From positions 1,265-65,264 of the forward strand of contig JBMFHN010000001.1 of assembly GCA_049976805.1 (NCBI GenBank): DNA of 64,000 nt. The letters are read 5' to 3'. Positions within the stretch are counted from its first letter, which is position 1. Each line of letters begins with the position of its first letter. The stretch is from Terracidiphilus sp. (GTDB taxonomy: Bacteria > Acidobacteriota > Terriglobia > Terriglobales > Acidobacteriaceae). Below the pieces are notes generated by a model. That model was given only the letters and a program-made list of their open reading frames with translations. It had not been told where the DNA came from and did no database searches. Both the position numbers and the translations under genes were made by a program. Shown here piece after piece: positions 1 through 64,000 of the stretch.

Positions 1-1157
1 TAGTCATCCACGTCGTGTGTGGATCCGGCAAACATGTTGTCGTAATTCGGTTCGGCGGCATAGCCCGAGAAGATGTAGTCGGTGCCAGGCAGGAACTGCA
101 TCAGCATGCGCGCCGTGTTGCGCTCGATCGAATGGGTGAACGTCTGGTCGTTTCCCGAAGCCACTTCCAGGTTCATCAGCACGGTACAGACATTTTCCGC
201 CAACACCGTCTTGATGCCCGCCGGAACGGAGCCAGGAACGCCGATGACACTGATGGAACCATTCTGCAGCCCCTGGACTCCAGCGCCCTTGGTGATCATG
301 ATGCAGCGGATTTCCAGATAGAGCATCGACTTGCCTTCCGCATAGCCCATCTGCACTTCCGAACCCGTGCCCGAGGTAAAGCGCATCTTGAGGCCGCGGG
401 AAGCATAGGCCGAAGCCAGAAAAGCCTTCGACCAGGGCGTGTCGTCGCCGTCCACAAACACCTGCTCGGTTCCATACACGGATACCGTCTCGGCGTAGTG
501 GGTCAGCCCGCGCATTCCCATGCTCAGTTCCAGTGCTTCTTCGACTGCGCACTGGGCGAGAACTCCCGGGCGTCCGGTCTGTCCGCCCACAAGCAGAGCC
601 ATGGCGTTCATGGGAGCGTAGCGAACCACGCCAACCGTGGTTTCAATTTCAGCAAAGCCTCGGTAGGCAGCCTCGGCCGCGTCTGCGGCCAGCAGCGGAG
701 CCGAGTCTTTCAGATTCGTTACGTGAGCCTGATTCATGGGCGTCTTGCGGGAGCGCAGCTTCTGCATCGCCATCATCAGTTCCACAACATTCAGCTCACG
801 GAGGATGGCGACGATTTTCGCCGGTGACAGGCCAACCGACAGGCGGACCAGCTCCGCGCGCGGCACGTTGATGTCCACCAGCATGCGCGCAAACTTCACG
901 CAGTCGATGGCCATCGCTTCTTCAGCAACCGTCTTGTCAATGCAGTGATCGGCAATGAAGGTATCGATCAGATCGAAGTCTTCACGCGGCTTTCCGTCCA
1001 GCTCGACCACCACGCCGTTTTCGATCCTGATGCTGGGCTGGGGGTCATTCGGGCTGTCCATGGCGACCAGTCCCACATCGACCCATTCCTTGATGAATCC
1101 GTCCTTGTTGACCGGTCGGTCGGCAAGCACTTGGAAACGCTTCTGTCTTTTCGCCAT
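1..1157 (-). CDS. pduC: B12-dependent diol/glycerol dehydratase large subunit (PduC-like); C-terminal part lies beyond the window edge
   Basis: I translated the minus strand from the ATG at 1157, which has AAGGAGG 6 nt upstream. It reads MAKRQKRFQVLADRPVNKDGFIKEWVDVGLVAMDSPNDPQPSI...GDDTPWSKAFLASAYASRGLKMRFTSGTGSEVQMGYAEGKSMLYLE...PNYDNMFAGS. This is nearly colinear with enterobacterial PduC as I remember it. It is absent from the ORF track because the frame stays open to the window edge. Confidence 0.9.
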   Translation of the reverse strand, partial: MAKRQKRFQVLADRPVNKDGFIKEWVDVGLVAMDSPNDPQPSIRIENGVVVELDGKPREDFDLIDTFIADHCIDKTVAEEAMAIDCVKFARMLVDINVPRAELVRLSVGLSPAKIVAILRELNVVELMMAMQKLRSRKTPMNQAHVTNLKDSAPLLAADAAEAAYRGFAEIETTVGVVRYAPMNAMALLVGGQTGRPGVLAQCAVEEALELSMGMRGLTHYAETVSVYGTEQVFVDGDDTPWSKAFLASAYASRGLKMRFTSGTGSEVQMGYAEGKSMLYLEIRCIMITKGAGVQGLQNGSISVIGVPGSVPAGIKTVLAENVCTVLMNLEVASGNDQTFTHSIERNTARMLMQFLPGTDYIFSGYAAEPNYDNMFAGSTHDVDD

Positions 1158-1168
1158 TGCAGACCTCC

Positions 1169-1975
1169 TTAGATGTACGGTGTTCCGAGTGACTTCGGCG
1201 TTTCTCCCCACCCGCAAAGAAGCTTGTTACCCACTTCGCGGCCGGAGATCACAGCCTGCCGCACGGCGCCCGAGTCCCCCGTGATCCAGATGAAGACTTC
1301 GTTGCTGAGGCTGGTGTTCTTCTTCGGAGTTCCGAGGCCCAGCACCTCGACATCAGCAGCCTTGACCGCGGTGTCGATCATCAACATGCCGATGACGGCC
1401 GGAGCGCCGAGAATCAGGCCAAAAGCCCTGCCCTCGGGAACGCCGAAGGCCTTGCTCAGAACCTTGCTGGCGCGAGCCGTGTACTGGTTTTCGGTGTATC
1501 CCTGGTTGTTCGCGTACACATCGCCGAAATATTTGTGCAGGCTTCCCAGGGTCACTTCCACGGCGCGGCGGGCGTCGGAGACGTCCTCAGCGCCAAAGAT
1601 GATCAAGTTGCCGTGGCCGGCTCCGCCCTTGGTATCTCTCGGCATTTCGATCAGGATGACTTCGGTGTTGGTGGCCTTGATCGCTTCATCGGCCGCCATC
1701 AGTTGCGGACCTGCTCCCACACGTCCACCGATCACGCCGATCGATCGGTACTTGGTGTCGAAACCAAACAACTGATGAATCGCCGGATCAAGGTTCGCAA
1801 TCACGATGCCCTGCGTATCGCCGTCCGCAACGCCGATATACTCCGTGAGATGCGTCAGGTCGGAAGCGACAGCCTTAGCCTCCGGGGGCGCGCTCGTAGC
1901 GGCTGCAGGTGCCGCACTCGCCCGCTTCATGACTTCCTGCAAAACTTTGTTGATCAAATTTTCTGACTCTGACAT
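1169..1975 (-). CDS. pduB: BMC-T tandem-domain microcompartment shell protein (PduB-like)
   Basis: 268 aa. Motifs LTEYIGVADGDTQGIVIANLD, YRSIGVIGGRVGAGPQLMAADEAIKATNTEV, PRDTKGGAGHG and ITGDSGAVRQAV match PduB along its full length. It ends 12 nt before the pduC start. Confidence 0.9.
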   Translation of the reverse strand: MSESENLINKVLQEVMKRASAAPAAATSAPPEAKAVASDLTHLTEYIGVADGDTQGIVIANLDPAIHQLFGFDTKYRSIGVIGGRVGAGPQLMAADEAIKATNTEVILIEMPRDTKGGAGHGNLIIFGAEDVSDARRAVEVTLGSLHKYFGDVYANNQGYTENQYTARASKVLSKAFGVPEGRAFGLILGAPAVIGMLMIDTAVKAADVEVLGLGTPKKNTSLSNEVFIWITGDSGAVRQAVISGREVGNKLLCGWGETPKSLGTPYI

Positions 1976-2027
1976 CGATCATTCCTCCACGTGATATCCG
2001 ATTACGCGGGTAATCCGTCGCGGTTCG

Positions 2028-2321
2028 CTATATAGCCTCGGGGGTGGCGGGCAAAATCTTCTCCACATCCATGTGCGGCCTCGGAATCACGTGCACCGAA
2101 ACCACTTCGCCAACTTTGGCGGCAGCGGCGCTTCCAGCATCGGTCGCGGCCTTCACCGCGCCCACATCGCCGCGGACAAATACGGTGACCAGGCCGGCGC
2201 CAATCTTCGTCTGCCCGACCAGAACCACATTTGCGGCCTTGACCATCGCATCGGCTGCTTCAATGCTTGCGACCAAGCCGCGCGTTTCGATCAGTCCCAA
2301 CGCTTCTTTTTCCTTTGCCAT
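2028..2321 (-). CDS. pduA: BMC-H hexameric microcompartment shell protein (PduA/EutM-like)
   Basis: 97 aa, [31 protein letters not shown]...[17 protein letters not shown]. This is the canonical BMC domain. The order A-B-C matches pduABC. Confidence 0.9.
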
Positions 2322-2439
2322 CTGACCTTCTCCTTGGTGACGGTTGTTTGCATTTAGAGCGAAGGCAAACGGCTACCTCTCCATCTGCCCCAGACCGCAG
2401 CTCTTCCTGTGTCGAGCTACGGGTATCCGGCCCCTTGAA

Positions 2440-2455
2440 TGCACGCAAGGCGCCA
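2440..2455 (-). promoter_or_regulatory. Candidate sigma54 -24/-12 promoter for the BMC operon
   Basis: The minus strand reads TGGCGCcttgcGTGCA against the consensus TGGCAC-N5-TTGCW. GG/GC spacing is correct. It sits about 120 nt upstream of the pduA ATG, with a sigma54 activator gene immediately upstream. Confidence 0.35.
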
Positions 2456-2551
2456 CAAGAAGATGCCCCCCTCCTTTTTCCCGCAACCTTGCTGTCTTCT
2501 TGCAGATGCGCAAAAGATTTCCACCGGCGGCAGCGCGCCGGGACCTGTCCG

Positions 2552-2591
2552 TGTCAGGTTTTTTGACAGGAGTTGACAGCGAACTTCGTCA
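2552..2591. promoter_or_regulatory. Two adjacent inverted repeats, a candidate enhancer (UAS) for the PocR-type sigma54 activator
   Basis: TGTCA-N7-TGACA at 2552-2568 and TGAC-N10-GTCA at 2574-2591. They lie about 100-150 nt upstream of the candidate -24/-12 element on the pduA side. Confidence 0.3.
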
Positions 2592-2876
2592 GCAGGCTGC
2601 TCAAAAGATCTGCCTGCTTCCGTTCTTGAGGATCGGGGATGAAGAGTCGGCATCGCACCCCGCGGTGGTGTGGGGATTCGCATGGAGGAGCGGAAGACTG
2701 CGTGCCGGAACAAGCGCCTGAAAGTGCGCGGAAGCGGACGAAAAACGATCCTCCTCTTTCCCTTTCATCCTGCGCCGCTCGTTCACCGAACGGAGCAGGA
2801 TGAAAGTTCAGGATCAGGACCGCCTGGAATTTCTACCGATAGGGAGTCGTACGGGAGGCTCCGCTGTTTTTCGCGC

Positions 2877-5027
2877 TCAGGCCTGCTGCCGCGGAATTCC
2901 CAGTCTTTTCATGCGGTACAGCAGCGTCGTGCGGGGAATTCCCAGTCGCGAAGCCGCTCCATCCCGCCCGCTCAGCACCCAGTTGGTTTCATGCAAGATC
3001 TGTTCGATATGATTGCGTTCCATCTCGAAAAGGGTTCCGCGCGGCTGAGGCTGCCTGGCCGGTTTCTCCGTGGGCGGTAGTTTCGCCTGTCCCAGTTCCG
3101 CAAACGGCGAGAGCAGGATATTTCCCGGAGAAAGGATGACCGCTCTCTGGATCAGATTCTGCATTTCACGAATATTTCCCGGCCAGTGGTAGCGTGTCAG
3201 CTGTTCCATCACGCTGGCGGGAATCTCCTCGATCTTGCGATGCATCTTGCGGGTGTACTCAGCGACAAAATGCCGCACCAGCAAGGGAATATCCTCTGTT
3301 CGTTCGCGCAATGAAGGCAGGTGAATGGGGAAAACATTCAAACGGTAAAACAGATCTGCCCGGAACTGGTTATCCAGCATCATGCTTTCCAGATCCCGAT
3401 TGGTTGCCGCAACCAGGCGAACGTCCACCTTGATCGGCCGGGTGCTTCCCAGCCTTTCAAATTCCTGTTCCTGCAAGACCCGGAGCAGCTTGGGTTGCAA
3501 TTCCGGAGGAATGTCGCCCACTTCATCCAGAAACAGCGTTCCTCCGTTGGCCAGCTCAAAGCGCCCGATCTTCCGGGTCGTCGCTCCGGTAAACGCCCCC
3601 TTTTCGTGACCAAAAAGCTCACTTTCCAAAAGGGTTGCGGGGATGGCCGCGCAGCTCATCTTCACAAACATCATGTCGCGACGCCGGCTTCGATTGTGGA
3701 TCTCGCGCGCCACCAGCTCCTTGCCCGTTCCGGTCTCTCCGCGGATCAGCACCGTCGAATCGGTCTTGGCGACATTGGCAATGAGCTCAATGGCCTTGCG
3801 GATGGAGTGGCTGTCGCCGAGAATATGTTCCGCCTCCTGGCTGGCCTGGATTTCATTCGTCAGATACAGGTTTTCGCCCACCAGCCGCTCACTGGACCGG
3901 CTCAACTGCTGATACTGCAGCGCATTCTCCATGGCGATCGCCACCTGGCGAGCGACCTGCGTCAGAAAATTCATGTCGTGCTCGGAGAAAAACTCCTTGC
4001 GCCGGTCGCTCAGATGCAGCACGGCGAGTGTGCGGCCGGCTCCCCGCACGGGGATAAAGCACCCGGAATGAAATCCCTCACTTCGATTGATGCTCTGCAC
4101 GTGCGGGTTGGGCCCTTCGGGGGGATTCCCGTAGCGATACGGCTTGCCGGTGGCAAAGGCAATTCCCGGACCAGAGCCTTCAATTTCCATCACCACGCCT
4201 TCGCGGAGAAACCCGTTGCTGGTGGGAAAATCGAGCCCTCGAATGCGGAATCGCCGGGCATCGGCATCGGGCATCGACATGCACACGGAATCGCATTGCA
4301 TGGCATGGCGAACACTTGCGGGAATCAGATGGAAAAGCTCTCCCAGGTCCAGCTTTGACACCACTGCGTTGTTGACGTCGAGCAGCAATTTGAGTCGCTC
4401 CTGGCTTTCCCGCAACGCGATTTCCGCCTGCTTCCGCTCCGCGATGTGCAGCGACTGCTGCAGATTCTGGTAGGCCCGCTGGGACAACTGGTTGGCAAAG
4501 ATGAAGACCAGGTTGGCGATTTCCTTGAACTGCTCCAGCGACATGGTGGGAACTTCCTGCAGCGCCTGACGGAACTCTTCCTCGTCGGCCCCGATCTCCC
4601 GCGCGTAACGGAGCATCTGCGCCTCGTCGTTCAGTTCGTTCTTCACCTGTCCGATCAGCCAATTGCCCACATGCTGGCCGCCCACGGTGATGCTGGCGCC
4701 GGCGTCCCACAATCCTCCACTCATGCAAATCTGAATAATCGGCCCCTGATCGTTCTGTCTGCCGATGATCGAGTCGGAATGAAAGCAATTCATCCGGCCT
4801 TTTTCCGTTTTTCGCACAATATCATTACATAAACGGCAGAAATTGCTGTAGTTACATACGGGAGTTCCATCGGGAAGCGTGATAATCGACGCGACATGGG
4901 TGGCAATCGCAAAAGCGTCTTGAATCTTTTGCAACTCTTCGACACTGAACAAGTCGGTCAGGGAGATTCTCGGGAATATCTTTTTCCCCTCGGATTTCTC
5001 TTCCTTGGCTTTGGACGCTGTGAGCAT
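2877..5027 (-). CDS. Sigma54-dependent transcriptional activator with PocR-like sensor, GAF, AAA+ and Fis-type HTH domains
   Basis: N-terminal stretch [31 protein letters not shown]...NFCRLC...GRMNCFHSD...[29 protein letters not shown] looks like a PocR sensory domain. A GAF-like middle region follows. The AAA+ core has GETGTGKE and the GAFTGA loop, and the C terminus has an HTH ([13 protein letters not shown]). The track ORF starts at 5165, but I prefer the ATG at 5027 because AAGGAGGA lies upstream of it. Confidence 0.85.
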
Positions 5028-5325
5028 CTCCAATTTGGGTATCCTCCTTGCCGGGTTCGGCCATTCCGCCCCCTTGCTGTGCACCCGGATCACCCGCCCG
5101 GAGAACGCACAACATGATGACATACGATTCCTGTCCACTGTCAAGCAGTGTCGAAAAGTTGACATTCATGCAGTGTGTTGCCAACTGGAACCGCACTTGC
5201 CTTGGCCCATCCCCGAAGAGGCGTCAGCGCGGGGACTTCGAAGGGCGATGCGGAGATCGACAACGGGCCGAAGATGGAAGTCTGCAAGGGTCGAACCAGA
5301 ATCAGGGCAGCCGTTCCTGTAGAGT

Positions 5326-7500
<2,175 letters not shown>

Positions 7501-7547
7501 GGAAGTCTGGTGGCCCTGCGCAGCGGAGACAAACGGCTCCGCGCCGC

Positions 7548-9146
7548 TTACCGGTTCGCCGGACACACACAACGCTGGTAATCCTGTGCGGTGTCGTTCG
7601 ACAACAAACAGACATATTGTGGCCAGAATGCCCGCAGCACAGGAGAAAGATGACCCAGCGAGAAGTCGTCGATGTATCTCTGACTGGCCTCCGTCTTCGC
7701 GCCCGGATCCGCCGCGAATCCGGCAATCAGCTTTTTGACAGCCGGAGCGGAAAAGAGGGGCTGGTGGAAGCTGCGCGCGAAATCGTATTCTTCCCGCCAG
7801 GAGGTGCCGGCACCGGTCAGGTTCGAGGCGGCATAAACGCGGTAATCCACGAGCGCGGCGGAGACCGGATCGACCTCGGCGACCGTAAACGAAGGGGAAT
7901 TTCCGTGGATCGGCGAGATGGAGGCGATCATCTTGACGGCAACGCCCTGCGCGGATGCGCTCCGCGGGCCATCCGGCCGCAGGAGGCGCAGTTCGTCCAT
8001 GTGAGTGTGCGCAAAGATGGCCAGCCGGATCACATCGCCCGAGCCGGCCAGCACCTCGGCCAGTTTTTCCGAGGACAGGAACATCGCCGGACGCTGGCCT
8101 CCGCATACATTGTCCAGCCGGATGATGGTCGAATAGAGATCGACGCCCGGCGGAATGTGGCCCATGATCCAGATGTTTTGCCGTCTGGTGCGGGCGAGGG
8201 CAAGTTGCCGCCGAAGCCAGGCCAGCTGAACCGTGGCCGCGGCCGGATCGGCTTTGCCGGCACAGGTCCGGTAGTTGCGCGACAGAAAGATGTCATCGAG
8301 CACCAGCAGGCGCGTGTTTTCGATCGGCGCAGGCAGGGAAACGCTGTAGTAGCCGCCGGCGGCAAAGGTCCGTTGCGCGCCGGATCGCTCACCAGCGGGA
8401 AAATCCCCGGTAATTTCCCGCCCCATGGCTGTCAGGAACCCGCTCTGCATATCGAGCCTGTAGTCGCCGCAGTCGGAGTCGTTATTGCCCAGGGCCAGAT
8501 AAACGGGCACGCCGGGGAAGGCCTGGTAGAGCTTGCTGATTACGTAGTCCAGGCTCTTGCGCACGAACTCCCGGTAGGCCTGCGGTGAAGAGTGGGGAAA
8601 CAGAACGTTGTACTTGCAGGCAAAGGCATGGGAGATCAGATCGCCGCTGACGGTGACGAACCGGGCGCCGCGAGCGGTTGTGCGCATGGCCTCCAGACTG
8701 GAGGCGAAGAGAGGAAAGGAGGTGTCGGAGCCGTGGGTGGGACAACTTCGCTCCAGGGCCGCGAAGTGCCGCTCCCGATCAGGCGAGGCGGGCGCGGCGA
8801 GAATGGCGTCCCAGGCGCTTGCCGGAGCGGCTGCCAGCTGAGAAACCTTGGCGGTATCCCAGAACGGCTCAAAATGAATGTCGCTCAGCAGGAGGGCGGG
8901 AACGGTCCTTCCCGACAGCGCCCCCTGCAGGGCCGATGGCACGGCATCCAGCGGAGCCGATTTCCCCCTCGCCGCTCCGGGTTGTGCGATCTGCGCCAGA
9001 GCCGCGCTGGCCAGCAGCAGGAGGCCGGCCAACACGCCACAGCACCCAGCGCGTGCGCGCCGAAGAACGGAGGGCAGCCTCGCTTGCAGGGTGAAGCCCC
9101 CGGCTGCCGCTTCCAGTTCGTTTCCGGATTGCGCCAGATCCCTCAC
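7548..9146 (-). CDS. Secreted calcineurin-like metallophosphoesterase (acid-sphingomyelinase-like phosphodiesterase family)
   Basis: LLLSDIHFEP, SGDLISH, LALGNNDS, MGHIPPG and FAHTHMDE motifs, with a signal-like RRARAGCCGVLAGLLLLASAALA. The track ORF extends to 9494 and overlaps the upstream cyclophilin gene. I placed the start tentatively at the GTG at 9146. Confidence 0.7.
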   Translation of the reverse strand: MRDLAQSGNELEAAAGGFTLQARLPSVLRRARAGCCGVLAGLLLLASAALAQIAQPGAARGKSAPLDAVPSALQGALSGRTVPALLLSDIHFEPFWDTAKVSQLAAAPASAWDAILAAPASPDRERHFAALERSCPTHGSDTSFPLFASSLEAMRTTARGARFVTVSGDLISHAFACKYNVLFPHSSPQAYREFVRKSLDYVISKLYQAFPGVPVYLALGNNDSDCGDYRLDMQSGFLTAMGREITGDFPAGERSGAQRTFAAGGYYSVSLPAPIENTRLLVLDDIFLSRNYRTCAGKADPAAATVQLAWLRRQLALARTRRQNIWIMGHIPPGVDLYSTIIRLDNVCGGQRPAMFLSSEKLAEVLAGSGDVIRLAIFAHTHMDELRLLRPDGPRSASAQGVAVKMIASISPIHGNSPSFTVAEVDPVSAALVDYRVYAASNLTGAGTSWREEYDFARSFHQPLFSAPAVKKLIAGFAADPGAKTEASQRYIDDFSLGHLSPVLRAFWPQYVCLLSNDTAQDYQRCVCPANR

Positions 9147-9261
9147 CGCGTTCTTTCTCCGCCTGCGTCCGGGCCCTGCGGCTTGCGCAATCGTGCCCTT
9201 CCACCCCGGAAGAACACCCGACCGCGCCCGGATCCAGTTGCTTAACCAGATGCCGGATTCT

Positions 9262-9792
9262 CTATCCGACGCGCTCGATGACAACCGACTGGAGCACAAC
9301 GGGCGTCTTGGGTTTGTCCTGACTGTCGCGCTGGACAAGCGAGATTTTGGTGACGATCTCCTGACCTTCGACGACCTCGCCGAAGATGGTGTGGTGGCCG
9401 GTGAGCCAGGGCGTGGGCGCGACGGTGAGGAAGAACTGGCAGCCGTTGGTGTTGGGGCCGCTGTTGGCCATGGCCAGCTTGCCGGCGCGGTCAAAGCGAT
9501 GCGGAGAGCCCTTGGTTTCGTCGGCGAAACGATAGCCGGGTCCGCCCATGCCCGTGCCTGTGGGGTCGCCGCCCTGGATCATGAAATCGGGAATGACGCG
9601 GTGGAAGACGGTGCCGTCATACAGCTTGTCCTTGGATTTCTGCCGCGTGGCGGGGTGGGTCCACTCCTTTGCGCCCTCGGCCAGTTCGATGAAGTTCCTG
9701 ACGGTGACGGGGGCGTCGGTTTCGAAAAGCCGGACGGTGATCTTGCCTTCGGTGGTGGTGAAGACGGCGTAGGTTCCGGTCGCAAGTGTCAT
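9262..9792 (-). CDS. ppiB: Cyclophilin-type peptidyl-prolyl cis-trans isomerase (cytoplasmic)
   Basis: FHRVIPDFMIQGGDPTGTGMGGPGY and ANSGPNTNGCQFF. I prefer the ATG at 9792, which has AGGAG upstream, over the track start at 9855. Confidence 0.9.
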   Translation of the reverse strand: MTLATGTYAVFTTTEGKITVRLFETDAPVTVRNFIELAEGAKEWTHPATRQKSKDKLYDGTVFHRVIPDFMIQGGDPTGTGMGGPGYRFADETKGSPHRFDRAGKLAMANSGPNTNGCQFFLTVAPTPWLTGHHTIFGEVVEGQEIVTKISLVQRDSQDKPKTPVVLQSVVIERVG

Positions 9793-9974
9793 GGAAATAC
9801 TCCTGGATTTCGTGCCGGATGTGCCGCGGGTCGCGGACCTCGGCAGGGCGGACATCCGGATTCACACATTGTTCTGCGCGGTCGCCTGCTTCCGGCGCTT
9901 TGAGGTTTCCGGCTTGAAGCGAGATCGGAAGAACCGGACGCCTGTGAAGCCGAAGGCAACTGCTGGTTCAGGGC

Positions 9975-10673
9975 TTACGGACTGGGAACCGGCGGCAGCG
10001 GCTGGCCCGCGGGCACGATTGTCACTTTTTTCAACACCACGGGCGTGAGCGGACGGTCATTGGCGTCGCGTGGAACGCGGGCGATGGCTTTGACCACGGC
10101 GAGGCTCGGCGGATCGCACTGACCAAAGATGGTGTAGTGCTGGTCGAGCGACGGATACGGCACTTCGGTGATGAAAAACTGGCTGCCGTCGGTATCAGGA
10201 CCGGCATTGGCCATGGCCAGGCGGCCGGCCACGTCGAAGTTCAGGTTGGGATCGAACTCATCATTGAACTGATAACCGGGACCGCCCATCCCCGTGCCTG
10301 TCGGGTCGCCGCCCTGAATCATGAAATCGGGAATCACACGATGAAAGGTGGTGCCGTTATAGTACGGCTTGCCATGCTCCCGGCGATGGGTGACAGGGTC
10401 GATCCAGTCCTTGGTGCCTTCGGCCAGGCCAATGAAGTTGGCCACGGTCTGGGGCGCCTGCCTTGCGAAGAACTGGCAGGTGATGCGACCCATTGACGTG
10501 TCCATCACCACGGAGGGGCCGTTGGGATGGACGAGGGCTGCGGCGGTGGCCTGCGGAGCCTCCGGTAGATCATCGGCCGACCTGGCGGACTGGCGGGCAA
10601 AAACCGCCATCGAGGTCGAAGCGAAAAAGGCCACGGCCAGCGCGGGAACGAAAAGCGTGGAAGTGATTTTCAT
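9975..10673 (-). CDS. ppiA: Cyclophilin-type peptidyl-prolyl isomerase with signal peptide (periplasmic)
   Basis: N-terminal MKITSTLFVPALAVAFFASTSMAVFA, followed by FHRVIPDFMIQGGDPTGTGMGGPGY and ANAGPDTDGSQFF. Confidence 0.9.
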   Translation of the reverse strand: MKITSTLFVPALAVAFFASTSMAVFARQSARSADDLPEAPQATAAALVHPNGPSVVMDTSMGRITCQFFARQAPQTVANFIGLAEGTKDWIDPVTHRREHGKPYYNGTTFHRVIPDFMIQGGDPTGTGMGGPGYQFNDEFDPNLNFDVAGRLAMANAGPDTDGSQFFITEVPYPSLDQHYTIFGQCDPPSLAVVKAIARVPRDANDRPLTPVVLKKVTIVPAGQPLPPVPSP

Positions 10674-10756
10674 GCCGACTCTGAGGGTACATCATGCAGC
10701 CCGGCGAGGACCAGAGCGCACACCTTTTAGCCTTCCAGGGCGGATCCCGGAGGTCT

Positions 10757-10993
10757 TCAACTGCCTTTCCGGCAGCGCGTCATGATGGCGGCGTGGAGGC
10801 GTTCCCGCAGGTTGGAAGGAAGATCGTAAATCTCATGGGAGCGATAGATTTCAATGGTTTTGCGGGTGGTGTTGAAGATGACTTCGCAGTGCCCGCAGTG
10901 GCCCAGATGATTCTGCAATTCGGCGCGCATATCGGCGTTGACCGTGTCGTCGATCAAGTCGTCGAGCAGAGCGAGAAACTCTTTGCAGGTCAC
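10757..10993 (-). CDS. Zinc-finger (HxxxCxxC) anti-sigma factor, short form
   Basis: 78 aa with HLGHCGHCE. It overlaps the stop of the upstream ECF sigma gene by 4 nt. Confidence 0.7.
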   Translation of the reverse strand: MTCKEFLALLDDLIDDTVNADMRAELQNHLGHCGHCEVIFNTTRKTIEIYRSHEIYDLPSNLRERLHAAIMTRCRKGS

Positions 10994-11637
10994 TGATCCA
11001 CTCCCATTTTTTCCGTTCCCGCCGGTTTGCTCTTGCGAAAATAACGGCTCAGCCGCTCGCGCAGTTGCAACCGGGCCCGCAACAGGCGCGACTTGACGGC
11101 CGGCACGCTCAACCCCAGCGTCTCCGCCGTCTCCTCGGTCGAAAGACCTTCCACATCCCGCAAAACAAACACGATACGAAACCCCGGCGGCAATCCCTGT
11201 ATGGTCTTGCGGAGGATCTCGGCCAACTCGGACTGGTTGTAGTTCTGCTCCGGGTCCGGCGCCCAGTCGGCCAGATCCCGCGGCACACTGCCTTCCTCTG
11301 TCTCAATGTCCTCGTCGATCGAAACCATCTTGCCCGTGCGCCGCTTGCGCAGCCGCATCAGGCTTTCATTGACCGCAATTCGAACCAGCCAGGTATAAAA
11401 CTTCGAGTTCCCCTGAAATTGATCCAGCTTCTCGTACGCCTTCAGGAACGCGTCCTGCATGACGTCCTCGGCGTCCTCGCGGTTTTGCGTGATGTGCTGG
11501 GCGATGCGAAAGACCTGACGCTCGTACTTGCGGACCAGCGCGTCATAGGCTGAATCATCCCCTTCGCGCACCTGCTGAACCAGGGCGACGTCCGGATGCG
11601 GCTCGAATTCTCCTGCTACGGATTGGATGGTCGACAT
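10990..11637 (-). CDS. ECF (sigma-70 family, RpoE-like) RNA polymerase sigma factor
   Basis: Region 2 (DAEDVMQDAFLKAYEKLDQF, FYTWLVRIAVNESLMRLRKRR) and region 4 (LSTEETAETLGLSVPAVKSRLLRARLQLRE). Confidence 0.9.
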   Translation of the reverse strand: MSTIQSVAGEFEPHPDVALVQQVREGDDSAYDALVRKYERQVFRIAQHITQNREDAEDVMQDAFLKAYEKLDQFQGNSKFYTWLVRIAVNESLMRLRKRRTGKMVSIDEDIETEEGSVPRDLADWAPDPEQNYNQSELAEILRKTIQGLPPGFRIVFVLRDVEGLSTEETAETLGLSVPAVKSRLLRARLQLRERLSRYFRKSKPAGTEKMGVDQ

Positions 11638-11858
11638 GGGCGATGGATGCGAGAAATCCTTCGAACCGGCTGCGGGTCGCGCCGAAGATTCGAAGGAACG
11701 GTCCGTTCAAGACGAGTGTACTGGATGGCGGGGCGGAGAAACAAATCGAAATGGAAGCCGTGGCCGCGACGGCGGGAACCGTCCGCGCAGCCGGCTTCGC
11801 GGTAACCCGGGTGGTTCAGCGGGAGCACGGCGTGGCGGAAGCGGCTTAAAGTGGAAGT

Positions 11859-14294
11859 ATGAGGTTTGCGGTTCCCCCAGCCTCGGTTGCGCGACAGGCG
11901 CTTGGCTCCGCAGCCGTTCTGATTTTCCTGCTGCTGCTTCTTCCGCTGTCGCCGGGAGGCTGTTCCGGCGGATGGGCGATTGCACAGGCCAGTTCGCTCT
12001 CGTCGCAAAAGCACGCGAAGGCGCGCAAGAGCAGAAGAGAACACGCCGTCCGCCGGGCACACAACTCCCAGAGGCCGCGCCCGGAAAGCCGAAAGCTCCG
12101 CAGGAAAAGACGGCATCCTCACCGCGCCAGCCGCGCGGCGAGGCGGGCGCGCGCGGCGCGGATCAGGCAGGCTTTTGTGGCTTCGGCCGAATTGCGTCCC
12201 ATGGCCCAGCAACTGGCCCTGCTGCGCACCCCGGCGGCCTACGCCGGCGTGACAGCGTACGCACAGCGGCACAGGGGCGAGGCCGCAGCGGCGGCCTATC
12301 TGGCGCTGGGGCACGCCTGCCTGCTGGACAAACGCTACACGGAGGCGGCGGCGGACTTTCGCCGGGCGCGTCTGGCGGGCCGGGAACTGGCCGACTACGC
12401 TGATTTTCTGGGGGCGCGCGCCGATCAGGCTGCGGGCGACTACGCTGGCGCCGAGGCGCTGCTCGATGGCTTTGCCCGGCGCTACCCGGACAGCATTTTC
12501 GCCGACCAGGCGCCGGAGGTTGAGGCCAACGTGTTGCTGAGCATGAACGACGTGGCCGGCGCGCGGCGCGTGCTGGCGGAGGCCGAAGGCACCGACGCCG
12601 CCAACCGGCCCGGCTTCCAGCTTGTGGAGGCGCAGGTGGCGTTTCAGTTGAATGAGCCCGACGAGGCGGCGCGTATCGACAAGCAGCTTTTGCTGGACCA
12701 CCCGCTGAGTGTGGAGGCAAAGGCCGCCTGGGAGCGGCTGATCGACCTGGGCGCCGAAGCGAGCCTGACAACGGAAGAGAGGCGCGGCCTGGCCGACGCC
12801 TACTACCGCGCCGGCCGGTACGAAGAGGCGAGCGAACAATATCGTGCGCTGGCCGGGCAACAGGGATTGAGCACGGAGAGCCGCAACGAGTTTGCCGTGG
12901 CTGCGGCGGCCTGCGACCTGAAGTTGAAGCGGCTGACGGTCCAGCAAGCCGAAGCGCTGGCTGACACGAACGACGAAAGCGGCGCGCGCCGCCTGTACCT
13001 GCTGATGGAACTGGCGCGAAACCGCGGTGACCTGGATGCGCAACAACAGCTTGTCGCGGAGATGGAAACTAGATTCCCGCTCAGCCCGTGGCTGGCCGAA
13101 GCGCTCTATTCGAGCGGCAACCTCTACCTGCTGCGAAACGACGATCCGCGCGCGGTTGCGTATTACAGTGAATTGGCCAGCCGCTTCCCCGCCAGCCGGC
13201 ACGCGGCCAGCGCGCACTGGAGAGCCGCGTGGCTGAGCTATCGCCAGGGACTTTACGCCCAGGCTGCCGCTCTCTTTGACGAACAGATACGCCTTTACCC
13301 GGAGGCGAGCGAAACGGCCGCGGCCCTTTACTGGCGTGGGCGGCTCTATGAAACGCTCGATCATCGTCCGGACCTGGCCGCCGCCGATTACCAAGCCTTG
13401 GTGCGCGCCTACCGGCATTACTTTTACGCGCAGATGGCCCTCCGGCGGCTGGCCGCGCTGGGCAGTGCCGCATCGGGCGAGCCTGCGCGCTTTGCGCCGC
13501 AACTGAGCCGATTCAAGCCCTCGCCAGCCCCGCAACTTGCCGAGAGCTTCCCCGCCGACAGCCCGTACCTGGCCAAAGCGCGCCTGCTGGCCAACGCTGG
13601 TCTGAACGAGTACATCGCGCGGGAGATTGCCGCTGACCCGGACTCTGCCTCGTGGAGCGCGCTGGCCGAAGCGCAGATTTACGCCGCCGCCGGAGAGAAT
13701 TTCCGCGCCCTGCGCGCCATCCGGCGGGCATTGCCAGACGCCGCCACGGTTCCAATCCGATCGGTTCCGCTGGTCTACTGGCGCATTCTTTTCCCTGAGC
13801 CGTACTGGGATACGATTCGAACCGAGGCGGCCCGCAATGGACTCGATCCGTATCTGGTAGCCGCGCTGATCCGCCAGGAATCGGAGTTCAATCCCGCGGC
13901 TGTTTCCTATGCCAACGCCTACGGATTGATGCAGTTGCTGCCCTCGGTTGGCCGGGCAATGGCGCGCCAGCAAGGATTGTCCTCTTTCAAAACCTATCAA
14001 CTGCTCGACCCGGCGACCAACATCCGCCTGGGAACCCGCTACCTGGGCCAGTTGCTGAATAAATTCGGCGGCGTGAGCGAGTATGCGCTGGCCGCCTACA
14101 ATGCGGGCGACGAGCGCGTGGTGGCCTGGCAGGCCGCAGGCCCGTATCAGGGCATCGACGAGTTTGTGGAGTCGATACCTTTCAGCCAGACGCGCAACTA
14201 CGTCAAGAACATTCTCTGCAACATCGAAATCTACCGGGAGATCGACGCGCCGACCGCAGTTCCGAACGAGGCCCGGACAGACACCGGCCAGTAA
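11859..14294 (+). CDS. slt: Soluble lytic murein transglycosylase (Slt70-like, TPR-rich N-terminus plus SLT domain)
   Basis: SLT catalytic region LVAALIRQESEFNPAAVSYANAYGLMQLLPSVG...AAYNAGDERV, with a signal-like N-terminus. Confidence 0.85.
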   Translation: MRFAVPPASVARQALGSAAVLIFLLLLLPLSPGGCSGGWAIAQASSLSSQKHAKARKSRREHAVRRAHNSQRPRPESRKLRRKRRHPHRASRAARRARAARIRQAFVASAELRPMAQQLALLRTPAAYAGVTAYAQRHRGEAAAAAYLALGHACLLDKRYTEAAADFRRARLAGRELADYADFLGARADQAAGDYAGAEALLDGFARRYPDSIFADQAPEVEANVLLSMNDVAGARRVLAEAEGTDAANRPGFQLVEAQVAFQLNEPDEAARIDKQLLLDHPLSVEAKAAWERLIDLGAEASLTTEERRGLADAYYRAGRYEEASEQYRALAGQQGLSTESRNEFAVAAAACDLKLKRLTVQQAEALADTNDESGARRLYLLMELARNRGDLDAQQQLVAEMETRFPLSPWLAEALYSSGNLYLLRNDDPRAVAYYSELASRFPASRHAASAHWRAAWLSYRQGLYAQAAALFDEQIRLYPEASETAAALYWRGRLYETLDHRPDLAAADYQALVRAYRHYFYAQMALRRLAALGSAASGEPARFAPQLSRFKPSPAPQLAESFPADSPYLAKARLLANAGLNEYIAREIAADPDSASWSALAEAQIYAAAGENFRALRAIRRALPDAATVPIRSVPLVYWRILFPEPYWDTIRTEAARNGLDPYLVAALIRQESEFNPAAVSYANAYGLMQLLPSVGRAMARQQGLSSFKTYQLLDPATNIRLGTRYLGQLLNKFGGVSEYALAAYNAGDERVVAWQAAGPYQGIDEFVESIPFSQTRNYVKNILCNIEIYREIDAPTAVPNEARTDTGQ

Positions 14295-14491
14295 AGCGGA
14301 TTTTGCACTGGCGGAGGCGGCCGGAGCTGTTTCCCATCCCCGTAGCCGCGATTCTGGTTGACTTGATCGAGCGGCGCTCCCACACTGGATTGTGAACGGA
14401 GACGTCCAAAACTCCGTGGAGCCATTCGCAGCCTGCTGTTGTTGCACGACCGGAGAGCGGTAAGCCACCACCCTCCGCGACTTCCGATTCG

Positions 14492-14767
14492 ATGGAGGGC
14501 AGCATGTCAGCTGATTTGCAGTTTCTCGAAGAGTGGATTCCAGAAAGAATGGACCCGGGAACGATTTTTGTCCTGACCGGCCAAGTGAAGATGGGGCAAA
14601 CGCAGGATCCGTTTGTGGCCGTCATGTCCTGTCCCCGCTGCGGAACCATCGGCTTGATCACGCGCCGGCAACTGTGCGGCGGCAAAACGATGATCTGCGG
14701 TGGAAACCTCTGTTCGGCCGAATACCGGCTGGAGGGAGAAGCCATCCGCTTCCGGCCGGCGCAATAG
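14492..14767 (+). CDS. Small Cys-rich hypothetical protein (zinc-ribbon-like)
   Basis: 91 aa with CPRCG...CGGKTMICGGNLC. No family recognised. It sits alone between convergent and divergent neighbours. Confidence 0.4.
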   Translation: MEGSMSADLQFLEEWIPERMDPGTIFVLTGQVKMGQTQDPFVAVMSCPRCGTIGLITRRQLCGGKTMICGGNLCSAEYRLEGEAIRFRPAQ

Positions 14768-14854
14768 ACAGAGGCAATGGCGGCAGCGCGGAACGAGGCG
14801 GAATGATCCCCCGGTTGCCGGAAGGCGATGGCCGCGTTTGAATTTGGACCCATT

Positions 14855-14871
14855 CGCGCGAATTTCGCGCG
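14855..14871. promoter_or_regulatory. Perfect 17-nt palindrome upstream of the transcarboxylase operon
   Basis: CGCGCGAA-T-TTCGCGCG, read directly from the sequence, about 160 nt upstream of the ATG at 15029. Confidence 0.25.
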
Positions 14872-15028
14872 GAGACGAAGAAAGACCCTCCGCGCACAAC
14901 CGAGGCCGCTTTACCGCATTGCGGTAGGACGCTCTCATTCAGCAGGATGGCTTCAGGTGTGTGCTCAAGCTCACGAACACCGGCGGCGTCCGCGGATTAC
15001 CATGATCTCAGATTGAAGGGAGTCATAA

Positions 15029-16534
15029 ATGCCCCGAGTTATTGAAGTCACAGAGCTCGCGCTTCGCGACGCGCATCAGAGTTTGTTCGCAACCCGGATG
15101 GCCCTGGACGACATGATCCCGGTTTGCGAAGACATCGACAATGCCGGCTATTGGTCGGTGGAATGCTGGGGAGGAGCAACCTTCGATTCCTGCATTCGCT
15201 TTTTGAATGAAGACCCCTGGGAGCGGCTGCGCACTTTCCGCAAGCTGATGCCCAAAAGCCGCCTGCAGATGCTGCTGCGCGGCCAGAACCTGCTGGGATA
15301 CCGGCATTACGAAGACGGAGTTGTGGAACGGTTTGTGGAGAAGGCCGCTGCGAACGGGATGGACGTCTTCCGTGTCTTTGACGCCCTGAACGACGTGCGC
15401 AACCTGAAGACCAGCATTGCCGCGGTCAAGAAGACCGGCAAGCACGCGCAGGGCACCATCTGTTACACCGTCAGCCCGCTGCACACCGTCGATGCATTTG
15501 TGGAGATGGCCGCCCAGTTGCAGGAGATGGGATGCGATTCGATCTGCATCAAGGATATGGCCGCGCTGCTCAAGCCGCAGCCCGCGTATGACCTGGTCAA
15601 GGGCATCAAGAAGAGATGCGGCAAGGAGATGCCGGTGCATGTCCACGTGCATGCCACGACCGGCGTTACCCTGGTTTCCCTGATGAAGGCGATCGAGGCC
15701 GGCTGCGACATCGTGGACACGGCGGTCAGCTCCATGTCTCTCGGACCGGGGCATAATCCGACGGAAAGCCTGGTCGAGCTGCTGGAAGGAACCGGTTTTG
15801 AGACGCGCCTTGATCTGGAAAGGATTGCGCACGTATCGAAGCACTTTGCCACGATTCGTCCGCGCTATCGCGAGTTCTTCAGCGAAAACATGGGCGTGGA
15901 TACGGCGATCTTCAAGAGCCAGATTCCGGGTGGCATGATCTCCAACATGGAAAGCCAGCTCAAAGGACAGGGCGCGGGCGACCGTCTGCAGGAGGTTCTG
16001 GCGGAGGTGCCGAATGTCCGCAGGGATAGCGGGTATCCTCCCTTGGTCACGCCCTCCAGCCAGATTGTCGGCTCGCAGGCCGTCTTCAATGTGCTGATGG
16101 GCAAGTACAAGGTGCTCACCGGAGAGTTTTCCGATCTGATGCTGGGTTACTACGGCAGCACGATCGGCGAGAAGAACGCCGAGGTGCTCAAACAGGCCGA
16201 GGCTCATGCGAAAAAACCCGCGATTACCTGCCGTCCCGCGGACCTGCTGAAGCCGGAGTGGGAGAATCTGAGCGTCGCGGCGAAGGCGCTCGAAGGCAAC
16301 AATGGATCGGACGAGGATGTTCTGACCTACGCCATGTTCCCGCAGGTGGCGCCGAAGTTCTTCAAGACGCGTCCGGAAGGCCGCAAGAATCTGGGCAAGG
16401 ACCCAGCCAGAGCCAAGGCCGCAGAATCGAAACAGCAGGCCGGCAGCGGCGGAAAACAACTGAGCGCCAAGGTGAACTACGTCATCACGCTCAACGGCCA
16501 GGAGCACCGGGTAACCGTGGCTCCGACAGACTAA
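15029..16534 (+). CDS. Methylmalonyl-CoA carboxyltransferase 5S subunit (pyruvate/oxaloacetate carboxyltransferase, no biotinyl domain)
   Basis: ELALRDAHQSLFATRMA, GYWSVECWGGATFDSCIRFLNEDPWERLRTFRKLMP and SQIPGGMISNMESQL. It is very close over its full length to the Propionibacterium transcarboxylase 5S sequence as I recall it. The C terminus lacks an AMKM biotin motif. Confidence 0.9.
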   Translation: MPRVIEVTELALRDAHQSLFATRMALDDMIPVCEDIDNAGYWSVECWGGATFDSCIRFLNEDPWERLRTFRKLMPKSRLQMLLRGQNLLGYRHYEDGVVERFVEKAAANGMDVFRVFDALNDVRNLKTSIAAVKKTGKHAQGTICYTVSPLHTVDAFVEMAAQLQEMGCDSICIKDMAALLKPQPAYDLVKGIKKRCGKEMPVHVHVHATTGVTLVSLMKAIEAGCDIVDTAVSSMSLGPGHNPTESLVELLEGTGFETRLDLERIAHVSKHFATIRPRYREFFSENMGVDTAIFKSQIPGGMISNMESQLKGQGAGDRLQEVLAEVPNVRRDSGYPPLVTPSSQIVGSQAVFNVLMGKYKVLTGEFSDLMLGYYGSTIGEKNAEVLKQAEAHAKKPAITCRPADLLKPEWENLSVAAKALEGNNGSDEDVLTYAMFPQVAPKFFKTRPEGRKNLGKDPARAKAAESKQQAGSGGKQLSAKVNYVITLNGQEHRVTVAPTD

Positions 16535-16567
16535 AACAGATTCACAGCGGCAGTTTCAGGAGCAGGG

Positions 16568-18145
16568 ATGGCTAAGGCTAAACAAGCAGAGAGTCCGAAG
16601 AAGACGATGGCCGACAAGATTTCCGGTCTGAAAGCGAAGCGGGCCGAGCTTGAACTCGGCGGCGGCGAGGAACGCATCAAGAAACAGCACGAGGGCGGCA
16701 AGCTCACGGCGAGGGAGCGGGTTGCCCTGCTGGCGGATCCCGGCAGTTTCCAGGAGATGGGACTTTTCGCCACCCATCGCGCGACCTTTTTCGGAATGGC
16801 CGGCAAGCAGATGCCGGCCGATGGCGTGGTGACCGGGTGCGCAAACGTGGACGGACGCCAGGTGCATCTGGCCAGCCAGGACTTCACCGTGGCGGGCGGA
16901 GCGGCCGGCGAGACGCACAGCGACAAAGTGGTTGACATGATGCGGTTGTCGCTCAAGACAGGGAGCCCGTTCGTCTTTATCAACGACTCGGGCGGCGCCC
17001 GCGTCCAGGAGGGCATCGACAGCCTGGCCGGATACGCCCGCGTCTTTTATAACAACGTGATGCTGTCCGGATCGGTGCCGCAGATTTCGATCATCTGCGG
17101 ACCCTGCGCCGGGGGCGCCGTGTACAGCCCGGCGCTGACCGACTTTATCATCCAGACCGAGCAGGCGCGGATGTTCATCACCGGACCCCTGGTGATCAAG
17201 CAGGTCACCGGCGAGGTGGTTACCGCCGAGGAACTGGGCGGACCGCACGCGCACATGGAGAAATCGGGCGTGATTCATCTGGTTGCCCGCGACGACCAGG
17301 ACGCGCTTTACCTTTGCCGGCGGCTGCTCAGCTTCATGCCCTCGAACAATCTGGAAGATCCGCCGCGCGCGCCCTACAATCTGCCGATCGACTCCGATCC
17401 GGAGTTGAACGAGATTGTCCCGGTCGATCCCAAGATCGCCTACGATGTGCGCCAGGTGATCACGCGCGTTCTCGATTATCAGGATTTCTTCGAGATCCAG
17501 TCTGGCTACGCGACCAACGTGGTCATCGGCTTCGGGCGCCTGCAGGGCCGTCCGGTGGGCATTATTGCCAGCCAGCCCTGTGTGCTCTCCGGCGTGCTGG
17601 ACATCAACGCCTCGGACAAGGCCGCGCGGTTTGTCCGCTTCTGCAATGCCTTCAACATTCCTCTGGTCACCTTCGTTGATGTGCCGGGATTTCTTCCCGG
17701 GGTCGATCAGGAGAGTGGCGGCATCATCCGCCACGGCGCCAAGCTGCTGTTTGCCTACTCGGCGGCGACGGTTCCAAAGGTCACCGTGGTTCTGCGCAAA
17801 GCCTACGGCGGCGCGTATATCGCGATGTGCAGCAAGGACCTGGGCGCGGACCGGGTGTTGGCATGGCCATCGGCCGAAATCGCGGTGATGGGCGCCGAGG
17901 GCGCAGCGGAAATCGTTTTCCGGCGCGAGATCGACGCGGCCGAGGACAAGGCCAGCCGCCGTCAGGAACTGGTCACCGAGTATCGGGAGACGTTTTCCAA
18001 CCCCTTTGTCGCGGCCGGCCGGCGGCTGGTGGACGACATCATCGAGCCGGCCGAAACCAGGAAATATCTGGTCGCGGCACTGGAATCCTTGCACACCAAG
18101 CGCGAGTTGCGTCCCACAAAGAAGCATGGATTGATTCCTTTATGA
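16568..18145 (+). CDS. Methylmalonyl-CoA carboxyltransferase 12S subunit / propionyl-CoA carboxylase beta family
   Basis: Crotonase-like carboxyltransferase: GKLTARERVALLADPGSF, INDSGGARVQEG, GPCAGGAVYSPALTDF, VDVPGFLPG. Confidence 0.9.
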   Translation: MAKAKQAESPKKTMADKISGLKAKRAELELGGGEERIKKQHEGGKLTARERVALLADPGSFQEMGLFATHRATFFGMAGKQMPADGVVTGCANVDGRQVHLASQDFTVAGGAAGETHSDKVVDMMRLSLKTGSPFVFINDSGGARVQEGIDSLAGYARVFYNNVMLSGSVPQISIICGPCAGGAVYSPALTDFIIQTEQARMFITGPLVIKQVTGEVVTAEELGGPHAHMEKSGVIHLVARDDQDALYLCRRLLSFMPSNNLEDPPRAPYNLPIDSDPELNEIVPVDPKIAYDVRQVITRVLDYQDFFEIQSGYATNVVIGFGRLQGRPVGIIASQPCVLSGVLDINASDKAARFVRFCNAFNIPLVTFVDVPGFLPGVDQESGGIIRHGAKLLFAYSAATVPKVTVVLRKAYGGAYIAMCSKDLGADRVLAWPSAEIAVMGAEGAAEIVFRREIDAAEDKASRRQELVTEYRETFSNPFVAAGRRLVDDIIEPAETRKYLVAALESLHTKRELRPTKKHGLIPL

Positions 18146-18158
18146 GGAGGAGCTGCGC

Positions 18159-18503
18159 GTGACATCAAATGTGACGGATTTGGTTCGGGCCGTTTCCGAA
18201 CAGCAACAAGCAACGGACCGCCAGTTGAACGCGCTGACCAGCGCGCTCCAGACATTGGAGGCGCGCGTGGCCGAGTTGAGCCTGCGTCTGGAGGCTGCAA
18301 CGCAGGCGGTCCAAAAGGAGAAAGACGAGGTCACGCCGGAGGTTTTGGCGATGATGGCTGCGGTCGTCACGGCCTATCTGGGCAAGAAGGTCCGCATCCG
18401 CTCGGCGAAGATGCTCCAGTCGCCTTACGAGGTGGTGAATCCATGGTCCCAGCAGGGCAGGGTGTTCGTGCAGGCCTCGCATAACCTGCGACCGAGGGGC
18501 TGA
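18159..18503 (+). CDS. Small subunit-like protein, OadG/MmdD-related C-terminus with a coiled-coil N-terminus and no TM helix
   Basis: 114 aa. The C-terminal TPEVLAMMAAVVTAYLGKKVRIRS...NPWSQQGR resembles the tail of decarboxylase gamma/delta subunits. It lies between the 12S and biotin-carrier genes. The family assignment is from memory only. Confidence 0.5.
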   Translation: MTSNVTDLVRAVSEQQQATDRQLNALTSALQTLEARVAELSLRLEAATQAVQKEKDEVTPEVLAMMAAVVTAYLGKKVRIRSAKMLQSPYEVVNPWSQQGRVFVQASHNLRPRG

Positions 18504-18539
18504 GGCACGGAAAGGCCAATCGAGAAAGGGAGGGGTAAT

Positions 18540-18941
18540 TTGAAGCTGAAGATTTCAATGGACGGCAAGAGTTACGAGGCCGAGGTTGAGGTCCTCGAAG
18601 ATGACGCGATTCCGCACCAGCCGAATTATGGACCGTACATGGCGATGCCCACGACCATCCAATCAGCGCCGGTGGCCAGCGCGCCCGCACCGGCGCCGGC
18701 AAAAGCGGCGGAGGAGTTCGCTGACGAAGGCAAGGTCTGCCGCAGTCCGGTTACAGGCGTCGTGATCAAGGTGAATATCGAGCCGGGGCAGACGATTCAA
18801 TCGGACGATCTGCTCATGGTGCTTGAAGCCATGAAGATGGAGACCAATGTCACCGCGTGCGGCAGTGGAAAAGTGAAGAATGTGCGCGTGGCGCAGGGCG
18901 ACTCGGTAAAGGTCAATCAGGTGGTTGTTGAATTTGAATGA
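18540..18941 (+). CDS. Biotin carboxyl carrier protein (transcarboxylase 1.3S-like)
   Basis: 133 aa with the biotinylation motif LEAMKMET. TTG start. Confidence 0.9.
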   Translation: MKLKISMDGKSYEAEVEVLEDDAIPHQPNYGPYMAMPTTIQSAPVASAPAPAPAKAAEEFADEGKVCRSPVTGVVIKVNIEPGQTIQSDDLLMVLEAMKMETNVTACGSGKVKNVRVAQGDSVKVNQVVVEFE

Positions 18942-18942
18942 T

Positions 18943-18977
18943 CCAGAGCCGGCCGGTGGCTGGCTCCGGGTTCTTTT
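18943..18977 (+). terminator. Rho-independent terminator-like hairpin after the biotin carrier gene
   Basis: CCAGAGCCGGCC-GGT-GGCTGGCTCCGG, a 12-bp stem with one mismatch and one G-U pair, followed by GTTCTTTT. Confidence 0.4.
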
Positions 18978-18992
18978 GGGGAAGGGGTTACG

Positions 18993-19469
18993 ATGAGCTG
19001 TGTCGATGAGGATGTAAAGCAAGTTCCGGGAATCAAATTCGTGGATCACGTCGCCATCTCCGTCAAGCAGGGCGAACTGGAAGGCCAGGTGAAGGCTTAC
19101 GGGATGCTGGGCTTTCGCGAAGTTCACCGCGAAGATGTTCTGGGGGGCGATCAGGTGCGGGAAGTCCTGCTGCGGGTCGGCGACGGCCCTAACCTGGTGC
19201 AGTTGCTCGAGCCCCTGACGGCGGATTCGCCGGTGCAGAAATTGATCGAGAAGAACGGCGGCAGGGGCGGACTGGCACACATCGCTTTTCGCGTCGAAAA
19301 CGCCCGGGAAGCCTTCGACGCGATGAAAGCCAGAGGATTCCAGATCATCGACAAGTCTCCCCGCAAAGGCTCGCGAGGAACCACGGTCTTTTTCGTTCAT
19401 CCCAAATCACAGGTCGAGAATCCCTTTGGAATTCTGATCGAAATCGTCGAAGACCCCGAGGGCAAGTGA
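18993..19469 (+). CDS. mce: Methylmalonyl-CoA epimerase (VOC/glyoxalase fold)
   Basis: DHVAISV...LLEPLTADSPVQKLIEKNGGRGGLAHIAFRVEN...GILIEIVE, and its position directly upstream of the mutase genes. Confidence 0.85.
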   Translation: MSCVDEDVKQVPGIKFVDHVAISVKQGELEGQVKAYGMLGFREVHREDVLGGDQVREVLLRVGDGPNLVQLLEPLTADSPVQKLIEKNGGRGGLAHIAFRVENAREAFDAMKARGFQIIDKSPRKGSRGTTVFFVHPKSQVENPFGILIEIVEDPEGK

Positions 19470-19474
19470 GGAAC

Positions 19475-21223
19475 ATGGCTACCGATCATCTGCTCCAGGA
19501 ATTTCCTCCCGTCAGCACCGAAATGTGGGAAGAGGTGATCCGCAAGGATCTGAAGGGCGCCGACTACGCCCGGAAGCTGATCTGGAAGGCGGAGGAAGGG
19601 CTCGCAGTCAAGCCTTATTATCGCGCCGAAGACATTGCCGGGCTGGAATATCTGGCTGCCGCGCCCGGCACCTACCCCTATGCGCGCGGCGCGCGCGCGG
19701 CCGGTGGCTGGCGCATCCGCGAAGAGATCGATGCGGCGAGTCCCGAAGAGGCCAACCGGGCGGCGCGCAACGCCATCCAGGCCGGAGCCGAGGAGATTGC
19801 GTTTACCCAGGCCGACATTCAGAGTGCCGCGGAACTGGAAACGCTTCTCGCCCAGCTGGACGAGATTCCCGTGCATTTCGAGCAGGCAGACGAACCGCTG
19901 CTGCGCCTGCTGATGGAGAGGCTGAAACGGAAACCGAGGACGGCGATGGTTTCGACCGGATGGAATCCTTTGGCTCATCCGGATTTCGCGGCGGAAGTCG
20001 CCGCTTCGGCGCTGCCCTGGTTCATTCCCTTCACCCTGCATGGCGAAGAGTTCGAGGAATCGGGCGCAACCGCCGTTCAAGAGGTCGGATTCACGCTGGC
20101 CGCCGGGGTTGATTATCTGGCCGCCCTCGAAGACCGCAAGGTCGATGCCGATCGCGCCGCCGCAGCGGTCGCCTTTTCCTTTGCCATGGGCACCAGCTAC
20201 TTCTTTCAGATTGCCAAGCTGCGCGCCTTCCGCATGGCGTGGGCGCAGGCCGCAGCCAGCTTCGGCGGCAGCAGGGAGGCCGCGAAAGCGCGCATCTACG
20301 CCCGCACCTCGCGGTGGAGCGAGACCCTCTACGATCCGCACGTCAACATTCTGCGCGCGACGACGGAAGCCATGGCGGCGGTTCTGGGCGGCGCAGATTC
20401 GGTCACGGTCGCGCCCTTCGATGAATGTTACAGGTCGCCCGACGAGGCCAGCCGCCGTCTGGCCCGCAATACGCAGATCATTCTGAAGCAGGAAGCCCTG
20501 CTCGCGCGGGTTGCCGATCCCGGCGGCGGGGCGTATTGCCTGGAGGCGATCACCGATTTTCTGGCCCGCGCAGGCTGGAAATCGATGCAGGAGATCGAAG
20601 CCGCAGGCGGCTATGCCGAGGCCAAGGCAGCAGGAACGATCGACAAGGAGCTCGCGCAGTCGCAGGCTGCCAAGGAAAAGGCCGTGTCGAGCCGCCGCCG
20701 CGCATTCACCGGGACCAACCAGCATCCGAATCTGCTGGAAAAGGCTCTCGATCGCATCGATGTTGCGCGCCTCGAAAGCCGGCAGCGCGGCGCCCGGATG
20801 TACGAGCAGCTTCGCCTGCGCACCGAGCGCAGCGCGGCCAAAACCGGCAGGACGCCGCACATTCTGCTCGCCGAGATCGGCGACGCCAGGATGCGCGCGG
20901 CGCGCTCCGGCTTTGCTGCCGACTTCTTTGGCTGCGCGGGATTCGATCTGAAGACCGGGCGTTTTTCGAGCGTCGAAGAAATTGCCACCGCCGAGGCGGA
21001 CCTGATCGTGCTCTGCAGCTCCGATGCGGAGTATCCGGGGCTGGCAGCGGAACTGATTCCGAAACTGAAGGCGCGGGGGCGCGAGACCCCGGTGATCGTG
21101 GCCGGAGCGCCGGAAACCACCGCTCAACTCGAGGCGGCCGGTGTCGCCGATTTTGTTCACGTGCGCAGCAATCCGATCGAACTTCTTGCCAAATGGCAGC
21201 AACGACTGGGGATCAAGGACTAA
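19475..21223 (+). CDS. mutA: Methylmalonyl-CoA mutase small (beta) subunit
   Basis: Mutase-fold N-terminal region ([14 protein letters not shown]) and a degenerate B12-domain C-terminus. It ends 2 nt before mutB. The track start GTG at 19466 is an alternative. Confidence 0.85.
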
Positions 21224-21225
21224 CA

Positions 21226-23366
21226 TGCGTCCAGACTTTTCAAAGATCGACTTCATGCCCGCGGTGGAAGAAACGAAGGGGAGCGAGAGCCAGGAATGGC
21301 TTTCCCCGGAGCACATTCCCGTCAAGAGCGCTTACACGAGCGAAGACCTGAATGGACTCGAACATCTCGAATACACAGCGGGCATTCCGCCCTACCTGCG
21401 CGGGCCCTACAGCACCATGTACGTCATGCGGCCCTGGACAATTCGTCAATACGCCGGCTTTTCGACCGCCGAAGAGTCCAATGCCTTCTACCGCCGCAAT
21501 CTGGCTGCAGGGCAGAAGGGGCTTTCGGTGGCCTTTGACCTGGCCACACACCGCGGCTACGACTCCGATCACGAGCGGGTGACGGGCGACGTGGGCAAGG
21601 CCGGTGTGGCCATCGACTCGATCCTGGACATGAAGATCCTCTTCGATCAGATTCCTCTGGGACAAATGTCGGTGTCGATGACCATGAACGGCGCGGTGCT
21701 GCCGATCATGGCGTTTTATATCGTCGCCGCCGAAGAGCAGGGCGTGACCACGGAGCAGCTGAACGGAACCATTCAGAACGACATTCTGAAAGAGTTCATG
21801 GTCCGTAACACCTATATCTATCCGCCGGCGGGCTCGATGCGGATCATCGGCGACATCTTCCGCTACTGCGCGGCGAAGATGCCCAAGTTCAACTGCATCA
21901 GCGTGAGCGGCTATCACATGCAGGAGGCCGGGGCCACGGCCGACATCGAGCTGGCCTACACGCTGGCCGACGGGCTCGAATATCTGCGCACCGGAGTCAA
22001 GGCGGGCCTGGACATTGATGATTTTGCGCCCCGTATCTCCTTCTTCTGGGGCATCGGCATGAACCATTTCATGGAGATTGCCAAGATGCGTGCCGCGCGC
22101 ATGATCTGGGCCAAGCTGGTGAAGACCTTCAATCCCCGGAATCCCAAGTCGCTGGCGCTGCGCACCCACTCGCAGACCTCGGGCTGGAGCCTGACGGCGC
22201 AGGATCCGTACAACAACGTGGTGCGCACCGCGGTCGAGGCGCTGGCCGCGGCTCTGGGGCACACCCAGTCGCTGCACACCAACGCGCTCGACGAGGCTCT
22301 GGCGCTGCCGACGGACTTTTCCGCGCGCATCGCGCGCAACACCCAGATTTATCTGCAGGAAGAGACCGACATCACGCGCATCGTCGATCCCTGGGCCGGC
22401 TCCTACTATGTGGAGCGGCTGACGCACGAGCTGATGCACGGAGCCTGGGCGCTGATCGAAGAGGTCGAGTCCCTGGGCGGCATGGCCAAGGCGATCGAGA
22501 CCGGCGTTCCCAAGATGAGAATCGAAGAGGCGGCAGCACGCAAGCAGGCCCGCATCGATTCGGGCCGGGACGTGATCGTGGGCGTCAATGCCTATCCTTC
22601 CCCCGAAGAACCGATGATTCCGGTGCTCGACATCGACAACGCCGCGGTGCGCGAGGCACAGATCAAGAGGCTTGCCCGGCTGAAGAGCGAGCGCGACGCC
22701 AAGGCGGTGCGCGCATCGCTCGATCAGCTGGAAAAATGCGCTTCGACGGGTGAGGGCAACCTGCTGGAGTGCGCGGTGGATGCGGCGCGCAAGCGGGCCA
22801 CGCTGGGCGAGATCTCCTCGGCTCTTGAAAAAGTCTGGGGCCGTTATGAGGCCACCACGCGTACCATTGCGGGAGTTTATTCGATGGAGAGTGCGAGCGC
22901 CGAGGAGTTCCAGAAGGCGCAGAAGATGGTTGCGGAGTTTGAGAAGGCCGAAGGCCGGCGTCCCCGCATTCTGGTGGCGAAGATGGGACAGGATGGCCAC
23001 GACCGCGGCTCGAAGGTCATCGCCACAGCCTTTGCCGATATCGGCTTCGACGTGGACATCGGCCCTCTGTTCCAGACGCCGCGCGAGGTTGCGCGCCATG
23101 CCGTTGAGAACGATGTGCATGTGGTGGGCGCCTCGTCGCTGGCCGCCGGCCACAAGACGCTGGTTCCGCAGTTGATTGCCGAGTTGCGCGCGCTGGGACG
23201 GGAAGACATCCTGGTGGTCGTCGGCGGCGTCATTCCGCCCCAGGACTACGAATTCCTTTATCAGGCGGGAGCCGTCGGCGTTTTCGGTCCGGGAACAGTG
23301 ATCCCGGTCTGCGCGCAGCGGATTCTCGACATTCTGAATGGCGGTCCGGCGGGAGGACGTTCCTGA
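21226..23366 (+). CDS. mutB: Methylmalonyl-CoA mutase large (alpha) subunit, B12-binding
   Basis: [53 protein letters not shown], and a C-terminal B12 domain with [10 protein letters not shown] (the DxHxxG motif). I prefer the ATG at 21226 to the track start at 21141. Confidence 0.95.
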
Positions 23367-24503
23367 TTGACCGATTCTGGCCAAAGCGCCCTTCATGTCC
23401 TTCCCGGATGTGCGGTGCCCGAGCCGCCGCGGAAGTTGATTCCCCGCGCGCAGAGCCGGCGCCGGACTCTTTCACGGGAGCAATGGGTCGAGGGGATCCG
23501 CAGCGGTCAACGCTCCATTCTGGCCCAGGCCATTACCCTCATCGAGAGCACGCGCACGGCGGACCGGGAGCTGGCCGAGCAAATCGTCGACGATTGCCTT
23601 CCCCATAGCGGGAACTCCATTCGCGTTGGTATTACCGGGGTTCCCGGGGCAGGCAAAAGCAGCCTGATCGAAAGACTGGGCATGTTCCTGATTGGCGAAC
23701 AGGGACAGAAGATTGCCGTGCTGGCGATCGATCCCAGCAGCCAGATCTCGGGCGGAAGCATTCTCGGCGACAAGACCCGCATGCAAACGCTGGCATCAAG
23801 CGAGTCGGCTTTTATTCGTCCCAGTCCCTCGCGCTGCTCGTTGGGTGGTGTGGCGCAGCGTACCCGCGAGGCCATGCTGCTGTGTGAGGCGGCCGGGTAC
23901 GGCACCATTCTGATCGAGACGGTGGGCGTGGGCCAATCCGAAATTGCCGTTCACGACATGGTGGATTTTTTTCTGCTGATTACGCTGGCCGGGGCCGGAG
24001 ATGAGCTGCAGGGCATGAAACGCGGCGTGATGGAGATGGCCGACGTCGTGGCGGTCAACAAGGCCGATGGGGAGAATCTGGCCGCTGCCGAGCGGGCGCG
24101 GAACGTGGCCGAGAATGCTCTGCACTATCTTCCTGCCTCACCCTCCGGCTGGACGCCGCGCGCGCTGACCTGTTCAGCACAGACCGGCGAGGGAATCACA
24201 GATTTATGGAGTGCGGTGATCGAGCGCATCCGGCTGGCCCGGGCCAACGGCTGGTTTGATTCGAACCGGCGGCGTCAGGCCCGGCGGTGGATGCAGGAGA
24301 TCATTGAGGAAGGGCTGCGGCGGCAATTCGAGACGCACCCGGTCATCCGGGAGCGCAGAAAGGCTCTCGAACAGGATGTGACCGAAGGCCGCATATCGTC
24401 GTTTCGGGCCGCGCGCCTGCTGCTCGAAATGTATGCCGGCCCGGGCTCGATATCCCATACCCCGGATTCATCCCAAGGCGCCGATCGATCCGTTTCGGGC
24501 TGA
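23367..24503 (+). CDS. meaB: Methylmalonyl-CoA mutase-associated GTPase MeaB/ArgK
   Basis: GITGVPGAGKSSLIE, IETVGVGQSE and NKADG G-protein motifs. The exact start is uncertain (TTG at 23367 or a downstream GTG). Confidence 0.9.
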   Translation: MTDSGQSALHVLPGCAVPEPPRKLIPRAQSRRRTLSREQWVEGIRSGQRSILAQAITLIESTRTADRELAEQIVDDCLPHSGNSIRVGITGVPGAGKSSLIERLGMFLIGEQGQKIAVLAIDPSSQISGGSILGDKTRMQTLASSESAFIRPSPSRCSLGGVAQRTREAMLLCEAAGYGTILIETVGVGQSEIAVHDMVDFFLLITLAGAGDELQGMKRGVMEMADVVAVNKADGENLAAAERARNVAENALHYLPASPSGWTPRALTCSAQTGEGITDLWSAVIERIRLARANGWFDSNRRRQARRWMQEIIEEGLRRQFETHPVIRERRKALEQDVTEGRISSFRAARLLLEMYAGPGSISHTPDSSQGADRSVSG

Positions 24504-24638
24504 CCGGAAGGCTTTTGCGCCCTGGCTGAACGTCCACAGCCAGCGGATGTTTTCTGCGCGGCTGCAATTCCCTCCCTGCCGGTTGAGCCGACTGAATCTT
24601 CCCCATAAGCCGAGGAAAATCAACTTCATCCGGCTGCC

Positions 24639-25130
24639 TCAAACGGCAGGAGCAGGGGTTGATTGCGGAATCGACCGGGAACCGCTTTGCGAATCGCCCG
24701 CCAGCCTGGAGCGGGGCGTGTCTTCCGGAGGCGCGGACAGGTCGGCGATGGTGATGCCGCGCAGCAGATCGGAGATGCTGTCGCTCACGCGCGCCAATGG
24801 CTCCTTGATCGTGCATCTGGGGGTCAGATTGCAGCCTGTTCCGCTCGAACCGCAGGAGGTGATGAACAGCGGGCCATCGATGGCGAAGATGACCTCGAAG
24901 GCGGAGATCTGCTGCGGCGGCTTTTGCAGCGAATAGCCGCCGCTCGTCCCGGCGTGCGAGCGCAAGATCCCGGCCTTCGCCAGTTGTTGCAGGCTCTTGG
25001 CCAGCAACTGCGGCGGGATGTGATGGGCTTCGGCGATGTTGCGCGTGCGCAGCGAAGCCTCATCGGAGTGCTCCGCCATATACTTCAGGGCGATGAGACC
25101 GTAGCCGGCTTTCCTGGTCAACCGGAGCAT
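24639..25130 (-). CDS. Rrf2-family transcriptional regulator with three-Cys Fe-S ligand motif (IscR/NsrR-like)
   Basis: MLRLTRKAGYGLIALKYMA winged-helix N-terminus. Cys triad SCGSSGTGCNLTPRC (C-x6-C-x5-C). It is the last gene of the minus-strand operon of the island. Confidence 0.85.
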   Translation of the reverse strand: MLRLTRKAGYGLIALKYMAEHSDEASLRTRNIAEAHHIPPQLLAKSLQQLAKAGILRSHAGTSGGYSLQKPPQQISAFEVIFAIDGPLFITSCGSSGTGCNLTPRCTIKEPLARVSDSISDLLRGITIADLSAPPEDTPRSRLAGDSQSGSRSIPQSTPAPAV

Positions 25131-25187
25131 GGGAACCTCGCAGTGTGAGAATGCTCAGGGATTGGATCCGAAGGCGCGAGGAAAAAC

Positions 25188-25526
25188 TCAGTGGTCACAG
25201 ATATTCTCTCCCGTCATCAGGCTGCCGCCGAGATAGTCGGCGACGAGCTTTTCCGGTGCCTCGGCCGGCGCGCCGATGATGACCTGCACTCCCTGTTCGG
25301 CAAAGAGACCATGGGCGCGCTGACCCATGCCTCCGGTGATGATCATGTTGACGCCCTTTTCGGCAAGCCACGGCGGTAACAGGCCCGGCTGATGCGGTGG
25401 AGCCGGGATGTCCGTGCGGCTGAGAATCCTTTTCTCCGAATCGTCCACGTCGAGGATGGCGAAGTGTCGGCAGTGGCCGAAGTGCGGGGCGAGTTTTCCG
25501 TCCGCCAGTGGAATTGCAATTTTCAT
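25188..25526 (-). CDS. NifB/NifX-family (dinitrogenase FeMo-cofactor-binding fold) small protein, HFGHC type
   Basis: 112 aa from the ATG at 25526: MKIAIPLADGKLAPHFGHCRHFAILDV...PPHQPGLLPPWLAEKGVNMIITGGMGQRA...ENICDH. The track ORF (to 25880) carries an implausible N-terminal extension. Confidence 0.8.
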   Translation of the reverse strand: MKIAIPLADGKLAPHFGHCRHFAILDVDDSEKRILSRTDIPAPPHQPGLLPPWLAEKGVNMIITGGMGQRAHGLFAEQGVQVIIGAPAEAPEKLVADYLGGSLMTGENICDH

Positions 25527-25630
25527 GCTGGAGTCCTTTCCTTTCCCTTTCCTGGGCCGCTTGTGGCGATCTTCCAAACAGCTTTTCTGCTGGCCGGATT
25601 CCCATCCAACCGCCTGCCGGGCAGGTTGAT

Positions 25631-26482
25631 TCAGGGGGTCAATTTCCTGAAGGCAATCAATGGGCAGTTCTTGCAGATGTCGGCGCCCGGGAATCCGTCG
25701 CCGGGACGGATGAGGGAACTGCTCCCCTGACTTTCGATGCGCTCCATCAAGCGCCGACATACGTCTCCGATTCGAGATCCGGGGATGATCACATTCACTT
25801 CGCTGCGTTCGGTTTTCCCGGCGCTGTAGCTGCCCGAACAGGCCGGAAGCAGATTGAAACTCTGGTTCAGGTGAGTCCACACATTGCCGCCGCAGGCCGA
25901 GGAATTCATGGTGATGGAGGTCTGCAGAGGATGAGTGTCGGTTGCGGCCATGTAGTCGACCGCCAGGTGGTAGGCCTGCATGGGGTCGCAGTAAAAATGG
26001 ACCGTATCAGGGCCGCCAAAGACGCCGGCTTTGGCAAGCGGCGCCACGGCCACAGCCAGCAACCCCGCCGGCAGCCGCGGCTTGGACAGGATAAAACGCG
26101 TGGATTGATCGAGATCTCTGGCATACTTGGCCTGACTTTCGATCTCGCTTGCATCCAGTTCCTTCCAGCCAAAACAATACCGGGCGTGCTTGCAGCTCAG
26201 GTCCTTCATCTCGCCATAGATCACCTTCCCCTGCATGCGGGCAGCGATCTCCCACTGGCAAAAGGTGATCGGCTTGAGCGGCGTTTCAATCTCATCGCAG
26301 CTCTTCTTGAAGTCGTCGATTTCCGCCGGATCGAAGAAAAATCTTACCGCGATGGGATCGTGGTAAAGACGCAGTTCACGCATCAGCAAGACCTGCATCT
26401 CGCCGTACGAGATTGCATCGGTGCTGCGTTTGAATTCCGCCGGAGAGCCCGGGCTGATCGGCGGGAAGGTTTCCCGGCTCAT
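25631..26482 (-). CDS. DUF169 family protein
   Basis: 283 aa: PIAVRFFFD, FCQWEIAARMQGKVIY, CFGW, ACGGNVW. This overall pattern matches DUF169 (COG2043) as I recall it. Its start overlaps the upstream stop as ATGA. Confidence 0.75.
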   Translation of the reverse strand: MSRETFPPISPGSPAEFKRSTDAISYGEMQVLLMRELRLYHDPIAVRFFFDPAEIDDFKKSCDEIETPLKPITFCQWEIAARMQGKVIYGEMKDLSCKHARYCFGWKELDASEIESQAKYARDLDQSTRFILSKPRLPAGLLAVAVAPLAKAGVFGGPDTVHFYCDPMQAYHLAVDYMAATDTHPLQTSITMNSSACGGNVWTHLNQSFNLLPACSGSYSAGKTERSEVNVIIPGSRIGDVCRRLMERIESQGSSSLIRPGDGFPGADICKNCPLIAFRKLTP

Positions 26483-26838
26483 CCGCGTTCTCCTGCCGCG
26501 CCGGCCGTCATGGGCTTGAGCGCGCCCGATCCGAAGGCTTCCAAGGCTTCGACGACGCTTCCGCCCGTCACCGGATAAACGACGACCCCGCCAGCCTCCA
26601 AGGCCGCGAGCGCTTTAGGGCCGACGTGCCCGGTGATGAGTACCGTGACGCCAAGATCCAAAATCGTTTTGGCAGCCTGGATGCCAGCGCCCTGCGTGGC
26701 ATTGAAGTTCACGGCGTTGCTCACCGTCGTGACGGCGTTTGTTTCAAGATCCACCACGACAAAGTACCGTGCCCGGCCGAATTGTGGATCAACATCGGCC
26801 TTGAGGCCTTCCTGCTGAGAGGTGATTGCCAGCTTCAT
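26479..26838 (-). CDS. NifX/orange-protein (ORP)-like small protein
   Basis: 119 aa from the ATG at 26838 (GGAGAAG upstream): MKLAITSQQEGLKADVDPQFGRARYFVVVDLETN...ATQGAGIQAAKTILDLGVTVLITGHVGPKALAALEAGGVVVY. Confidence 0.8.
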   Translation of the reverse strand: MKLAITSQQEGLKADVDPQFGRARYFVVVDLETNAVTTVSNAVNFNATQGAGIQAAKTILDLGVTVLITGHVGPKALAALEAGGVVVYPVTGGSVVEALEAFGSGALKPMTAGAAGERG

Positions 26839-26924
26839 GTTTCTTCTCCACAAAGAAGCAAGCACGCCGGGTGCCAACTTTCGTCGCGCAGAGAGATCGC
26901 TTCATCGATCAGATTGCAAAGAGT

Positions 26925-27344
26925 TTAGATCCTTTCAGGAAGCAGGATTCCAAAAAAAGGAAGAGACGAGACCATTGCAGAATGCATCACATCCTGCCGC
27001 GGTTGCGTCCGTCCTGGGGGCTGGCGGATCGTCCGGAGGCCTTGAGTCTGCGATCGAGGGCGGATGGAGTTTGCCGTCGCGCCGGCAACAGGCTTGCCGC
27101 TGGACAGGGTCCGCCGCAGCGCGCAGTCTCCTTCCCGGATGCTCGCCCGGAACACATCCGGGCATTGCCGGCCCAGAGCGCCCTGGCGGCGCAGCCCCGT
27201 GATGCGCTCGGCGGCGCGGTTGAAGGCCGTAATGCGCCACGGGTGATCGACGCTGAAAACGCCTTCGTTGATGGAGTCGAGGATCGGGTCGGTGTGCGCC
27301 TCCGCCCTCTTCGTCTGGAGGATCGAGTCTGTTGCATTTTGCAA
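26925..27344 (-). pseudogene. Truncated PAS-domain fragment, the N-terminal remnant of a sigma54-type activator (or a stand-alone partial PAS protein)
   Basis: ILDSINEGVFSVDHPWRITAFNRAAERITGLRRQGALGRQCPDVFRASIREGDCALRRTLSSGKPV matches the first two thirds of the Cys-containing PAS domain found at the N-terminus of many anaerobe sigma54 activators. After GKPV the sequence becomes low-complexity (AGATANSIRPRSQTQGL...) and stops. No AAA+ or HTH region follows in any frame. Only a TTG start is available. Confidence 0.5.
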
Positions 27345-27458
27345 TCATGGTTTCTTGATAACCGAGCATTTTGCAAGAATCGAAGGACTTGACTTTCCGC
27401 TAACTGTTGATGATAAGGTAGTTACTGTTTTGGACCCTGGGATGCTAAAACCCCAGTG
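27345..27458. promoter_or_regulatory. AT-rich divergent control region between the two operons of the island
   Basis: It is visibly AT-rich compared with its flanks. It contains a sigma54-like TGGACC-N5-ATGCT at 27431-27446 (plus strand) and a sigma70-like TTGACT-17-GATAAG at 27389-27417. ATTTTGCAA is repeated at 27336 and 27368, and ACTGTT is repeated at 27403 and 27424. Confidence 0.5.
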
Positions 27459-28037
27459 ATGAGGATTGCGATTCCACATTGGCAAGGGCGCATTGCTCCC
27501 GTCTTCGATGTGGCCAGCCATCTCTTGCTGGTCGACGTGGAGGACGGCCGCGAAGCGCACCGCGAGGAGAGACGCCTTGTGGCCGCGGAGTTGTCAGCCC
27601 GCGCAGAAGAATTGCTGAACTGCAGTCCGGATGTGCTGATCTGCGGTGCAATTTCGGCGCCTCTGCAGCTCAGGATTGCCGCTTCCGGGGTCCGGACCAT
27701 CGCCTTCGTCTGTGGGGCGGTGGATGAAGTGCTCGGCGCCTACTGGAGTGGCACGCTCGCGGATCCGGCCTTTGCGATGCCGGGTTGCCGCAGATGGCGC
27801 TGGAGAAGCGGAGAAGATGTGCTGCCGGTTGGCTTTGGCGGAGGTCGCCGTCGCAGAGGCCGCGGAGCGGAAGAGAGTCCGGCTGAAATTCCACTCACCC
27901 GCGATGGGCTGCCATCCGCCGTAAGAGGAGAGTTTGCCACCTGCCCGAACTGTGGCGGGAGGGTGCCCCGCAAAAGGGAACCGGTTCCGACGCGGAATCT
28001 CTGTTCGAGGTGTGGCGCTTTTCTGGCGTTCTTTTGA
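27459..28037 (+). CDS. NifB/NifX-like protein fused to an Arg/Gly-rich linker and a C-terminal CxxC...CxxC zinc ribbon
   Basis: MRIAIPHWQGRIAPVFDVASHLLLVDVEDG...VLICGAISAPL...FAMPGC, then GFGGGRRRRGRG, then CPNCGGRVPRKREPVPTRNLCSRCG. ATG at 27459 (track start GTG at 27456). Confidence 0.75.
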   Translation: MRIAIPHWQGRIAPVFDVASHLLLVDVEDGREAHREERRLVAAELSARAEELLNCSPDVLICGAISAPLQLRIAASGVRTIAFVCGAVDEVLGAYWSGTLADPAFAMPGCRRWRWRSGEDVLPVGFGGGRRRRGRGAEESPAEIPLTRDGLPSAVRGEFATCPNCGGRVPRKREPVPTRNLCSRCGAFLAFF

Positions 28038-28081
28038 AGTCGCAATCTTCATCGTTGTTCATTCAAGAAGGAGGAATTCAA

Positions 28082-28414
28082 ATGCCATTTGGAGATCAAA
28101 CAGGGCCCCTGGGACAAGGTTCGATGACGGGCCGTGGCCGGGGATATTGTGCGGGAAATGCGGGACCGGGACGATTTGAGTCAGCGCCGGGTTCCGGCAT
28201 GGGGCGAGGAGGACGCGGTGGACGTGGCCGGTGCAACCGGTTCCGTGCCGCGGGAACGAATGTCAGGGAGACGCCGGTCGCGGCTTCATCCGCGCCCGCA
28301 GACCGGCCGCAGGAAGTTGCAGCCCTGCGGAGCACGATCGACGAGCTGCGGAGTTCGCTCAACGAAATCCGCAAACGCGTCGAGGAACTGAGTTCAGCGT
28401 CCAAGACGGAATAG
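28082..28414 (+). CDS. DUF5320 family protein (Gly/Arg-rich N-terminus, C-terminal coiled coil)
   Basis: MPFGDQTGPLGQGSMTGRGRGYCAG is the hallmark N-terminus of DUF5320. The C-terminal part is LRSTIDELRSSLNEIRKRVEEL. AAGGAGG lies 7 nt upstream of the ATG at 28082. Confidence 0.8.
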   Translation: MPFGDQTGPLGQGSMTGRGRGYCAGNAGPGRFESAPGSGMGRGGRGGRGRCNRFRAAGTNVRETPVAASSAPADRPQEVAALRSTIDELRSSLNEIRKRVEELSSASKTE

Positions 28415-28480
28415 GAAGGGGAGAACGGAAACATGGACCTGGAGGAGGCGGCCGGGCAGTCGTACGGTAAAGCAGCGGTT

Positions 28481-28775
28481 CGCGCACGCTGGTCCGCGGC
28501 ACTCCGCCACTGTTGGCGGGGTGCCTGGGCCGGAGCGATGCAGCCAGCCGGAGCGAAGGCCGCAAGAGGAGCGCCAGGCGGGCCTGATCGCGGCAGGATT
28601 TGCGGAGCCGAGAATCGAGCCAACCCGGACCTTCCGGGCCAGCGACGTTCGCGAGTTCCTCTGTGCTGCTGGAGCGGATGCCATCACACTTGCCGATGAG
28701 TTGGATGGAAAGGTGATGAGCGCATCCGTGCGCGCCTCCAAACCTGCCGCGGATGGCGCGACTTCAACGAAATAA
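28481..28775 (+). pseudogene. Remnant of the C-terminal region of an ArsM-type (arsenite) SAM methyltransferase
   Basis: One frame reads LIAAGFAEPRIEPTRTFRASDVREFLCAAGADAITLADELDGKVMSASVRASKP. This resembles the conserved ArsM C-terminus (AGF..v.IEPTR.y...dAreFL......d...aP.vdGKfMSAfvRA.KP) from memory. The preceding CWRGAWAGAMQ piece is in a different frame. No Rossmann or SAM-binding part exists upstream. Confidence 0.35.
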
Positions 28776-28787
28776 GGAGGGAATCCG

Positions 28788-29216
28788 ATGAGGAAGCTAT
28801 GTGGTTTCTGGGTAGTCTTGATAGCGCTGGCAGTTTTCTGGTCGGGACCGGTCTCTGCGTTTTCCCAAATACGTTCCAGTGCTCAACGAGTTTATAACCC
28901 GAAGACGGAAATCACGATCAAAGGTACAGTCGAGAAGGTAACGGAAATCGGCGAGCCACGATGGACGGGTACCCATCTGATGTTGCGAACCAGTGATCAG
29001 ACATATGACGTGCATGTTGGTCCGACCGCTTACCTTGCACGGAATGGCTTCACTTTCGCGGTCGGGGATCAGATCGAAGTCACCGGAGCCCTGATCAAGT
29101 CTGACGGAACGAAGGCGATTGTGGCCCGCGAGATCAAGAAAAAGGGGAGCATCCTCACTCTGCGCGACCGTCGTGGAATTCCAGTCTGGTCGCGGGGACC
29201 GCGGCCCATCGACTGA
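28788..29216 (+). CDS. Secreted small beta-rich protein (possibly the MamS/MamX-like domain family)
   Basis: Signal peptide MRKLCGFWVVLIALAVFWSGPVSAFS. Body TIKGTVEKVTEI...GTHLMLRTSDQTYDVHVGPTAYL...GDQIEVTG...REIKKKGSILTLRDRRGIPVW. Codon usage is noticeably AT-richer than in neighbouring genes. The family name is recalled, not verified. Confidence 0.6.
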   Translation: MRKLCGFWVVLIALAVFWSGPVSAFSQIRSSAQRVYNPKTEITIKGTVEKVTEIGEPRWTGTHLMLRTSDQTYDVHVGPTAYLARNGFTFAVGDQIEVTGALIKSDGTKAIVAREIKKKGSILTLRDRRGIPVWSRGPRPID

Positions 29217-29299
29217 CAGCCCCGCAGCGTGGCAAGACGCCGGTAAGCTGCCCGGCAGTGCGGCCTCAGGAGCCGCAAAAGAAGCGACAAGGGAGTCTC

Positions 29300-30181
29300 A
29301 TGCGCATCGCAATCGCCAGCGGCAAGGGCGGAACCGGAAAAACGACGGTCAGCACGAATCTGGCTCTTGCCGCAAGCCGGCGCGGCCTGGATACCGCTTA
29401 CATCGACTGCGATGTCGAAGAGCCCAATGGGCAGCTCTTTCTGAAGCCGCAGATCACCGCATCGAATGACGCGGTTCGCACGCACCCGAGCGTGGATGAA
29501 GAAAAATGCGTCCATTGCGGGCGGTGCGGCGAGATCTGTCAATTCAGCGCGATCGTGTGTATCGGCCAGAAGGTTCTTGTTTACCCGGAACTCTGTCATG
29601 GCTGCGGAGGATGCACACTGGTGTGTGATTCGGGCGCCATCAGGGAGGTTTTCGCACGGACAGGAACTGTGGAGACTGGAACCGCTGGCCCCATCCGCTT
29701 TGCGCAGGGCACGCTCCGCATCGGCGAGGCGATGAGCACTCCGCTGATCCGTCAGGTCAAGAAGACGGTGGGCGAGGCGGAGTTGACCATCCTCGATTGC
29801 CCACCCGGCACTTCGTGTCCTGTGATCGAGAGTGTGCGCGGTGCCGATCTGGTTCTGCTGGTGACCGAGCCGACGCCCTTTGGGTTGAACGATCTGCGCC
29901 TGGCCGTCGATATGGTGGCGGCATTGCGTCTGCCGATGGCGGTGCTGATCAACCGTTCCGGGATCGGGGACCGGAAGACATACGAATTCTGCCAGTCCGG
30001 GAACCTTCCGGTTTGGGCTGAAATTCCCGACGACCGCCGCGTGGCCGAAACCTATTCGCGGGGTGAGTTCGCCTATGATACGGTTGTTGAATTTCGCCGG
30101 GCGATCGACCGCGTTCTCGATCAATGCTGCCAGCGGGATTGGAAGGAATCGCTGCGGCAACGCGAGGCAATGCGCAGATGA
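29300..30181 (+). CDS. MinD/ParA-family P-loop ATPase with inserted 2x[4Fe-4S] ferredoxin domain
   Basis: IAIASGKGGTGKTT deviant Walker A. CVHCGRCGEIC and CHGCGGCTLVC ferredoxin motifs. ATG at 29300 with AAGGGAG upstream. Confidence 0.85.
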   Translation: MRIAIASGKGGTGKTTVSTNLALAASRRGLDTAYIDCDVEEPNGQLFLKPQITASNDAVRTHPSVDEEKCVHCGRCGEICQFSAIVCIGQKVLVYPELCHGCGGCTLVCDSGAIREVFARTGTVETGTAGPIRFAQGTLRIGEAMSTPLIRQVKKTVGEAELTILDCPPGTSCPVIESVRGADLVLLVTEPTPFGLNDLRLAVDMVAALRLPMAVLINRSGIGDRKTYEFCQSGNLPVWAEIPDDRRVAETYSRGEFAYDTVVEFRRAIDRVLDQCCQRDWKESLRQREAMRR

Positions 30182-31176
30182 ACTCACTCGTCCAGCTTCG
30201 TTTCCGCAAGGCCCGGCCCGTGAAGGAACTGGTTGTCATCAGTGGCAAGGGAGGCACGGGAAAGACATCGCTGGTGGCATCGTTTGCCGCCTTGCGGGGG
30301 AACGCAGTGCTTGCCGATTGCGACGTCGATGCCTCCAATCTTCATCTGGTGACGGCTCCCCGCATCGTTCACAGCGAGCCGTTCACAGGCGGCAAGCGCG
30401 CCTTCATTGACGTCAATCTCTGCCAGGCCTGCGGCCAGTGCGAGGAGCTTTGCCGGTATGACGCGATTGACAGTGACCCTTCTTGCGGCGCGTCCCTCGT
30501 GGCGAGCTACCGGGTCGATCCGTTGGCGTGTGAGGGTTGCGGCGTCTGCGCCTGGTTTTGTCCGGTGCAGGCGATTCAAATGCGGCCTGTGGTCAGTGGC
30601 GCGTGGTTTGTTTCCGAGACCCGCTTTGGTCCCATGGTCCACGCCCGGCTCGGCGCCGCAGCGGAGAATTCCGGCAAGCTGGTAAGCCTGGTTCGCGCCC
30701 GCGCCCGCCAGATCGCGGCAGAACGCGGAATCGATCTGGTGCTGATCGATGGCTCGCCCGGCATCGGCTGTCCCGTGATTGCGTCGATTACCGGCGCGGA
30801 CCTGGCCGTGATCGTTACCGAACCCACCCCCAGCGGCCTGCATGACATGGAGCGCGTGACCGAGTTGACACGGCATTTCGGCATTCCGGCCGCGCTTTGC
30901 ATGAACAAGTGGGATCTGAACGCCGGCATGAGCCGCCTGATCGAGACAAAAGCCCGGGAACGAGGCGTGACGCTGGCGGGAAGAATTCGCTACGATCAAT
31001 CTGTGACAGAGGCCCAGGTCGAGGGAAAAGCTGTCGTCGAATGCGGCGCGGGAGGCGGCGCGGAAGACATCGGGGAGATATGGAAGGGGATAAGGAAGAT
31101 ACTCGCGGGGAGTGATCCGGATGCGGATCAGTGCCGTTCCCAGAGGGCACTCGCCGATGTAAAGACTGAAGGCTAG
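30178..31176 (+). CDS. MinD/ParA-family P-loop ATPase with inserted 2x[4Fe-4S] ferredoxin domain (paralog)
   Basis: VVISGKGGTGKTS, plus CQACGQCEELC and CEGCGVCAWFC. Its start overlaps the previous stop as ATGA. Confidence 0.85.
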   Translation: MNSLVQLRFRKARPVKELVVISGKGGTGKTSLVASFAALRGNAVLADCDVDASNLHLVTAPRIVHSEPFTGGKRAFIDVNLCQACGQCEELCRYDAIDSDPSCGASLVASYRVDPLACEGCGVCAWFCPVQAIQMRPVVSGAWFVSETRFGPMVHARLGAAAENSGKLVSLVRARARQIAAERGIDLVLIDGSPGIGCPVIASITGADLAVIVTEPTPSGLHDMERVTELTRHFGIPAALCMNKWDLNAGMSRLIETKARERGVTLAGRIRYDQSVTEAQVEGKAVVECGAGGGAEDIGEIWKGIRKILAGSDPDADQCRSQRALADVKTEG

Positions 31177-31309
31177 AAAACGCCCGTCGCATCGGGGAGA
31201 AACAGGATGAGATCGTGCCTCTTCGGGAAATCTCCGTGGCTGCTTTTTCAAGTTTCAGGCTGGCTGCCTGACGTTTTCCAGATGGCGATCCAGAAAGAAG
31301 GAGACTGAA

Positions 31310-32659
31310 ATGAACGCAGGAGAGAAGTTACTCATCATCGGCGGTGGCGGCGGCGGATTCGCGGCGGCCATGCGGGCGAAGGCGCTCATGCCAAACATCG
31401 ATGTTACCCTGGTGCGCAGGGAAAAGCTGTTCATCGTCCGGTGCTCGCTGCCTTACGTGGTTTCCGGCCTGGTGACACCCGAATCCATCGTCAATCCGGA
31501 CCATAAGTTCATCGCATCCGGAATCAATGTCATCGTTGACGAAGTCACAACGGTGGATCCGAAGAGGAATGTCGTCCGCCTTTCGGACGGCCGCGAGCTT
31601 TCCTACGACAAGCTGGTCATGGCAACAGGAGCCAGCCCGGTGATGCCCCCGATCGAGGGGCGGGATCTCGGGGGAGTCTTTATGCTGCGAAGCCTTTCGG
31701 ACGCTGAAAGGATTCGTGCTTTCATGCAGGAGCAGAAGCCCCGGAAGTTAATCTTCGTCGGAGCGGGATTCATTACTCTGGAGCTTGCCGCCGGCATCCT
31801 GAGTTTATCTCCGGGAAGTTATCAGATTACCATTGTTGAACTGCTGGATCGCCCTCTGCCCATGATGCTGGATCCGGAATTCAGTGAAAAGATCCGCGGC
31901 TATTTGATTGAAAAAGGCATGAAAATGCAGATGGGAAGAAAGGTGGAAAAGATTCTTGGAAGGGACGGAACCGTGGACGGCGTACTGCTGGACAACGGTG
32001 AACGACTCGACGCCGATATGGTTTTTCTGAATGTCGGGGTGCGGGCGAACCTGGATCTGGCAAAACAGATCGGCCTCGAGACGGGCCGTTTCGGCATCAA
32101 GACCAATGAATACATGGAAACCTCGCAACCCAACATCTTTGCCCTGGGCGATTGCGCCGAGAAGAAGCACTTCATCACCGGAAAGCCCGTGCCGGGCGTT
32201 CTTCGCGGTCCGGCCATCATCGCGGGCCGGCATATCGCGAAAAGACTGGCCGGATACGATGTGCCGTTTCCAGGCGTGCTTGACAATGCGGTGGTCAAAC
32301 TTTTTGACAAGAGCATAGCGTTCGTCGGGCTTACGGAAAAACAGGCCAGGGAAGAGGGATTCGAGCCGGTATGCGCCACGGTGGAATCCCGAAGCAAGCA
32401 TGCCATGATGCCGGGGGTAAAACCGTGGACGATCAAGCTCGTCTTTGACAGAAAAAGCAAGAAGCTGATCGGCGGTCAGATACTGAGCGACGCTGAGGCT
32501 CCCGCCAAGGAAATCGACACGGTCAATGCGCTGATACTGGGTGGCAAGACGGTCTATGATCTCTGCTCGCTCATGTGTGCCGGCCAGCCGGAAATGTCTT
32601 CAGAACCCAGTGCGGAGCCGATCTGCATCGCCGCGGAACAGGCTTTGGTGAAGATGTAA
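31310..32659 (+). CDS. FAD-dependent pyridine nucleotide-disulfide oxidoreductase, NADH oxidase/CoA-disulfide reductase family (single redox Cys)
   Basis: LLIIGGGGGGFAAA, active-site-like FIVRCSLPYVV, second Rossmann fold FVGAGFITLE, and ALGDCA. AT-richer codon usage than the surrounding genes. Confidence 0.85.
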   Translation: MNAGEKLLIIGGGGGGFAAAMRAKALMPNIDVTLVRREKLFIVRCSLPYVVSGLVTPESIVNPDHKFIASGINVIVDEVTTVDPKRNVVRLSDGRELSYDKLVMATGASPVMPPIEGRDLGGVFMLRSLSDAERIRAFMQEQKPRKLIFVGAGFITLELAAGILSLSPGSYQITIVELLDRPLPMMLDPEFSEKIRGYLIEKGMKMQMGRKVEKILGRDGTVDGVLLDNGERLDADMVFLNVGVRANLDLAKQIGLETGRFGIKTNEYMETSQPNIFALGDCAEKKHFITGKPVPGVLRGPAIIAGRHIAKRLAGYDVPFPGVLDNAVVKLFDKSIAFVGLTEKQAREEGFEPVCATVESRSKHAMMPGVKPWTIKLVFDRKSKKLIGGQILSDAEAPAKEIDTVNALILGGKTVYDLCSLMCAGQPEMSSEPSAEPICIAAEQALVKM

Positions 32660-32985
32660 TATCTCCGGTCTTACGCGCTGGCATCCTCTTTCGCGATGTT
32701 TTTGCGCGGTCAGCGCGACGCGCTTTGCCGGCATGAGGCGATCCATGCGGACAAAGCCGCCACGTGTCCCTTGTGCGAAAGGCCGGATCGATCCTCTGAC
32801 AGGCGAGGGATCGAGGCGGCGGCGCCGCGGGTTCTTTCCGGCATCTGGAATGAAGTCATCGCGTGACTCGCCGGGGGAAAAGGAGCAGATCTTCGGCTTC
32901 AACGGAGAGCAGGAAGATCTTTCCAGGCGCACCTGATTTACATTGAAGATGGACCCTATTTTTCCAATTCTCATTACGGGGAGTT

Positions 32986-34638
32986 ATGACCAGGAAACGT
33001 GTGGTGATCGTAGGCGGAGTTGCCGGGGGTGCGACTTGCGCCGCGCGGTTGCGGCGTCTTGATGAACAAGTGGAAATTCTGCTTCTTGACCGCGGACCGT
33101 ATGTGTCTTTTGCAAATTGCGGACTGCCCTATTACGTGGGGAACCAGATCCACGACGAGGCGAAGCTGCTGCTGGCAACGCCGGCCCTTTTCAAAGAGCG
33201 TTTCAACATCGAGGTCCGGACCCGCAACGAGGCTCTTGCCATCAACCGCGAGGCGCGCACGGTCAAAGTCCGCGACCTGATCACGGGACGCGAGTCTGAC
33301 GAGCCTTACGACCAGCTTGTGCTGTCGCCGGGGGCGTCGCCGATCCGGCCGCGGTGGAGCGGGATTCACCTGCCGGGCATCTTTACCTTGCGCACCATTC
33401 CCGACAGCCGCGAGATCCGCGACTGGATCGATTCACGGCATCCGCAGAAGGCGATTGTCGTCGGAGGCGGATTTATTGGTCTTGAAATGGCCGAAAACCT
33501 TGCTCATCGCGGCATCAAGGTGACCGTTGTCGAGCTGGCCAACCAACTGATGCCGCCGCTTGATCCGGAGATGGCCGAGTATGCCCGCCAGCAACTGGTT
33601 TCTCACGGGGTGGGAATCTCGCTCGGGGACGGTGTCGCTGGTTTTGAGCAGTCCGGGGGCGGTGGATTGACAGTGCGTACGCAGGCCGGCGCCGTTTTCG
33701 ATGCCGATCTTGTCATGCTTGCCATCGGGGTGCGGCCGGAGACGAAGCTTGCTCATGACGCGGGCCTGGAGATGGGCGACCGTGGCGGGATTCGCGTCGA
33801 TGGCTCCATGCGCACAAGCGATCCGCATATTCTGGCCATCGGCGACGCTGTCGAAGTGAAGAACCGCGTCACCGGGCAGTGGGAATTGATTCCTCTGGCC
33901 GGTCCAGCGAACCGCCAGGCCAGGACCGCGGCCGATGCGATCTGCGGCCGCGACAAGCACTTCGACGGAGTGCTCGGAACCTCCGTGTGTGGCTTCTTTG
34001 GCCTGACCGTTGCCATGACTGGAGCAACGGAGAAAGCCCTGCTTCGTGCCGGAAGGACGGACTATCAGGCCGTGTACCTGCACACCAATCAGCACGTCAC
34101 CTACTACCCGGGCGCGCGTCCCATCCACTTCAAGCTGCTCTTTCGGAAATCAGATGGCCTGGTATTGGGCGCGCAGGCAGTCGGCGGAGATGGCGTTGCC
34201 CGCCGAATTGATGCGCTGGCTCTTGCCATCCAGATGAAGGCAACCGTTTTCGACCTGGAAGATGCGGAGCTTTGCTACGCGCCCCAGTACGGCTCGGCAA
34301 AAGATCCGGTCAATCTGGCTGGCATGGTGGCCGCCAATGTTCTGCGGGGAGATGTGGAGATTGCTCCGTGGAGCAATCTTCATTCGGAACGGGTTTTTCT
34401 TTTGGATGTTCGCGATCCGAACGAGTACCGCTCCGATGCCGTTCCTGGATCTCGAAACATTCCGCTGGGGCAGTTGCGTTCGCGGTTGCACGAGCTGCCA
34501 CGGTCAGGCGAGATATGGGTGAACTGCGCCATCGGTCAGCGCGGTTACTACGCGTGCAGGATCCTCACACAGAACGGATTCCGCGCGCGCAACCTTTGCG
34601 GAGGCGTCCAGACTTATCGGGCGCTCTACCCCGCTTGA
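32986..34638 (+). CDS. CoA-disulfide/persulfide reductase fused to a C-terminal rhodanese domain (CoADR-RHD)
   Basis: VVIVGGVAGGATCA and SFANCGLPYYVG (redox Cys). The C-terminal rhodanese part is LLDVRDPNEYRSDAVPGSRNIPL...IWVNCAIGQRGYYA. Confidence 0.9.
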   Translation: MTRKRVVIVGGVAGGATCAARLRRLDEQVEILLLDRGPYVSFANCGLPYYVGNQIHDEAKLLLATPALFKERFNIEVRTRNEALAINREARTVKVRDLITGRESDEPYDQLVLSPGASPIRPRWSGIHLPGIFTLRTIPDSREIRDWIDSRHPQKAIVVGGGFIGLEMAENLAHRGIKVTVVELANQLMPPLDPEMAEYARQQLVSHGVGISLGDGVAGFEQSGGGGLTVRTQAGAVFDADLVMLAIGVRPETKLAHDAGLEMGDRGGIRVDGSMRTSDPHILAIGDAVEVKNRVTGQWELIPLAGPANRQARTAADAICGRDKHFDGVLGTSVCGFFGLTVAMTGATEKALLRAGRTDYQAVYLHTNQHVTYYPGARPIHFKLLFRKSDGLVLGAQAVGGDGVARRIDALALAIQMKATVFDLEDAELCYAPQYGSAKDPVNLAGMVAANVLRGDVEIAPWSNLHSERVFLLDVRDPNEYRSDAVPGSRNIPLGQLRSRLHELPRSGEIWVNCAIGQRGYYACRILTQNGFRARNLCGGVQTYRALYPA

Positions 34639-34795
34639 TTCTCCGCGGTATCCCTCCGGCAGGCATGGATACCGCGGGAAAGACCATGGGCCCTGGCAGG
34701 ATGCCTCTCCCGTTGCCAGCTTCCTGAAGCGCAGGTGTACGATTGCAGATGCAAAGATTTGCAGCAAGCTTGCAATTTGTCTGCGGAGGCTTTTC

Positions 34796-37700
34796 ATGAT
34801 GTTTGCGCTTTCCAGGAGTGCCAGCCGGTTTGCCGTGCTCGTTACCGTGTTGGTCGCCGTTGCTTTGGCGACCATCACCCAAATTCCCGCTCAAGCTCAA
34901 GCCGCAACCCGCTTGTTGCGCTTTCCCGACATTCATGGCAGCCAAATCGTCTTCAGCTATGCCGGCGACCTGTGGCTGACCAGCACTGCGGGCGGCACTG
35001 CCCGGCGCATGACCACCAGCCCGGGGCTCGAGATCTTCCCGCACTTCTCGCCCGACGGCAAATGGATCGCCTTCACCGGCCAGTACGACGGCAACTTCAA
35101 CGTTTACGTGATTCCGGCCTCTGGCGGCCAGCCCCGCCAGCTCACTTTCGTTCCGGATATCGGCCCGGTGCCCGAACGCATGGGCCCCAACAACGAAGTG
35201 ATCGCCTGGACACCCGACTCGAAGCGGATCGTCTTCCTCTCCCGCCGCAGTTCCTACAACAGCTGGTTCGGCCAGCTCTGGAGCGTCAGCGTCGATGGCG
35301 GGCTGCCCACGCGCCTGGCCATCGACCGCGGCGGCCTGCTGGCCTTCAACGCCGACGGCTCGGAGATGGTCTATAACCGCATCTTCCGCAACTTCCGGAC
35401 CTGGAAGAAATACACCGGCGGCATGGCCCAGAAGCTTTCCCTGTGGAACTTCAAGACCCACCAGTACGAGCAGCTCACGAGCGACAAGTGGACCGACACC
35501 TATCCCATGTGGAACGGCGGCGACACGGTCTATTTTGTCTCCGACCGGGGCCCCGACCACCGTCTGAACCTCTACTCGCTCGACCTGAAGTCGCGCGATG
35601 TCCGCCAACTGACCCACTTCACCGACTTCGACGTTGAGTGGCCCAGTCTGAACGGCAACCAGATCGTCTTCCAGTACGGCGGCTGGCTCTACCTCTACGA
35701 CATCCAGACAGGAAAATCACGCCAGCTCGAGATTCAGGCCGCGGGTGACTTCGACCAGGCGCGCAAGCACTGGGATGCCACCGCCAAGCTGATCGATTCC
35801 TACTCCCTTTCGCCGGACGGCCAGCGCGCCGCGTTCACCGCCCGCGGCCAGGTCTACACCGTTCCCGCCGAGCATGGCTCGGCGCGCGATCTGACGACCG
35901 AACCCGGCATCCGCCGCGAAAGTGTCGCCTGGTCGCCGGATGGCCGCTGGGTCGCCTACGTCAGCGACCGGACCGGCGAGCAGGCCATCTACATTCGCCC
36001 GCAGAACGGTCTTGGCCCGGCGCAGCAGATCACCGCCGGAGGAACCGAGTTTCTCATGCAGCCGGTCTGGTCTCCGGACAGCTCCAAGCTGGCCTGGGCC
36101 GACAGTTCCTGCAATCTCTATTACATCGGGGTCGACAGCAAAAAGCCGGTTCTCATCGACCACTCGAAGTACGCCGAGATTACCAACTACGCCTGGTCGC
36201 CCGATTCCAAATGGGTCACCTACGACAAGACGCTTGAAAACATGTATTCCGTGATCGAGCTTTATTCACTTGCCGACAACAAGGTTACGCCGGCCACGAC
36301 CGACTTCTACTCGTCCTTCGATCCGGTCTTCGATCCCGCGGGCAAGTACCTCTATTTCCTCTCTCTGCGCACTTTCAATGAGGTCCTCGGCACCTTCGAC
36401 GACATGGAATTTGCCAACCCGCAGGCGGCCAAGGTGTATGCCATCACCCTCCGGGCCGATGAGCCCTCGCCCTTTGCCCCGGAAAGCGACGAGGTGAAGG
36501 TGACGGCCCCGGCAGGTGCCGCTGCCCCGGTTGCCTCCGCGCAGTCCCCTGCGGCCAAGTCTGCCGGTACGGGCGCTGCCGGCGCGAAAAAGGAAGAAAA
36601 AACCGCGGAGAAAATCCCCTTCCGCATCGACCTGGGCGGAATCGAGAGCCGGATCGTCGTGTTTCCCATGCCTCCCGGCAATCTTGGCAATCTGGCCGCC
36701 AGCGAGGACCGCGTCTACTATTCTTCCCTGCCCACACAGGGTCTGACCGGCCCGCTGCCGGCGCTCAAGGCGGAGATTCACGTCTTCGACATGAAAAAGC
36801 GCAAAGACACGGTTCTTCTTGCCGGCGCCTCCGCCTTTGTTGTTTCTTTTGACGGCAAAAAGCTCCTCTACCAGGCGCCCCATCACCAGTACGGCATCCT
36901 TGACACCGCTCCCGCCGCCAGCCCGCATCACGCCGGCGACGGCGCCCTTAACCTCACCGGCCTGCGCGCCGACATCGATCCCCGCGCCGAGTGGAAGCAG
37001 ATGTTCGACGAGGCCTGGCGCCAGGAGCGCACCTACTTCTACAACAAGGACATGAACGGCTTCGACTGGCCCGCTCTGCGCGTCAAGTACGAAGCGCTGC
37101 TGCCTTACGTACAGGACCGCTACGATCTCAATTACCTCATCGGCGAGATGTTCGGCGAGCTGTCGGAATCGCACATGTATGTCGGCGGCGGCGACTTCCC
37201 CGATCTGCATCCCGTCAATGTGGGCATGCTGGGCGTCGACTTCGCGCTCGATGCCTCGAGTGGCCGCTACCAGTTTGCCCGCATCCTTGCCGGCGACAAC
37301 TGGGATTCCGAGTTGCGCTCTCCGCTCACCGAGCCCGGCGTCGATGTGCACGCGGGCGACTACCTGCTGGCCGTCAACGGCAGCCAGCTCAAGGCGCCGG
37401 AAAACCCCTATGCGCTGTTTGTCGATACGGCCGGCCAGAACGTGACCCTGACCGTCAACTCCAAGCCCACCCTGCAGGGCGCGCGCGAAGTTGTGGTCAA
37501 GCCGCTGGACAACGAGTACAGCCTGCACGAAATGGACTGGATCCGCAGCAATCGCGAGAAGGTCGACAGGCTCAGCGGAGGCAAGATCGGCTACGTCTAC
37601 CTGCCCGACATGGAAGGCGTCGGGCTGAACGAATTCGTCCGCCAGTATTTCCCGCAGATTCGCAAACAGGGGATCATCTTCGATGTCCGCTATAACGGCG

Positions 37701-38200
37701 GCGGCTTCGTCGACCAGATCGTCCTCGAACGCCTCCGCCGCATTCTCGCCGGCATGCAAGAGGCGCGCAACTGGGCCCCGAACACGATTCCCGACAACGT
37801 CTTCAACGGCTACATGGCCTGCGTCACCAACCACTACGCCGCCTCGGACGGCGACATCTTCACTTATTACTTCAAGTGGTACAAACTGGGCCCGGTGGTC
37901 GGCACCCGCACATGGGGCGGCGTGCGCGGCATTCGCGGCTATATTCCACTCCTGGACGGCGGCTACATTACGCGTTCCGAGTTCGCGCTCTACAGCAACG
38001 ACAGCCAGTGGATTGTCGAGAACCACGGCGTTGAGCCGGACATCATCGTCGAAGACACGCCCGACAAACTGGCCGCCGGCCAGGACCCGCAGCTGGACAA
38101 GGCCGTCGATTTGCTTCTGCAGCAGATCAAGGCGCACCCCAAGACGCTTCCGCCGCCGCCGCCCGGTTTACCCGCTTACCCGAGTGGCCCGGGAATCTAG
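34796..38200 (+). CDS. Tricorn protease homolog (beta-propellers, PDZ and S41 peptidase domains), secreted
   Basis: 1134 aa. Signal peptide, LLRFPDIHGSQIVFSYAGDLWL, FSPDGKWIAF and C-terminal GYVYLPDM...VRYNGGG...WGGVRGI (S41 tail-specific protease-like). Confidence 0.9.
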   Translation: MMFALSRSASRFAVLVTVLVAVALATITQIPAQAQAATRLLRFPDIHGSQIVFSYAGDLWLTSTAGGTARRMTTSPGLEIFPHFSPDGKWIAFTGQYDGNFNVYVIPASGGQPRQLTFVPDIGPVPERMGPNNEVIAWTPDSKRIVFLSRRSSYNSWFGQLWSVSVDGGLPTRLAIDRGGLLAFNADGSEMVYNRIFRNFRTWKKYTGGMAQKLSLWNFKTHQYEQLTSDKWTDTYPMWNGGDTVYFVSDRGPDHRLNLYSLDLKSRDVRQLTHFTDFDVEWPSLNGNQIVFQYGGWLYLYDIQTGKSRQLEIQAAGDFDQARKHWDATAKLIDSYSLSPDGQRAAFTARGQVYTVPAEHGSARDLTTEPGIRRESVAWSPDGRWVAYVSDRTGEQAIYIRPQNGLGPAQQITAGGTEFLMQPVWSPDSSKLAWADSSCNLYYIGVDSKKPVLIDHSKYAEITNYAWSPDSKWVTYDKTLENMYSVIELYSLADNKVTPATTDFYSSFDPVFDPAGKYLYFLSLRTFNEVLGTFDDMEFANPQAAKVYAITLRADEPSPFAPESDEVKVTAPAGAAAPVASAQSPAAKSAGTGAAGAKKEEKTAEKIPFRIDLGGIESRIVVFPMPPGNLGNLAASEDRVYYSSLPTQGLTGPLPALKAEIHVFDMKKRKDTVLLAGASAFVVSFDGKKLLYQAPHHQYGILDTAPAASPHHAGDGALNLTGLRADIDPRAEWKQMFDEAWRQERTYFYNKDMNGFDWPALRVKYEALLPYVQDRYDLNYLIGEMFGELSESHMYVGGGDFPDLHPVNVGMLGVDFALDASSGRYQFARILAGDNWDSELRSPLTEPGVDVHAGDYLLAVNGSQLKAPENPYALFVDTAGQNVTLTVNSKPTLQGAREVVVKPLDNEYSLHEMDWIRSNREKVDRLSGGKIGYVYLPDMEGVGLNEFVRQYFPQIRKQGIIFDVRYNGGGFVDQIVLERLRRILAGMQEARNWAPNTIPDNVFNGYMACVTNHYAASDGDIFTYYFKWYKLGPVVGTRTWGGVRGIRGYIPLLDGGYITRSEFALYSNDSQWIVENHGVEPDIIVEDTPDKLAAGQDPQLDKAVDLLLQQIKAHPKTLPPPPPGLPAYPSGPGI

Positions 38201-38873
38201 CCCGGTTCGCTGTGCGAAGAAAAGAAGAACCGCATGAAGGGCGGTTGACCGAACCAAAGAGATGGGCCGCACTGCGCGGGAGGAGAAACCGATTCTGGCG
38301 AAAGATCTGCGCTGCAGACAACTCGACCTGCGCAGGTTCTGTTCTCCGGAAGTGACAGCGCAGCGCCGCTCGCATGCTTCCAGCCGCGTTCTGGTCGAGA
38401 CTGTTCGGCACCAGACGCGGCTGCCGGTGTTCCGCAGTCTTTTGCGGATGGGAGAAACCTTCCCGGCAAAGATGGAAATCCGGACCTTGCTGCGGGTGAA
38501 GGAAGCAGGGGAGTGTGCGAAACTGCATTCTGAGCGGGATCACGAACTGGATCAGTGCAGAGGGAAAATCGAATCTCCGCGGAAAGGGAAAGCGGCGCTC
38601 CGGCAGGTGCTGAGCCCGCCGCGGCAGGCTCAGCCGGTTGCAGCGGCGATTGGGGTGGCGATCGGCAGCACTTCATGCTGACTGAACGGACCACGGCCGA
38701 TACAGGGGTGATCCGCGCCAGAAGGTTTCTGGCGTGGGCCGGGCAGTCGGAGGCTCCAGACCGGGGCGGCAGGAGTGATCAATCGCGCCGGCGGGGCTCC
38801 CCGGACTTCCCGGCATCCTGAAGGATGCCGGCCCGGCCTGTCGCTGTCTGCGCCGATCACATCGAAAGGCCAT

Positions 38874-39113
38874 ATGCCCATCGACCGAAAGCTCGATTCA
38901 ACCAAGCGCAAGCGTATGCGCCATGCCGAGCGGAAGCTCAAAGAGGCTCAGCGGCAACTGGCGAGGACCGAACGCAGCATCCAGTACTGGACCCGAGTCG
39001 TGGCTGACCTGAAGTACGAAAGAACCCGCATCGTTCAACCTCCTCTTTGGCCGGAAGAAGAGCCTTCTTCGGAAAACGGGCGCGAGGACGCGCTCAAGGA
39101 AAATGCCGGCTGA
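38874..39113 (+). CDS. Small hypothetical protein (basic, coiled-coil-like)
   Basis: 79 aa from an internal ATG of the track ORF: MPIDRKLDSTKRKRMRHAERKLKEAQRQLARTERSIQYW. No family recognised. Confidence 0.3.
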   Translation: MPIDRKLDSTKRKRMRHAERKLKEAQRQLARTERSIQYWTRVVADLKYERTRIVQPPLWPEEEPSSENGREDALKENAG

Positions 39114-39330
39114 AAATCAACGCGTCGCGGATCTGCGAGGAGTCTCTTCCTGCTGTGCCGCCGCCTGGCCTCCAGGTCCATCGCGCCGCCCCGGACGGCA
39201 GCTTCCACCCTGGCCCTGGCCGAAGGGACAGGGAGAGAAAATTTTGTTCCTGTCCAGAGCTTTTAGTTCATGGATGAACATTTTTGCAAGCGGGCACCCG
39301 CAATATCTCCGAGCATGGATTCATCGTTGA

Positions 39331-41214
39331 TTATTCAACGGTGACGGATTTGGCCAGGTTTCTGGGCTGATCAACATCGCAGCCGCGGCGGACGGCGATG
39401 TAGTAGGCCAGCAACTGCAGGGGCACGATCTCGATCAGCGGCGAAAGCAGCTCAACGGCCGGCGGGATGGCGATCACATGCTCGACAAGTCCGCCTATGG
39501 CCGTGTCGCCCTCGGTGGCGATGGCGATCACCCGGCCGGAGCGGGCCGTTACTTCCTGGATGTTGGAAAGGGTCTTCTCGTAGCGCAGTCTGGAGGCCGG
39601 ATCCGATTCATCGCGCGTGGCCAGAACCACCACCGGCAGGTTTTCGTCGATCAGCGCGTTGGGACCGTGTTTCATTTCGCCGGCCGGGTAGCCCTCGGCG
39701 TGAATGTAGGAGATTTCCTTCAGCTTCAAAGCGCCTTCGAGGGCAATGGGAAAGTGGATGCCGCGGCCGAGATAGAGAAAATCGCGGCAAGTGGAGAATT
39801 CCCTGGCCAGCTGTTCGCACTGGGCAGCGCGGGAGCGCAGCACTTCCTCGATCTTCGAAGGGATGCGGCTCAGTTCCTCGATGAGCGCCACCGACTGGGC
39901 CGGATCGAGCTGGCCGCGCAGTTGCCCCAGCTTGAGCGCCAGCAGGAACAGGGCGGTGAGCTGCGCGGTGAAGGCCTTGGTGGAGGCGACGCCGATCTCC
40001 GGGCCGGCGTGGGTGTAGATGGCGCCGTGAGCTTCGCGAGCCACCATGGCGTCCACCACGTTGCAGATGGCCACGGTCTTCGAACCGAGACTTTTCATCT
40101 CGCGCTGCGCGGCCAGGGTGTCGGCGGTTTCGCCCGACTGAGTGATGAGCAGGCCCAGAGCGTTGGGATCGGCGATGGGCGAGCGATAGCGGTACTCGCT
40201 GGCGTAGTCCACGTCGACCGGCAGGCGGGCCAGCCGTTCGATCATATATTTTCCTGCCAGGGCAGAGTGCCAACTCGTTCCGCAGGCGGCGATATTGATA
40301 CTGGTGGCGTGGGCGAGTTCCTCGTCGCCGATCTCCATCTCTCCCAGGAAGACCTTGCCCGAGTCCAGCGAAACCCGGCCCAGCGTGGTGTCGGTAATGG
40401 CCCGCGGCTGCTCCCAGATCTCCTTGAGCATGAAGTGCTTGTAGCCGCCCTTTTCGGCCTGGATGGGGTCCCACTGGATGCGCGTGAGCGCGCGCTCGAT
40501 GGGGTTGCCGTCAAAGTCGGTCAGCTCAACGCCGGCCAGGGTGAGGATGGCCAGGTCGCCATCGGCGAGAAAATAGATGTTGCGCGTGTGAGCCAGGATG
40601 CCGGGCACATCGGAGGCGACAAACGACTCGCCCTCGCCCACGCCGATAATCACCGGCGGGCCAAAGCGCGCCACCACGATCTTGTCTGGCTCGGCGGCCG
40701 AAAGCACGCCCAGCGCGAAGGCTCCGGTGAGCCGCTTGACGGCGCGGCGGACGGCTACTTCGAGCGGAATCGGCTGCCCGGCCGCGTCGGCTTCCTGCTG
40801 AATCTGCTCGATCAGGTGGGCGATGATCTCGGTGTCGGTTTCGGTGACGAATTTATGGCCCTGGGCGACCAGCTCGCGCTTCAGCTCCAGGTAGTTTTCC
40901 ACGATGCCGTTGTGGACCACAACAATGCGCCCCGTACAATCGCGGTGCGGGTGGGCGTTTTCCTCCGTGGGGCGGCCATGCGTGGCCCAGCGGGTGTGGC
41001 CGATGCCGAAAGTTCCATCGAGCGGGTGCTGGACGAGCACCTCTTCCAGGTTGGCCAGCTTGCCCGGGGCACGCCGCACCTCGAGCGTGGAGCTGGACGG
41101 GCTGCCCACGGCGATGCCCGCCGAGTCGTAGCCACGGTATTCGAGGCGCCTGAGCCCCTCGATGATGACGGGAACGACCTTCTTGCGACCCACGTAACCG
41201 ACAATTCCGCACAT
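39331..41214 (-). CDS. glmS: Glutamine--fructose-6-phosphate aminotransferase
   Basis: [10 protein letters not shown]-terminal nucleophile, tandem SIS domains, C-terminal KSVTVE. Confidence 0.95.
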
Positions 41215-41384
41215 GCAGCGATTCTAAGCGACTTGGCAGGGTATCGGCTATGCCGTTTCCGTCAGATCGGTCAGGGTATTTCCAGCTTCGAATCTCCTTT
41301 TTATGAAAATCCGCCTGCCATCCGCCTGCTCTTCCGGCTGGGATTGCGGAGCCTGGCCTAGACTCAGATCAGGAGGATGATGCC

Positions 41385-42350
41385 ATGGCAACGGAAGGGA
41401 CGGCAAAGATTGGAATCGTCGGGGCGGGCAGCGTGGGAGCAACGATCGCCTATGCGGCGATGATTCGCGGCGTGGCGCGGCAGATCTGCCTGTTCGACAT
41501 AGCCAGGACCAAGGTGAACGCCGAAGTGCTGGATTTGAATCACGGGATGCTGTTCGTTCCGCCGGGAACGGTCGATGGATCGGACGATATTGAGGTGCTG
41601 CGCGGCTCCGACGTGGTGGTGGTGACGGCTGGAGCCAAGCAGAATCCGGGGCAGTCGAGGATGGATTTGGCCTCAGCCAACGCGGCCATCTGTGCCAAGT
41701 TGCTGCCGAAGGTGGTCGAGGTGGCTCCGGAGGCGATCCTGCTTCTGATTACCAACCCGGTGGACGTGATCACCCAGGTGGCGCTGAAGCTGACCGGCTT
41801 GCCCTGGGAGCGCGTCATCGGTTCCGGCACGGTGCTCGACAGTTCGCGTTTCCGTTATCTGCTGGCCAGGCACTGCGGCGTGGCGGTGCAGAATGTGCAT
41901 GCCTACATTGCCGGAGAGCACGGCGATTCGGAGATTCCGCTCTGGTCCAGCGCCAGCATCGGATCGATTCCGCTGAGCCAGTGGGAAGTCGAAGGCCATG
42001 GACGGATGACTGCGGCCGACAAGGAGAAGATTGTTCAGAATGTCAAGGATGCGGCCAACCAGGTGATTCAGGGCAAGGGCGCCACCAACTACGCCATCGG
42101 ACTGGCGGTGACCAACATTCTCGAAGCGCTGCTCCATGACGAACAGCGCGTACTGCCTTTGAGCGGTCTTGTGCAGGGTTACAGCGGAGTGGAAGAGGTA
42201 TGCCTGAGTCTGCCGCGGATCGTGGGCCGGAAAGGGATCGAGCCGCCGCTGCCGATTCCGATGACCGTCGACGAACGGACCGGCCTCGAGGAAAGCGCCC
42301 AACGGATTCGCGCAGCCGTGCGAGGGCTGGAGACGCTGGAGCACACCTAG
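41385..42350 (+). CDS. ldh: L-lactate dehydrogenase
   Basis: KIGIVGAGSVGAT, TAGAKQNPGQSRMDL (Gln at the LDH/MDH discriminating position) and GEHGDSEIPLWS. Confidence 0.85.
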   Translation: MATEGTAKIGIVGAGSVGATIAYAAMIRGVARQICLFDIARTKVNAEVLDLNHGMLFVPPGTVDGSDDIEVLRGSDVVVVTAGAKQNPGQSRMDLASANAAICAKLLPKVVEVAPEAILLLITNPVDVITQVALKLTGLPWERVIGSGTVLDSSRFRYLLARHCGVAVQNVHAYIAGEHGDSEIPLWSSASIGSIPLSQWEVEGHGRMTAADKEKIVQNVKDAANQVIQGKGATNYAIGLAVTNILEALLHDEQRVLPLSGLVQGYSGVEEVCLSLPRIVGRKGIEPPLPIPMTVDERTGLEESAQRIRAAVRGLETLEHT

Positions 42351-42373
42351 GAAATGACGCTGTGTGAACGGAG

Positions 42374-42401
42374 CTTGGGCGGCGGTTGCCTGCCGCCCGA
42401 G
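42374..42401. terminator. Hairpin between the convergent ldh and purS genes (possible bidirectional terminator)
   Basis: CTTGGGCGGC-N8-GCCGCCCGAG, a 10-bp stem with one G-U pair. No clear T tract. Confidence 0.3.
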
Positions 42402-42419
42402 TTGGACCGCGCCCGGGCA

Positions 42420-42668
42420 CTATTTCTCTAAATAGTAGGTGAACTCTTCGATCACCGGGTTGGTGAGCACCTCGCGGGCGATGCGCTCGACCAGCGCGCT
42501 GGCGGCCTCGGCCGAAAGCTTGTCCGAGAGGGAAAGCGCGAAATACTTGCCCTGGCGCACGGCGGTAACATCCGCAAATCCGATCTTGCGCAGGGCGTTT
42601 TGGATAGTCTGGCCCTGCGGATCGAGGACCGAGGTTTTCAGTGTGACACGGACGTGGGCCTTCATCAT
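42420..42668 (-). CDS. purS: Phosphoribosylformylglycinamidine synthase subunit PurS
   Basis: 82 aa: VRVTLKTSVLDPQGQTIQNALRKIGF...VERIAREVLTNPVIEEF. Confidence 0.9.
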   Translation of the reverse strand: MMKAHVRVTLKTSVLDPQGQTIQNALRKIGFADVTAVRQGKYFALSLSDKLSAEAASALVERIAREVLTNPVIEEFTYYLEK

Positions 42669-42826
42669 CTACAATTATAGTGGTTCTGCCGAACGGCTGG
42701 AACCTTGGTAGAAAGTCTTTGCAGTGCGCGGGCTGGATGTGTGTTTTCCGTCCGCAAGCTGGATTCGCTGCTCACGCGACGTCGCCATGCCCCCGATCTT
42801 CCGTTCGAGGAGAAGAGAAGAAACAG

Positions 42827-43381
42827 ATGGTCAATTATCTGGAGTTGCCCGTTGGAGAGCGCGCGCCGGAGGTCTTCCGCATCGTCGTCGAAATTCCCAA
42901 GGGCGGAAACAACAAGTTTGAATACGACAAGCAATGGCACATCTTCAGGATGGATCGCAACCTGCACTCACCGGTTCATTACCCGGGCGACTACGGCTTC
43001 ATTCCTTCGACGTTGAGCGATGACGGGGACCCGCTGGACGTGCTGGTGCTGGTGCCTGAGCCGAGCTTTACCGGCTGTGTTCAGGAGGTTCGTCCCATCG
43101 GCCTGCTGGAAACGATGGACCAGGGTACGCCGGACGAGAAGGTGCTGGCGGTGGGCAAGAACAACCCGCGCTTTGTCAACATCTGGAATTACACGGACAT
43201 CTATCCCCACATGCTGAAGGAGATCACGCACTTTTTCTCCATTTACAAGGATTTGGAAGGCAAGCGGGTGGAGATCAAGGGATGGCATGATGCGGCCTAT
43301 GCCCGCGAGCGCGTCACGCACTCGATCCGGCAGTTTGAACAAGGCAAGGCGCAGATTGCTGCCGCCAAGGCGGGCAGGTAG
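42827..43381 (+). CDS. ppa: Inorganic pyrophosphatase (family I)
   Basis: VVEIPKGGNNKFEYD, YPGDYGFIPSTLSDDGDPLDVLVL. ATG at 42827 with a purine-rich RBS. The track ORF start at 42680 is an extension. Confidence 0.9.
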   Translation: MVNYLELPVGERAPEVFRIVVEIPKGGNNKFEYDKQWHIFRMDRNLHSPVHYPGDYGFIPSTLSDDGDPLDVLVLVPEPSFTGCVQEVRPIGLLETMDQGTPDEKVLAVGKNNPRFVNIWNYTDIYPHMLKEITHFFSIYKDLEGKRVEIKGWHDAAYARERVTHSIRQFEQGKAQIAAAKAGR

Positions 43382-43984
43382 TCCCGGCCGGGTGGCCGGT
43401 TCCAGCACCCAGGCCGACCGCAACGCGGGGATGGGAACAAACAGGTTAAACAGCGGTCAGGATGAGATCCTGTCCATCACCGGACAGGTTGTCCGACCGC
43501 CATCGGCTGGTTGCGCCGCGCGGCTCTCTTCGCGATTCATTTTCAGTTGAGCTTCATTCGCTGGCAGTTTCCGCATGGCGTCCGTAATCGGGTTGCGGCC
43601 CATCATCGCGCAGCGCTCAAAAGGGATTTCGAGTCGGTCCGCCGCCAGTTTTCATCCGAGATGGTTTCCGCAGCGCCCGCCCGCCGCAAATTCCGGACCG
43701 CTGTCCCAGACAGGCGTGGATGATCTGGCCCGTGTGCCGGATTTCCTTGAGTCCGCACTGGAACGATGCGGCGCTGTCGTGCGCCGGTTGTGGGCGGCGG
43801 GAGCACACCAGCCGCCCGAGGCCTGCCCGGGTGGATACCCGCTCCCATCTTTGCCGTGTAGCCGCGGATCGGTCGGCCGCTGCCCGGGGTGAAAAACAGC
43901 AGGATCGGTCTCTTTGCCCGCTGCCAGCAATGTTTTCTGCCGCCGGGGCATGACCCGGTCCGCGGGTCTATTTTCCCGCTCGTC

Positions 43985-43990
43985 TATAAT
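43985..43990 (+). promoter_or_regulatory. Perfect TATAAT hexamer upstream of ppiD (candidate -10)
   Basis: TATAAT read directly from the sequence, about 120 nt upstream of the ppiD ATG. No good -35 element seen. Confidence 0.25.
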
Positions 43991-44109
43991 GACAGAGAAT
44001 CGCGCCCGAAGAAGAATTGTGCGTCCAGCCCAATGCCGTCGCAGCCGGTGATCAGGTGTGCCGGGCTTTTCCGGTCAGCGCGTAGAGAGTTGAAGGTCCG
44101 AATCCATCC

Positions 44110-46080
44110 ATGATCCGCTTCCTGCAGAGAGACAATCGCCTGACCAAGGCATTTTTCATCGTCATCATTGCCGCCGCCTCGGTTGGCATGGTGGTGTACC
44201 TGATTCCCGGCCTGATGGGCATGGGAGGCGCTTCGAGCAGCGACTACGCCATGGTCTATCCGCACTGGTACAGCCGTCTGCTGTCTTCCGGCTATGCGGT
44301 GACCCAGCAGCGGGTGAACGAGCTTGCCCGCACGCAATTGCAGCAGCGCGCCCCGCAGTACGCCGAAAATCCGACCATCCTGGGCATCTTCGAGCAGCAG
44401 GTTGGCCAGCAGCTGATCCAGCAGCAGATTCTGCTGGCCGAGGCTGCAAAACTTGGCATCCGCGCCTCGGACGACGACGTGCGGCAGTTTCTGCACAAGG
44501 GCCAGTTTGGCGAGATTCTTTTTCCTGGCGGCCAGTTCATCGGCCAGGACCGCTACGCCGACTTTGTCGCCCGCCAGTTCAATCTGTCGGTGGCGGCTTT
44601 TGAGCAGGAGGTGAAGGAAGATATCGTGATTCACCGGCTGGAGGCGCTGATCACCGCCGGGGTGACGGTGAGCGATCAGCAGGTGCGCGACGCGTATCGC
44701 AAGGCGAATGTCAAGATCAAGTTCGACTATGCGGTGATCTCCTCGGACGATTTGCGCAAGACAATCCATCCCACCGACAGCCAGTTGGAAGCCTTTTTCC
44801 AGAAGAACGCCGCACAATACGCCACGGCTGTGCCGGAACAACGGCGGATCACTTACTTTGCCTTCACCGCCGACCAGTTGCCGGGCGGTGTGCCGCAGCC
44901 CAGCCAGCAGGAAATTCAGCAGTACTATAACGAGCACCTGTCCGACTATCAGATTCCGGAACAGGCCCGTTCACGCCACATCCTGATCAGTGTTCCCCCC
45001 GGGGCCGACGCCAAAACGGACGCCGCGGCCAAGGCCAGGGCCGAAGGAATCCTCCAGCAGCTTCAGCACGGAGCGAACTTTGCCGCGCTGGCCAAGAAAT
45101 ACTCCGACGACCCGGGCAGCAAGGACAAGGGCGGCGAGCTGGGCTTCGCTCAGCGCGGCACCATGGTGCCCGCCTTTGACAACGCCATCTTCACCCAGAA
45201 GATCGGCGCGATCAAAATCGTGAAAACTCAGTTCGGTTATCACATCGTGCAGGTGGAAGAGCGGGAGCCGGCTCACACGGAAGCGCTCAACGAGGTGCTG
45301 CCGACCATCCAGGCCACGCTCATCCGGCAGAATGTGGCCAAGGCCGAACAGGATTATGCCGAGGCGCTCACCTCCGAGGCGATCAAGAACGGACTGCAGA
45401 AGACCGCTGCGGCCCATCACCTGCAACTGTCAACCACGCCGCTGGTCGCCGAGCAGGGCGTGATTTCCGCGCTCCCCGACTCTTCCCGGATCCTCCAGAA
45501 AGCCTTTGCGTCCAAGCAGGGCGACCCGCCGCAATTCGCCGCCACCGGTGAGGGGTACGCCATTTTCCAGGTCACCGGTGTTGTTCCCGCTCACGCGCCC
45601 AGCTTTGCCGACTGGAAGAGCCATGTTGCCGACGACTACCGCAGCGAGCAGCTTCCCGGTCTGCTCAGTCAGAAGACCGCGGAGCTGGCCGAGAAAGCCA
45701 GGGAACTGAACGATCTTGCCAAGGCCGCCAACGAGGTCGGAGCGACGATGAAGACCAGCGACCTGGTGAACGAAACCGGCCAGGTGCCCGATCTGGGCGC
45801 GGTGGGCCAGGTGGCTCCGCAACTCTTCAATATGAACGTGGGCGCCATCAGCGGCCCGATCGACGCGGGGCGCACCGGTGTGGTGGCCAGGCTGATTGAC
45901 AAGCAGGAACCGACTGCGGCCGAGATCGCCCAGAACTTCGACCAGACCAAGGATCGTATTCTCGACCAGCGCCGTGTTCAGGCTTTCAATATTTTCCTGA
46001 GCAACCTGGTCGAGCAGTACAAGCGGCACAATCTGATCCGGGTCTTCAAGACACCCGCAGATCAGATACCGGGCGCATAG
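44110..46080 (+). CDS. ppiD: Periplasmic chaperone PpiD-like (N-terminal membrane anchor, SurA-like and parvulin domains)
   Basis: TM helix AFFIVIIAAASVGMVVYLIPG. Parvulin domain ARSRHILI...GGELGFAQRGTMVPAFDNAIF...FGYHIVQV. Confidence 0.8.
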   Translation: MIRFLQRDNRLTKAFFIVIIAAASVGMVVYLIPGLMGMGGASSSDYAMVYPHWYSRLLSSGYAVTQQRVNELARTQLQQRAPQYAENPTILGIFEQQVGQQLIQQQILLAEAAKLGIRASDDDVRQFLHKGQFGEILFPGGQFIGQDRYADFVARQFNLSVAAFEQEVKEDIVIHRLEALITAGVTVSDQQVRDAYRKANVKIKFDYAVISSDDLRKTIHPTDSQLEAFFQKNAAQYATAVPEQRRITYFAFTADQLPGGVPQPSQQEIQQYYNEHLSDYQIPEQARSRHILISVPPGADAKTDAAAKARAEGILQQLQHGANFAALAKKYSDDPGSKDKGGELGFAQRGTMVPAFDNAIFTQKIGAIKIVKTQFGYHIVQVEEREPAHTEALNEVLPTIQATLIRQNVAKAEQDYAEALTSEAIKNGLQKTAAAHHLQLSTTPLVAEQGVISALPDSSRILQKAFASKQGDPPQFAATGEGYAIFQVTGVVPAHAPSFADWKSHVADDYRSEQLPGLLSQKTAELAEKARELNDLAKAANEVGATMKTSDLVNETGQVPDLGAVGQVAPQLFNMNVGAISGPIDAGRTGVVARLIDKQEPTAAEIAQNFDQTKDRILDQRRVQAFNIFLSNLVEQYKRHNLIRVFKTPADQIPGA

Positions 46081-46103
46081 CAGGAGCCTGTTCGGAATCC
46101 GCA

Positions 46104-46137
46104 AGGCCCGCGTCGCTTCCCGATGCGGGCCTTTCTG
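46104..46137 (+). terminator. Terminator-like hairpin after ppiD
   Basis: AGGCCCGC-N13-GCGGGCCT followed by TTCTG. Confidence 0.35.
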
Positions 46138-46403
46138 CACCAGCGGCCCAACCTGAAACCAGATGCCTTCCGTGGCGGCTGAAACCCCTCTGTTCCGCCC
46201 CGGTGACTGCCGTATCACACATCTTGCGCATGCGCGCTTCCTCACCTTCCGCGCAGGCTTCGATTCCGGTGCTTCTGGCCATCGTCCGTTCGGTGTGCGC
46301 CGCGATGACGCCATGCGGGCCACGATTGCAGGGAAACGAAAAACGCGGCCCGCATCGCGGCGGAGTTCCGGCCACTGGAATCAGGGGCCCACATGGAATG
46401 GAA

Positions 46404-48950
46404 TCACCGGCCCATATCGACGGGCATACGGACATGATTCGGACACCAGAGAATATGGGCGGTTTCCAGAGGAATAAGTGCCTCAGGATGACGGGGAATC
46501 ACTCTCGGCGTAAAATCACCCGCGGGGCGGTCGGCGGGAATGGATACGGAGTACCGCCACGTGTTTTCGCCCGCGAGAGATTTTTCCCTGGTCATCTCAT
46601 GGCGAATCGGCTCGCTGCCGTCGATCGAGTCGGCATAAAGCTGCACCCGGACAGCATCGGGATCCAGTTCGTCGAGATGGACGTGGGCGTGAAAGTGGTG
46701 TTCGTTTCCCTCCGTCTCCACATGCAACGCGGTGAAGCGCAATCGGGGCCAGTGGTCGGTGAGCTGGCGGCGCCATTCGATCAGCTTTTCGGCCGCTGCC
46801 CTGCCGTCCGAATTCCGCTTGCGATACGCATTTGCTAACGGCATGTAGTATTTTCTTGTGTACTCTTGGACACAACGGGTTGCGGAAAAGGCCGGCGTCA
46901 AACGGGCCATGCTCTCGCGCATTCGATTGATCCAGGCGATGGGAAGACCGTTTTCATCACGGTTGTAAAACTCCGGAATGACCTGGGTTTCAAGCAGCGT
47001 ATAAAGCTGTTCGGCCTCTGCCGCGTCCCAGGCAGGATCGTCGCCGTGTTCGAGCCCATCGCCGAGCGCCCAGCCCACGTCGGGCGAGTAGGCCTCGGCC
47101 CACCATCCGTCCAGTTCGGAAAGGTTCAAGCCTCCGTTGACCAGAACCTTCATGCCGCTGGTACCGCATGCTTCCCAGGGACGCCGGGGCGTATTCAGCC
47201 ATACGTCTACGCCCTGAACCAGATGCTCGGTCAGACGCATGTCGTAATCACTCAGAAAAACCACCTGCGAGCGGGCCGCCGTGTGCCGGATAAACTCGAT
47301 CCACCGGCGAATCATCTCCTGCCCCTCGGTATCTTGCGGATGAGCTTTGCCGGCGATCACGAGCTGCACCGGCCGTTCCGGATGAGTGAGAATCGCCAGC
47401 AGCCGGGCGGGGTCGTAGAGCAACAGATTGGGCCGCTTGTATGTGGCGAAACGCCGCGCGAATCCGAGAGTGAGCGTGTCCGGATCGAAGATTTTCCCGG
47501 CCATTTCCACATCCTCGGCCGATGCGCCGTGCCCTGCAACCTGCCGTGCCAGCCGTTCTCGAATGAATTCGACCAGCAGTCTTCGGGAGGTCGTGCGCGC
47601 CTGCCAGAGCCGATGATCGGGAACGCGGCGAATGTCCTTTTCAATCTCTTCGAGGCCGCTTTCCCATCGGTTTTTGCCGCAGGCTTCGGTCCACAGATCA
47701 TCGGCTTCTGCCGAGTCCCAGATCGGCACGTGAACCCCATTGGTGACAGAGCCGACAGGAACTTCAACTTCAGGCCATCGTGGAAAAATGTCCTGAAAAA
47801 GCTGGCGACTTACCTTGCCGTGCAAACGGCTGACGCCATTGACCGCGCCGCTGCAGCGCAGGGCGAGCAGGGCCATGCTGAAAGGTTCGCTCGCATCCTC
47901 CGCATGTTTGCGGCCCAAGGACAGAAGATCCGCCATGGAAATGCGCAATGCGTTTTGAACATAGTGCTGGAAATGCCGCTTCACCAGCGCAGGGGAAAAC
48001 AGGTCAAAGCCGGCGGCCACCGGTGTATGCGTCGTAAAAAGGTTGCCGGTGCGGGTGATGGCAAGCGCCACGTCGAAGGATACCTGTGCCTCCTCCATGT
48101 AATCCCGCGCCCGCTCCAGGACCGCAAAGGCCGCGTGCCCCTCGTTGAGATGACATACCTCGGGACGGATGCCGAGAGCGCGCAATAATCGCCATCCGCC
48201 GATTCCCAGAACCTGTTCCTGGCTGATGCGGAGTTCCGGACCGCCTCCATAAAGTTCACTCGTAATGCCGCGGTGTTCAGGAAGGTTGGCGGGATCGTTG
48301 GTGTCAAGCAGGTAAAGCTTTGACCGTCCCACGTCGACCTGCCACGCGCGAACCCACAGCCGAAATCCGGGCAGTTGCAGTTCGATGCGCAGCCATTCGC
48401 CATTCGCCTGGCGAACCGGCCGAACCGGAAGTTGCCCCGGATCATTGAATGGGTACAATGCCTGCTGATGACCATCCGCATCGATATGCTGGCGGAAATA
48501 GCCGACCTGATAAAGCAGGCCCACGCCCGCGACCGGAATGCCTAAATCACTGGCGGCCTTCAGCTGGTCTCCGGCCACGTTGCCGAGGCCGCCCGAGTAG
48601 ATCGGCAGGGCATCGTTGAGCATAAATTCCATGCTGAAATACGCAACGCGCGTAAAGGGGGGAGTGCTGTGGGTCCGTTCGAACCAACTCGTCGTCTCCT
48701 CGCGCCGCTGCTTGCGCAGGATGACCTCATCGAGTCTCTTGCGGAATTGTTCATCGCAAGCCAGGGATGCAAGCCTTTCCCGGGACACTGTTTGCAGCAT
48801 GGCCCAGGGATTCCGCGTCAATTCCCACAGTTCGGGATCGATTTGGCTCCAGAGATCGTCCGCGGCGTGGTTCCAGGACCAGCGCATATCAAGTGCAATC
48901 TCTGTCAAAGCGTTCAGCGCGGAATTTTGCGAGGGGAAATCTGTTTCCAT
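46404..48950 (-). CDS. glgP: Alpha-glucan (glycogen/maltodextrin) phosphorylase, GT35 family
   Basis: 848 aa. N-terminal [10 protein letters not shown] region, FSMEF...[12 protein letters not shown] and EACGTSGMK (pyridoxal-phosphate Lys region). Confidence 0.9.
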
Positions 48951-49497
48951 TTCAGGCTCCAGTCAGCCGTTGAGGCGCGCAACGGAATGAATCTCTATCA
49001 TTGGACGGTGGGCATCGGACTTGGTCGCTTGAGTGCAGCCGTTCGGACAACTCGCTGGTTGAATGTGGCTGGGCAAGGTCAGGCCACCTCGCCGCCCGGG
49101 CGGCGCAGGCGGCGGGGGGTGAGTTCAGCCATGAATTGGATGGCGCGGCCGGCACGTCCCGGCAGCCCATCGGCCAGATACTTGCGGATGGCACGCCGAG
49201 CCGGGCCTCAGCCACAGGTTTCGGGGGCGCTTCGGCACGAGTTGTGGACAGGAAGAGCCGTGAAGGCAAGCGAGAAAAACCGCTTCGGGGCAGCCTGCTG
49301 AATGAGCTTCTTGCCGGGAATCTCAAATGGAAAGACGCGTGATTTCTTGTACTCGCAGGGCGGTGATCTGAAGGCTCCGGCCTCCTGCGTTCATGGCAAA
49401 TCGAAGGTAGGGAAAAATATCGTACGTGATCCAGCCCCGGCCCGGCCGATCCCCCGGGGGAATCTTTTGCATGGATATGGTTGGGGAAGACTCTCCA

Positions 49498-49584
49498 TGG
49501 TGGCGGGTATCGGAATCGAACCGATATGAGATTGCTCTCGGAGGTTTTTGAGACCTCTGCGTCTGCCTGTTCCGCCAACCCGCC
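49498..49584 (-). tRNA. tRNA-Leu (anticodon CAA), type II with long variable arm, CCA encoded
   Basis: Folded by hand. Acceptor stem GGCGGGT/ACCCGCC, anticodon stem GAGGT/ACCTC with loop CTCAAAA, variable stem GAGA/TCTC, T arm ATCGG-TTCGATT-CCGAT, then A-CCA. Confidence 0.85.
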
Positions 49585-49909
49585 AATATCTCTATTAAAC
49601 CATACAAAAGGCTGACCCGAAGGCCAACTCTCTTCATCGCGGTTCCAGAAATCGGCTCGGCCTCAGGCGAAGGGCACGCCTTCGCGCAAGACCGCACCTT
49701 GGCGGTGGCGGTCAAGGCGGCGGGAGTCAAAATGGTGTGTTGAATCCGCGTTCGTCCGATGCGGGCATCGAAGCGAATGCCCATCCCGCCCTCGAACCGG
49801 GGCGCGAGTTTTTCCGCCCGGGAAGGTGGCGATGTTGCCGGGCTTGACGGTGAGGAACTCGATTTGGCTGCCGGCCTCGGCGGCCAGCCGTTCAGCGTCT
49901 CCGCGCCGC

Positions 49910-50743
49910 TCAGCGCGCGTCCGTGGCGCGATGTCCGCTGGCGTTGAGGGCCGCCGCCTCTTCGGCGCCGCTCGAGCCGGGGGCAGGATGACCGGCGGGA
50001 TCTTCACCCGACTCTGTCTTGCGGGCCAGTACGCAATCCATCTCCAGCATCAGCAGGTCGCCGGCCACGCGGGTCACCGGCACAAAGTCCACCACGCCAA
50101 AGCCGCGGCGCTCGAACTCGTTCAGAGATTCGGCGTAGTTCGGCATTCCGTGATAAATCGGCACGAACGACAGCTCGGTTTGCGCCCCCAGAACATGGTC
50201 GAGAACCCTCTCGGCACCGCGCAGGACCTCCAGATCATAGCCCTGGGTGTCCAGCTTGAGATAGATGCGCCGCGCCGCGACGCCCTCCATGCACTCGGTG
50301 AAGATCGAGTCCAGGCGCCGAAGCTCGACGGTTTCCGTGCCGATTGCCCGGTTCATCGGCAGCGTTTTCGAGGGGCCGAGGGGAACCAGAAACGAGTTCA
50401 GAAAATGGCTCTCGCCAATCTGCATCTCCGCCTGTCCGTCGGATGCGCCCAGGGCGCAGGGAAATGCCTTCCACGGAGGGCTCGCGGCGGCGTGGCGGGC
50501 CAGAACCTCGAAGGAAGCGCGGACGGGTTCAAAGGAAAGGATCCACCCCTTATAGCCGATTTCGCGGAGCTGGTCGCCATATTGTCCGCGGTTGGCCCCG
50601 ACATCGAGGACGCAGTCGATGGCCAGCCGATCGAGCACCCGCAGCAACGCCTCGCGCGCGCGTGCCCAGTCACTCGGCGGGTAGGGAACCAGATCGTAGC
50701 CCAGCGAGCGCAGGAATTTTCGCAAAAACTCCATTTTCTTCAT
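49910..50743 (-). CDS. FkbM-family SAM-dependent methyltransferase
   Basis: VLDVGANRGQYGD...ILSFEP...ALGASDG and the downstream pattern typical of FkbM. I prefer the ATG at 50743 (GGTGAGGA upstream). Confidence 0.75.
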   Translation of the reverse strand: MKKMEFLRKFLRSLGYDLVPYPPSDWARAREALLRVLDRLAIDCVLDVGANRGQYGDQLREIGYKGWILSFEPVRASFEVLARHAAASPPWKAFPCALGASDGQAEMQIGESHFLNSFLVPLGPSKTLPMNRAIGTETVELRRLDSIFTECMEGVAARRIYLKLDTQGYDLEVLRGAERVLDHVLGAQTELSFVPIYHGMPNYAESLNEFERRGFGVVDFVPVTRVAGDLLMLEMDCVLARKTESGEDPAGHPAPGSSGAEEAAALNASGHRATDAR

Positions 50744-51207
50744 GAAGTTATCCTCACCTGCTGACAAAATTCTACACTTGATTCTGCAGGAGGAAACTGC
50801 GGCGAAGGGCGCGGCCCGGCGCACCGTCTGGCCGCGTCCGGGAATCGGTTTTGGCCGGTTGCGGGGCGCAATTTCCACATGTCCTGCCGATTCGCCGTAC
50901 CGGCGAAATAGCCGGCAAAAAAGAATTCATCGCATCACCCTGTCCGGAATTGACGCGGGAAGCAAATCGCGCTACGCTCAGCGCAGATACCGGATTTGGT
51001 CGCTTACGCCAACCCGTATGGTCGCGCCTCAGCCCTGAGCTTCGGCTCGGTTCCGCATCGAGTTCTGCCCATTCTCCTTCTTTCAGAAAATTCCCAACAC
51101 GCGCCCGGGGGCGCCGCGACTGGATTTTGCGTTTTTTCGCACGCTCGATCCAGCGCATTCGCTCCGTCCGCTTTCCACCGGCTCATTCCTGGAGGCCATC
51201 GAAACCC

Positions 51208-52257
<1,050 letters not shown>

Positions 52258-52319
52258 ATCAGAGCTTCGCGTAGAATTGAAAGTGAAACGGAGCCGCGTG
52301 CGGTGCGGTTCCGGGCACG

Positions 52320-52844
52320 ATGATTCTCTTTGATCCAGACCTGGAACTCGGCCCCGCGCCGGAATCGGCCTCAGCGGAGCAAGGATGTGCGTCCGTTTCC
52401 GCCGTTTTTCCCAAATCTCTCCGTCTTCCCTCAGCCCGTACTCTGGGGCGCTTTCTTGCCGAGGCGCAGGCAGCCGCTCGCCTGCGCGGCGAGGTCGACG
52501 TCCAACTGACCACGGATCGGGCGATCCGGCGGCTCAACCGCCAGTTCCGCGGCAAGAACAAGACGACCGACGTGCTCTCGTTTCCCGCCGGCGGCATGGG
52601 GGCCGAAGGAATCGCCGGCGACTTGGCCATCAGCGTGGATACGGCGCGCCGGCAGGCCGCCGAACAGGGCCATCGGCTCTCGGTTGAGATCAAGGTGCTG
52701 ATCCTGCACGGACTGCTGCACCTGGCCGGTTACGACCATGAGACGGACGACGGCCGCATGGCGCGGCGCGAACGCCTGCTGCGGGCGCGGCTCGGCCTGC
52801 CGCAGGGGTTGATCGAACGCGCATCCGGAGAAGAACGGCCATGA
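52320..52844 (+). CDS. ybeY: rRNA maturation endoribonuclease YbeY
   Basis: Zinc motif HGLLHLAGYDH, and its position between phoH and corC. Confidence 0.85.
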   Translation: MILFDPDLELGPAPESASAEQGCASVSAVFPKSLRLPSARTLGRFLAEAQAAARLRGEVDVQLTTDRAIRRLNRQFRGKNKTTDVLSFPAGGMGAEGIAGDLAISVDTARRQAAEQGHRLSVEIKVLILHGLLHLAGYDHETDDGRMARRERLLRARLGLPQGLIERASGEERP

Positions 52845-54166
52845 CCGTTTCTTTTCTCCTTTCTCTTGTCTTTCTTGCCGCCGTCGAAACGCTGGCCTCC
52901 TACATCAGCCGCGTCCATGCGGAGTTCGGCAAGATCCTGACCGGAGATATCGAGGAGAATCTCGATGCCTGGGAGGAACTGGTCGAGCCGCAACTGGGCC
53001 TGAGCCGCGAACACGCGGCGATCTGCGCGGCCATTCTTCAGCAGCTTGCGCTGGGCCTGATCGCTCTCGAATGCGGCGCGTTCCTCTTCGACCGCGCGCC
53101 GCACCTGGGTCCTCCGACCTATGCCGAGATTGCCCAGGCCGTTCTGGCCGTGGTGCTGGTGGTTGTCTTCTGCAACCAGCTTTTGCCCGCGATGCTGTTC
53201 AGCCGCACCCGGGGCCGCTGGGCGGCGCGGCTGATCTGGCCGATTCGCTTCCTGCTCTGGATGGCGACGCCGATCAGTGTTTTCGTGCGTTTCTTTTTCT
53301 CGGTTGCATCCTTGGCCGAGGCTCCGGCCAGCCCGGAACAGGAAACCGCCGGCGACGTTGAGGCGCTGCTCGAAGCGGGCGAAGAGGAGGGCATTCTCGA
53401 AGAAAGCGACCGCGAGCTGGTCCGCTCCGCCGTCGAGTTCGGCGACAAGCTGGTGCGCGAGGTGATGACCCCGCGCCCGAAGGTCTTCGCCGTGCCCGAG
53501 TCGACCACGCTTGAAAGGTTTCTCGAACGGCTCAAAGAAAACAACTTTTCCCGCGTGCCTGTCTACTCCGGATCGCTCGACAACATTACCGGCATTGCCT
53601 TTGCCCACGACCTGCTGCAGATCACCGACGAGGAGGCCCGCACCCGCACTGTGGCTTCCATCGTGCGCGAGGCAGTCTTCGTTCCCGAAACCAAGCGCGG
53701 TTACGAACTGCTGCGCGAGATGCAGCGGGAAAAACAGCACATGCGCATCGTCATCGACGAGTACGGCGGCGTCAGCGGCCTGGTCACCATCGAAGACCTG
53801 CTCGAGCAAATCGTCGGCGACATTCAGGACGAACACGAAGAAGACGCCCTGCACGAAGATCCGGAGCGCGAGTCCGGCGGCATCTGGCTGGTGCCCGGCA
53901 GTTTTCCGATCGATCAATTGCCCGATCTGTTTGGCAATCCGGCGGAGCTGGCCGATCTGGGCAACGGTTACGAAGCCACCACACTGGGCGGGCTGGCCTG
54001 CGAAGTCGAAGGCCGCATTCCGCTGGCCGGCGAGGTGGTTCTGCTTCGATCCGCCGGTCTGCGCATGGAGGTCGTCGCCTCGACTGACCGGTGTGTCGAG
54101 CGGCTGCGGGTCTTTCCTCCGGAGGGCAAGGAGATCCCGGCGCCGGAGGCCGCGGAGGGTTCCTGA
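52841..54166 (+). CDS. corC: CNNM/CorC-HlyC family membrane protein (DUF21, CBS pair and CorC_HlyC domains)
   Basis: N-terminal TM segments, CBS region VREVMTPR, and IVIDEYGGVSGLVTIEDLLEQIVGDIQDE. Its ATG overlaps the ybeY stop as ATGA. Confidence 0.85.
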   Translation: MTVSFLLSLVFLAAVETLASYISRVHAEFGKILTGDIEENLDAWEELVEPQLGLSREHAAICAAILQQLALGLIALECGAFLFDRAPHLGPPTYAEIAQAVLAVVLVVVFCNQLLPAMLFSRTRGRWAARLIWPIRFLLWMATPISVFVRFFFSVASLAEAPASPEQETAGDVEALLEAGEEEGILEESDRELVRSAVEFGDKLVREVMTPRPKVFAVPESTTLERFLERLKENNFSRVPVYSGSLDNITGIAFAHDLLQITDEEARTRTVASIVREAVFVPETKRGYELLREMQREKQHMRIVIDEYGGVSGLVTIEDLLEQIVGDIQDEHEEDALHEDPERESGGIWLVPGSFPIDQLPDLFGNPAELADLGNGYEATTLGGLACEVEGRIPLAGEVVLLRSAGLRMEVVASTDRCVERLRVFPPEGKEIPAPEAAEGS

Positions 54167-54231
54167 GCCGAGGCCCCGGACGCTGCGGCAGGCAGCCGCA
54201 GCCGCCCGGCAGGAAACGATCCGAAGACGAA

Positions 54232-54777
54232 TCAGCCGGAGACGCTGAGAGCCAGACGCAGCAGGACATAGACCAGCACGCCGGTCACCGAGACGTAGAG
54301 CCACAGGGGGAAGGTCCAGCGGGCGATCCGGCGGTGCTGCGGAATGCGGCCGGTGAGGGAAAAGATAAAGGTAATCAGGACGAGGGGCAGCGCGGCGGTG
54401 GCCAGAAGAATGTGGCTGGCCAGCAGCGGCAGATAGACCATGCGCAGGGGGGCGTGACGGGGGTAAAGGATGTCGCCATGCAGGTAGTGATGGAGCATGT
54501 AGCTGGCCAGAAAAAGAACGGAACAGCCGAAAGCGGCGAGCATCGAAGCACGGTGGGCGGCGATGCGCCGGGCACGGATGAAGGTGAATCCGATGAGCAG
54601 GGCGATGGCGCTCAGGCCATTCAAAACGGCATTGAGGGCGGGCAGGAAGGACATCCGCGCGTGGCCGGCGTCGGCGGCCGGGTGAAGATAGATGAGCCAG
54701 AGCAGGAAGAGGCTGGCCACCGCGCTGAGAACGAGGATGGCGAGGATGGAGGATCGGACGCTGGCGGCAGATTTCAT
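54232..54777 (-). CDS. DUF420 family membrane protein (frequently linked to heme a/o and oxidase genes)
   Basis: Four TM helices, NAVLNGLSAIALLIGFTFIRARRIAAHRASM and LASHILLA...PLVL. ATG at 54777, immediately after the ctaB stop. Confidence 0.7.
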   Translation of the reverse strand: MKSAASVRSSILAILVLSAVASLFLLWLIYLHPAADAGHARMSFLPALNAVLNGLSAIALLIGFTFIRARRIAAHRASMLAAFGCSVLFLASYMLHHYLHGDILYPRHAPLRMVYLPLLASHILLATAALPLVLITFIFSLTGRIPQHRRIARWTFPLWLYVSVTGVLVYVLLRLALSVSG

Positions 54778-54784
54778 GGCGTCC

Positions 54785-55765
54785 TCAGCGTGATCTTCCG
54801 GCGCACAGCATGAGCGCGGTGAAGAGCAGGGGCAGGTAAAGAACGCTGACCTTGAGCAGATCGCGGGCGGCCATGCGGTTTTCTGCTTCCGAGGCGGCAC
54901 GAAGAATGCGCGCGAAACGGAGGGTATAAACCAGGTAGACCAGACCCAGCGCCGCGGCCAGCATGGCATACGTGAAACCGGCCAGTCCGAGCCGCCAGGG
55001 AAGCAGGCTGACGGGAATCATCAGGACGGCGAAGAACAACGCCACGGCGACGGTCGACCAGCCGTCGGGCCGGACGGCTGGTAACATGCGGATACCGGCG
55101 TGGGCGTAGTCGTCACGGTAAAGCCAGGCGATGGACATGAAGTGGGGAAACTGCCAAACAAAAAGAATGGCGAAGAGGGCAAGAGCCGTTTCCTCGATGC
55201 GTCCGCGGGCGGCGGTCCAGCCGAGCAGCGGACCCATGGCGCCGGGAAATGCGCCGACGAAGGTGGCCAGGGGAGTGAGACGCTTGAGCGGCGTGTAAAC
55301 GGCGGCGTAAAGGAAGACGGTCAGCAGCGCCATGGCTGTGGTGAGTGGATTGGTGGTCAAGAGCAGCCAGACGGCGCCGAGCGCGAGCGCTCCCCAGGCG
55401 GCCAGCATTCCCTGGGTCAGCGTGAAGCGGCCGGTGGCCATCGGCCGGTCGGCGGTGCGCCGCATCAACGCATCGGTCCGGCGCTCGATCACCTCGTTCA
55501 GCGCGCCGGCTCCGGCCGAAACCAGACCGATGCCCAGCAGCGCATCGATCAGGCCACGCTGCAGGCTGGAAACGCCGGACTCGATCGAGCCCAGATAATA
55601 GCCTCCCCAAGCGGTGACCAGCACCAGGCCGACGACCTTGAGCTTGAACAGTTCGCGAAGATCGTGAAGGAGCGTCGCCGTCGAGCCCGGCTGCGGGACG
55701 TGGAGGTGGCCGGGCCCGTGCGTTGCGAGCCTTGCGGAAGCCGCGGCCTGGGGAGCGGAAGTCAT
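54785..55765 (-). CDS. ctaB: Protoheme IX farnesyltransferase (heme O synthase)
   Basis: UbiA-family pattern: LKVVGLVLVTAWGGYYLG, NEVIERRTDALMRRTADRPMATG, YRDDYAHAGIRMLP. Confidence 0.9.
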   Translation of the reverse strand: MTSAPQAAASARLATHGPGHLHVPQPGSTATLLHDLRELFKLKVVGLVLVTAWGGYYLGSIESGVSSLQRGLIDALLGIGLVSAGAGALNEVIERRTDALMRRTADRPMATGRFTLTQGMLAAWGALALGAVWLLLTTNPLTTAMALLTVFLYAAVYTPLKRLTPLATFVGAFPGAMGPLLGWTAARGRIEETALALFAILFVWQFPHFMSIAWLYRDDYAHAGIRMLPAVRPDGWSTVAVALFFAVLMIPVSLLPWRLGLAGFTYAMLAAALGLVYLVYTLRFARILRAASEAENRMAARDLLKVSVLYLPLLFTALMLCAGRSR

Positions 55766-55928
55766 CGGGAAGGGAAAACCTCAATGCCGGGGAATCGAAT
55801 GTGGCCGCTGGCGGAGGAAAACCCGGAGCTGGCCGGTTGTGCCCGAAAAGGAAGGCCTAAGCGGCGTTCTCTCAACAGAATCCCGATGGACGAACGCAAG
55901 CGGCCGGTGGCGGCTTCTTCCCCGGGGT

Positions 55929-56684
55929 TCACTGTCTGCCGAAGCGGTACACCATACCGGTCGTGAAGCCGAGGCTGTTCTGTGTTGTCGAACCGAAGCC
56001 GGACAGAAAGTACTCGGGGGCGAGGCGCAGACCCACGCGCGGCGTCAGATTGTACTCGACGGGAATGCTGATGCTGGCCGCATAGGTGCTGCCGTCCGGC
56101 CAAAGTCCCAGCTGGGCCGGCTTGTAGGGACCGAGATCTCCGGAGAAATTTCCGTAGATAACACCGGCCATCACCCGGCCGGAGACCGAGAACTTGGGCT
56201 GTACATAAAAGCGATACATGGGCCCCACCAGAGCCGCATACTCGCTGATGGCGGGATTGGTGATGGCGCTGTTGGTCAAAGCATTGTTATAGACATAAGC
56301 GGTGGCGAAATAGCCGCGGCCATCGGCGGTTATGCCCAGCCGCTCGTTGAAATAGCGTGTGATGCCGAAGTTCCAGGCGTATTCGTGGGCGCGTTCAAGC
56401 GTGGCGCCGGGGGTAAAACGGAGGTAGCCCATGCCGAAATAGCCCTCGTAGCGGTGATCGTAGGCGGCGTGGATGGCCGCGGCGCGTCGCTGTTCGCGGC
56501 GGGCGCGGATACGGGCCTCGACGCTCATCGGCCCTGTGGTCGGGGCATAGGTTTGTTGCGGACTGGCCTGATCCGGAGACGAAACCCCGGTGTTGCTGCT
56601 TGAGCTCGAACTTTGAGCCAGACCGGCGGTCGCTGCGGCCAGACCCAACGCCAGCAGAAGGGCTAGATTGCGAGAAGAAGACAT
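55929..56684 (-). CDS. Outer-membrane beta-barrel protein (OmpA-like 8-10 strand barrel type), hypothetical
   Basis: Signal peptide MSSSRNLALLLALGLAAATAGLAQS. Alternating aromatic/Gly beta-strand pattern, with the last strand ending GMVYRFGRQ. ATG at 56684 with GGAGG upstream. Confidence 0.6.
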   Translation of the reverse strand: MSSSRNLALLLALGLAAATAGLAQSSSSSSNTGVSSPDQASPQQTYAPTTGPMSVEARIRARREQRRAAAIHAAYDHRYEGYFGMGYLRFTPGATLERAHEYAWNFGITRYFNERLGITADGRGYFATAYVYNNALTNSAITNPAISEYAALVGPMYRFYVQPKFSVSGRVMAGVIYGNFSGDLGPYKPAQLGLWPDGSTYAASISIPVEYNLTPRVGLRLAPEYFLSGFGSTTQNSLGFTTGMVYRFGRQ

Positions 56685-56851
56685 CGGTTTGCGATTACCT
56701 CCGCGGGAGGGCCAAAGCCGGCCGCCCATCCCCGCAGGCAGCGCTCCCCCCTTCTTGGTATTAAAACACTTCGGGGAGGGAGGAAGCGCTGGGCCTCCGA
56801 ACGGCGCCCATTGTCCCGGCGCGGCGAATTTCGAAGACCCGGCCGGGCGAC

Positions 56852-57604
56852 TCACTGGATCACGGCAAGATCGGCTTCAAGCTGCTGCAGGTTGAAGCCC
56901 TCGGGCGATCCCTTGGCCCCGATCCAGTCCGGCGAGAGCAGTGCGTGGGCCTCGTCGCAATAGGAGCTCCAGAAGGCCGTGGTCATCTTCTTCAGAACAC
57001 CCCAGGTGACGCAGGTAAAGCCGTTCTGATCATAGGATGGAACGAAGACTGCGTGACCGCCCCAGCTTCCCGCCTGCGTGTTCCCGCTGCCGTTGTCCGG
57101 AACGACATCCCACACATCCTGCGTCTGCGCAGTCAGCGGCAACGCCAAACCGATGTAGACGCCGCCGAAGAGGTTGATGGCCTGGCGGATTTCGGTCAGA
57201 TCGGCAACGGCCGGATCAGCAAACGCCAGCAGCTTGTGTCCGTCCAGCCCATCCTGCCGGAAGTCATTCAGCACGTCCAGTTCGATGCCGCCCTGATCGG
57301 TCGAGGGATCGCCGGGAACGTATCCGTCCCACTGCTCGTAAGCCGTGAGGATGGCCGAATCAGGCACGGTCTGTTCGGTGGTGGTGTTGGCCGTCCACAC
57401 CTGGATGGCGTGGCCGAGACCGGCGATGGTGCAGTCCCCGAGCTGGTCATTGAGCATCATGCCCCATGCGGTGATGCCCCGGGTCCAGTCAGCGGATGGA
57501 GGCGGCGCGGGAAGCGCCGGAGTCAGGTAGCGGGCCAGGCGCAGGGTGCGGCTGTCGGTTTTGATGGCCTTGCGGCCCAGTTTCATTTGCGAGTGATCTG
57601 CCAT
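56852..57604 (-). CDS. Hypothetical protein with a papain-like Cys/His signature
   Basis: 250 aa, no signal peptide. LGDCTIAGLGHAI (candidate nucleophile Cys) and AGSWGGHAVFV (candidate His), in the order and spacing of C1/C39-like thiol peptidases. Confidence 0.5.
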   Translation of the reverse strand: MADHSQMKLGRKAIKTDSRTLRLARYLTPALPAPPPSADWTRGITAWGMMLNDQLGDCTIAGLGHAIQVWTANTTTEQTVPDSAILTAYEQWDGYVPGDPSTDQGGIELDVLNDFRQDGLDGHKLLAFADPAVADLTEIRQAINLFGGVYIGLALPLTAQTQDVWDVVPDNGSGNTQAGSWGGHAVFVPSYDQNGFTCVTWGVLKKMTTAFWSSYCDEAHALLSPDWIGAKGSPEGFNLQQLEADLAVIQ

Positions 57605-57790
57605 GGGAACTCCTTTTTCTTTGTGGAAGGAGACGACACGCCGGCGTGGAACCTGTCGCGCTCATCCGCCGGGCGCAGTCCGGCCGTTCTTTCGATTTTC
57701 TATTTCTCCTTATAACGGAATCCCGGCTATTTTCTGCAGAAGGTGCGGCAAAAATACTCTACGATGTAGAACACGGAGGTGGAAACGACG

Positions 57791-58360
57791 ATGGCGAGGA
57801 TCTTGCTGGGAGTTCTGCTGGGAATTGTGCTCGTTCCGATCACCCTGCTGGCGTGGCTGCGGTTTGGCTGGGTTCCGGTGGCGGTTGCCGACCCGCCGTT
57901 GCCCTATGAGCGGCAGCTGACAGGGATGGCGCTCCATGCGCGCATTGCACGCGAGATGGTGAAGACGCCGCCCATCCAGGCCGACGGGGGCAATCTTGTG
58001 GCAGGTGCCGAGATCTACCGCGACCACTGCGCCGGCTGCCACGGATTTTTCGGCAAGCCTTCGCAACTGGGCTCACGCATGTTTCCCTTCGCGCCGCAAC
58101 TCTGGCAACAGCACACCGACAGCACCGCCGTGGGTGTCAGCGACGACCCTCCGGGCGAGACGTACTGGAAGGTGGCCAACGGCATCCGGCTGACCGGCAT
58201 GCCGTCGTTTCAGGGCGCGCTGAGCAGCAATGAGATGTGGCAGGTGAGCCTGCTGCTGTCCCGCGCCGACAAGCCGCTGCCGCCGGAGGCAGACGCGATC
58301 CTGAGCGGCCAGACAGCGGCGCCGCCAGAGACGACTTCCGGCACGGCGGCAACCCGCTGA
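57791..58360 (+). CDS. Membrane-anchored class I c-type cytochrome
   Basis: N-terminal TM helix ILLGVLLGIVLVPITLLAWL, heme motif CAGCHG, distal MPSF. The ATG at 57791 follows GGAGG. Confidence 0.75.
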   Translation: MARILLGVLLGIVLVPITLLAWLRFGWVPVAVADPPLPYERQLTGMALHARIAREMVKTPPIQADGGNLVAGAEIYRDHCAGCHGFFGKPSQLGSRMFPFAPQLWQQHTDSTAVGVSDDPPGETYWKVANGIRLTGMPSFQGALSSNEMWQVSLLLSRADKPLPPEADAILSGQTAAPPETTSGTAATR

Positions 58361-58453
58361 TCCGCCGCTCAAAAACACGGCAGGCTGCAAAGGCTCAGAG
58401 AGGGCGGATTGCAGAATACGGAACGCGAAGAGAGAAGTTGCTAAAATTGGAGC

Positions 58454-59500
58454 ATGCCGCTGACCCGCCAAGAGGCTCTCGACCGCTTCCGCTCGCCCGA
58501 CCTGATCGGGCTGGGATTTGAAGCCGATGCCGTACGGCGGCGCCTGCACCCGGAGGGCGTCGTCACCTACATCATCGACCGCAATATCAACTACACGAAC
58601 TTCTGCACGGAGTATTGCAGCTTCTGCGCCTTCTACCGTCCCCTCACGGGCGCGCGGTCGGAGGAAGGCTACCTGCTCGATTTCGAGAAGATCTGCGGGA
58701 AGATTGCCGAGACGGTGGAGATGGGCGGCACCGGCGTGCTGATGCAGGGCGGCATCCATCCGGAACTGAAGATCGACTGGTTCGAGCGGCTCTTCAGCGG
58801 TATCAAGCAGCGCTTTCCGCAGATCTGGCTGCACTGCCTGTCGGCTTCCGAGGTGCTGGCCATCGCCGAGTACTCGAATCTCGACCTGCGCACGACGATC
58901 GCGCGGCTGCGTGATGCCGGACTCGACTCGATTCCCGGCGGCGGCGCGGAGATTCTCGACGACGAGGTCCGCCGGCGCATTGCGCGGCTGAAATGCAACA
59001 CGGAGGAGTGGGTCAGCGTCCATCGCACCGCCCACCAGTTGGGGATGCGCACCACAGCCACCATGATGTTCGGCGTGGGCGAGAGCTACGAGCAGCGCAT
59101 CAACCATTTTGAAGTAGTCCGCCGCCTGCAGGAAGAGACCGGCGGATTCACGGCCTTCATTCCCTGGAGCTTTCAGCCGAAGCACACCGCACTGGGCGGC
59201 CATGGCTGGGATGAAGCGACGAGCGTCGAATATCTCAAGGTTCTGGCCATCGCGCGGCTCTATCTCGATAACATCGAGAACGTGCAGGCCAGTTGGGTTA
59301 CGCAGGGGCTGAAAGTCCTGGAGCTGGGTCTGCATTTCGGCGGCAACGACGTCGGCTCGGTGATGCTCGAAGAGAATGTCGTGAAGGCCGCGGGAACATC
59401 GAACCGCACGACCGAGGAAGAGTTGCGGCGCATCATCCGCGACGCCGGATTCAAGCCGATGCAAAGAGATACGCTGTATCGGACCTTTTTCTTGAACTGA
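58454..59500 (+). CDS. Radical SAM enzyme of the futalosine menaquinone pathway (MqnC/MqnE family)
   Basis: NINYTNFCTEYCSFCAFY (CxxxCxxC), GGTGVLMQGG, and full-length resemblance to the dehypoxanthine futalosine cyclase / aminofutalosine synthase family. I cannot separate MqnC from MqnE by eye. Confidence 0.8.
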   Translation: MPLTRQEALDRFRSPDLIGLGFEADAVRRRLHPEGVVTYIIDRNINYTNFCTEYCSFCAFYRPLTGARSEEGYLLDFEKICGKIAETVEMGGTGVLMQGGIHPELKIDWFERLFSGIKQRFPQIWLHCLSASEVLAIAEYSNLDLRTTIARLRDAGLDSIPGGGAEILDDEVRRRIARLKCNTEEWVSVHRTAHQLGMRTTATMMFGVGESYEQRINHFEVVRRLQEETGGFTAFIPWSFQPKHTALGGHGWDEATSVEYLKVLAIARLYLDNIENVQASWVTQGLKVLELGLHFGGNDVGSVMLEENVVKAAGTSNRTTEEELRRIIRDAGFKPMQRDTLYRTFFLN

Positions 59501-59685
59501 GGCGCGCGCGAGGACGATTCCGGGCTGGTTTGTCTCCTGCTCTGGTCAGAAATAGAATCAGCGTTCCCGCCCATTCTGAAAAGCGCGGAGAGGATGGCAA
59601 GCGCGGTTTTGCCCAATTGGAGCCCGTCGAACCGGGCACTGCCGGTATGCCGACACTGCCGCCCAGCCGTGCAACAATCGTTCTC

Positions 59686-61164
59686 ATGAGCACTCGGCCC
59701 GAGGATGCGCTCGGCCTCTACCTTTCGATCCCCTTTTGCCGTTCGAAGTGCGTTTACTGCAACTTCGCCTCTGGCGTTTACCCGGCCCGCGACCACACCC
59801 GCTACATCGACCGTCTGATTGCCGACCTGGCCGGGGCACGCTGCTGGGCGGCGCGGAAGGGCGTCGATCTGCCCCGCCGCGTGGCCTCGGTCTATCTTGG
59901 CGGCGGCACGCCCAGCCTGCTCGCGCCCGAATTGATTGCCCGTCTTTTCACCGCCCTGCGTGCCGCTTTCGAACTTGTGCCCGCCGCCGAGATCACCGTC
60001 GAGTGCGCCCCCGGCCAGATTTCCGACGCCGCGCTCGCCGTCCTTGCTGCTGCCGGGGTGAACCGCGTCAGCCTCGGCGTCCAATCCTTCATCGACAGCG
60101 AAGCCCGCGCTTCGGGCCGTCTCCACGGCCGCGCCACGGCCCTTGCTGACCTCGACCGCCTGCGCGCGGCCGGCATTCACAATCTCAGCGTCGATCTCAT
60201 CGCCGGACTTTCCGGCCAGACTCTCGCCTCCTGGAGCGAGTCCCTCGAAGTGCTCGTCTCCACCGGCGTTCCTCATGCCAGCATTTATATGCTCGAAGTT
60301 GATGAGGACTCGCGTCTCGGTCGCGAACTGCTGGCTGGAGGCAGCCGCTACCACGCCGCTCTTGTCCCCACGGACGAGGCCATCGTGCAAATGGACGCGC
60401 TCGCCATCGAGCGTCTCGGCCGGGCCGGACTGCGCCCGTACGAGATCTCGAACTATAGCCGCCCCGGCTGGGAGTCGCGCCACAACCTGCGCTACTGGCA
60501 GCGTCGTCCCTACCTCGGCCTCGGCCTCGACGCCTCGTCCATGCTCCGCGTCGCATCGCCCGCAACGCAGGATGGCCGTAACCCTGCCCCGCGGCCCGGA
60601 GGCGATCTTGCGCAAAGTTCCCCGGAATCGTGTCCGCAGGGACGAATCGCGCCGGGCGCTGCGCTGTGCGAATGCGACGCTGGCCCCTTGGTTCCGGGCA
60701 GCGTTCTGCGCACCACCACCACCGCCGATCTTGCATCCTATCTGGCCGGCGCGGAACCGGCCGAAACCGCATGGCTCGGCCCCGCGCAGCAGCAGGAGGA
60801 AGCCTGGTTTCTCGGTCTGCGCCTCATGGCCGGCGTTCGAATCGCCGCTCTCGACCGGGAGTTTGGCCGGTCGTGCATCGCCCCGGCCCTGGCCGCCGTC
60901 GCCCGGCTCGCGGAAGCCGGCCTCGTCGTCGACGATCGTGAAACGGTGCGCCTCACCCCGCGCGGCCGCCTGATCTCGAACGAGGTCTTCGAGCAATTTC
61001 TGGGCTTGGAACCGGACCTGGAAGCGGGTCTGGACGGCTCGGATTCCGGATCGACGGGTGGCCGCGCGCCACGCGGTCTTCCCGATCCCCGATTGAATCC
61101 GCCCGCGCCGGTCCCGGTTTCACCGCCATCTTCAACCATGGCGCTGACTGAGCGCGACCCGTGA
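59686..61164 (+). CDS. HemN/HemW-like radical SAM protein (oxygen-independent coproporphyrinogen oxidase family)
   Basis: LYLSIPFCRSKCVYCNFAS, YLGGGTPSLL, RVSLGVQSF, NLRYWQ. Start at ATG 59686 or 59647. The track ORF start at 59293 overlaps the previous gene. Confidence 0.8.
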   Translation: MSTRPEDALGLYLSIPFCRSKCVYCNFASGVYPARDHTRYIDRLIADLAGARCWAARKGVDLPRRVASVYLGGGTPSLLAPELIARLFTALRAAFELVPAAEITVECAPGQISDAALAVLAAAGVNRVSLGVQSFIDSEARASGRLHGRATALADLDRLRAAGIHNLSVDLIAGLSGQTLASWSESLEVLVSTGVPHASIYMLEVDEDSRLGRELLAGGSRYHAALVPTDEAIVQMDALAIERLGRAGLRPYEISNYSRPGWESRHNLRYWQRRPYLGLGLDASSMLRVASPATQDGRNPAPRPGGDLAQSSPESCPQGRIAPGAALCECDAGPLVPGSVLRTTTTADLASYLAGAEPAETAWLGPAQQQEEAWFLGLRLMAGVRIAALDREFGRSCIAPALAAVARLAEAGLVVDDRETVRLTPRGRLISNEVFEQFLGLEPDLEAGLDGSDSGSTGGRAPRGLPDPRLNPPAPVPVSPPSSTMALTERDP

Positions 61165-61776
61165 TTCGAAGCGGAGATACAGGGCTTCGCCTAACTGTGA
61201 CACGGGTCATCTCATTTCGGACAACAGTTTTGTCTTGATTTCAGGAAACGATCCGTCGGCGATTGCCAACGGCGCCCTCGGCACGCTGCCTCCGCCTCCG
61301 GGTTCGTTGTGGCCTGCGCACGGCGCGAGGCGTTCCAGAAATTTCTCCAGGCGATGATGTTCCGCACAAGCTCGAAATTGTTCCCAACCGCTGCGGAAAG
61401 CCTGGAAACGCCTTGCCGCCATCGGCTGCAGATGGAAGACGGCCGCAGAAGACAGGGGAAAAGGCGGGACTGTCCGGGGATAACTGTTGCCTGTAATCTA
61501 CGGCAGAAACATGCGGGATGACTCCTCCTCCGCCTGGCAGCAGCACAAGAACAACGGATGCAATGGAATGATCGCGATGCTTCCCCTGGTCACCAGAATG
61601 ATGCTTATCCTCGCCCCTTGGAGTTTTTGGCGGCAAGGCTTGTTTGTCAAAAGGATTTTCTTTGCGTATTGTATTGTCTAGGTTATCGGCCGATCTAAGG
61701 CAACAGTGTAACTTCGTTTTGCAGCGGCTGGACCGGTCGTAGAATCCAAATCGAGAAATTCCATCAGGGGGAATAC

Positions 61777-62046
61777 ATGGCCATTTCAGAAATCCTGGCG
61801 AACATCGATCGTGATATCGCCCGCCTGCAGCAGGCTCGTTCGCTTCTAAGCGGCGATGCCGATGCAGTCAAGAAGAAGGCCGGCAACTCTCGCAAGAAGA
61901 TCGCGCCGAAGAAGGCATCCGTTACCCCATCCGCCAGCAAGACTGCAAAAAAGAAGAAGAGGAATCTTTCTCCCGAAGGAAGGAAGAGGATTGTCGAGGC
62001 TGTCAGGAATCGCTGGGCGGCGCAGAAGGCTGCGGAAGCAAAATAG
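61777..62046 (+). CDS. Small Lys-rich basic protein, hypothetical
   Basis: 89 aa: MAISEILANIDRDIARLQQARSLL...KKKAGNSRKKIAPKKA...KKKKRNLSPEGRKRIVEAVRNRWAAQKAAEAK. GGGGGA RBS. It lies in a lower-GC stretch next to tRNA-Val. Confidence 0.5.
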   Translation: MAISEILANIDRDIARLQQARSLLSGDADAVKKKAGNSRKKIAPKKASVTPSASKTAKKKKRNLSPEGRKRIVEAVRNRWAAQKAAEAK

Positions 62047-62538
62047 CAGCCAGACAACTGCATGGAAGCGAGGGAGCGCAGATCATGGGTCATCCATGTG
62101 CGGTGACTTGTGCTTGCTGATCTGGCCCGAATGATTGAAGTATCTTAAAGAACATTGGAAGATCGTTCACCCGTCCAGCATGTACAAGTCAAAGGGCAGG
62201 CGGCTGGAGTAGAAAACGAATCACACTCCGCGTGTTGCGTTGAGCCTGATTCTCCCGCCGATGTGTTCTCACCGGGCCCTTGACTGCGGCGCTTGGTGAA
62301 TGGCGTGGAAGGTTGGTTGACCGAAAGCCGCGCGATCATGCCTTCCCGCCCGAAAAGCAGGCTCTTCACAGCGGCCGTGGAATGTTCGGCGGAGCGGTTC
62401 GGGTGCACGGTCGCGCACGCCCGGAAGCCTGCCGGCAGAGTGCCCGCTCCGCGTTCGGGGCAAAATGAATTCCCCGGGGAGTTACCTGCGCGCGGGAGGG
62501 ATGAAGACGGAGAAAATCATGTATTTTTTGCTTCGGAT

Positions 62539-62615
62539 TGGTGGGCAGTGCAGGGCTCGAACCTGCGACCTCCTGCTTGTAAGGCAGGCGCTCTAACCAA
62601 CTGAGCTAACCGCCC
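62539..62615 (-). tRNA. tRNA-Val (anticodon TAC), CCA encoded
   Basis: Folded by hand. Acceptor stem GGGCGGT/ACTGCCC (one G-U pair), D arm GCTC-AGTTGGTTA-GAGC, anticodon arm CCTGC-CTTACAA-GCAGG, T arm GCAGG-TTCGAGC-CCTGC. Confidence 0.85.
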
Positions 62616-63055
62616 GCGCGAAGCGATATCAATCCCGCGGCTCGCTGTCATCATAACAGTGCGGATGCGGCGGGGCGAAATGCGGTCAAGATGAACGCGT
62701 GCCAACAGGTGTATCGTCGTTCTGGCCGATGCGGGCTCTGGGTTGATCCCCGCTCCGGCGCGCGGGAACCGGGCATGGTTTCCGGGAGGCTGAGAGGGCA
62801 GGCCGTGCGCTGCTGCCGCATCGTATAACGAGATCGTGGCCATTCCCGAATTCCTCTTGGTCCTGGCTCCGGCCGCCTGCGCGGTCATCATCGACGCCAT
62901 CTCCGGCCGCTCCTGTGCCGAAGTTCCGGGGCAGGCGTGATGTTCATGCGATTGCCCGGGACGAGCGCGGGGCGCAGCCACCGCGACTCAAAAAACTGCT
63001 AAAATCTATGTTCGGCCAGCCGAGGCCGGGAATCCATTCTGAGAAAGTCCGCACC

Positions 63056-64000
63056 GTGTCTGAAGAATCCAAGCGCGAATCCGTTACCTACGCCGACGCC
63101 GGCGTGGACATCAGCAGTGGCGACCGGGTCAAGGATCGCATCAAGTTCCTGGCCCAGAAGACCTTCAGCCGCAATGTGATCGGCGGAATCGGCGGCTTCG
63201 GTGCGCTCTTCCGGCTGGATTTGCAGCGCTGGAAGAGTCCGATTCTGGTCAGCTCGGCCGATGGCGTGGGCACCAAGCTGAAGGTGGCCTTTGATATGGG
63301 GCTGCATCACACGGTGGGCGCTGACCTGGTGAACCACTGCGTGAACGACATCGCGGTGCAGGGGGCGACTCCGCTGTTCTTTCTGGATTACCTGGCCAGC
63401 GGCAAACTGAACCCGGAAGTCGTCGAGAGCGTGGTGACCGGACTGGCCGAGGCATGCAGGGCCAACGGCTGCTCCTTGATCGGCGGCGAGACGGCGCAGA
63501 TGCCGGGCTTTTACGCCGACGGCGAATACGATCTGGCGGGCTTCATCGTGGGCGCGGTGGATCGCGAAAAGATCGTGACCGGCGCGGGGATCCGGGCTGG
63601 GGACGTGCTGATCGGATTGCCTTCGACCGGATTGCACACCAACGGCTATTCGCTGGCCCGCAAGCTGTTCTTCGAGGTGGCCGGCTACAAGCCGGCACAG
63701 TATGTGACCGCCATCCGGGAAAAGGCCGGCGCGGCGCTGATGAAGACCCACCGCAGCTATCTTCACCTGATTCAAAAGCTGGTGACGGCGGGGCTCACGA
63801 CCGGCATGGCCCACATTACCGGCGGCGGCATCACCGAAAACCTCAACCGCATCCTGCCCAAGAACGTCACGGCGCAGGTCGAGATCGGCTCCTGGCCTGT
63901 GCTGCCCATTTTCGAGCACCTGCGTGAGCTGGGCCAGATTCCGCAGGAGGAGATGCTGCGCACCTTCAACATGGGCGTGGGGCTGATTGCGGCTGTCCCG
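63056..64000 (+). CDS. purM: Phosphoribosylformylglycinamidine cyclo-ligase (AIR synthetase), C-terminal end lies beyond the window
   Basis: My own translation from the GTG at 63056: VSEESKRESVTYADAGVDISSGDRVK...SSADGVGTKLKVAF...DLVNHCVNDIAVQGATPLFFLDY...GGETAQMPG...MAHITGGG. The frame stays open to the window end, so it is absent from the track. An upstream in-frame ATG at 63008 is an alternative start. Confidence 0.9.
   Translation, partial: MSEESKRESVTYADAGVDISSGDRVKDRIKFLAQKTFSRNVIGGIGGFGALFRLDLQRWKSPILVSSADGVGTKLKVAFDMGLHHTVGADLVNHCVNDIAVQGATPLFFLDYLASGKLNPEVVESVVTGLAEACRANGCSLIGGETAQMPGFYADGEYDLAGFIVGAVDREKIVTGAGIRAGDVLIGLPSTGLHTNGYSLARKLFFEVAGYKPAQYVTAIREKAGAALMKTHRSYLHLIQKLVTAGLTTGMAHITGGGITENLNRILPKNVTAQVEIGSWPVLPIFEHLRELGQIPQEEMLRTFNMGVGLIAAVP

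Follow-up and report, generated by a model that had tools for sequence, protein, structure and literature searches.

A candidate one-component PocR–sigma-54 activator encoded upstream of a propanediol-type microcompartment operon in a Terracidiphilus-like acidobacterium

Introduction

Published regulators of pdu loci pair the PocR sensor domain with one of two outputs. In Salmonella and E. coli, PocR is an AraC-type activator of pdu and cob, and at PDU1D loci the PocR domain belongs to a histidine kinase that is accompanied by a response regulator (Axen 2014, PMC4207490). A two-component system also lies upstream of the pdu cluster of Acetobacterium woodii, where its regulator binds that region (PMC7593272). 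PDU1D loci in which PduAB-CDE-GH is followed by a CsoS1D-like BMC-Tdp protein have been catalogued in Proteobacteria and in a single acidobacterium, in a survey whose main text mentions neither PocR nor sigma factors (Sutter 2021, PMC8217296). Since such a locus is on record for one acidobacterium, the metabolosome is probably already known in the phylum. We found no paper tying a sigma-54 activator to PocR or to pdu.

Results

We analysed a 64,000-nucleotide stretch of DNA (hereafter the window), which an earlier note, made from the letters alone, had read as the edge of a pdu-type operon in a probable acidobacterium. The phylum guess agrees with the GlmS protein, which is 93–94% identical to proteins from Terracidiphilus MAGs and by this measure identifies the host as a Terracidiphilus-like soil acidobacterium. 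Pfam and NCBIfam searches recovered pduA, pduB and pduC with an activator gene upstream of them, all four on the minus strand and in the order that had been claimed. The first gene of the operon encodes a hexameric shell protein of the PduA/EutM type (BMC-H; 2028..2321, 97 amino acids; PF00936, E = 5e-28), which is 90–93% identical to its orthologues and whose top NCBIfam match is EutM, at 129 bits slightly below the cutoff of 133. It is followed by a PduB-type shell protein with tandem BMC domains (BMC-T; 1169..1975, 268 amino acids). This protein exceeds the NCBIfam PduB equivalog cutoff of 173 bits with a score of 375, reaches 351 bits with TIGR04501 and shares 53% identity with E. coli PduB. 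The third gene, pduC (1..1157), runs off the left edge of the window, leaving the N-terminal 385 amino acids of a B12-dependent diol/glycerol dehydratase large subunit. Its Dehydratase_LU match (E = 1e-214) covers profile positions 1–383 of 552, NCBIfam assigns it to the propanediol/glycerol dehydratase large subunit (690 bits), and its identity is 68% with E. coli PduC and 90% with the orthologue at the related locus L085.

The activator gene lies directly 5′ of the genes for BMC-H, PduB and PduCDE at loci L001, L002, L003, L005/L085, L007, L008, L009 and L089. At least five metagenome contigs preserve the regulator–pduABCDE layout unbroken, as does the cultured alphaproteobacterium Telmatospirillum siberiense (L089); the T. 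siberiense activator and that of the window share 65% identity. Orthologous loci contain complete PduC, PduD and PduE, and the full relatives L085 and L089 encode PduGH, a BMC-Tdp shell protein, a BMC-P pentamer (EutN_CcmL), PduO and PduP. L085 also has Aldedh and ADH genes, with cobT, cobS, cobC and cobU after the operon, and T. siberiense additionally encodes Fe-ADH, PTAC and a MIP-family (GlpF/PduF-like) channel. On the window's own contig, genes such as those for PduGH, BMC-Tdp, BMC-P, Aldedh and ADH would lie past the edge; in the relatives, the genes beyond the corresponding point are pdu-like. Our reading, with a probability of roughly 0.78, is that the window covers the promoter-proximal part of a metabolosome operon of the propanediol (PduCDE) type and, with it, a dedicated one-component activator, a putative bacterial enhancer-binding protein.

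The longest open reading frame of the activator gene (2877–5165, minus strand) encodes 762 amino acids; its start at 5165 was rejected because seven orthologues align only from about 45 codons further downstream. Orthologue alignments place the start at TTG 5033 or ATG 5027, giving a gene at 2877..5033 and a protein of about 717 amino acids, and the opening codons of the longer frame appear instead to be a conserved palindromic operator. In the numbering of the 762-residue frame, Pfam detected a full-length PocR domain (PF10114; residues 71–232, profile positions 1–162 of 162, E = 6e-50), a GAF domain (residues 273–413), a complete sigma-54 AAA+ core (Sigma54_activat, PF00158; residues 448–615, E = 5e-73) with its lid (AAA_lid_14) and a C-terminal HTH of the Fis type (HTH_8; residues 714–755, E = 1e-7), with a long helix linking the PocR sensor to the GAF domain. 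The PocR, GAF, AAA+ and HTH parts are those that the earlier note had recognized. The Walker motifs are intact (Walker B, LFLDEVGD) and the segment HEKGAFTGA carries the GAFTGA loop. The Pfam scan revealed no AraC-type HTH in the activator, and its scores against the NCBIfam equivalogs FhlA (501; cutoff, 830) and NifA (382; cutoff, 529) are both below threshold.

The PocR domain is 25% identical to the sensor of E. coli PocR (pairwise E = 8e-9). Structural comparison of its confident AF2 model (pLDDT, 91.5) gave weak matches to ligand-binding domains of GAF- and PAS-like type, pointing to a fold that resembles those of small-molecule binders. The closest relatives of the domain are histidine kinases with PAS or GAF domains (52–67% identity). 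Among the approximately 70 PocR-kinase loci examined, a BMC gene was never found within 10 kb, which makes diol specificity of the activator tentative. Another ligand is possible, if rather doubtful: with architecture and target as proposed, the PocR and/or the GAF domain would respond to glycerol, 3-hydroxypropionaldehyde, propionaldehyde, a cobalamin-related compound, or a redox or energy signal, and the enzyme may then be chiefly a glycerol dehydratase of a reuterin or 1,3-propanediol pathway. The modest identity to the 1,2-propanediol-responsive enterobacterial sensor, the kinase relatives unconnected with BMC loci, the GAF domain as a second ligand site, the placement of PduC only in a propanediol/glycerol family, the channel gene of L089 and the cob genes of L085 would all suit such a signal. 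They have to be weighed against a PDU core that is complete for aldehyde handling (PduP, PduO and the BMC shell, with PTAC and Fe-ADH in L089), the closeness of PduB and PduC to bona fide Pdu proteins, and the usual link between diol substrates and PocR-family domains encoded at BMC loci (Axen 2014, PMC4207490).

We identified a candidate sigma-54 promoter, TGGCGC-CTTGC-GTGCA (2440..2455, minus strand; -24 GG, -12 GC), 134 nt upstream of the pduA ATG. Matches to -24/-12 with up to two mismatches are not above chance in the window (21 versus 31 expected), and a stricter, conserved pattern occurs three times (1 expected), so the promoter call is built on conservation. TGG-N6-GC-N-TGCA is invariant in seven acidobacterial loci, and in all eight activator-bearing loci a TGG-N9-KGC element occurs exactly once in the pduA upstream region, always 132–146 nt off; the T. 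siberiense counterpart is near-canonical and non-palindromic (TGGCAT-N5-TTGCG). A candidate upstream activator sequence (UAS) with nested inverted half-sites, TGTCAA-N4-TGTC-N9-GACA-N2-GACA (2546..2578, minus strand), precedes the -24 element by roughly 110 nt. A TGTC/GACA array is present there in all eight activator-bearing loci, and alignments A1 and A5 show no variation in its half-sites. In the relatives the core of the array is a 16-bp palindrome with an 8-nt spacer, the inner palindrome of the window having a spacer of 9 nt, and the relatives' core TGT-N10-ACA would match the NifA UAS in shape.

The inner palindrome of the relatives has the same pattern as an operator upstream of the activator gene. 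In the window this site (5139..5164, minus strand), a block conserved in alignment A7, comprises TGTCAACTTTTCGACA (5149–5164) followed by a conserved TTGACA hexamer (5139–5144), and TGTC-N8-GACA is found at an equal distance from the activator gene in six acidobacterial loci (the window, L001, L005, L006, L007 and L008). Only two operator sites of the TGTC-N8-GACA type occur in the 64-kb window, and the operator with its TTGACA hexamer suggests that the activator gene is a candidate for autoregulation. At L087, a related acidobacterial pdu locus, neither the sigma-54 element nor the TGTC/GACA array is present upstream of pduA, and the activator gene is absent from the 2.8 kb upstream. L087 thus offers an apparent natural negative control, with the activator and both DNA elements missing together. 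Taken with the conserved promoter, the half-site array and the matching operator, it lends in silico support to the earlier claim that the activator controls the operon.

In L001–L003 the promoter element sits inside a palindrome, TGG-N6-GCATGC-N6-CCA, and matches on both strands. It could thus be part of a palindromic operator (TGG-N9-TGCA) for another regulator, with a sigma-70-type promoter reading the operon and the activator acting on another target, as the chance-level frequency of lone -24/-12 matches in the window and the activator's relatives at 61–64% identity (L010–L012), which have no visible adjacent pdu genes, might also suggest. We consider this improbable: the pduA-directed orientation alone is kept in all loci, the downstream CCA is missing in the window and the T. 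siberiense version lacks the palindrome. Presence of the element also tracks that of the activator gene without exception, and a sigma-70 scan of the pduA upstream region returned no candidate promoter. A tblastn search with E. coli RpoN found no rpoN in the window or in any of the fetched loci; the presence of a sigma-54 factor in the host is suggested only indirectly, by the large number of sigma-54 activators encoded in Terriglobales MAGs. That the activator fusion is a functionless decaying or chimeric gene (pseudogene or assembly artefact), as frameshifts that split it in L001 and L002 could suggest, is largely refuted by intact orthologues and highly implausible: the frame is intact over residues 21–715 of a 716-residue query in the window, L005, L006, L007, L008, L009 and L089, which come from independent samples, the catalytic motifs are kept, many genes of L001 are frameshifted, and L009 carries an intact activator beside PduCDE 100% identical to those of L002, so the split in L002 would reflect misassembly or strain variation.

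Two predicted RNA features flank these elements. Between promoter and pduA, alignments A5 and A6 and RNAalifold predict a 5′ leader of about 105 nt (2322..2430, minus strand) with conserved blocks, two hairpins and a possible anti-Shine–Dalgarno pairing (CUCY with GGAG). Compensatory changes occur in just 2 of its 24 predicted pairs, lending the structure weak support, and the leader has no match in Rfam. Just past the activator stop codon, a strong terminator-like hairpin with a U-run (2746..2825, minus strand) folds at -49.6 kcal/mol (z = -4.5; none of 200 shuffles fold equally well). It lies within an insertion of about 165 nt that is found only in this window in alignment A1, and it was missed by a simple terminator scan.

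Discussion

Building on the domain architecture and synteny observed here, and on the conserved and co-occurring DNA elements, we propose that the N-terminal PocR domain would sense the substrate, most likely 1,2-propanediol by analogy with enterobacterial PocR, with the signal reaching the sigma-54 AAA+ core by way of the long helix and the GAF domain. The Fis-type HTH would bind the inverted TGTC/GACA repeats that precede the -24/-12 promoter of pduA by about 110 nt, and the assembled ring would hydrolyse ATP and open the sigma-54 holoenzyme complex, allowing transcription of pduABCDE and downstream genes. The single palindrome of the same type with TTGACA upstream of the activator gene may serve autoregulation. 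Ligand, site binding, sigma-54 dependence and autoregulation are parts that we infer, and the probability given above applies to the proposal as a whole.

Terriglobales GAF-GAF-sigma54 activators (for example, P0008) share 59% identity with the window activator over its GAF-AAA+-HTH part, and 57% with the T. siberiense copy. The protein may have arisen when PocR replaced the first GAF domain of such an activator; regulator and operon would then have crossed between Alphaproteobacteria and Acidobacteriota as a single cassette. Transfer is suggested by the T. siberiense Pdu proteins, which are nearer to those of L085 than the proteins of the other acidobacterial locus, L087, are (PduC, 87% versus 83% identity).

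Among known systems, enterobacterial PocR shares with the window activator the PF10114 sensor, a pduABCDE neighbour and presumably a response to substrate. The reference locus L090 confirms an AraC-type PocR as the enterobacterial counterpart, but there pocR-pduF diverges from pduABCDE, whereas the activator here is co-directional and directly upstream of pduA. Enterobacterial PocR acts through an AraC HTH at sigma-70 promoters; the window activator has a sigma-54 AAA+ core with a Fis-type HTH, an additional GAF domain and a sensor of only 25% identity, which fits the claim of a different regulatory solution and by domain content places it outside the PocR/AraC protein family. The PocR kinases of PDU1D loci likewise use PocR as sensor, and the kinases L049 and L051 share the PocR-GAF tandem. 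These systems work by phosphorelay, whereas the window activator is one-component, its sensor fused to the transcriptional ATPase and its promoter class probably sigma-54; no adjacent kinase/response-regulator pair of the PDU1D kind was found at the locus, which has the PocR-sigma54 activator instead. The relatives of the window locus share the PDU1D gene order of PduAB-CDE-GH and then BMC-Tdp (Sutter 2021, PMC8217296), and their subtype, judged by the catalogue's description, is probably PDU1D-like. The FhlA/NifA-like GAF-GAF-sigma54 proteins of Terriglobales have the GAFTGA core and HTH_8 in common with the window activator, but carry a first GAF domain in place of PocR, and its target would be a BMC operon. 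PrpR (propionate) and DhaR, a sequence relative in the same family, both recovered as relatives in the NCBIfam search, also gate an AAA+ core for a catabolic operon through an N-terminal ligand sensor, although of another kind, and no activator of the PrpR/DhaR type has been reported to govern a microcompartment locus. With PocR-AraC and PocR-histidine kinase as the published PDU regulators, the window activator represents a third output. Overall, the sequence evidence suggests that a previously undescribed, one-protein PocR-sigma54 regulator switches on the pdu operon, a modest regulatory variation on a well-known system.

A PocR sensor fused to a sigma-54 activator upstream of pduABC

We annotated the minus strand at the left edge of the window with Pfam and NCBIfam profiles, revealing three pdu genes and a large regulator. 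The first 385 residues of PduC, the large subunit of B12-dependent diol/glycerol dehydratase, are encoded at positions 1–1157 on the minus strand (Dehydratase_LU, E = 1e-214, profile positions 1–383 of 552), and the gene continues past the left edge. It is preceded by pduB (1169–1975, minus; 268 aa; 375 bits to the NCBIfam PduB equivalog, cutoff 173) and by a PduA/EutM-type BMC-H shell protein gene (2028–2321, minus; 97 aa), with PduC and PduB sharing 68% and 53% identity with their E. coli counterparts. A 555-bp intergenic region then separates the BMC-H gene from the activator, the longest ORF of which (2877–5165, minus) encodes a PocR domain at residues 71–232 (E = 6e-50), a GAF domain at 273–413, Sigma54_activat at 448–615 (E = 5e-73), AAA_lid_14 and HTH_8 at 714–755. 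The earlier note had claimed exactly this gene set, including the fusion of a PocR-like sensory domain and GAF to a sigma-54 AAA+ core and HTH; all of it is present on the minus strand, and the PocR match covers the full profile length. Its further claim of pdu-like genes beyond the left edge agrees with the full pdu set of two orthologous loci, L085 (acidobacterial) and L089 (Telmatospirillum siberiense).

In the activator translation, the Walker A (GETGTGKE) and Walker B (LFLDEVGD) motifs are intact, as is the GAFTGA loop that contacts sigma-54. The true start lies about 45 codons 3' of the longest-ORF start, where orthologues begin, and a TTG/ATG start at window 5033/5027 is conserved and aligns in seven loci. 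The domain composition shows a one-component enhancer-binding protein with two N-terminal ligand-type domains, which belongs to the sigma-54 activator and PocR-domain families and not to the PocR/AraC protein family. Identity with FhlA or NifA was ruled out, as scores fell under the NCBIfam equivalog cutoffs.

AF2 modelled the PocR domain with confidence (pLDDT 91.5). Foldseek returned weak matches (E ≥ 3.5e-3, TM ≤ 0.44), with resemblance to IclR effector, CodY GAF and DctB sensor domains at the fold level only, and a sequence search of the PDB with the domain found no homologue. A long helix is predicted at residues 164–195 of the modelled N-terminal fragment, a position consistent with the S-helix arrangement reported in proteins whose PocR and GAF sensors precede an NtrC-like AAA+ output (PMC1592074). 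Within the 196-aa N-terminal fragment (window 4440–5027, minus), Cys 64, 67, 81 and 101 are fully or almost fully conserved in 25 PocR domains, and three of the four align with cysteines of E. coli PocR; such conservation may mark a metal or redox site of the sensor.

The neighbour upstream of the activator is a divergently oriented gene for a RecQ-like helicase (5326–7500), and the remaining window genes are ordinary chromosomal content, with GlmS 93–94% identical to Terracidiphilus MAG proteins (Acidobacteriaceae). No rpoN was found in the window or in any comparison locus. A B12-dependent methylmalonyl-CoA module occurs 12–22 kb from the pdu operon (15029–24503, plus), comprising a 5S-type carboxylase subunit (PYC_OADA/HMGL), a 12S carboxyltransferase, a fused methylmalonyl-CoA mutase with B12-binding domain and MeaB, and could channel Pdu-derived propionyl-CoA to succinyl-CoA. 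Another cluster (25631–34638) encodes a DUF169 protein, two CbiA/ParA-type P-loop proteins with 4Fe-4S motifs and two pyridine-nucleotide disulfide oxidoreductases, of which one carries a rhodanese domain at its C-terminus.

Distribution of the activator and its synteny with pdu operons

Searching 5.8 billion proteins with the PocR+GAF half of the activator recovered three close relatives with the full architecture, while the remaining matches covered either the PocR half only (PAS histidine kinases) or the GAF half only (Terriglobales sigma-54 activators). When the whole protein was compared, without a profile, with 1.84 billion cluster representatives, P0121 (64% identity) was the sole PocR-through-HTH cluster among the best 150 matches, which reach down to about 420 bits; other multi-stretch matches that we checked were tandem AAA+ or PAS-GAF proteins. 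A scan of genome contigs yielded only a 42% match to the AAA+ core in a Planctomycetota MAG, and the T. siberiense orthologue was reached via its BMC-Tdp shell protein. Overall, the family spans at least five lineages at about 61–69% mutual identity.

Contig look-ups and a metagenome scan revealed the activator followed by BMC-H, PduB and PduCDE in L001, L002, L003, L005 (the same contig as L085), L007, L008 and L009. Its reading frame is whole in L005–L009 and frameshift-split in L001 (5925–8052) and L002 (786–2866). Broken genes are numerous in L001, suggesting indel errors of assembly, and L009 encodes PduCDE 100% identical to those of L002, yet its activator is intact. The full locus in L085 encodes PduGH reactivase, an extended BMC-H, a CsoS1D-like BMC-Tdp, an actin-fold EutJ-like protein, a BMC-P pentamer, a PduO-type adenosyltransferase, and aldehyde and alcohol dehydrogenases. 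On the 3' side of this operon are cobT (DBI_PRT), cobS, cobC (His_Phos_1) and cobU (17678–20618), reminiscent of the pdu–cob linkage in Salmonella but limited to nucleotide-loop assembly genes. The same arrangement occurs in the alphaproteobacterium T. siberiense, which encodes a 730-aa activator 65% identical to that of the window and additionally an MIP channel, Fe-ADH, two more BMC-H genes and PTAC. The synteny between operon and activator is strict and spans two phyla. Source names suggest that several of the related contigs come from peat or wetland metagenomes.

Three further PocR-GAF-sigma54 members (61–64% identity, from two lineages) were found on incomplete contigs with no pdu genes among the visible neighbours: L010 (5858–7420) and L011 (3603–5120), which end at the 3' side, and L012 (4–1896). 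Upstream in L010 are a divergent gene with weak MFS/TLC transporter matches and TetR, HAD and nucleotidyltransferase genes, a layout identical in L011, and in L012 a convergent ORF of 2892 aa comes after the activator; the 1000 residues of it that we scanned matched no Pfam family. None of these three activators has a sigma-54 element or operator upstream. The nearest PocR domains (52–67% identity) belong to PAS or GAF histidine kinases, including PocR-GAF kinases, and none of about 70 PocR-kinase loci had a BMC gene within 10 kb.

L087 (1–12038) represents the same type of pdu locus in a member of the Acidobacteriaceae and encodes a PduC 83% identical to that of L085. Its operon is preceded by a divergent Fe-ADH gene, a DinB_2 gene and an acetate kinase gene, with no PocR-sigma54 gene in the 2.8 kb examined upstream.

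Candidate promoter, enhancer and operator

We aligned the activator–pduA intergenic region of seven acidobacterial loci (mean column identity 66%), revealing an invariant TGG-N6-GC-N-TGCA. The candidate sigma-54 promoter of the window is TGGCGCCTTGCGTGCA (2455–2440, minus), with GG and GC spaced as in the consensus TGGCAC-N5-TTGCW. One -24/-12 match by itself is not above chance level in the window, and this element is the sole TGG-N9-KGC upstream of pduA in every locus, 132–146 nt before the ATG; T. siberiense carries the candidate TGGCATacgccTTGCG 51 nt before its ATG. The element lies within a palindrome, TGG-N6-GCATGC-N6-CCA, in L001 (8294–8323), L002 (3085–3108) and L003 (2276–2299), so that in L001 and L002 the promoter pattern is matched on both strands. 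The window element lacks the downstream CCA of that palindrome.

About 110 nt upstream of the promoter is an invariant half-site array, TGTCAA-N4-TGTC-N8/9-GACA-N2-GA(C/T) (2578–2546, minus), which we consider a candidate upstream activator sequence; a TGTCGA...TCGACA palindrome occurs at a comparable distance in T. siberiense. The spacer of the inner palindrome is 9 nt in the window compared with 8 nt in relatives, whose inner palindrome (for example, TGTCAACTTTTCGACA in L001) is found again ahead of the activator gene. This second site, a candidate operator, is found at 5164–5149 (minus) in the window and at equal distance to the coding region in L001, L005, L006, L007 and L008, followed immediately by a conserved TTGACA hexamer. 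Only two TGTC-N8-GACA sites occur in the 64-kb window. Sites of the same pattern at the target and at the regulator's own gene are expected of a recognition site for its HTH, and judged from sequence the pairing suggests autoregulation. In the negative control L087, with no adjacent activator, neither the -24/-12 element nor the TGTC/GACA array was present upstream of the operon.

The pduA leader (2322–2430, minus; also in L001, L003, L005, L007, L008 and L009) is more conserved than the enhancer–promoter spacer. Its predicted fold has two hairpins plus a CUCY:GGAG pairing that would occlude the Shine-Dalgarno sequence, with compensatory changes in only 2 of 24 predicted pairs. Rfam returned no family for bases 1–6000 at E ≤ 1, and the leader therefore contains no cobalamin or other known riboswitch, in contrast to the E. 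coli reference locus, where a cobalamin riboswitch lies beside pocR. Directly 3' of the activator stop codon is a hairpin with a U-run (2746–2825, minus; -49.6 kcal/mol, z = -4.5), which was overlooked by a simple terminator scan and recovered by RNA folding. It sits in a ~165-nt insertion missing from orthologous loci and is probably a terminator insulating the activator transcript from pduA.

Origin, proposed mechanism and significance

Domain shuffling among regulators is common. The GAF-AAA+-HTH part of the window activator is 59% identical to Terriglobales GAF-GAF-sigma54 activators, in which the first GAF sits where the activator has its PocR domain, and the T. siberiense activator shares 57% identity with this acidobacterial scaffold. 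The Pdu proteins of T. siberiense are also nearer to those of activator-bearing acidobacterial loci than L087 Pdu proteins are. On these identities, the simplest reading would be that the domains were swapped within Acidobacteriota and that the entire cassette later passed to an alphaproteobacterium.

Mechanistically, the PocR domain would bind the substrate, most probably 1,2-propanediol by analogy with enterobacterial PocR (summarised in PMC7593272), and the signal would be relayed along the long helix after it, lifting inhibition of the AAA+ ring, possibly through the GAF domain, which may be a second input. The ring would then assemble on the enhancer and use ATP to open the sigma-54 promoter complex. 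A bolder and rather doubtful reading is a two-input one-component gate, in which PocR detects a diol, GAF detects a second metabolic signal, and both inputs are needed before the metabolosome is built, carried on a self-contained cassette with its own promoter, enhancer and autoregulatory operator that crossed between Acidobacteriota and Alphaproteobacteria in peat and wetland soils. If true, the BMC regulon would be the first to depend on sigma-54, and the cassette would serve as a portable, diol-responsive sigma-54 expression module.

The activator is a candidate for use as a single-protein diol biosensor or expression switch, and it illustrates how a regulator may be made by a sensor-domain swap onto a lineage-typical scaffold and then move with its operon between phyla. 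Ecologically, the locus suggests that Terracidiphilus-like acidobacteria metabolise 1,2-propanediol. The putative promoter, enhancer and autoregulatory site are all readable from sequence conservation; together with the sensor, a natural negative control and a cultured carrier, T. siberiense, which is a named isolate, they make a system that is unusually complete on paper and therefore directly testable.

Comparison with known regulators of PDU microcompartments

In enterobacteria, PocR is a 305-aa AraC-type protein, and the reference locus is laid out as pocR-pduF / pduABCDE. Loci of the PDU1D subtype are without an enterobacterial-type PocR and have instead a two-component system with a PocR-domain histidine kinase (Axen et al. 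2014, PMC4207490); in Acetobacterium woodii, a two-component system lies upstream of the pdu cluster and its regulator binds that upstream region (PMC7593272). Sutter et al. (2021, PMC8217296) reported PDU1D loci in one acidobacterium and BMC-Tdp in the PDU1D loci of Proteobacteria and that single acidobacterium, with a main text silent on PocR and sigma factors, and a 2025 comparative study of sigma-54 regulons mentions neither pdu, PocR nor microcompartments. We found no literature, including that on microcompartments and Telmatospirillum, linking PocR or pdu to a sigma-54 activator or describing this regulator.

The metabolosome itself is of known type. The earlier note's interpretation, a different regulatory solution for the same metabolosome, is supported by the architecture and synteny of the activator and, as far as conservation can indicate, by the candidate promoter and enhancer and the matching operator. 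The activator gives the PocR sensor at PDU loci a third and previously undescribed output: known substrate control runs through PocR-AraC in enterics and a PocR-histidine kinase in PDU1D, and here the sensor is wired to a sigma-54 enhancer-binding ATPase.

Follow-up and report, generated by a model that had tools for sequence, protein, structure and literature searches.

A putative orange protein complex locus of Acidobacteriota with neighboring CoADR-family genes and an orpR remnant

An island of about 10 kb encoding NifX-fold proteins, ATPases with ferredoxin inserts and flavoproteins was found in the window, a 64-kb stretch of Terracidiphilus sp. DNA, raising the question of whether it is a new system or a variant of a known one, and how it could be regulated. 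[quoted passage not shown] Its genes follow the order DVU2105-2103/DVU2106/DVU2107-2109; the top solved structure for its 119-aa NifX protein was the D. gigas ORP (2WFB, 6e-20), confirming the likeness to the orp locus noted in an earlier sequence-only reading; and a paralogous ATPase pair with 2x[4Fe-4S] motifs was encoded, as described for Orp3/Orp4 of D. vulgaris. The P-loop half of MrpORP, the sole ORP component with demonstrated transfer activity, was absent from the island, where only the Di-Nase domain of this protein was found, free-standing. Reference genomes of many phyla contained orthologous ORP loci, in at least 561 stretches; the ORP core is an already described system of anaerobes, with proposed rather than established functions, and is not novel in itself, so that the earlier designation of an undescribed functional system was an overstatement. 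Taken together, it is fairly probable that the island represents an acidobacterial ORP locus with an inferred sulfur link through CoADR-family enzymes and with an internally deleted orpR.

The island was flanked by unrelated housekeeping genes, with the MeaB gene on its left side and the tricorn protease gene on its right. Pfam and NCBIfam searches bore out all gene calls of the sequence-only reading except that of an ArsM remnant, and its two divergent operons were recovered as minus-strand and plus-strand gene sets, each with a putative sigma54 promoter (Table 1). The cytochrome c mentioned for the same organism was indeed present elsewhere in the window, as was a UbiA-family prenyltransferase gene.

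Table 1. Predicted features of the island (positions in the window)
Feature	Position	Strand	Evidence and remarks
IscR-type Rrf2, 163 aa, C-X6-C-X5-C	24639..25130	-	Pfam Rrf2 7.6e-32; last gene of the minus operon
Free Di-Nase (NifX-fold) domain, MrpORP/Orp9 type	25188..25526	-	HFGHC and C-terminal CDH motifs
DUF169 protein, 283 aa	25631..26482	-	Pfam PF02596 1.2e-46
Orange protein (Orp8) homologue, 119 aa	26479..26838	-	PDB 2WFB 6.3e-20; Pfam PF02579 1.9e-21
Putative sigma54 -24/-12 promoter of the minus operon, TGGCACCCGGCGTGCT	26861..26876	-	Sequence, conserved position
orpR remnant (ORF read as "PAS fragment")	26925..27344	-	Internal deletion of ~1 kb
Enhancer-like box TGCATTCTGCA, upstream of the minus-operon promoter	26976..26986	-	Aligned with TTGCATTTTGCAA in all relatives
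Two enhancer-like boxes	27333..27377	+	TGCATTTTGCA at 27333-27343; one-mismatch copy at ~27367-27377
Putative sigma54 -24/-12 promoter of the plus operon, TGGACCCTGGGATGCT	27429..27444	+	Aligned with relatives' TGGTCCGCNNNATGCA
NifX-like protein with cationic tail and CPNC...CSRC zinc ribbon, 192 aa	27459..28037	+	Pfam PF02579 5.4e-5
DUF5320 protein, 110 aa	28082..28414	+	Pfam PF17253 7.7e-23
Doubtful ArsM-like C-terminal remnant, 84-aa ORF	28521..28775	+	NCBIfam NF008823, E 3.4e-4, sole match
Secreted MamS/MamX-domain-like protein with signal peptide, 142 aa	28788..29216	+	NCBIfam MamS 2.3e-7
First MinD/ParA-type ATPase, Orp3/Orp4 type, 293 aa	29300..30181	+	Pfam CbiA/ParA and 2 Fer4
Second paralogous MinD/ParA-type ATPase, Orp3/Orp4 type, 332 aa	30178..31176	+	Pfam; 2x[4Fe-4S] insert
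CoADR/NSR-type single-cysteine flavoprotein, 449 aa, RCSLPY	31310..32659	+	PDB 6PFZ 1.4e-65
CoADR-rhodanese fusion, CoA-persulfide reductase/Npsr type, 550 aa	32986..34638	+	SFANCGLPY; rhodanese CAIGQR

Gene content was compared in a census of 86 ORP loci, which are not phylogenetically independent. Within this sample, the Orp8 homologue, which contains zero cysteines in the island, was present in 70 loci, and a Di-Nase-type protein in 56. The Di-Nase protein of the island matched Pfam PF02579 (1e-20) and positions 263-364, the C-terminal domain, of the NCBIfam MrpORP model (1e-37); its HFGHC and CDH motifs have been described (PMC6345978). The DUF169 protein, encoded in 3 of the 86 loci, had six invariant cysteines (C75, C97, C197, C215, C270, C273), and its AF2 model (pLDDT 85.6) gave no fold match in the PDB; the DUF169 gene of Desulfovibrionaceae adjoins TauE/SafE, outside any orp locus.

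The first gene of the plus operon encoded a NifX-like protein which stands in the place of Orp7. Its match to PF02579 was weak, with a score below the gathering cut-off; the tail was rich in Gly, Arg and Trp (pI 10.9). The N-domain recurred in 48 of the 86 loci, and full-length orthologues were found in the related loci L002, L004, L005, L008, and L010. The DUF5320 protein, with a Gly/Arg-rich N-terminus containing 2 Cys and a helical C-terminus, was encoded in 52 loci, usually ahead of the gene for the first ATPase; following the operon order DVU2105-DVU2103, it probably occupies the Orp5 place. The first ATPase had 8000 homologues (E <= 1e-10), with an invariant GKGGTGKT motif and two CxxCxxCxxxC motifs in its 2x[4Fe-4S] insert. 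The start of the second ATPase gene, present in 82 of the 86 loci, overlapped the stop of the first. The MamS-like protein was encoded in four loci, every one acidobacterial, and its orthologues in L002 and L007 carry PF26390. The combination of DUF169, MamS-like protein and Rrf2 was not conserved: all three are rare add-ons, restricted in the census to acidobacterial loci. The ArsM call is doubtful: besides its single weak match, the ORF had no Pfam match, no informative PDB match and no counterpart among 89 related ORP and DUF169 loci. It was also unrelated to the methyltransferase family recurring in ORP loci.

Putative sigma54 promoters and TGCAWTTTGCA boxes are present in front of both operons and are presumably used. 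The minus-operon promoter was conserved at an identical position in L001, L002, L004, L006, L007, L008, L009, and L012; in the plus-operon promoter, GG and GC were kept, ~14 nt ahead of the ATG. Both plus-side boxes, located ~60-110 bp upstream of this promoter, were kept in the nine fetched relatives aligned, including one Terriglobia MAG. Exact matches to TGCAWTYTGCA occurred twice in the window, both within this locus, against 0.18 expected.

The ORF between the operons, earlier called a PAS fragment, is, judging by its alignments, a remnant of orpR, the gene of the cognate activator, from which ~1 kb has been lost internally. Its 5' piece (27060-27305) corresponds to OrpR residues ~2-83, and a search with L007 OrpR against the window (tblastn) matched residues 2-82 only. 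DNA homology with five relatives ended at 27060 and, beyond this break, resumed at the last codons of the relatives' orpR; this 3' piece (~26990-27059, ...LDRRLKA) lies in a different frame. The AAA+ domain and most of the HTH region were absent, and the middle Cys of C-X8-C-X3-C was replaced by Arg. Full-length orpR of 392-477 codons was found at the same place in all six loci checked (L001, L002, L004, L006, L007, and L008), which upholds the PAS/sigma54 link proposed earlier. The L007 OrpR, whose sequence was inspected, had the OrpR hallmarks, a PAS C-X8-C-X3-C motif and GAFTDA, both as in D. vulgaris DVU2106.

The suggestion that Rrf2 had taken over from the sigma54 regulator was not supported. 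Since the locus retains its two sigma54 promoters as well as the enhancer boxes, Rrf2 cannot be a replacement for this regulator; moreover, Rrf2 stands alongside full-length OrpR in L007, where the layout of the NifX(HFGHC)-Rrf2 junction is identical. Matches of Rrf2 to NCBIfam SUF/IscR models were below the model cut-offs. Its closest relatives (57-68% identity) never adjoined an ORP gene; in 6/6 inspected loci the next gene was of iscS size, identified by Pfam as a class-V aminotransferase in two, and in one of the six a full iscSUA-hscBA set followed. By sequence comparison, Rrf2 is an IscR-type paralogue that has been relocated; its nearest relatives are the first genes of isc operons. As the final gene of the minus operon it is a lineage-specific addition, incapable of activating sigma54 promoters.

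Regarding the two CoADR-family genes, the proposed coupling to persulfide-reductase-type enzymes recurred at ORP loci of Acidobacteriota, Planctomycetota, Verrucomicrobiota, Thermodesulfatator, and Desulfobacterales. The 449-aa protein had A. fulgidus Npsr (6PFZ) and P. horikoshii CoADR as top PDB matches, and an 88% identical orthologue followed the ATPase genes in L010. The rhodanese fusion matched 3ICR (1.5e-169), 3NTA (1.2e-163), and 8A56 (5.4e-139); its orthologues (75-83% identity) lay directly after the ATPase genes in L001, L004, L006, and L008. Of the 86 loci, 17 contained a CoADR-family gene, which in 14 of them was no more than 550 bp away from an ORP gene; matches were enriched near core genes as compared with outer flanks (14 vs. 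3, p = 0.016). As these genes, with three active-site motif types (SFANCGLPY, RCSLPY, and PCGIPY), lie close to ORP genes, their recurrence speaks for a connection with persulfide or sulfide chemistry and hints that the ORP complex may handle sulfide or sulfane sulfur. The coupling is facultative, since 80% of the sampled ORP loci had no CoADR gene within 10 kb. DsrE was embedded in 4 further ORP loci. A precedent is known from Thermococcales, where Nsr, SipA/IssA, and Mrp/NBP35 are co-induced on elemental sulfur.

In the ancestral state, as in the relatives, an OrpR-type sigma54 activator with a PAS domain, which in D. vulgaris OrpR contains a redox-sensitive [4Fe-4S] cluster, would bind TGCAWTTTGCA boxes and, once conditions are reducing, activate the two divergent sigma54 operons. 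By homology, the products (Cys-less ORP, free Di-Nase domain, cationic-tail NifX-like protein, DUF5320 protein, and two ferredoxin-insert ATPases) are predicted to be active, and the ORP proteins would form a cytoplasmic complex like those of D. vulgaris. The NifX-fold proteins may hold labile inorganic metal-sulfide clusters, and the Fe-S ATPases would serve in the assembly or transfer of these clusters. Both CoADR-family flavoproteins, from their neighborhood and homology, may reduce persulfide or polysulfide to sulfide with NAD(P)H, either supplying sulfide to the ORP complex or keeping sulfane sulfur off. This mechanism is tentative, as both cell division and Fe-S maturation have been put forward for what the ORP complex does in the cell. 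With the AAA+ domain deleted from orpR, the operons of this genome would be either silent or activated by a paralogue of OrpR whose gene lies beyond the window.

The former case, a transcriptionally dead locus in which orpR loss silenced both sigma54 operons and left an early-stage relic in a (micro)aerobic acidobacterium, seems unlikely. The loss from orpR of the AAA+ domain, most of the HTH region and one cluster-ligand Cys speaks for it, as sigma54 promoters require an enhancer-binding protein without exception (PMC4641369); the sole other sigma54 activator in the 64-kb window was of the PocR-GAF type, unrelated to OrpR. In a second genome (L010), orpR was independently truncated and the entire minus operon lost, and the ArsM-like scrap would be a further sign of decay. 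However, the other 11 intact genes are under purifying selection, with uninterrupted reading frames and dN/dS of ~0.1-0.3 versus relatives, and the two promoters are intact, as are the three enhancer boxes. The orpR remnant itself shared 88% DNA identity with that of L010, as compared with 71-77% for neighboring genes, unlike free decay. Since the visible DNA is 64 kb of the genome, a trans-acting OrpR paralogue may lie elsewhere; L001 has part of an additional orpR copy, which shows that paralogues exist within the group.

Even less probable is that the two CoADR genes and Rrf2 constitute a separate unit of the cst/CoAPR type for detoxification of reactive sulfur or sulfide, uncoupled from the ORP locus beside it. 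CoAPR/Npsr persulfide reductases do act alone in E. faecalis, S. loihica, and A. fulgidus, the majority of ORP loci lack a CoADR gene, and gaps of 134 bp before the CoADR gene and 327 bp before the CoADR-rhodanese gene could allow each its own promoter. A CoADR gene of one of three motif types nevertheless recurs at ORP loci of several phyla, between both ATPase genes in four loci and 90-204 bp past them, on the same strand, in four acidobacterial ones; furthermore, Rrf2 is encoded at the distal end of the minus operon, and the genes controlled by its relatives are isc rather than sulfide detoxification genes. Division or septum placement via the MinD-like ATPases, with metal clusters serving merely as redox sensors, is very improbable as the function of the locus: although a cell division role was the first proposal for the D. 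vulgaris ORP complex, no division gene was found in or beside any examined locus, the biochemistry demonstrated is Fe-S cluster binding and transfer, and the recurrent neighbors are sulfur and Fe-S proteins (CoADR, DsrE, Mrp/NBP35, ferredoxins, and the IscR paralogue).

The genes at positions 24639–34638 form an ORP (orange protein)-type locus, a variant of a known system of unsettled function. The ORP complex has been studied since 2004–2011, and its role is still argued between cell division, Mo/Cu handling and Fe–S maturation. Two divergent gene sets, 24639–26838 on the minus strand and 27459–34638 on the plus strand, surround a remnant of orpR, the gene of the sigma54 activator, and the layout in the relatives is identical. 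Housekeeping genes unrelated to the locus flank it: those for methylmalonyl-CoA mutase and MeaB lie to its left, and that for tricorn protease lies to its right. Its GC content does not differ from that of the remaining window. The ORF listing and profile searches bore out the gene list of the sequence-only reading with one exception, the ArsM remnant: this scrap found no support in the PDB, in any of the related loci or in a comparison with a profile built on SAM methyltransferases recurrent in ORP loci. A sequence search of the PDB gave no relative of the MamS-like protein, and an exact-sequence look-up of the CoADR–rhodanese protein found no identical record.

Genes of the ORP-type locus and the evidence for their assignment
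Product	Position	Strand	Evidence
Rrf2 regulator	24639–25130	−	Pfam Rrf2, 7.6e-32
Nitro_FeMo-Co protein, 112 aa, HFGHC and C-terminal CDH	25188–25526	−	profile search
DUF169 protein	25631–26482	−	PF02596, 159.6 bits (gathering cut-off 27)
Nitro_FeMo-Co protein, 119 aa	26479–26838	−	profile search
ORF of 139 aa, first half of PAS domain	26925–27344	−	
Weak NifX-like domain with CPNC...CSRC ribbon	27459–28037	+	
DUF5320 protein	28082–28414	+	
ORF of 84 aa, ArsM C-terminus	28521–28775	+	marginal match
MamS-like protein with signal peptide	28788–29216	+	
CbiA/ParA ATPase with two Fer4 motifs, first	29300–30181	+	Pfam
CbiA/ParA ATPase with two Fer4 motifs, second	30178–31176	+	Pfam
CoADR-type flavoprotein, 449 aa	31310–32659	+	
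CoADR–rhodanese fusion, 550 aa	32986–34638	+	

The best solved relative of the 119-aa protein was the ORP of D. gigas (2WFB, 6.3e-20). The protein has no Cys, as expected for an ORP, which holds its cluster non-covalently; it is an Orp8 homologue with a NifX fold, predicted to hold a cluster without Cys ligands. The HFGHC protein matched the Di-Nase domain of the NCBIfam MrpORP (positions 263–364 of 365, 1e-37) and carries both motifs described for this domain. Both ATPases combine CbiA/ParA with two Fer4 and have an invariant Walker A and two CxxCxxCxxxC motifs; these paralogues probably correspond to Orp3 and Orp4, whose description they fit. The DUF5320 protein and the NifX-ribbon protein appear to take the places of Orp5 and Orp7, respectively, judging from the order DVU2105-2103/DVU2107-2109 and the gene order in 86 ORP loci; these equivalences rest on gene order because the DUF169 orthologue of Nitratidesulfovibrio lies outside the reference orp locus, with no direct alignment to DVU2103-2109.

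The sequence-only reading had likened the island to the orp locus of Desulfovibrio vulgaris, and this likeness was confirmed for the Hildenborough strain (orp2 DVU2105-2103, orpR DVU2106, orp1 DVU2107-2109). Divergent sigma54 operons around a PAS–sigma54 activator gene, an ORP homologue, two MinD-type ATPases with 2x[4Fe-4S] preceded by a small protein and a Di-Nase domain with HFGHC and CDH are common to both, and relatives of the island also share the activator with GAFTDA and three PAS Cys. In contrast to D. vulgaris, orpR is internally deleted here, and no gene for the Mrp/NBP35 P-loop half of Orp9 was found in the island, which leaves a free Di-Nase; in 14 other ORP loci, Mrp is encoded either separately or as a fusion. 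DUF169, the secreted MamS-like protein, two CoADR-family flavoproteins and an IscR-type Rrf2 are extra. D. vulgaris is a sulfate reducer, whereas the host of the island is an acidobacterium.

A genome scan with one genome per species recovered relatives of the first ATPase in at least 561 stretches, the best 80 of which belonged to Acidobacteriota, Planctomycetota, Verrucomicrobiota, NC10, Lentisphaerota, Desulfobacterota, Bacillota and others. Homologues with 62–78% identity were assigned, where named, to Acidobacteriota, Acidobacteriaceae, Terracidiphilus or Bryobacteraceae/Bryobacterales. The ORP locus extends beyond classical strict anaerobes; among the groups in which it is common are Acidobacteriota (Granulicella/Terracidiphilus-type MAGs), Planctomycetota and NC10. 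Among the 86 loci, which are not phylogenetically independent, the second ATPase was encoded in 82, ORP in 70, the Di-Nase domain in 56, DUF5320 in 52, the NifX-like N-domain in 48, OrpR in 31, a CoADR-family gene in 17, the MamS-like protein in 4, DUF169 in 3, Rrf2 in 1 and the ArsM-like protein in none. It follows that the core is none other than the ORP set already known, and the proposal of an undescribed system in the sequence-only reading did not hold. Nor do DUF169, the MamS-like protein and Rrf2 make up a conserved set; they are occasional additions, found in acidobacterial loci only.

Other ORFs embedded in the ORP clusters of loci L008–L087 encoded Mrp/NBP35 (14 loci), ARMT1-like phosphatases (12), Methyltransf_11 SAM methyltransferases (12), DnaJ-domain proteins (7), ferredoxins (7, as DUF5320–ferredoxin fusions), and DsrE, radical SAM and metallo-beta-lactamase proteins (4 loci each). 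We know of no discussion of the ARMT1-like, Methyltransf_11, DnaJ, DUF5320–ferredoxin, DsrE, radical SAM or metallo-beta-lactamase families in connection with ORP. In the acidobacterial loci L004 (6010–6804, minus strand) and L008, the ORP and HFGHC genes have a DUF364 gene between them, in the place of DUF169; in L007, an acidobacterial relative with full-length OrpR, a CGGC-domain gene (4922–5275, minus strand) is added beside DUF169. This slot looks like a variable cassette.

Six long contigs carrying homologues of the first ATPase, all with the same locus, were compared with the window. At the place of its PAS fragment, a PAS–sigma54–HTH activator of 392–477 aa was encoded in L001, L002, L004, L006 and L007, and a near-full-length one was likewise found in L008, which came from the later genome scan; L005 had no activator at this place. 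Inspection of the L007 protein revealed GAFTDA and C-X8-C-X3-C in the PAS domain, features reported for OrpR of D. vulgaris (DVU2106), and the activators of the other relatives matched it at 81–89% over nearly the full length. In comparisons with five relatives, the window lost its DNA homology at 27060 every time and regained it only close to where the downstream NifX gene begins; a protein search of the window with the L007 OrpR recovered residues 2–82 only, so that residues ~2–83 are what is left of the 5' part. In the alignment upstream of the ORP gene, the last ~25 codons of orpR were still recognizable in the window (...LDRRLKA against ...TLYRRLKA), in a frame other than that of the 5' piece; therefore, about 1 kb is missing. 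The middle cluster-ligand Cys of the remaining PAS piece is replaced by Arg, and a complete cognate OrpR, with three conserved Cys in its PAS domain, AAA+ with GAFTDA, and HTH, was not found in the window. Judged by sequence, the PAS fragment is orpR after an internal deletion that removed the whole AAA+ domain.

A different truncation of orpR, just after CALRR and with the three Cys kept, was found in a second acidobacterial genome (L010, 8496–8738, minus strand); the truncations in the two genomes are independent. The minus operon is wholly lost in L010, while the plus operon, its promoter and its boxes are kept; the 449-aa CoADR is common to L010 and the window, with 88% identity. A stray C-terminal OrpR fragment (HTH_8) is present in L001 (3573–3863, minus strand), 4 kb from the intact gene, and in L007 the 3' end of the HFGHC gene occurs a second time, just upstream of the Rrf2 gene (2406–2474, minus strand); both are signs of past rearrangement and orpR paralogy in this group.

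Predicted sigma54 promoters precede both operons. The minus operon has a −24/−12 element TGGCAC-N5-GTGCT (26861–26876, minus strand) 23–38 nt before the ORP gene, and the plus operon has TGG-N9-ATGC (27429–27444, plus strand) ~14 nt before its start; scans and alignments indicated that the positions of both elements are conserved across the aligned acidobacterial loci. Boxes of the form TGCAWTTTGCA lie before each promoter, a single one at the minus operon and a pair at the plus operon. In the 64 kb, TGCAWTYTGCA was matched exactly only twice, both times at this locus, versus 0.18 expected, and the third copy had one mismatch. A general scan for promoters and terminators gave no useful signal (11 terminator-like sites versus 10 expected). 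The −12 element of the plus operon ends only ~14 nt before the ATG in the window (27429–27461) and in all nine aligned relatives among L001–L012, which implies a leaderless or nearly leaderless transcript.

With orpR deleted, the operons either need an OrpR paralogue from beyond the window or are not expressed. All genes besides orpR and the doubtful ArsM scrap have uninterrupted reading frames with dN/dS of ~0.1–0.3 versus relatives, the cis-elements are conserved, and the orpR remnant is more similar to that of L010 (88% DNA identity) than the flanking genes are. These facts argue against long-standing decay of the island, an alternative named in the sequence-only reading, but are compatible with a recent silencing; we consider a silent locus rather unlikely. 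The window and L010, which each lost the activator gene on their own yet keep promoters, boxes and structural genes, offer natural tests of the control of the system.

The sequence-only reading had placed an Rrf2 protein at the locus instead of the sigma54 regulator. Sigma54 promoters are kept here and require an AAA+ activator, as stated in PMC4641369; therefore, Rrf2 cannot have taken over. Like IscR, this protein has an Rrf2 winged helix and three clustered Cys (C-X6-C-X5-C, as read from the sequence). A search with it found 27 loci, 24 of them at 57–68% identity, including acidobacterial proteins encoded directly upstream of iscS; no ORP gene was near any of the 27, and Rrf2 was rejected as a conserved part of the system. 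In the six loci of the closest relatives inspected, the next gene was of iscS size; two such genes were confirmed as class-V aminotransferases, and the locus L104 contained the full iscS-iscU-iscA-hscB-hscA. Because the closest relatives precede iscS-size genes and adjoin no ORP gene, the window protein is, by its sequence relationships, a paralogue of IscR type that was relocated to the last position of the ORP minus operon. Unlike IscR, it adjoins no isc genes: it does not head an isc/suf operon and is the last gene of the minus operon, followed by the convergent MeaB gene. Elsewhere, Rrf2 at the end of an ORP minus operon was found only in L007, which has full-length OrpR as well. For annotation, this means that what reads as a PAS fragment may be left over from a regulator gene lost by deletion, and an Rrf2 gene beside it is not to be taken for its replacement.

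The 550-aa flavoprotein matched B. anthracis CoADR-RHD (3ICR), S. loihica Npsr (3NTA) and E. faecalis CoAPR (8A56) over the full length (E 1e-139 to 1e-169). It contains Pfam domains Pyr_redox_2, Pyr_redox_dim and Rhodanese, a single active-site Cys in SFANCGLPY and the rhodanese loop CAIGQR, and is a putative CoA-persulfide reductase of the Npsr type, predicted to reduce CoA persulfide or polysulfide with NAD(P)H. The 449-aa flavoprotein was nearest to A. fulgidus Npsr and Pyrococcus CoADR. In E. faecalis, the CoAPR gene is a member of a CstR-controlled operon. The 550-aa protein resembles CoAPR/Npsr in its full-length match, SFANCGLPY and the rhodanese Cys loop; the known enzymes, however, have been considered in the context of sulfur respiration or H2S/RSS homeostasis (the paper on E. 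faecalis CoAPR treats H2S mis-regulation), whereas in the window and its relatives the gene is located behind those of the ORP ATPases.

Of the 17 CoADR-family genes, 14 lay within 550 bp of an ORP gene. Such a gene stands between the two ATPase genes in loci L011, L014, L059 and L079 and 90–204 bp after them in L001, L004, L006 and L008. Three types of active-site motif were represented, SFANCGLPY with rhodanese, RCSLPY and PCGIPY. Within the data set, CoADR genes were enriched near the core (14 versus 3, p = 0.016, for 86 loci that are not phylogenetically independent). Their density near the core was ~2.5 per 100 kb; genome-wide, we roughly estimate it at well under 0.1. The coupling to persulfide reductases noted in the sequence-only reading is thus real at the level of gene neighbourhood and recurs beside ORP operons in several phyla. 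A partial literature search found no paper noting the ORP–CoADR neighbourhood or ORP loci in Acidobacteria. Just upstream of the acidobacterial ORP locus in L006, a PsrABC-like set of the polysulfide/thiosulfate-reductase type was encoded (521–5591), in which a molybdopterin oxidoreductase is joined by a 4Fe-4S subunit and the membrane subunit NrfD.

In several phyla, CoADR-family genes with three motif types and DsrE genes occur inside ORP operons or directly next to them, which suggests that the missing substrate is sulfide or sulfane sulfur. The island is of value mainly for this idea of ORP complexes working with sulfide or sulfane sulfur, which can be tested. In Thermococcales, elemental sulfur co-induces Nsr (a CoADR-type sulfur reductase), SipA/IssA (NifX fold) and Mrp/NBP35, a physiological precedent for such a trio. 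The NifX-ribbon protein (domain score 23.9 bits, Pfam cut-off 26.3) has a 92-residue tail with a pI of 10.9 containing 13 Gly, 17 Arg+Lys and 8 aromatic residues, Trp among these. It compares with the description of IssA/SipA in that a putative NifX-fold domain is followed by a cationic Gly/aromatic-rich tail (pI of 10.7 in IssA), and both systems co-occur with a CoADR-family sulfur reductase and P-loop Fe–S ATPases. In contrast to IssA, a zinc ribbon ends the tail, and the genes are clustered here, whereas in archaea they are reported to be co-induced on elemental sulfur. The likeness of the tail to that of IssA is a resemblance in description, and the protein is no more than a candidate for membership.

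Orthologues of the DUF169 protein were found in Desulfovibrionaceae at 60–69% identity. Three fetched Desulfovibrionales loci (L088, L089 and L090, at 10001–12024; two Nitratidesulfovibrio assemblies and Thermodesulfomicrobium) paired it with an adjoining TauE/SafE permease, with an ArsP_1 permease upstream in two; in these three loci, no orp gene was present within 10 kb of it. The subfamily has six invariant Cys and several invariant His. Its structure model was confident (pLDDT 85.6); the PDB held no relative by sequence, and by fold the best Foldseek hit had an E of 0.14 and a TM below 0.25. Its neighbours hint that DUF169 may be tied to sulfur-anion handling.

A mechanism can be proposed on this basis, which we hold to be quite improbable as it stands. 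ORP complexes would use sulfide directly to assemble or store inorganic metal-sulfide clusters on proteins of the NifX fold, and the co-encoded CoADR/Npsr enzymes would release this sulfide from CoA persulfide or polysulfide. Such a route would be independent of cysteine desulfurase, akin to the thioferrate storage by IssA, and would operate in anaerobes of many phyla; DUF169, with its six invariant Cys and a fold that has no solved relative, might act as a further cluster or sulfur carrier. If true, this CoADR-fed route would finally give the ORP system a function.

Elsewhere in the window, a BMC-domain shell protein (1169–1975, minus strand) is encoded near a PocR–GAF–sigma54 activator of 762 aa (2877–5165, minus strand), which suggests a sigma54-controlled microcompartment locus in this acidobacterium. 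The run directly left of the island (15029–24503, plus strand) has the look of a pathway for propionate/succinate; its genes encode a carboxyltransferase, a carboxylase resembling oxaloacetate decarboxylase, two subunits of methylmalonyl-CoA mutase, and MeaB. A UbiA-family prenyltransferase (54785–55765, minus strand), cytochrome c (57779–58360, plus strand) and an MqnC/CofH-type radical SAM protein (58454–59500, plus strand) were also found; the UbiA-family protein could be heme O synthase, as in the sequence-only reading, or a menaquinone prenyltransferase.
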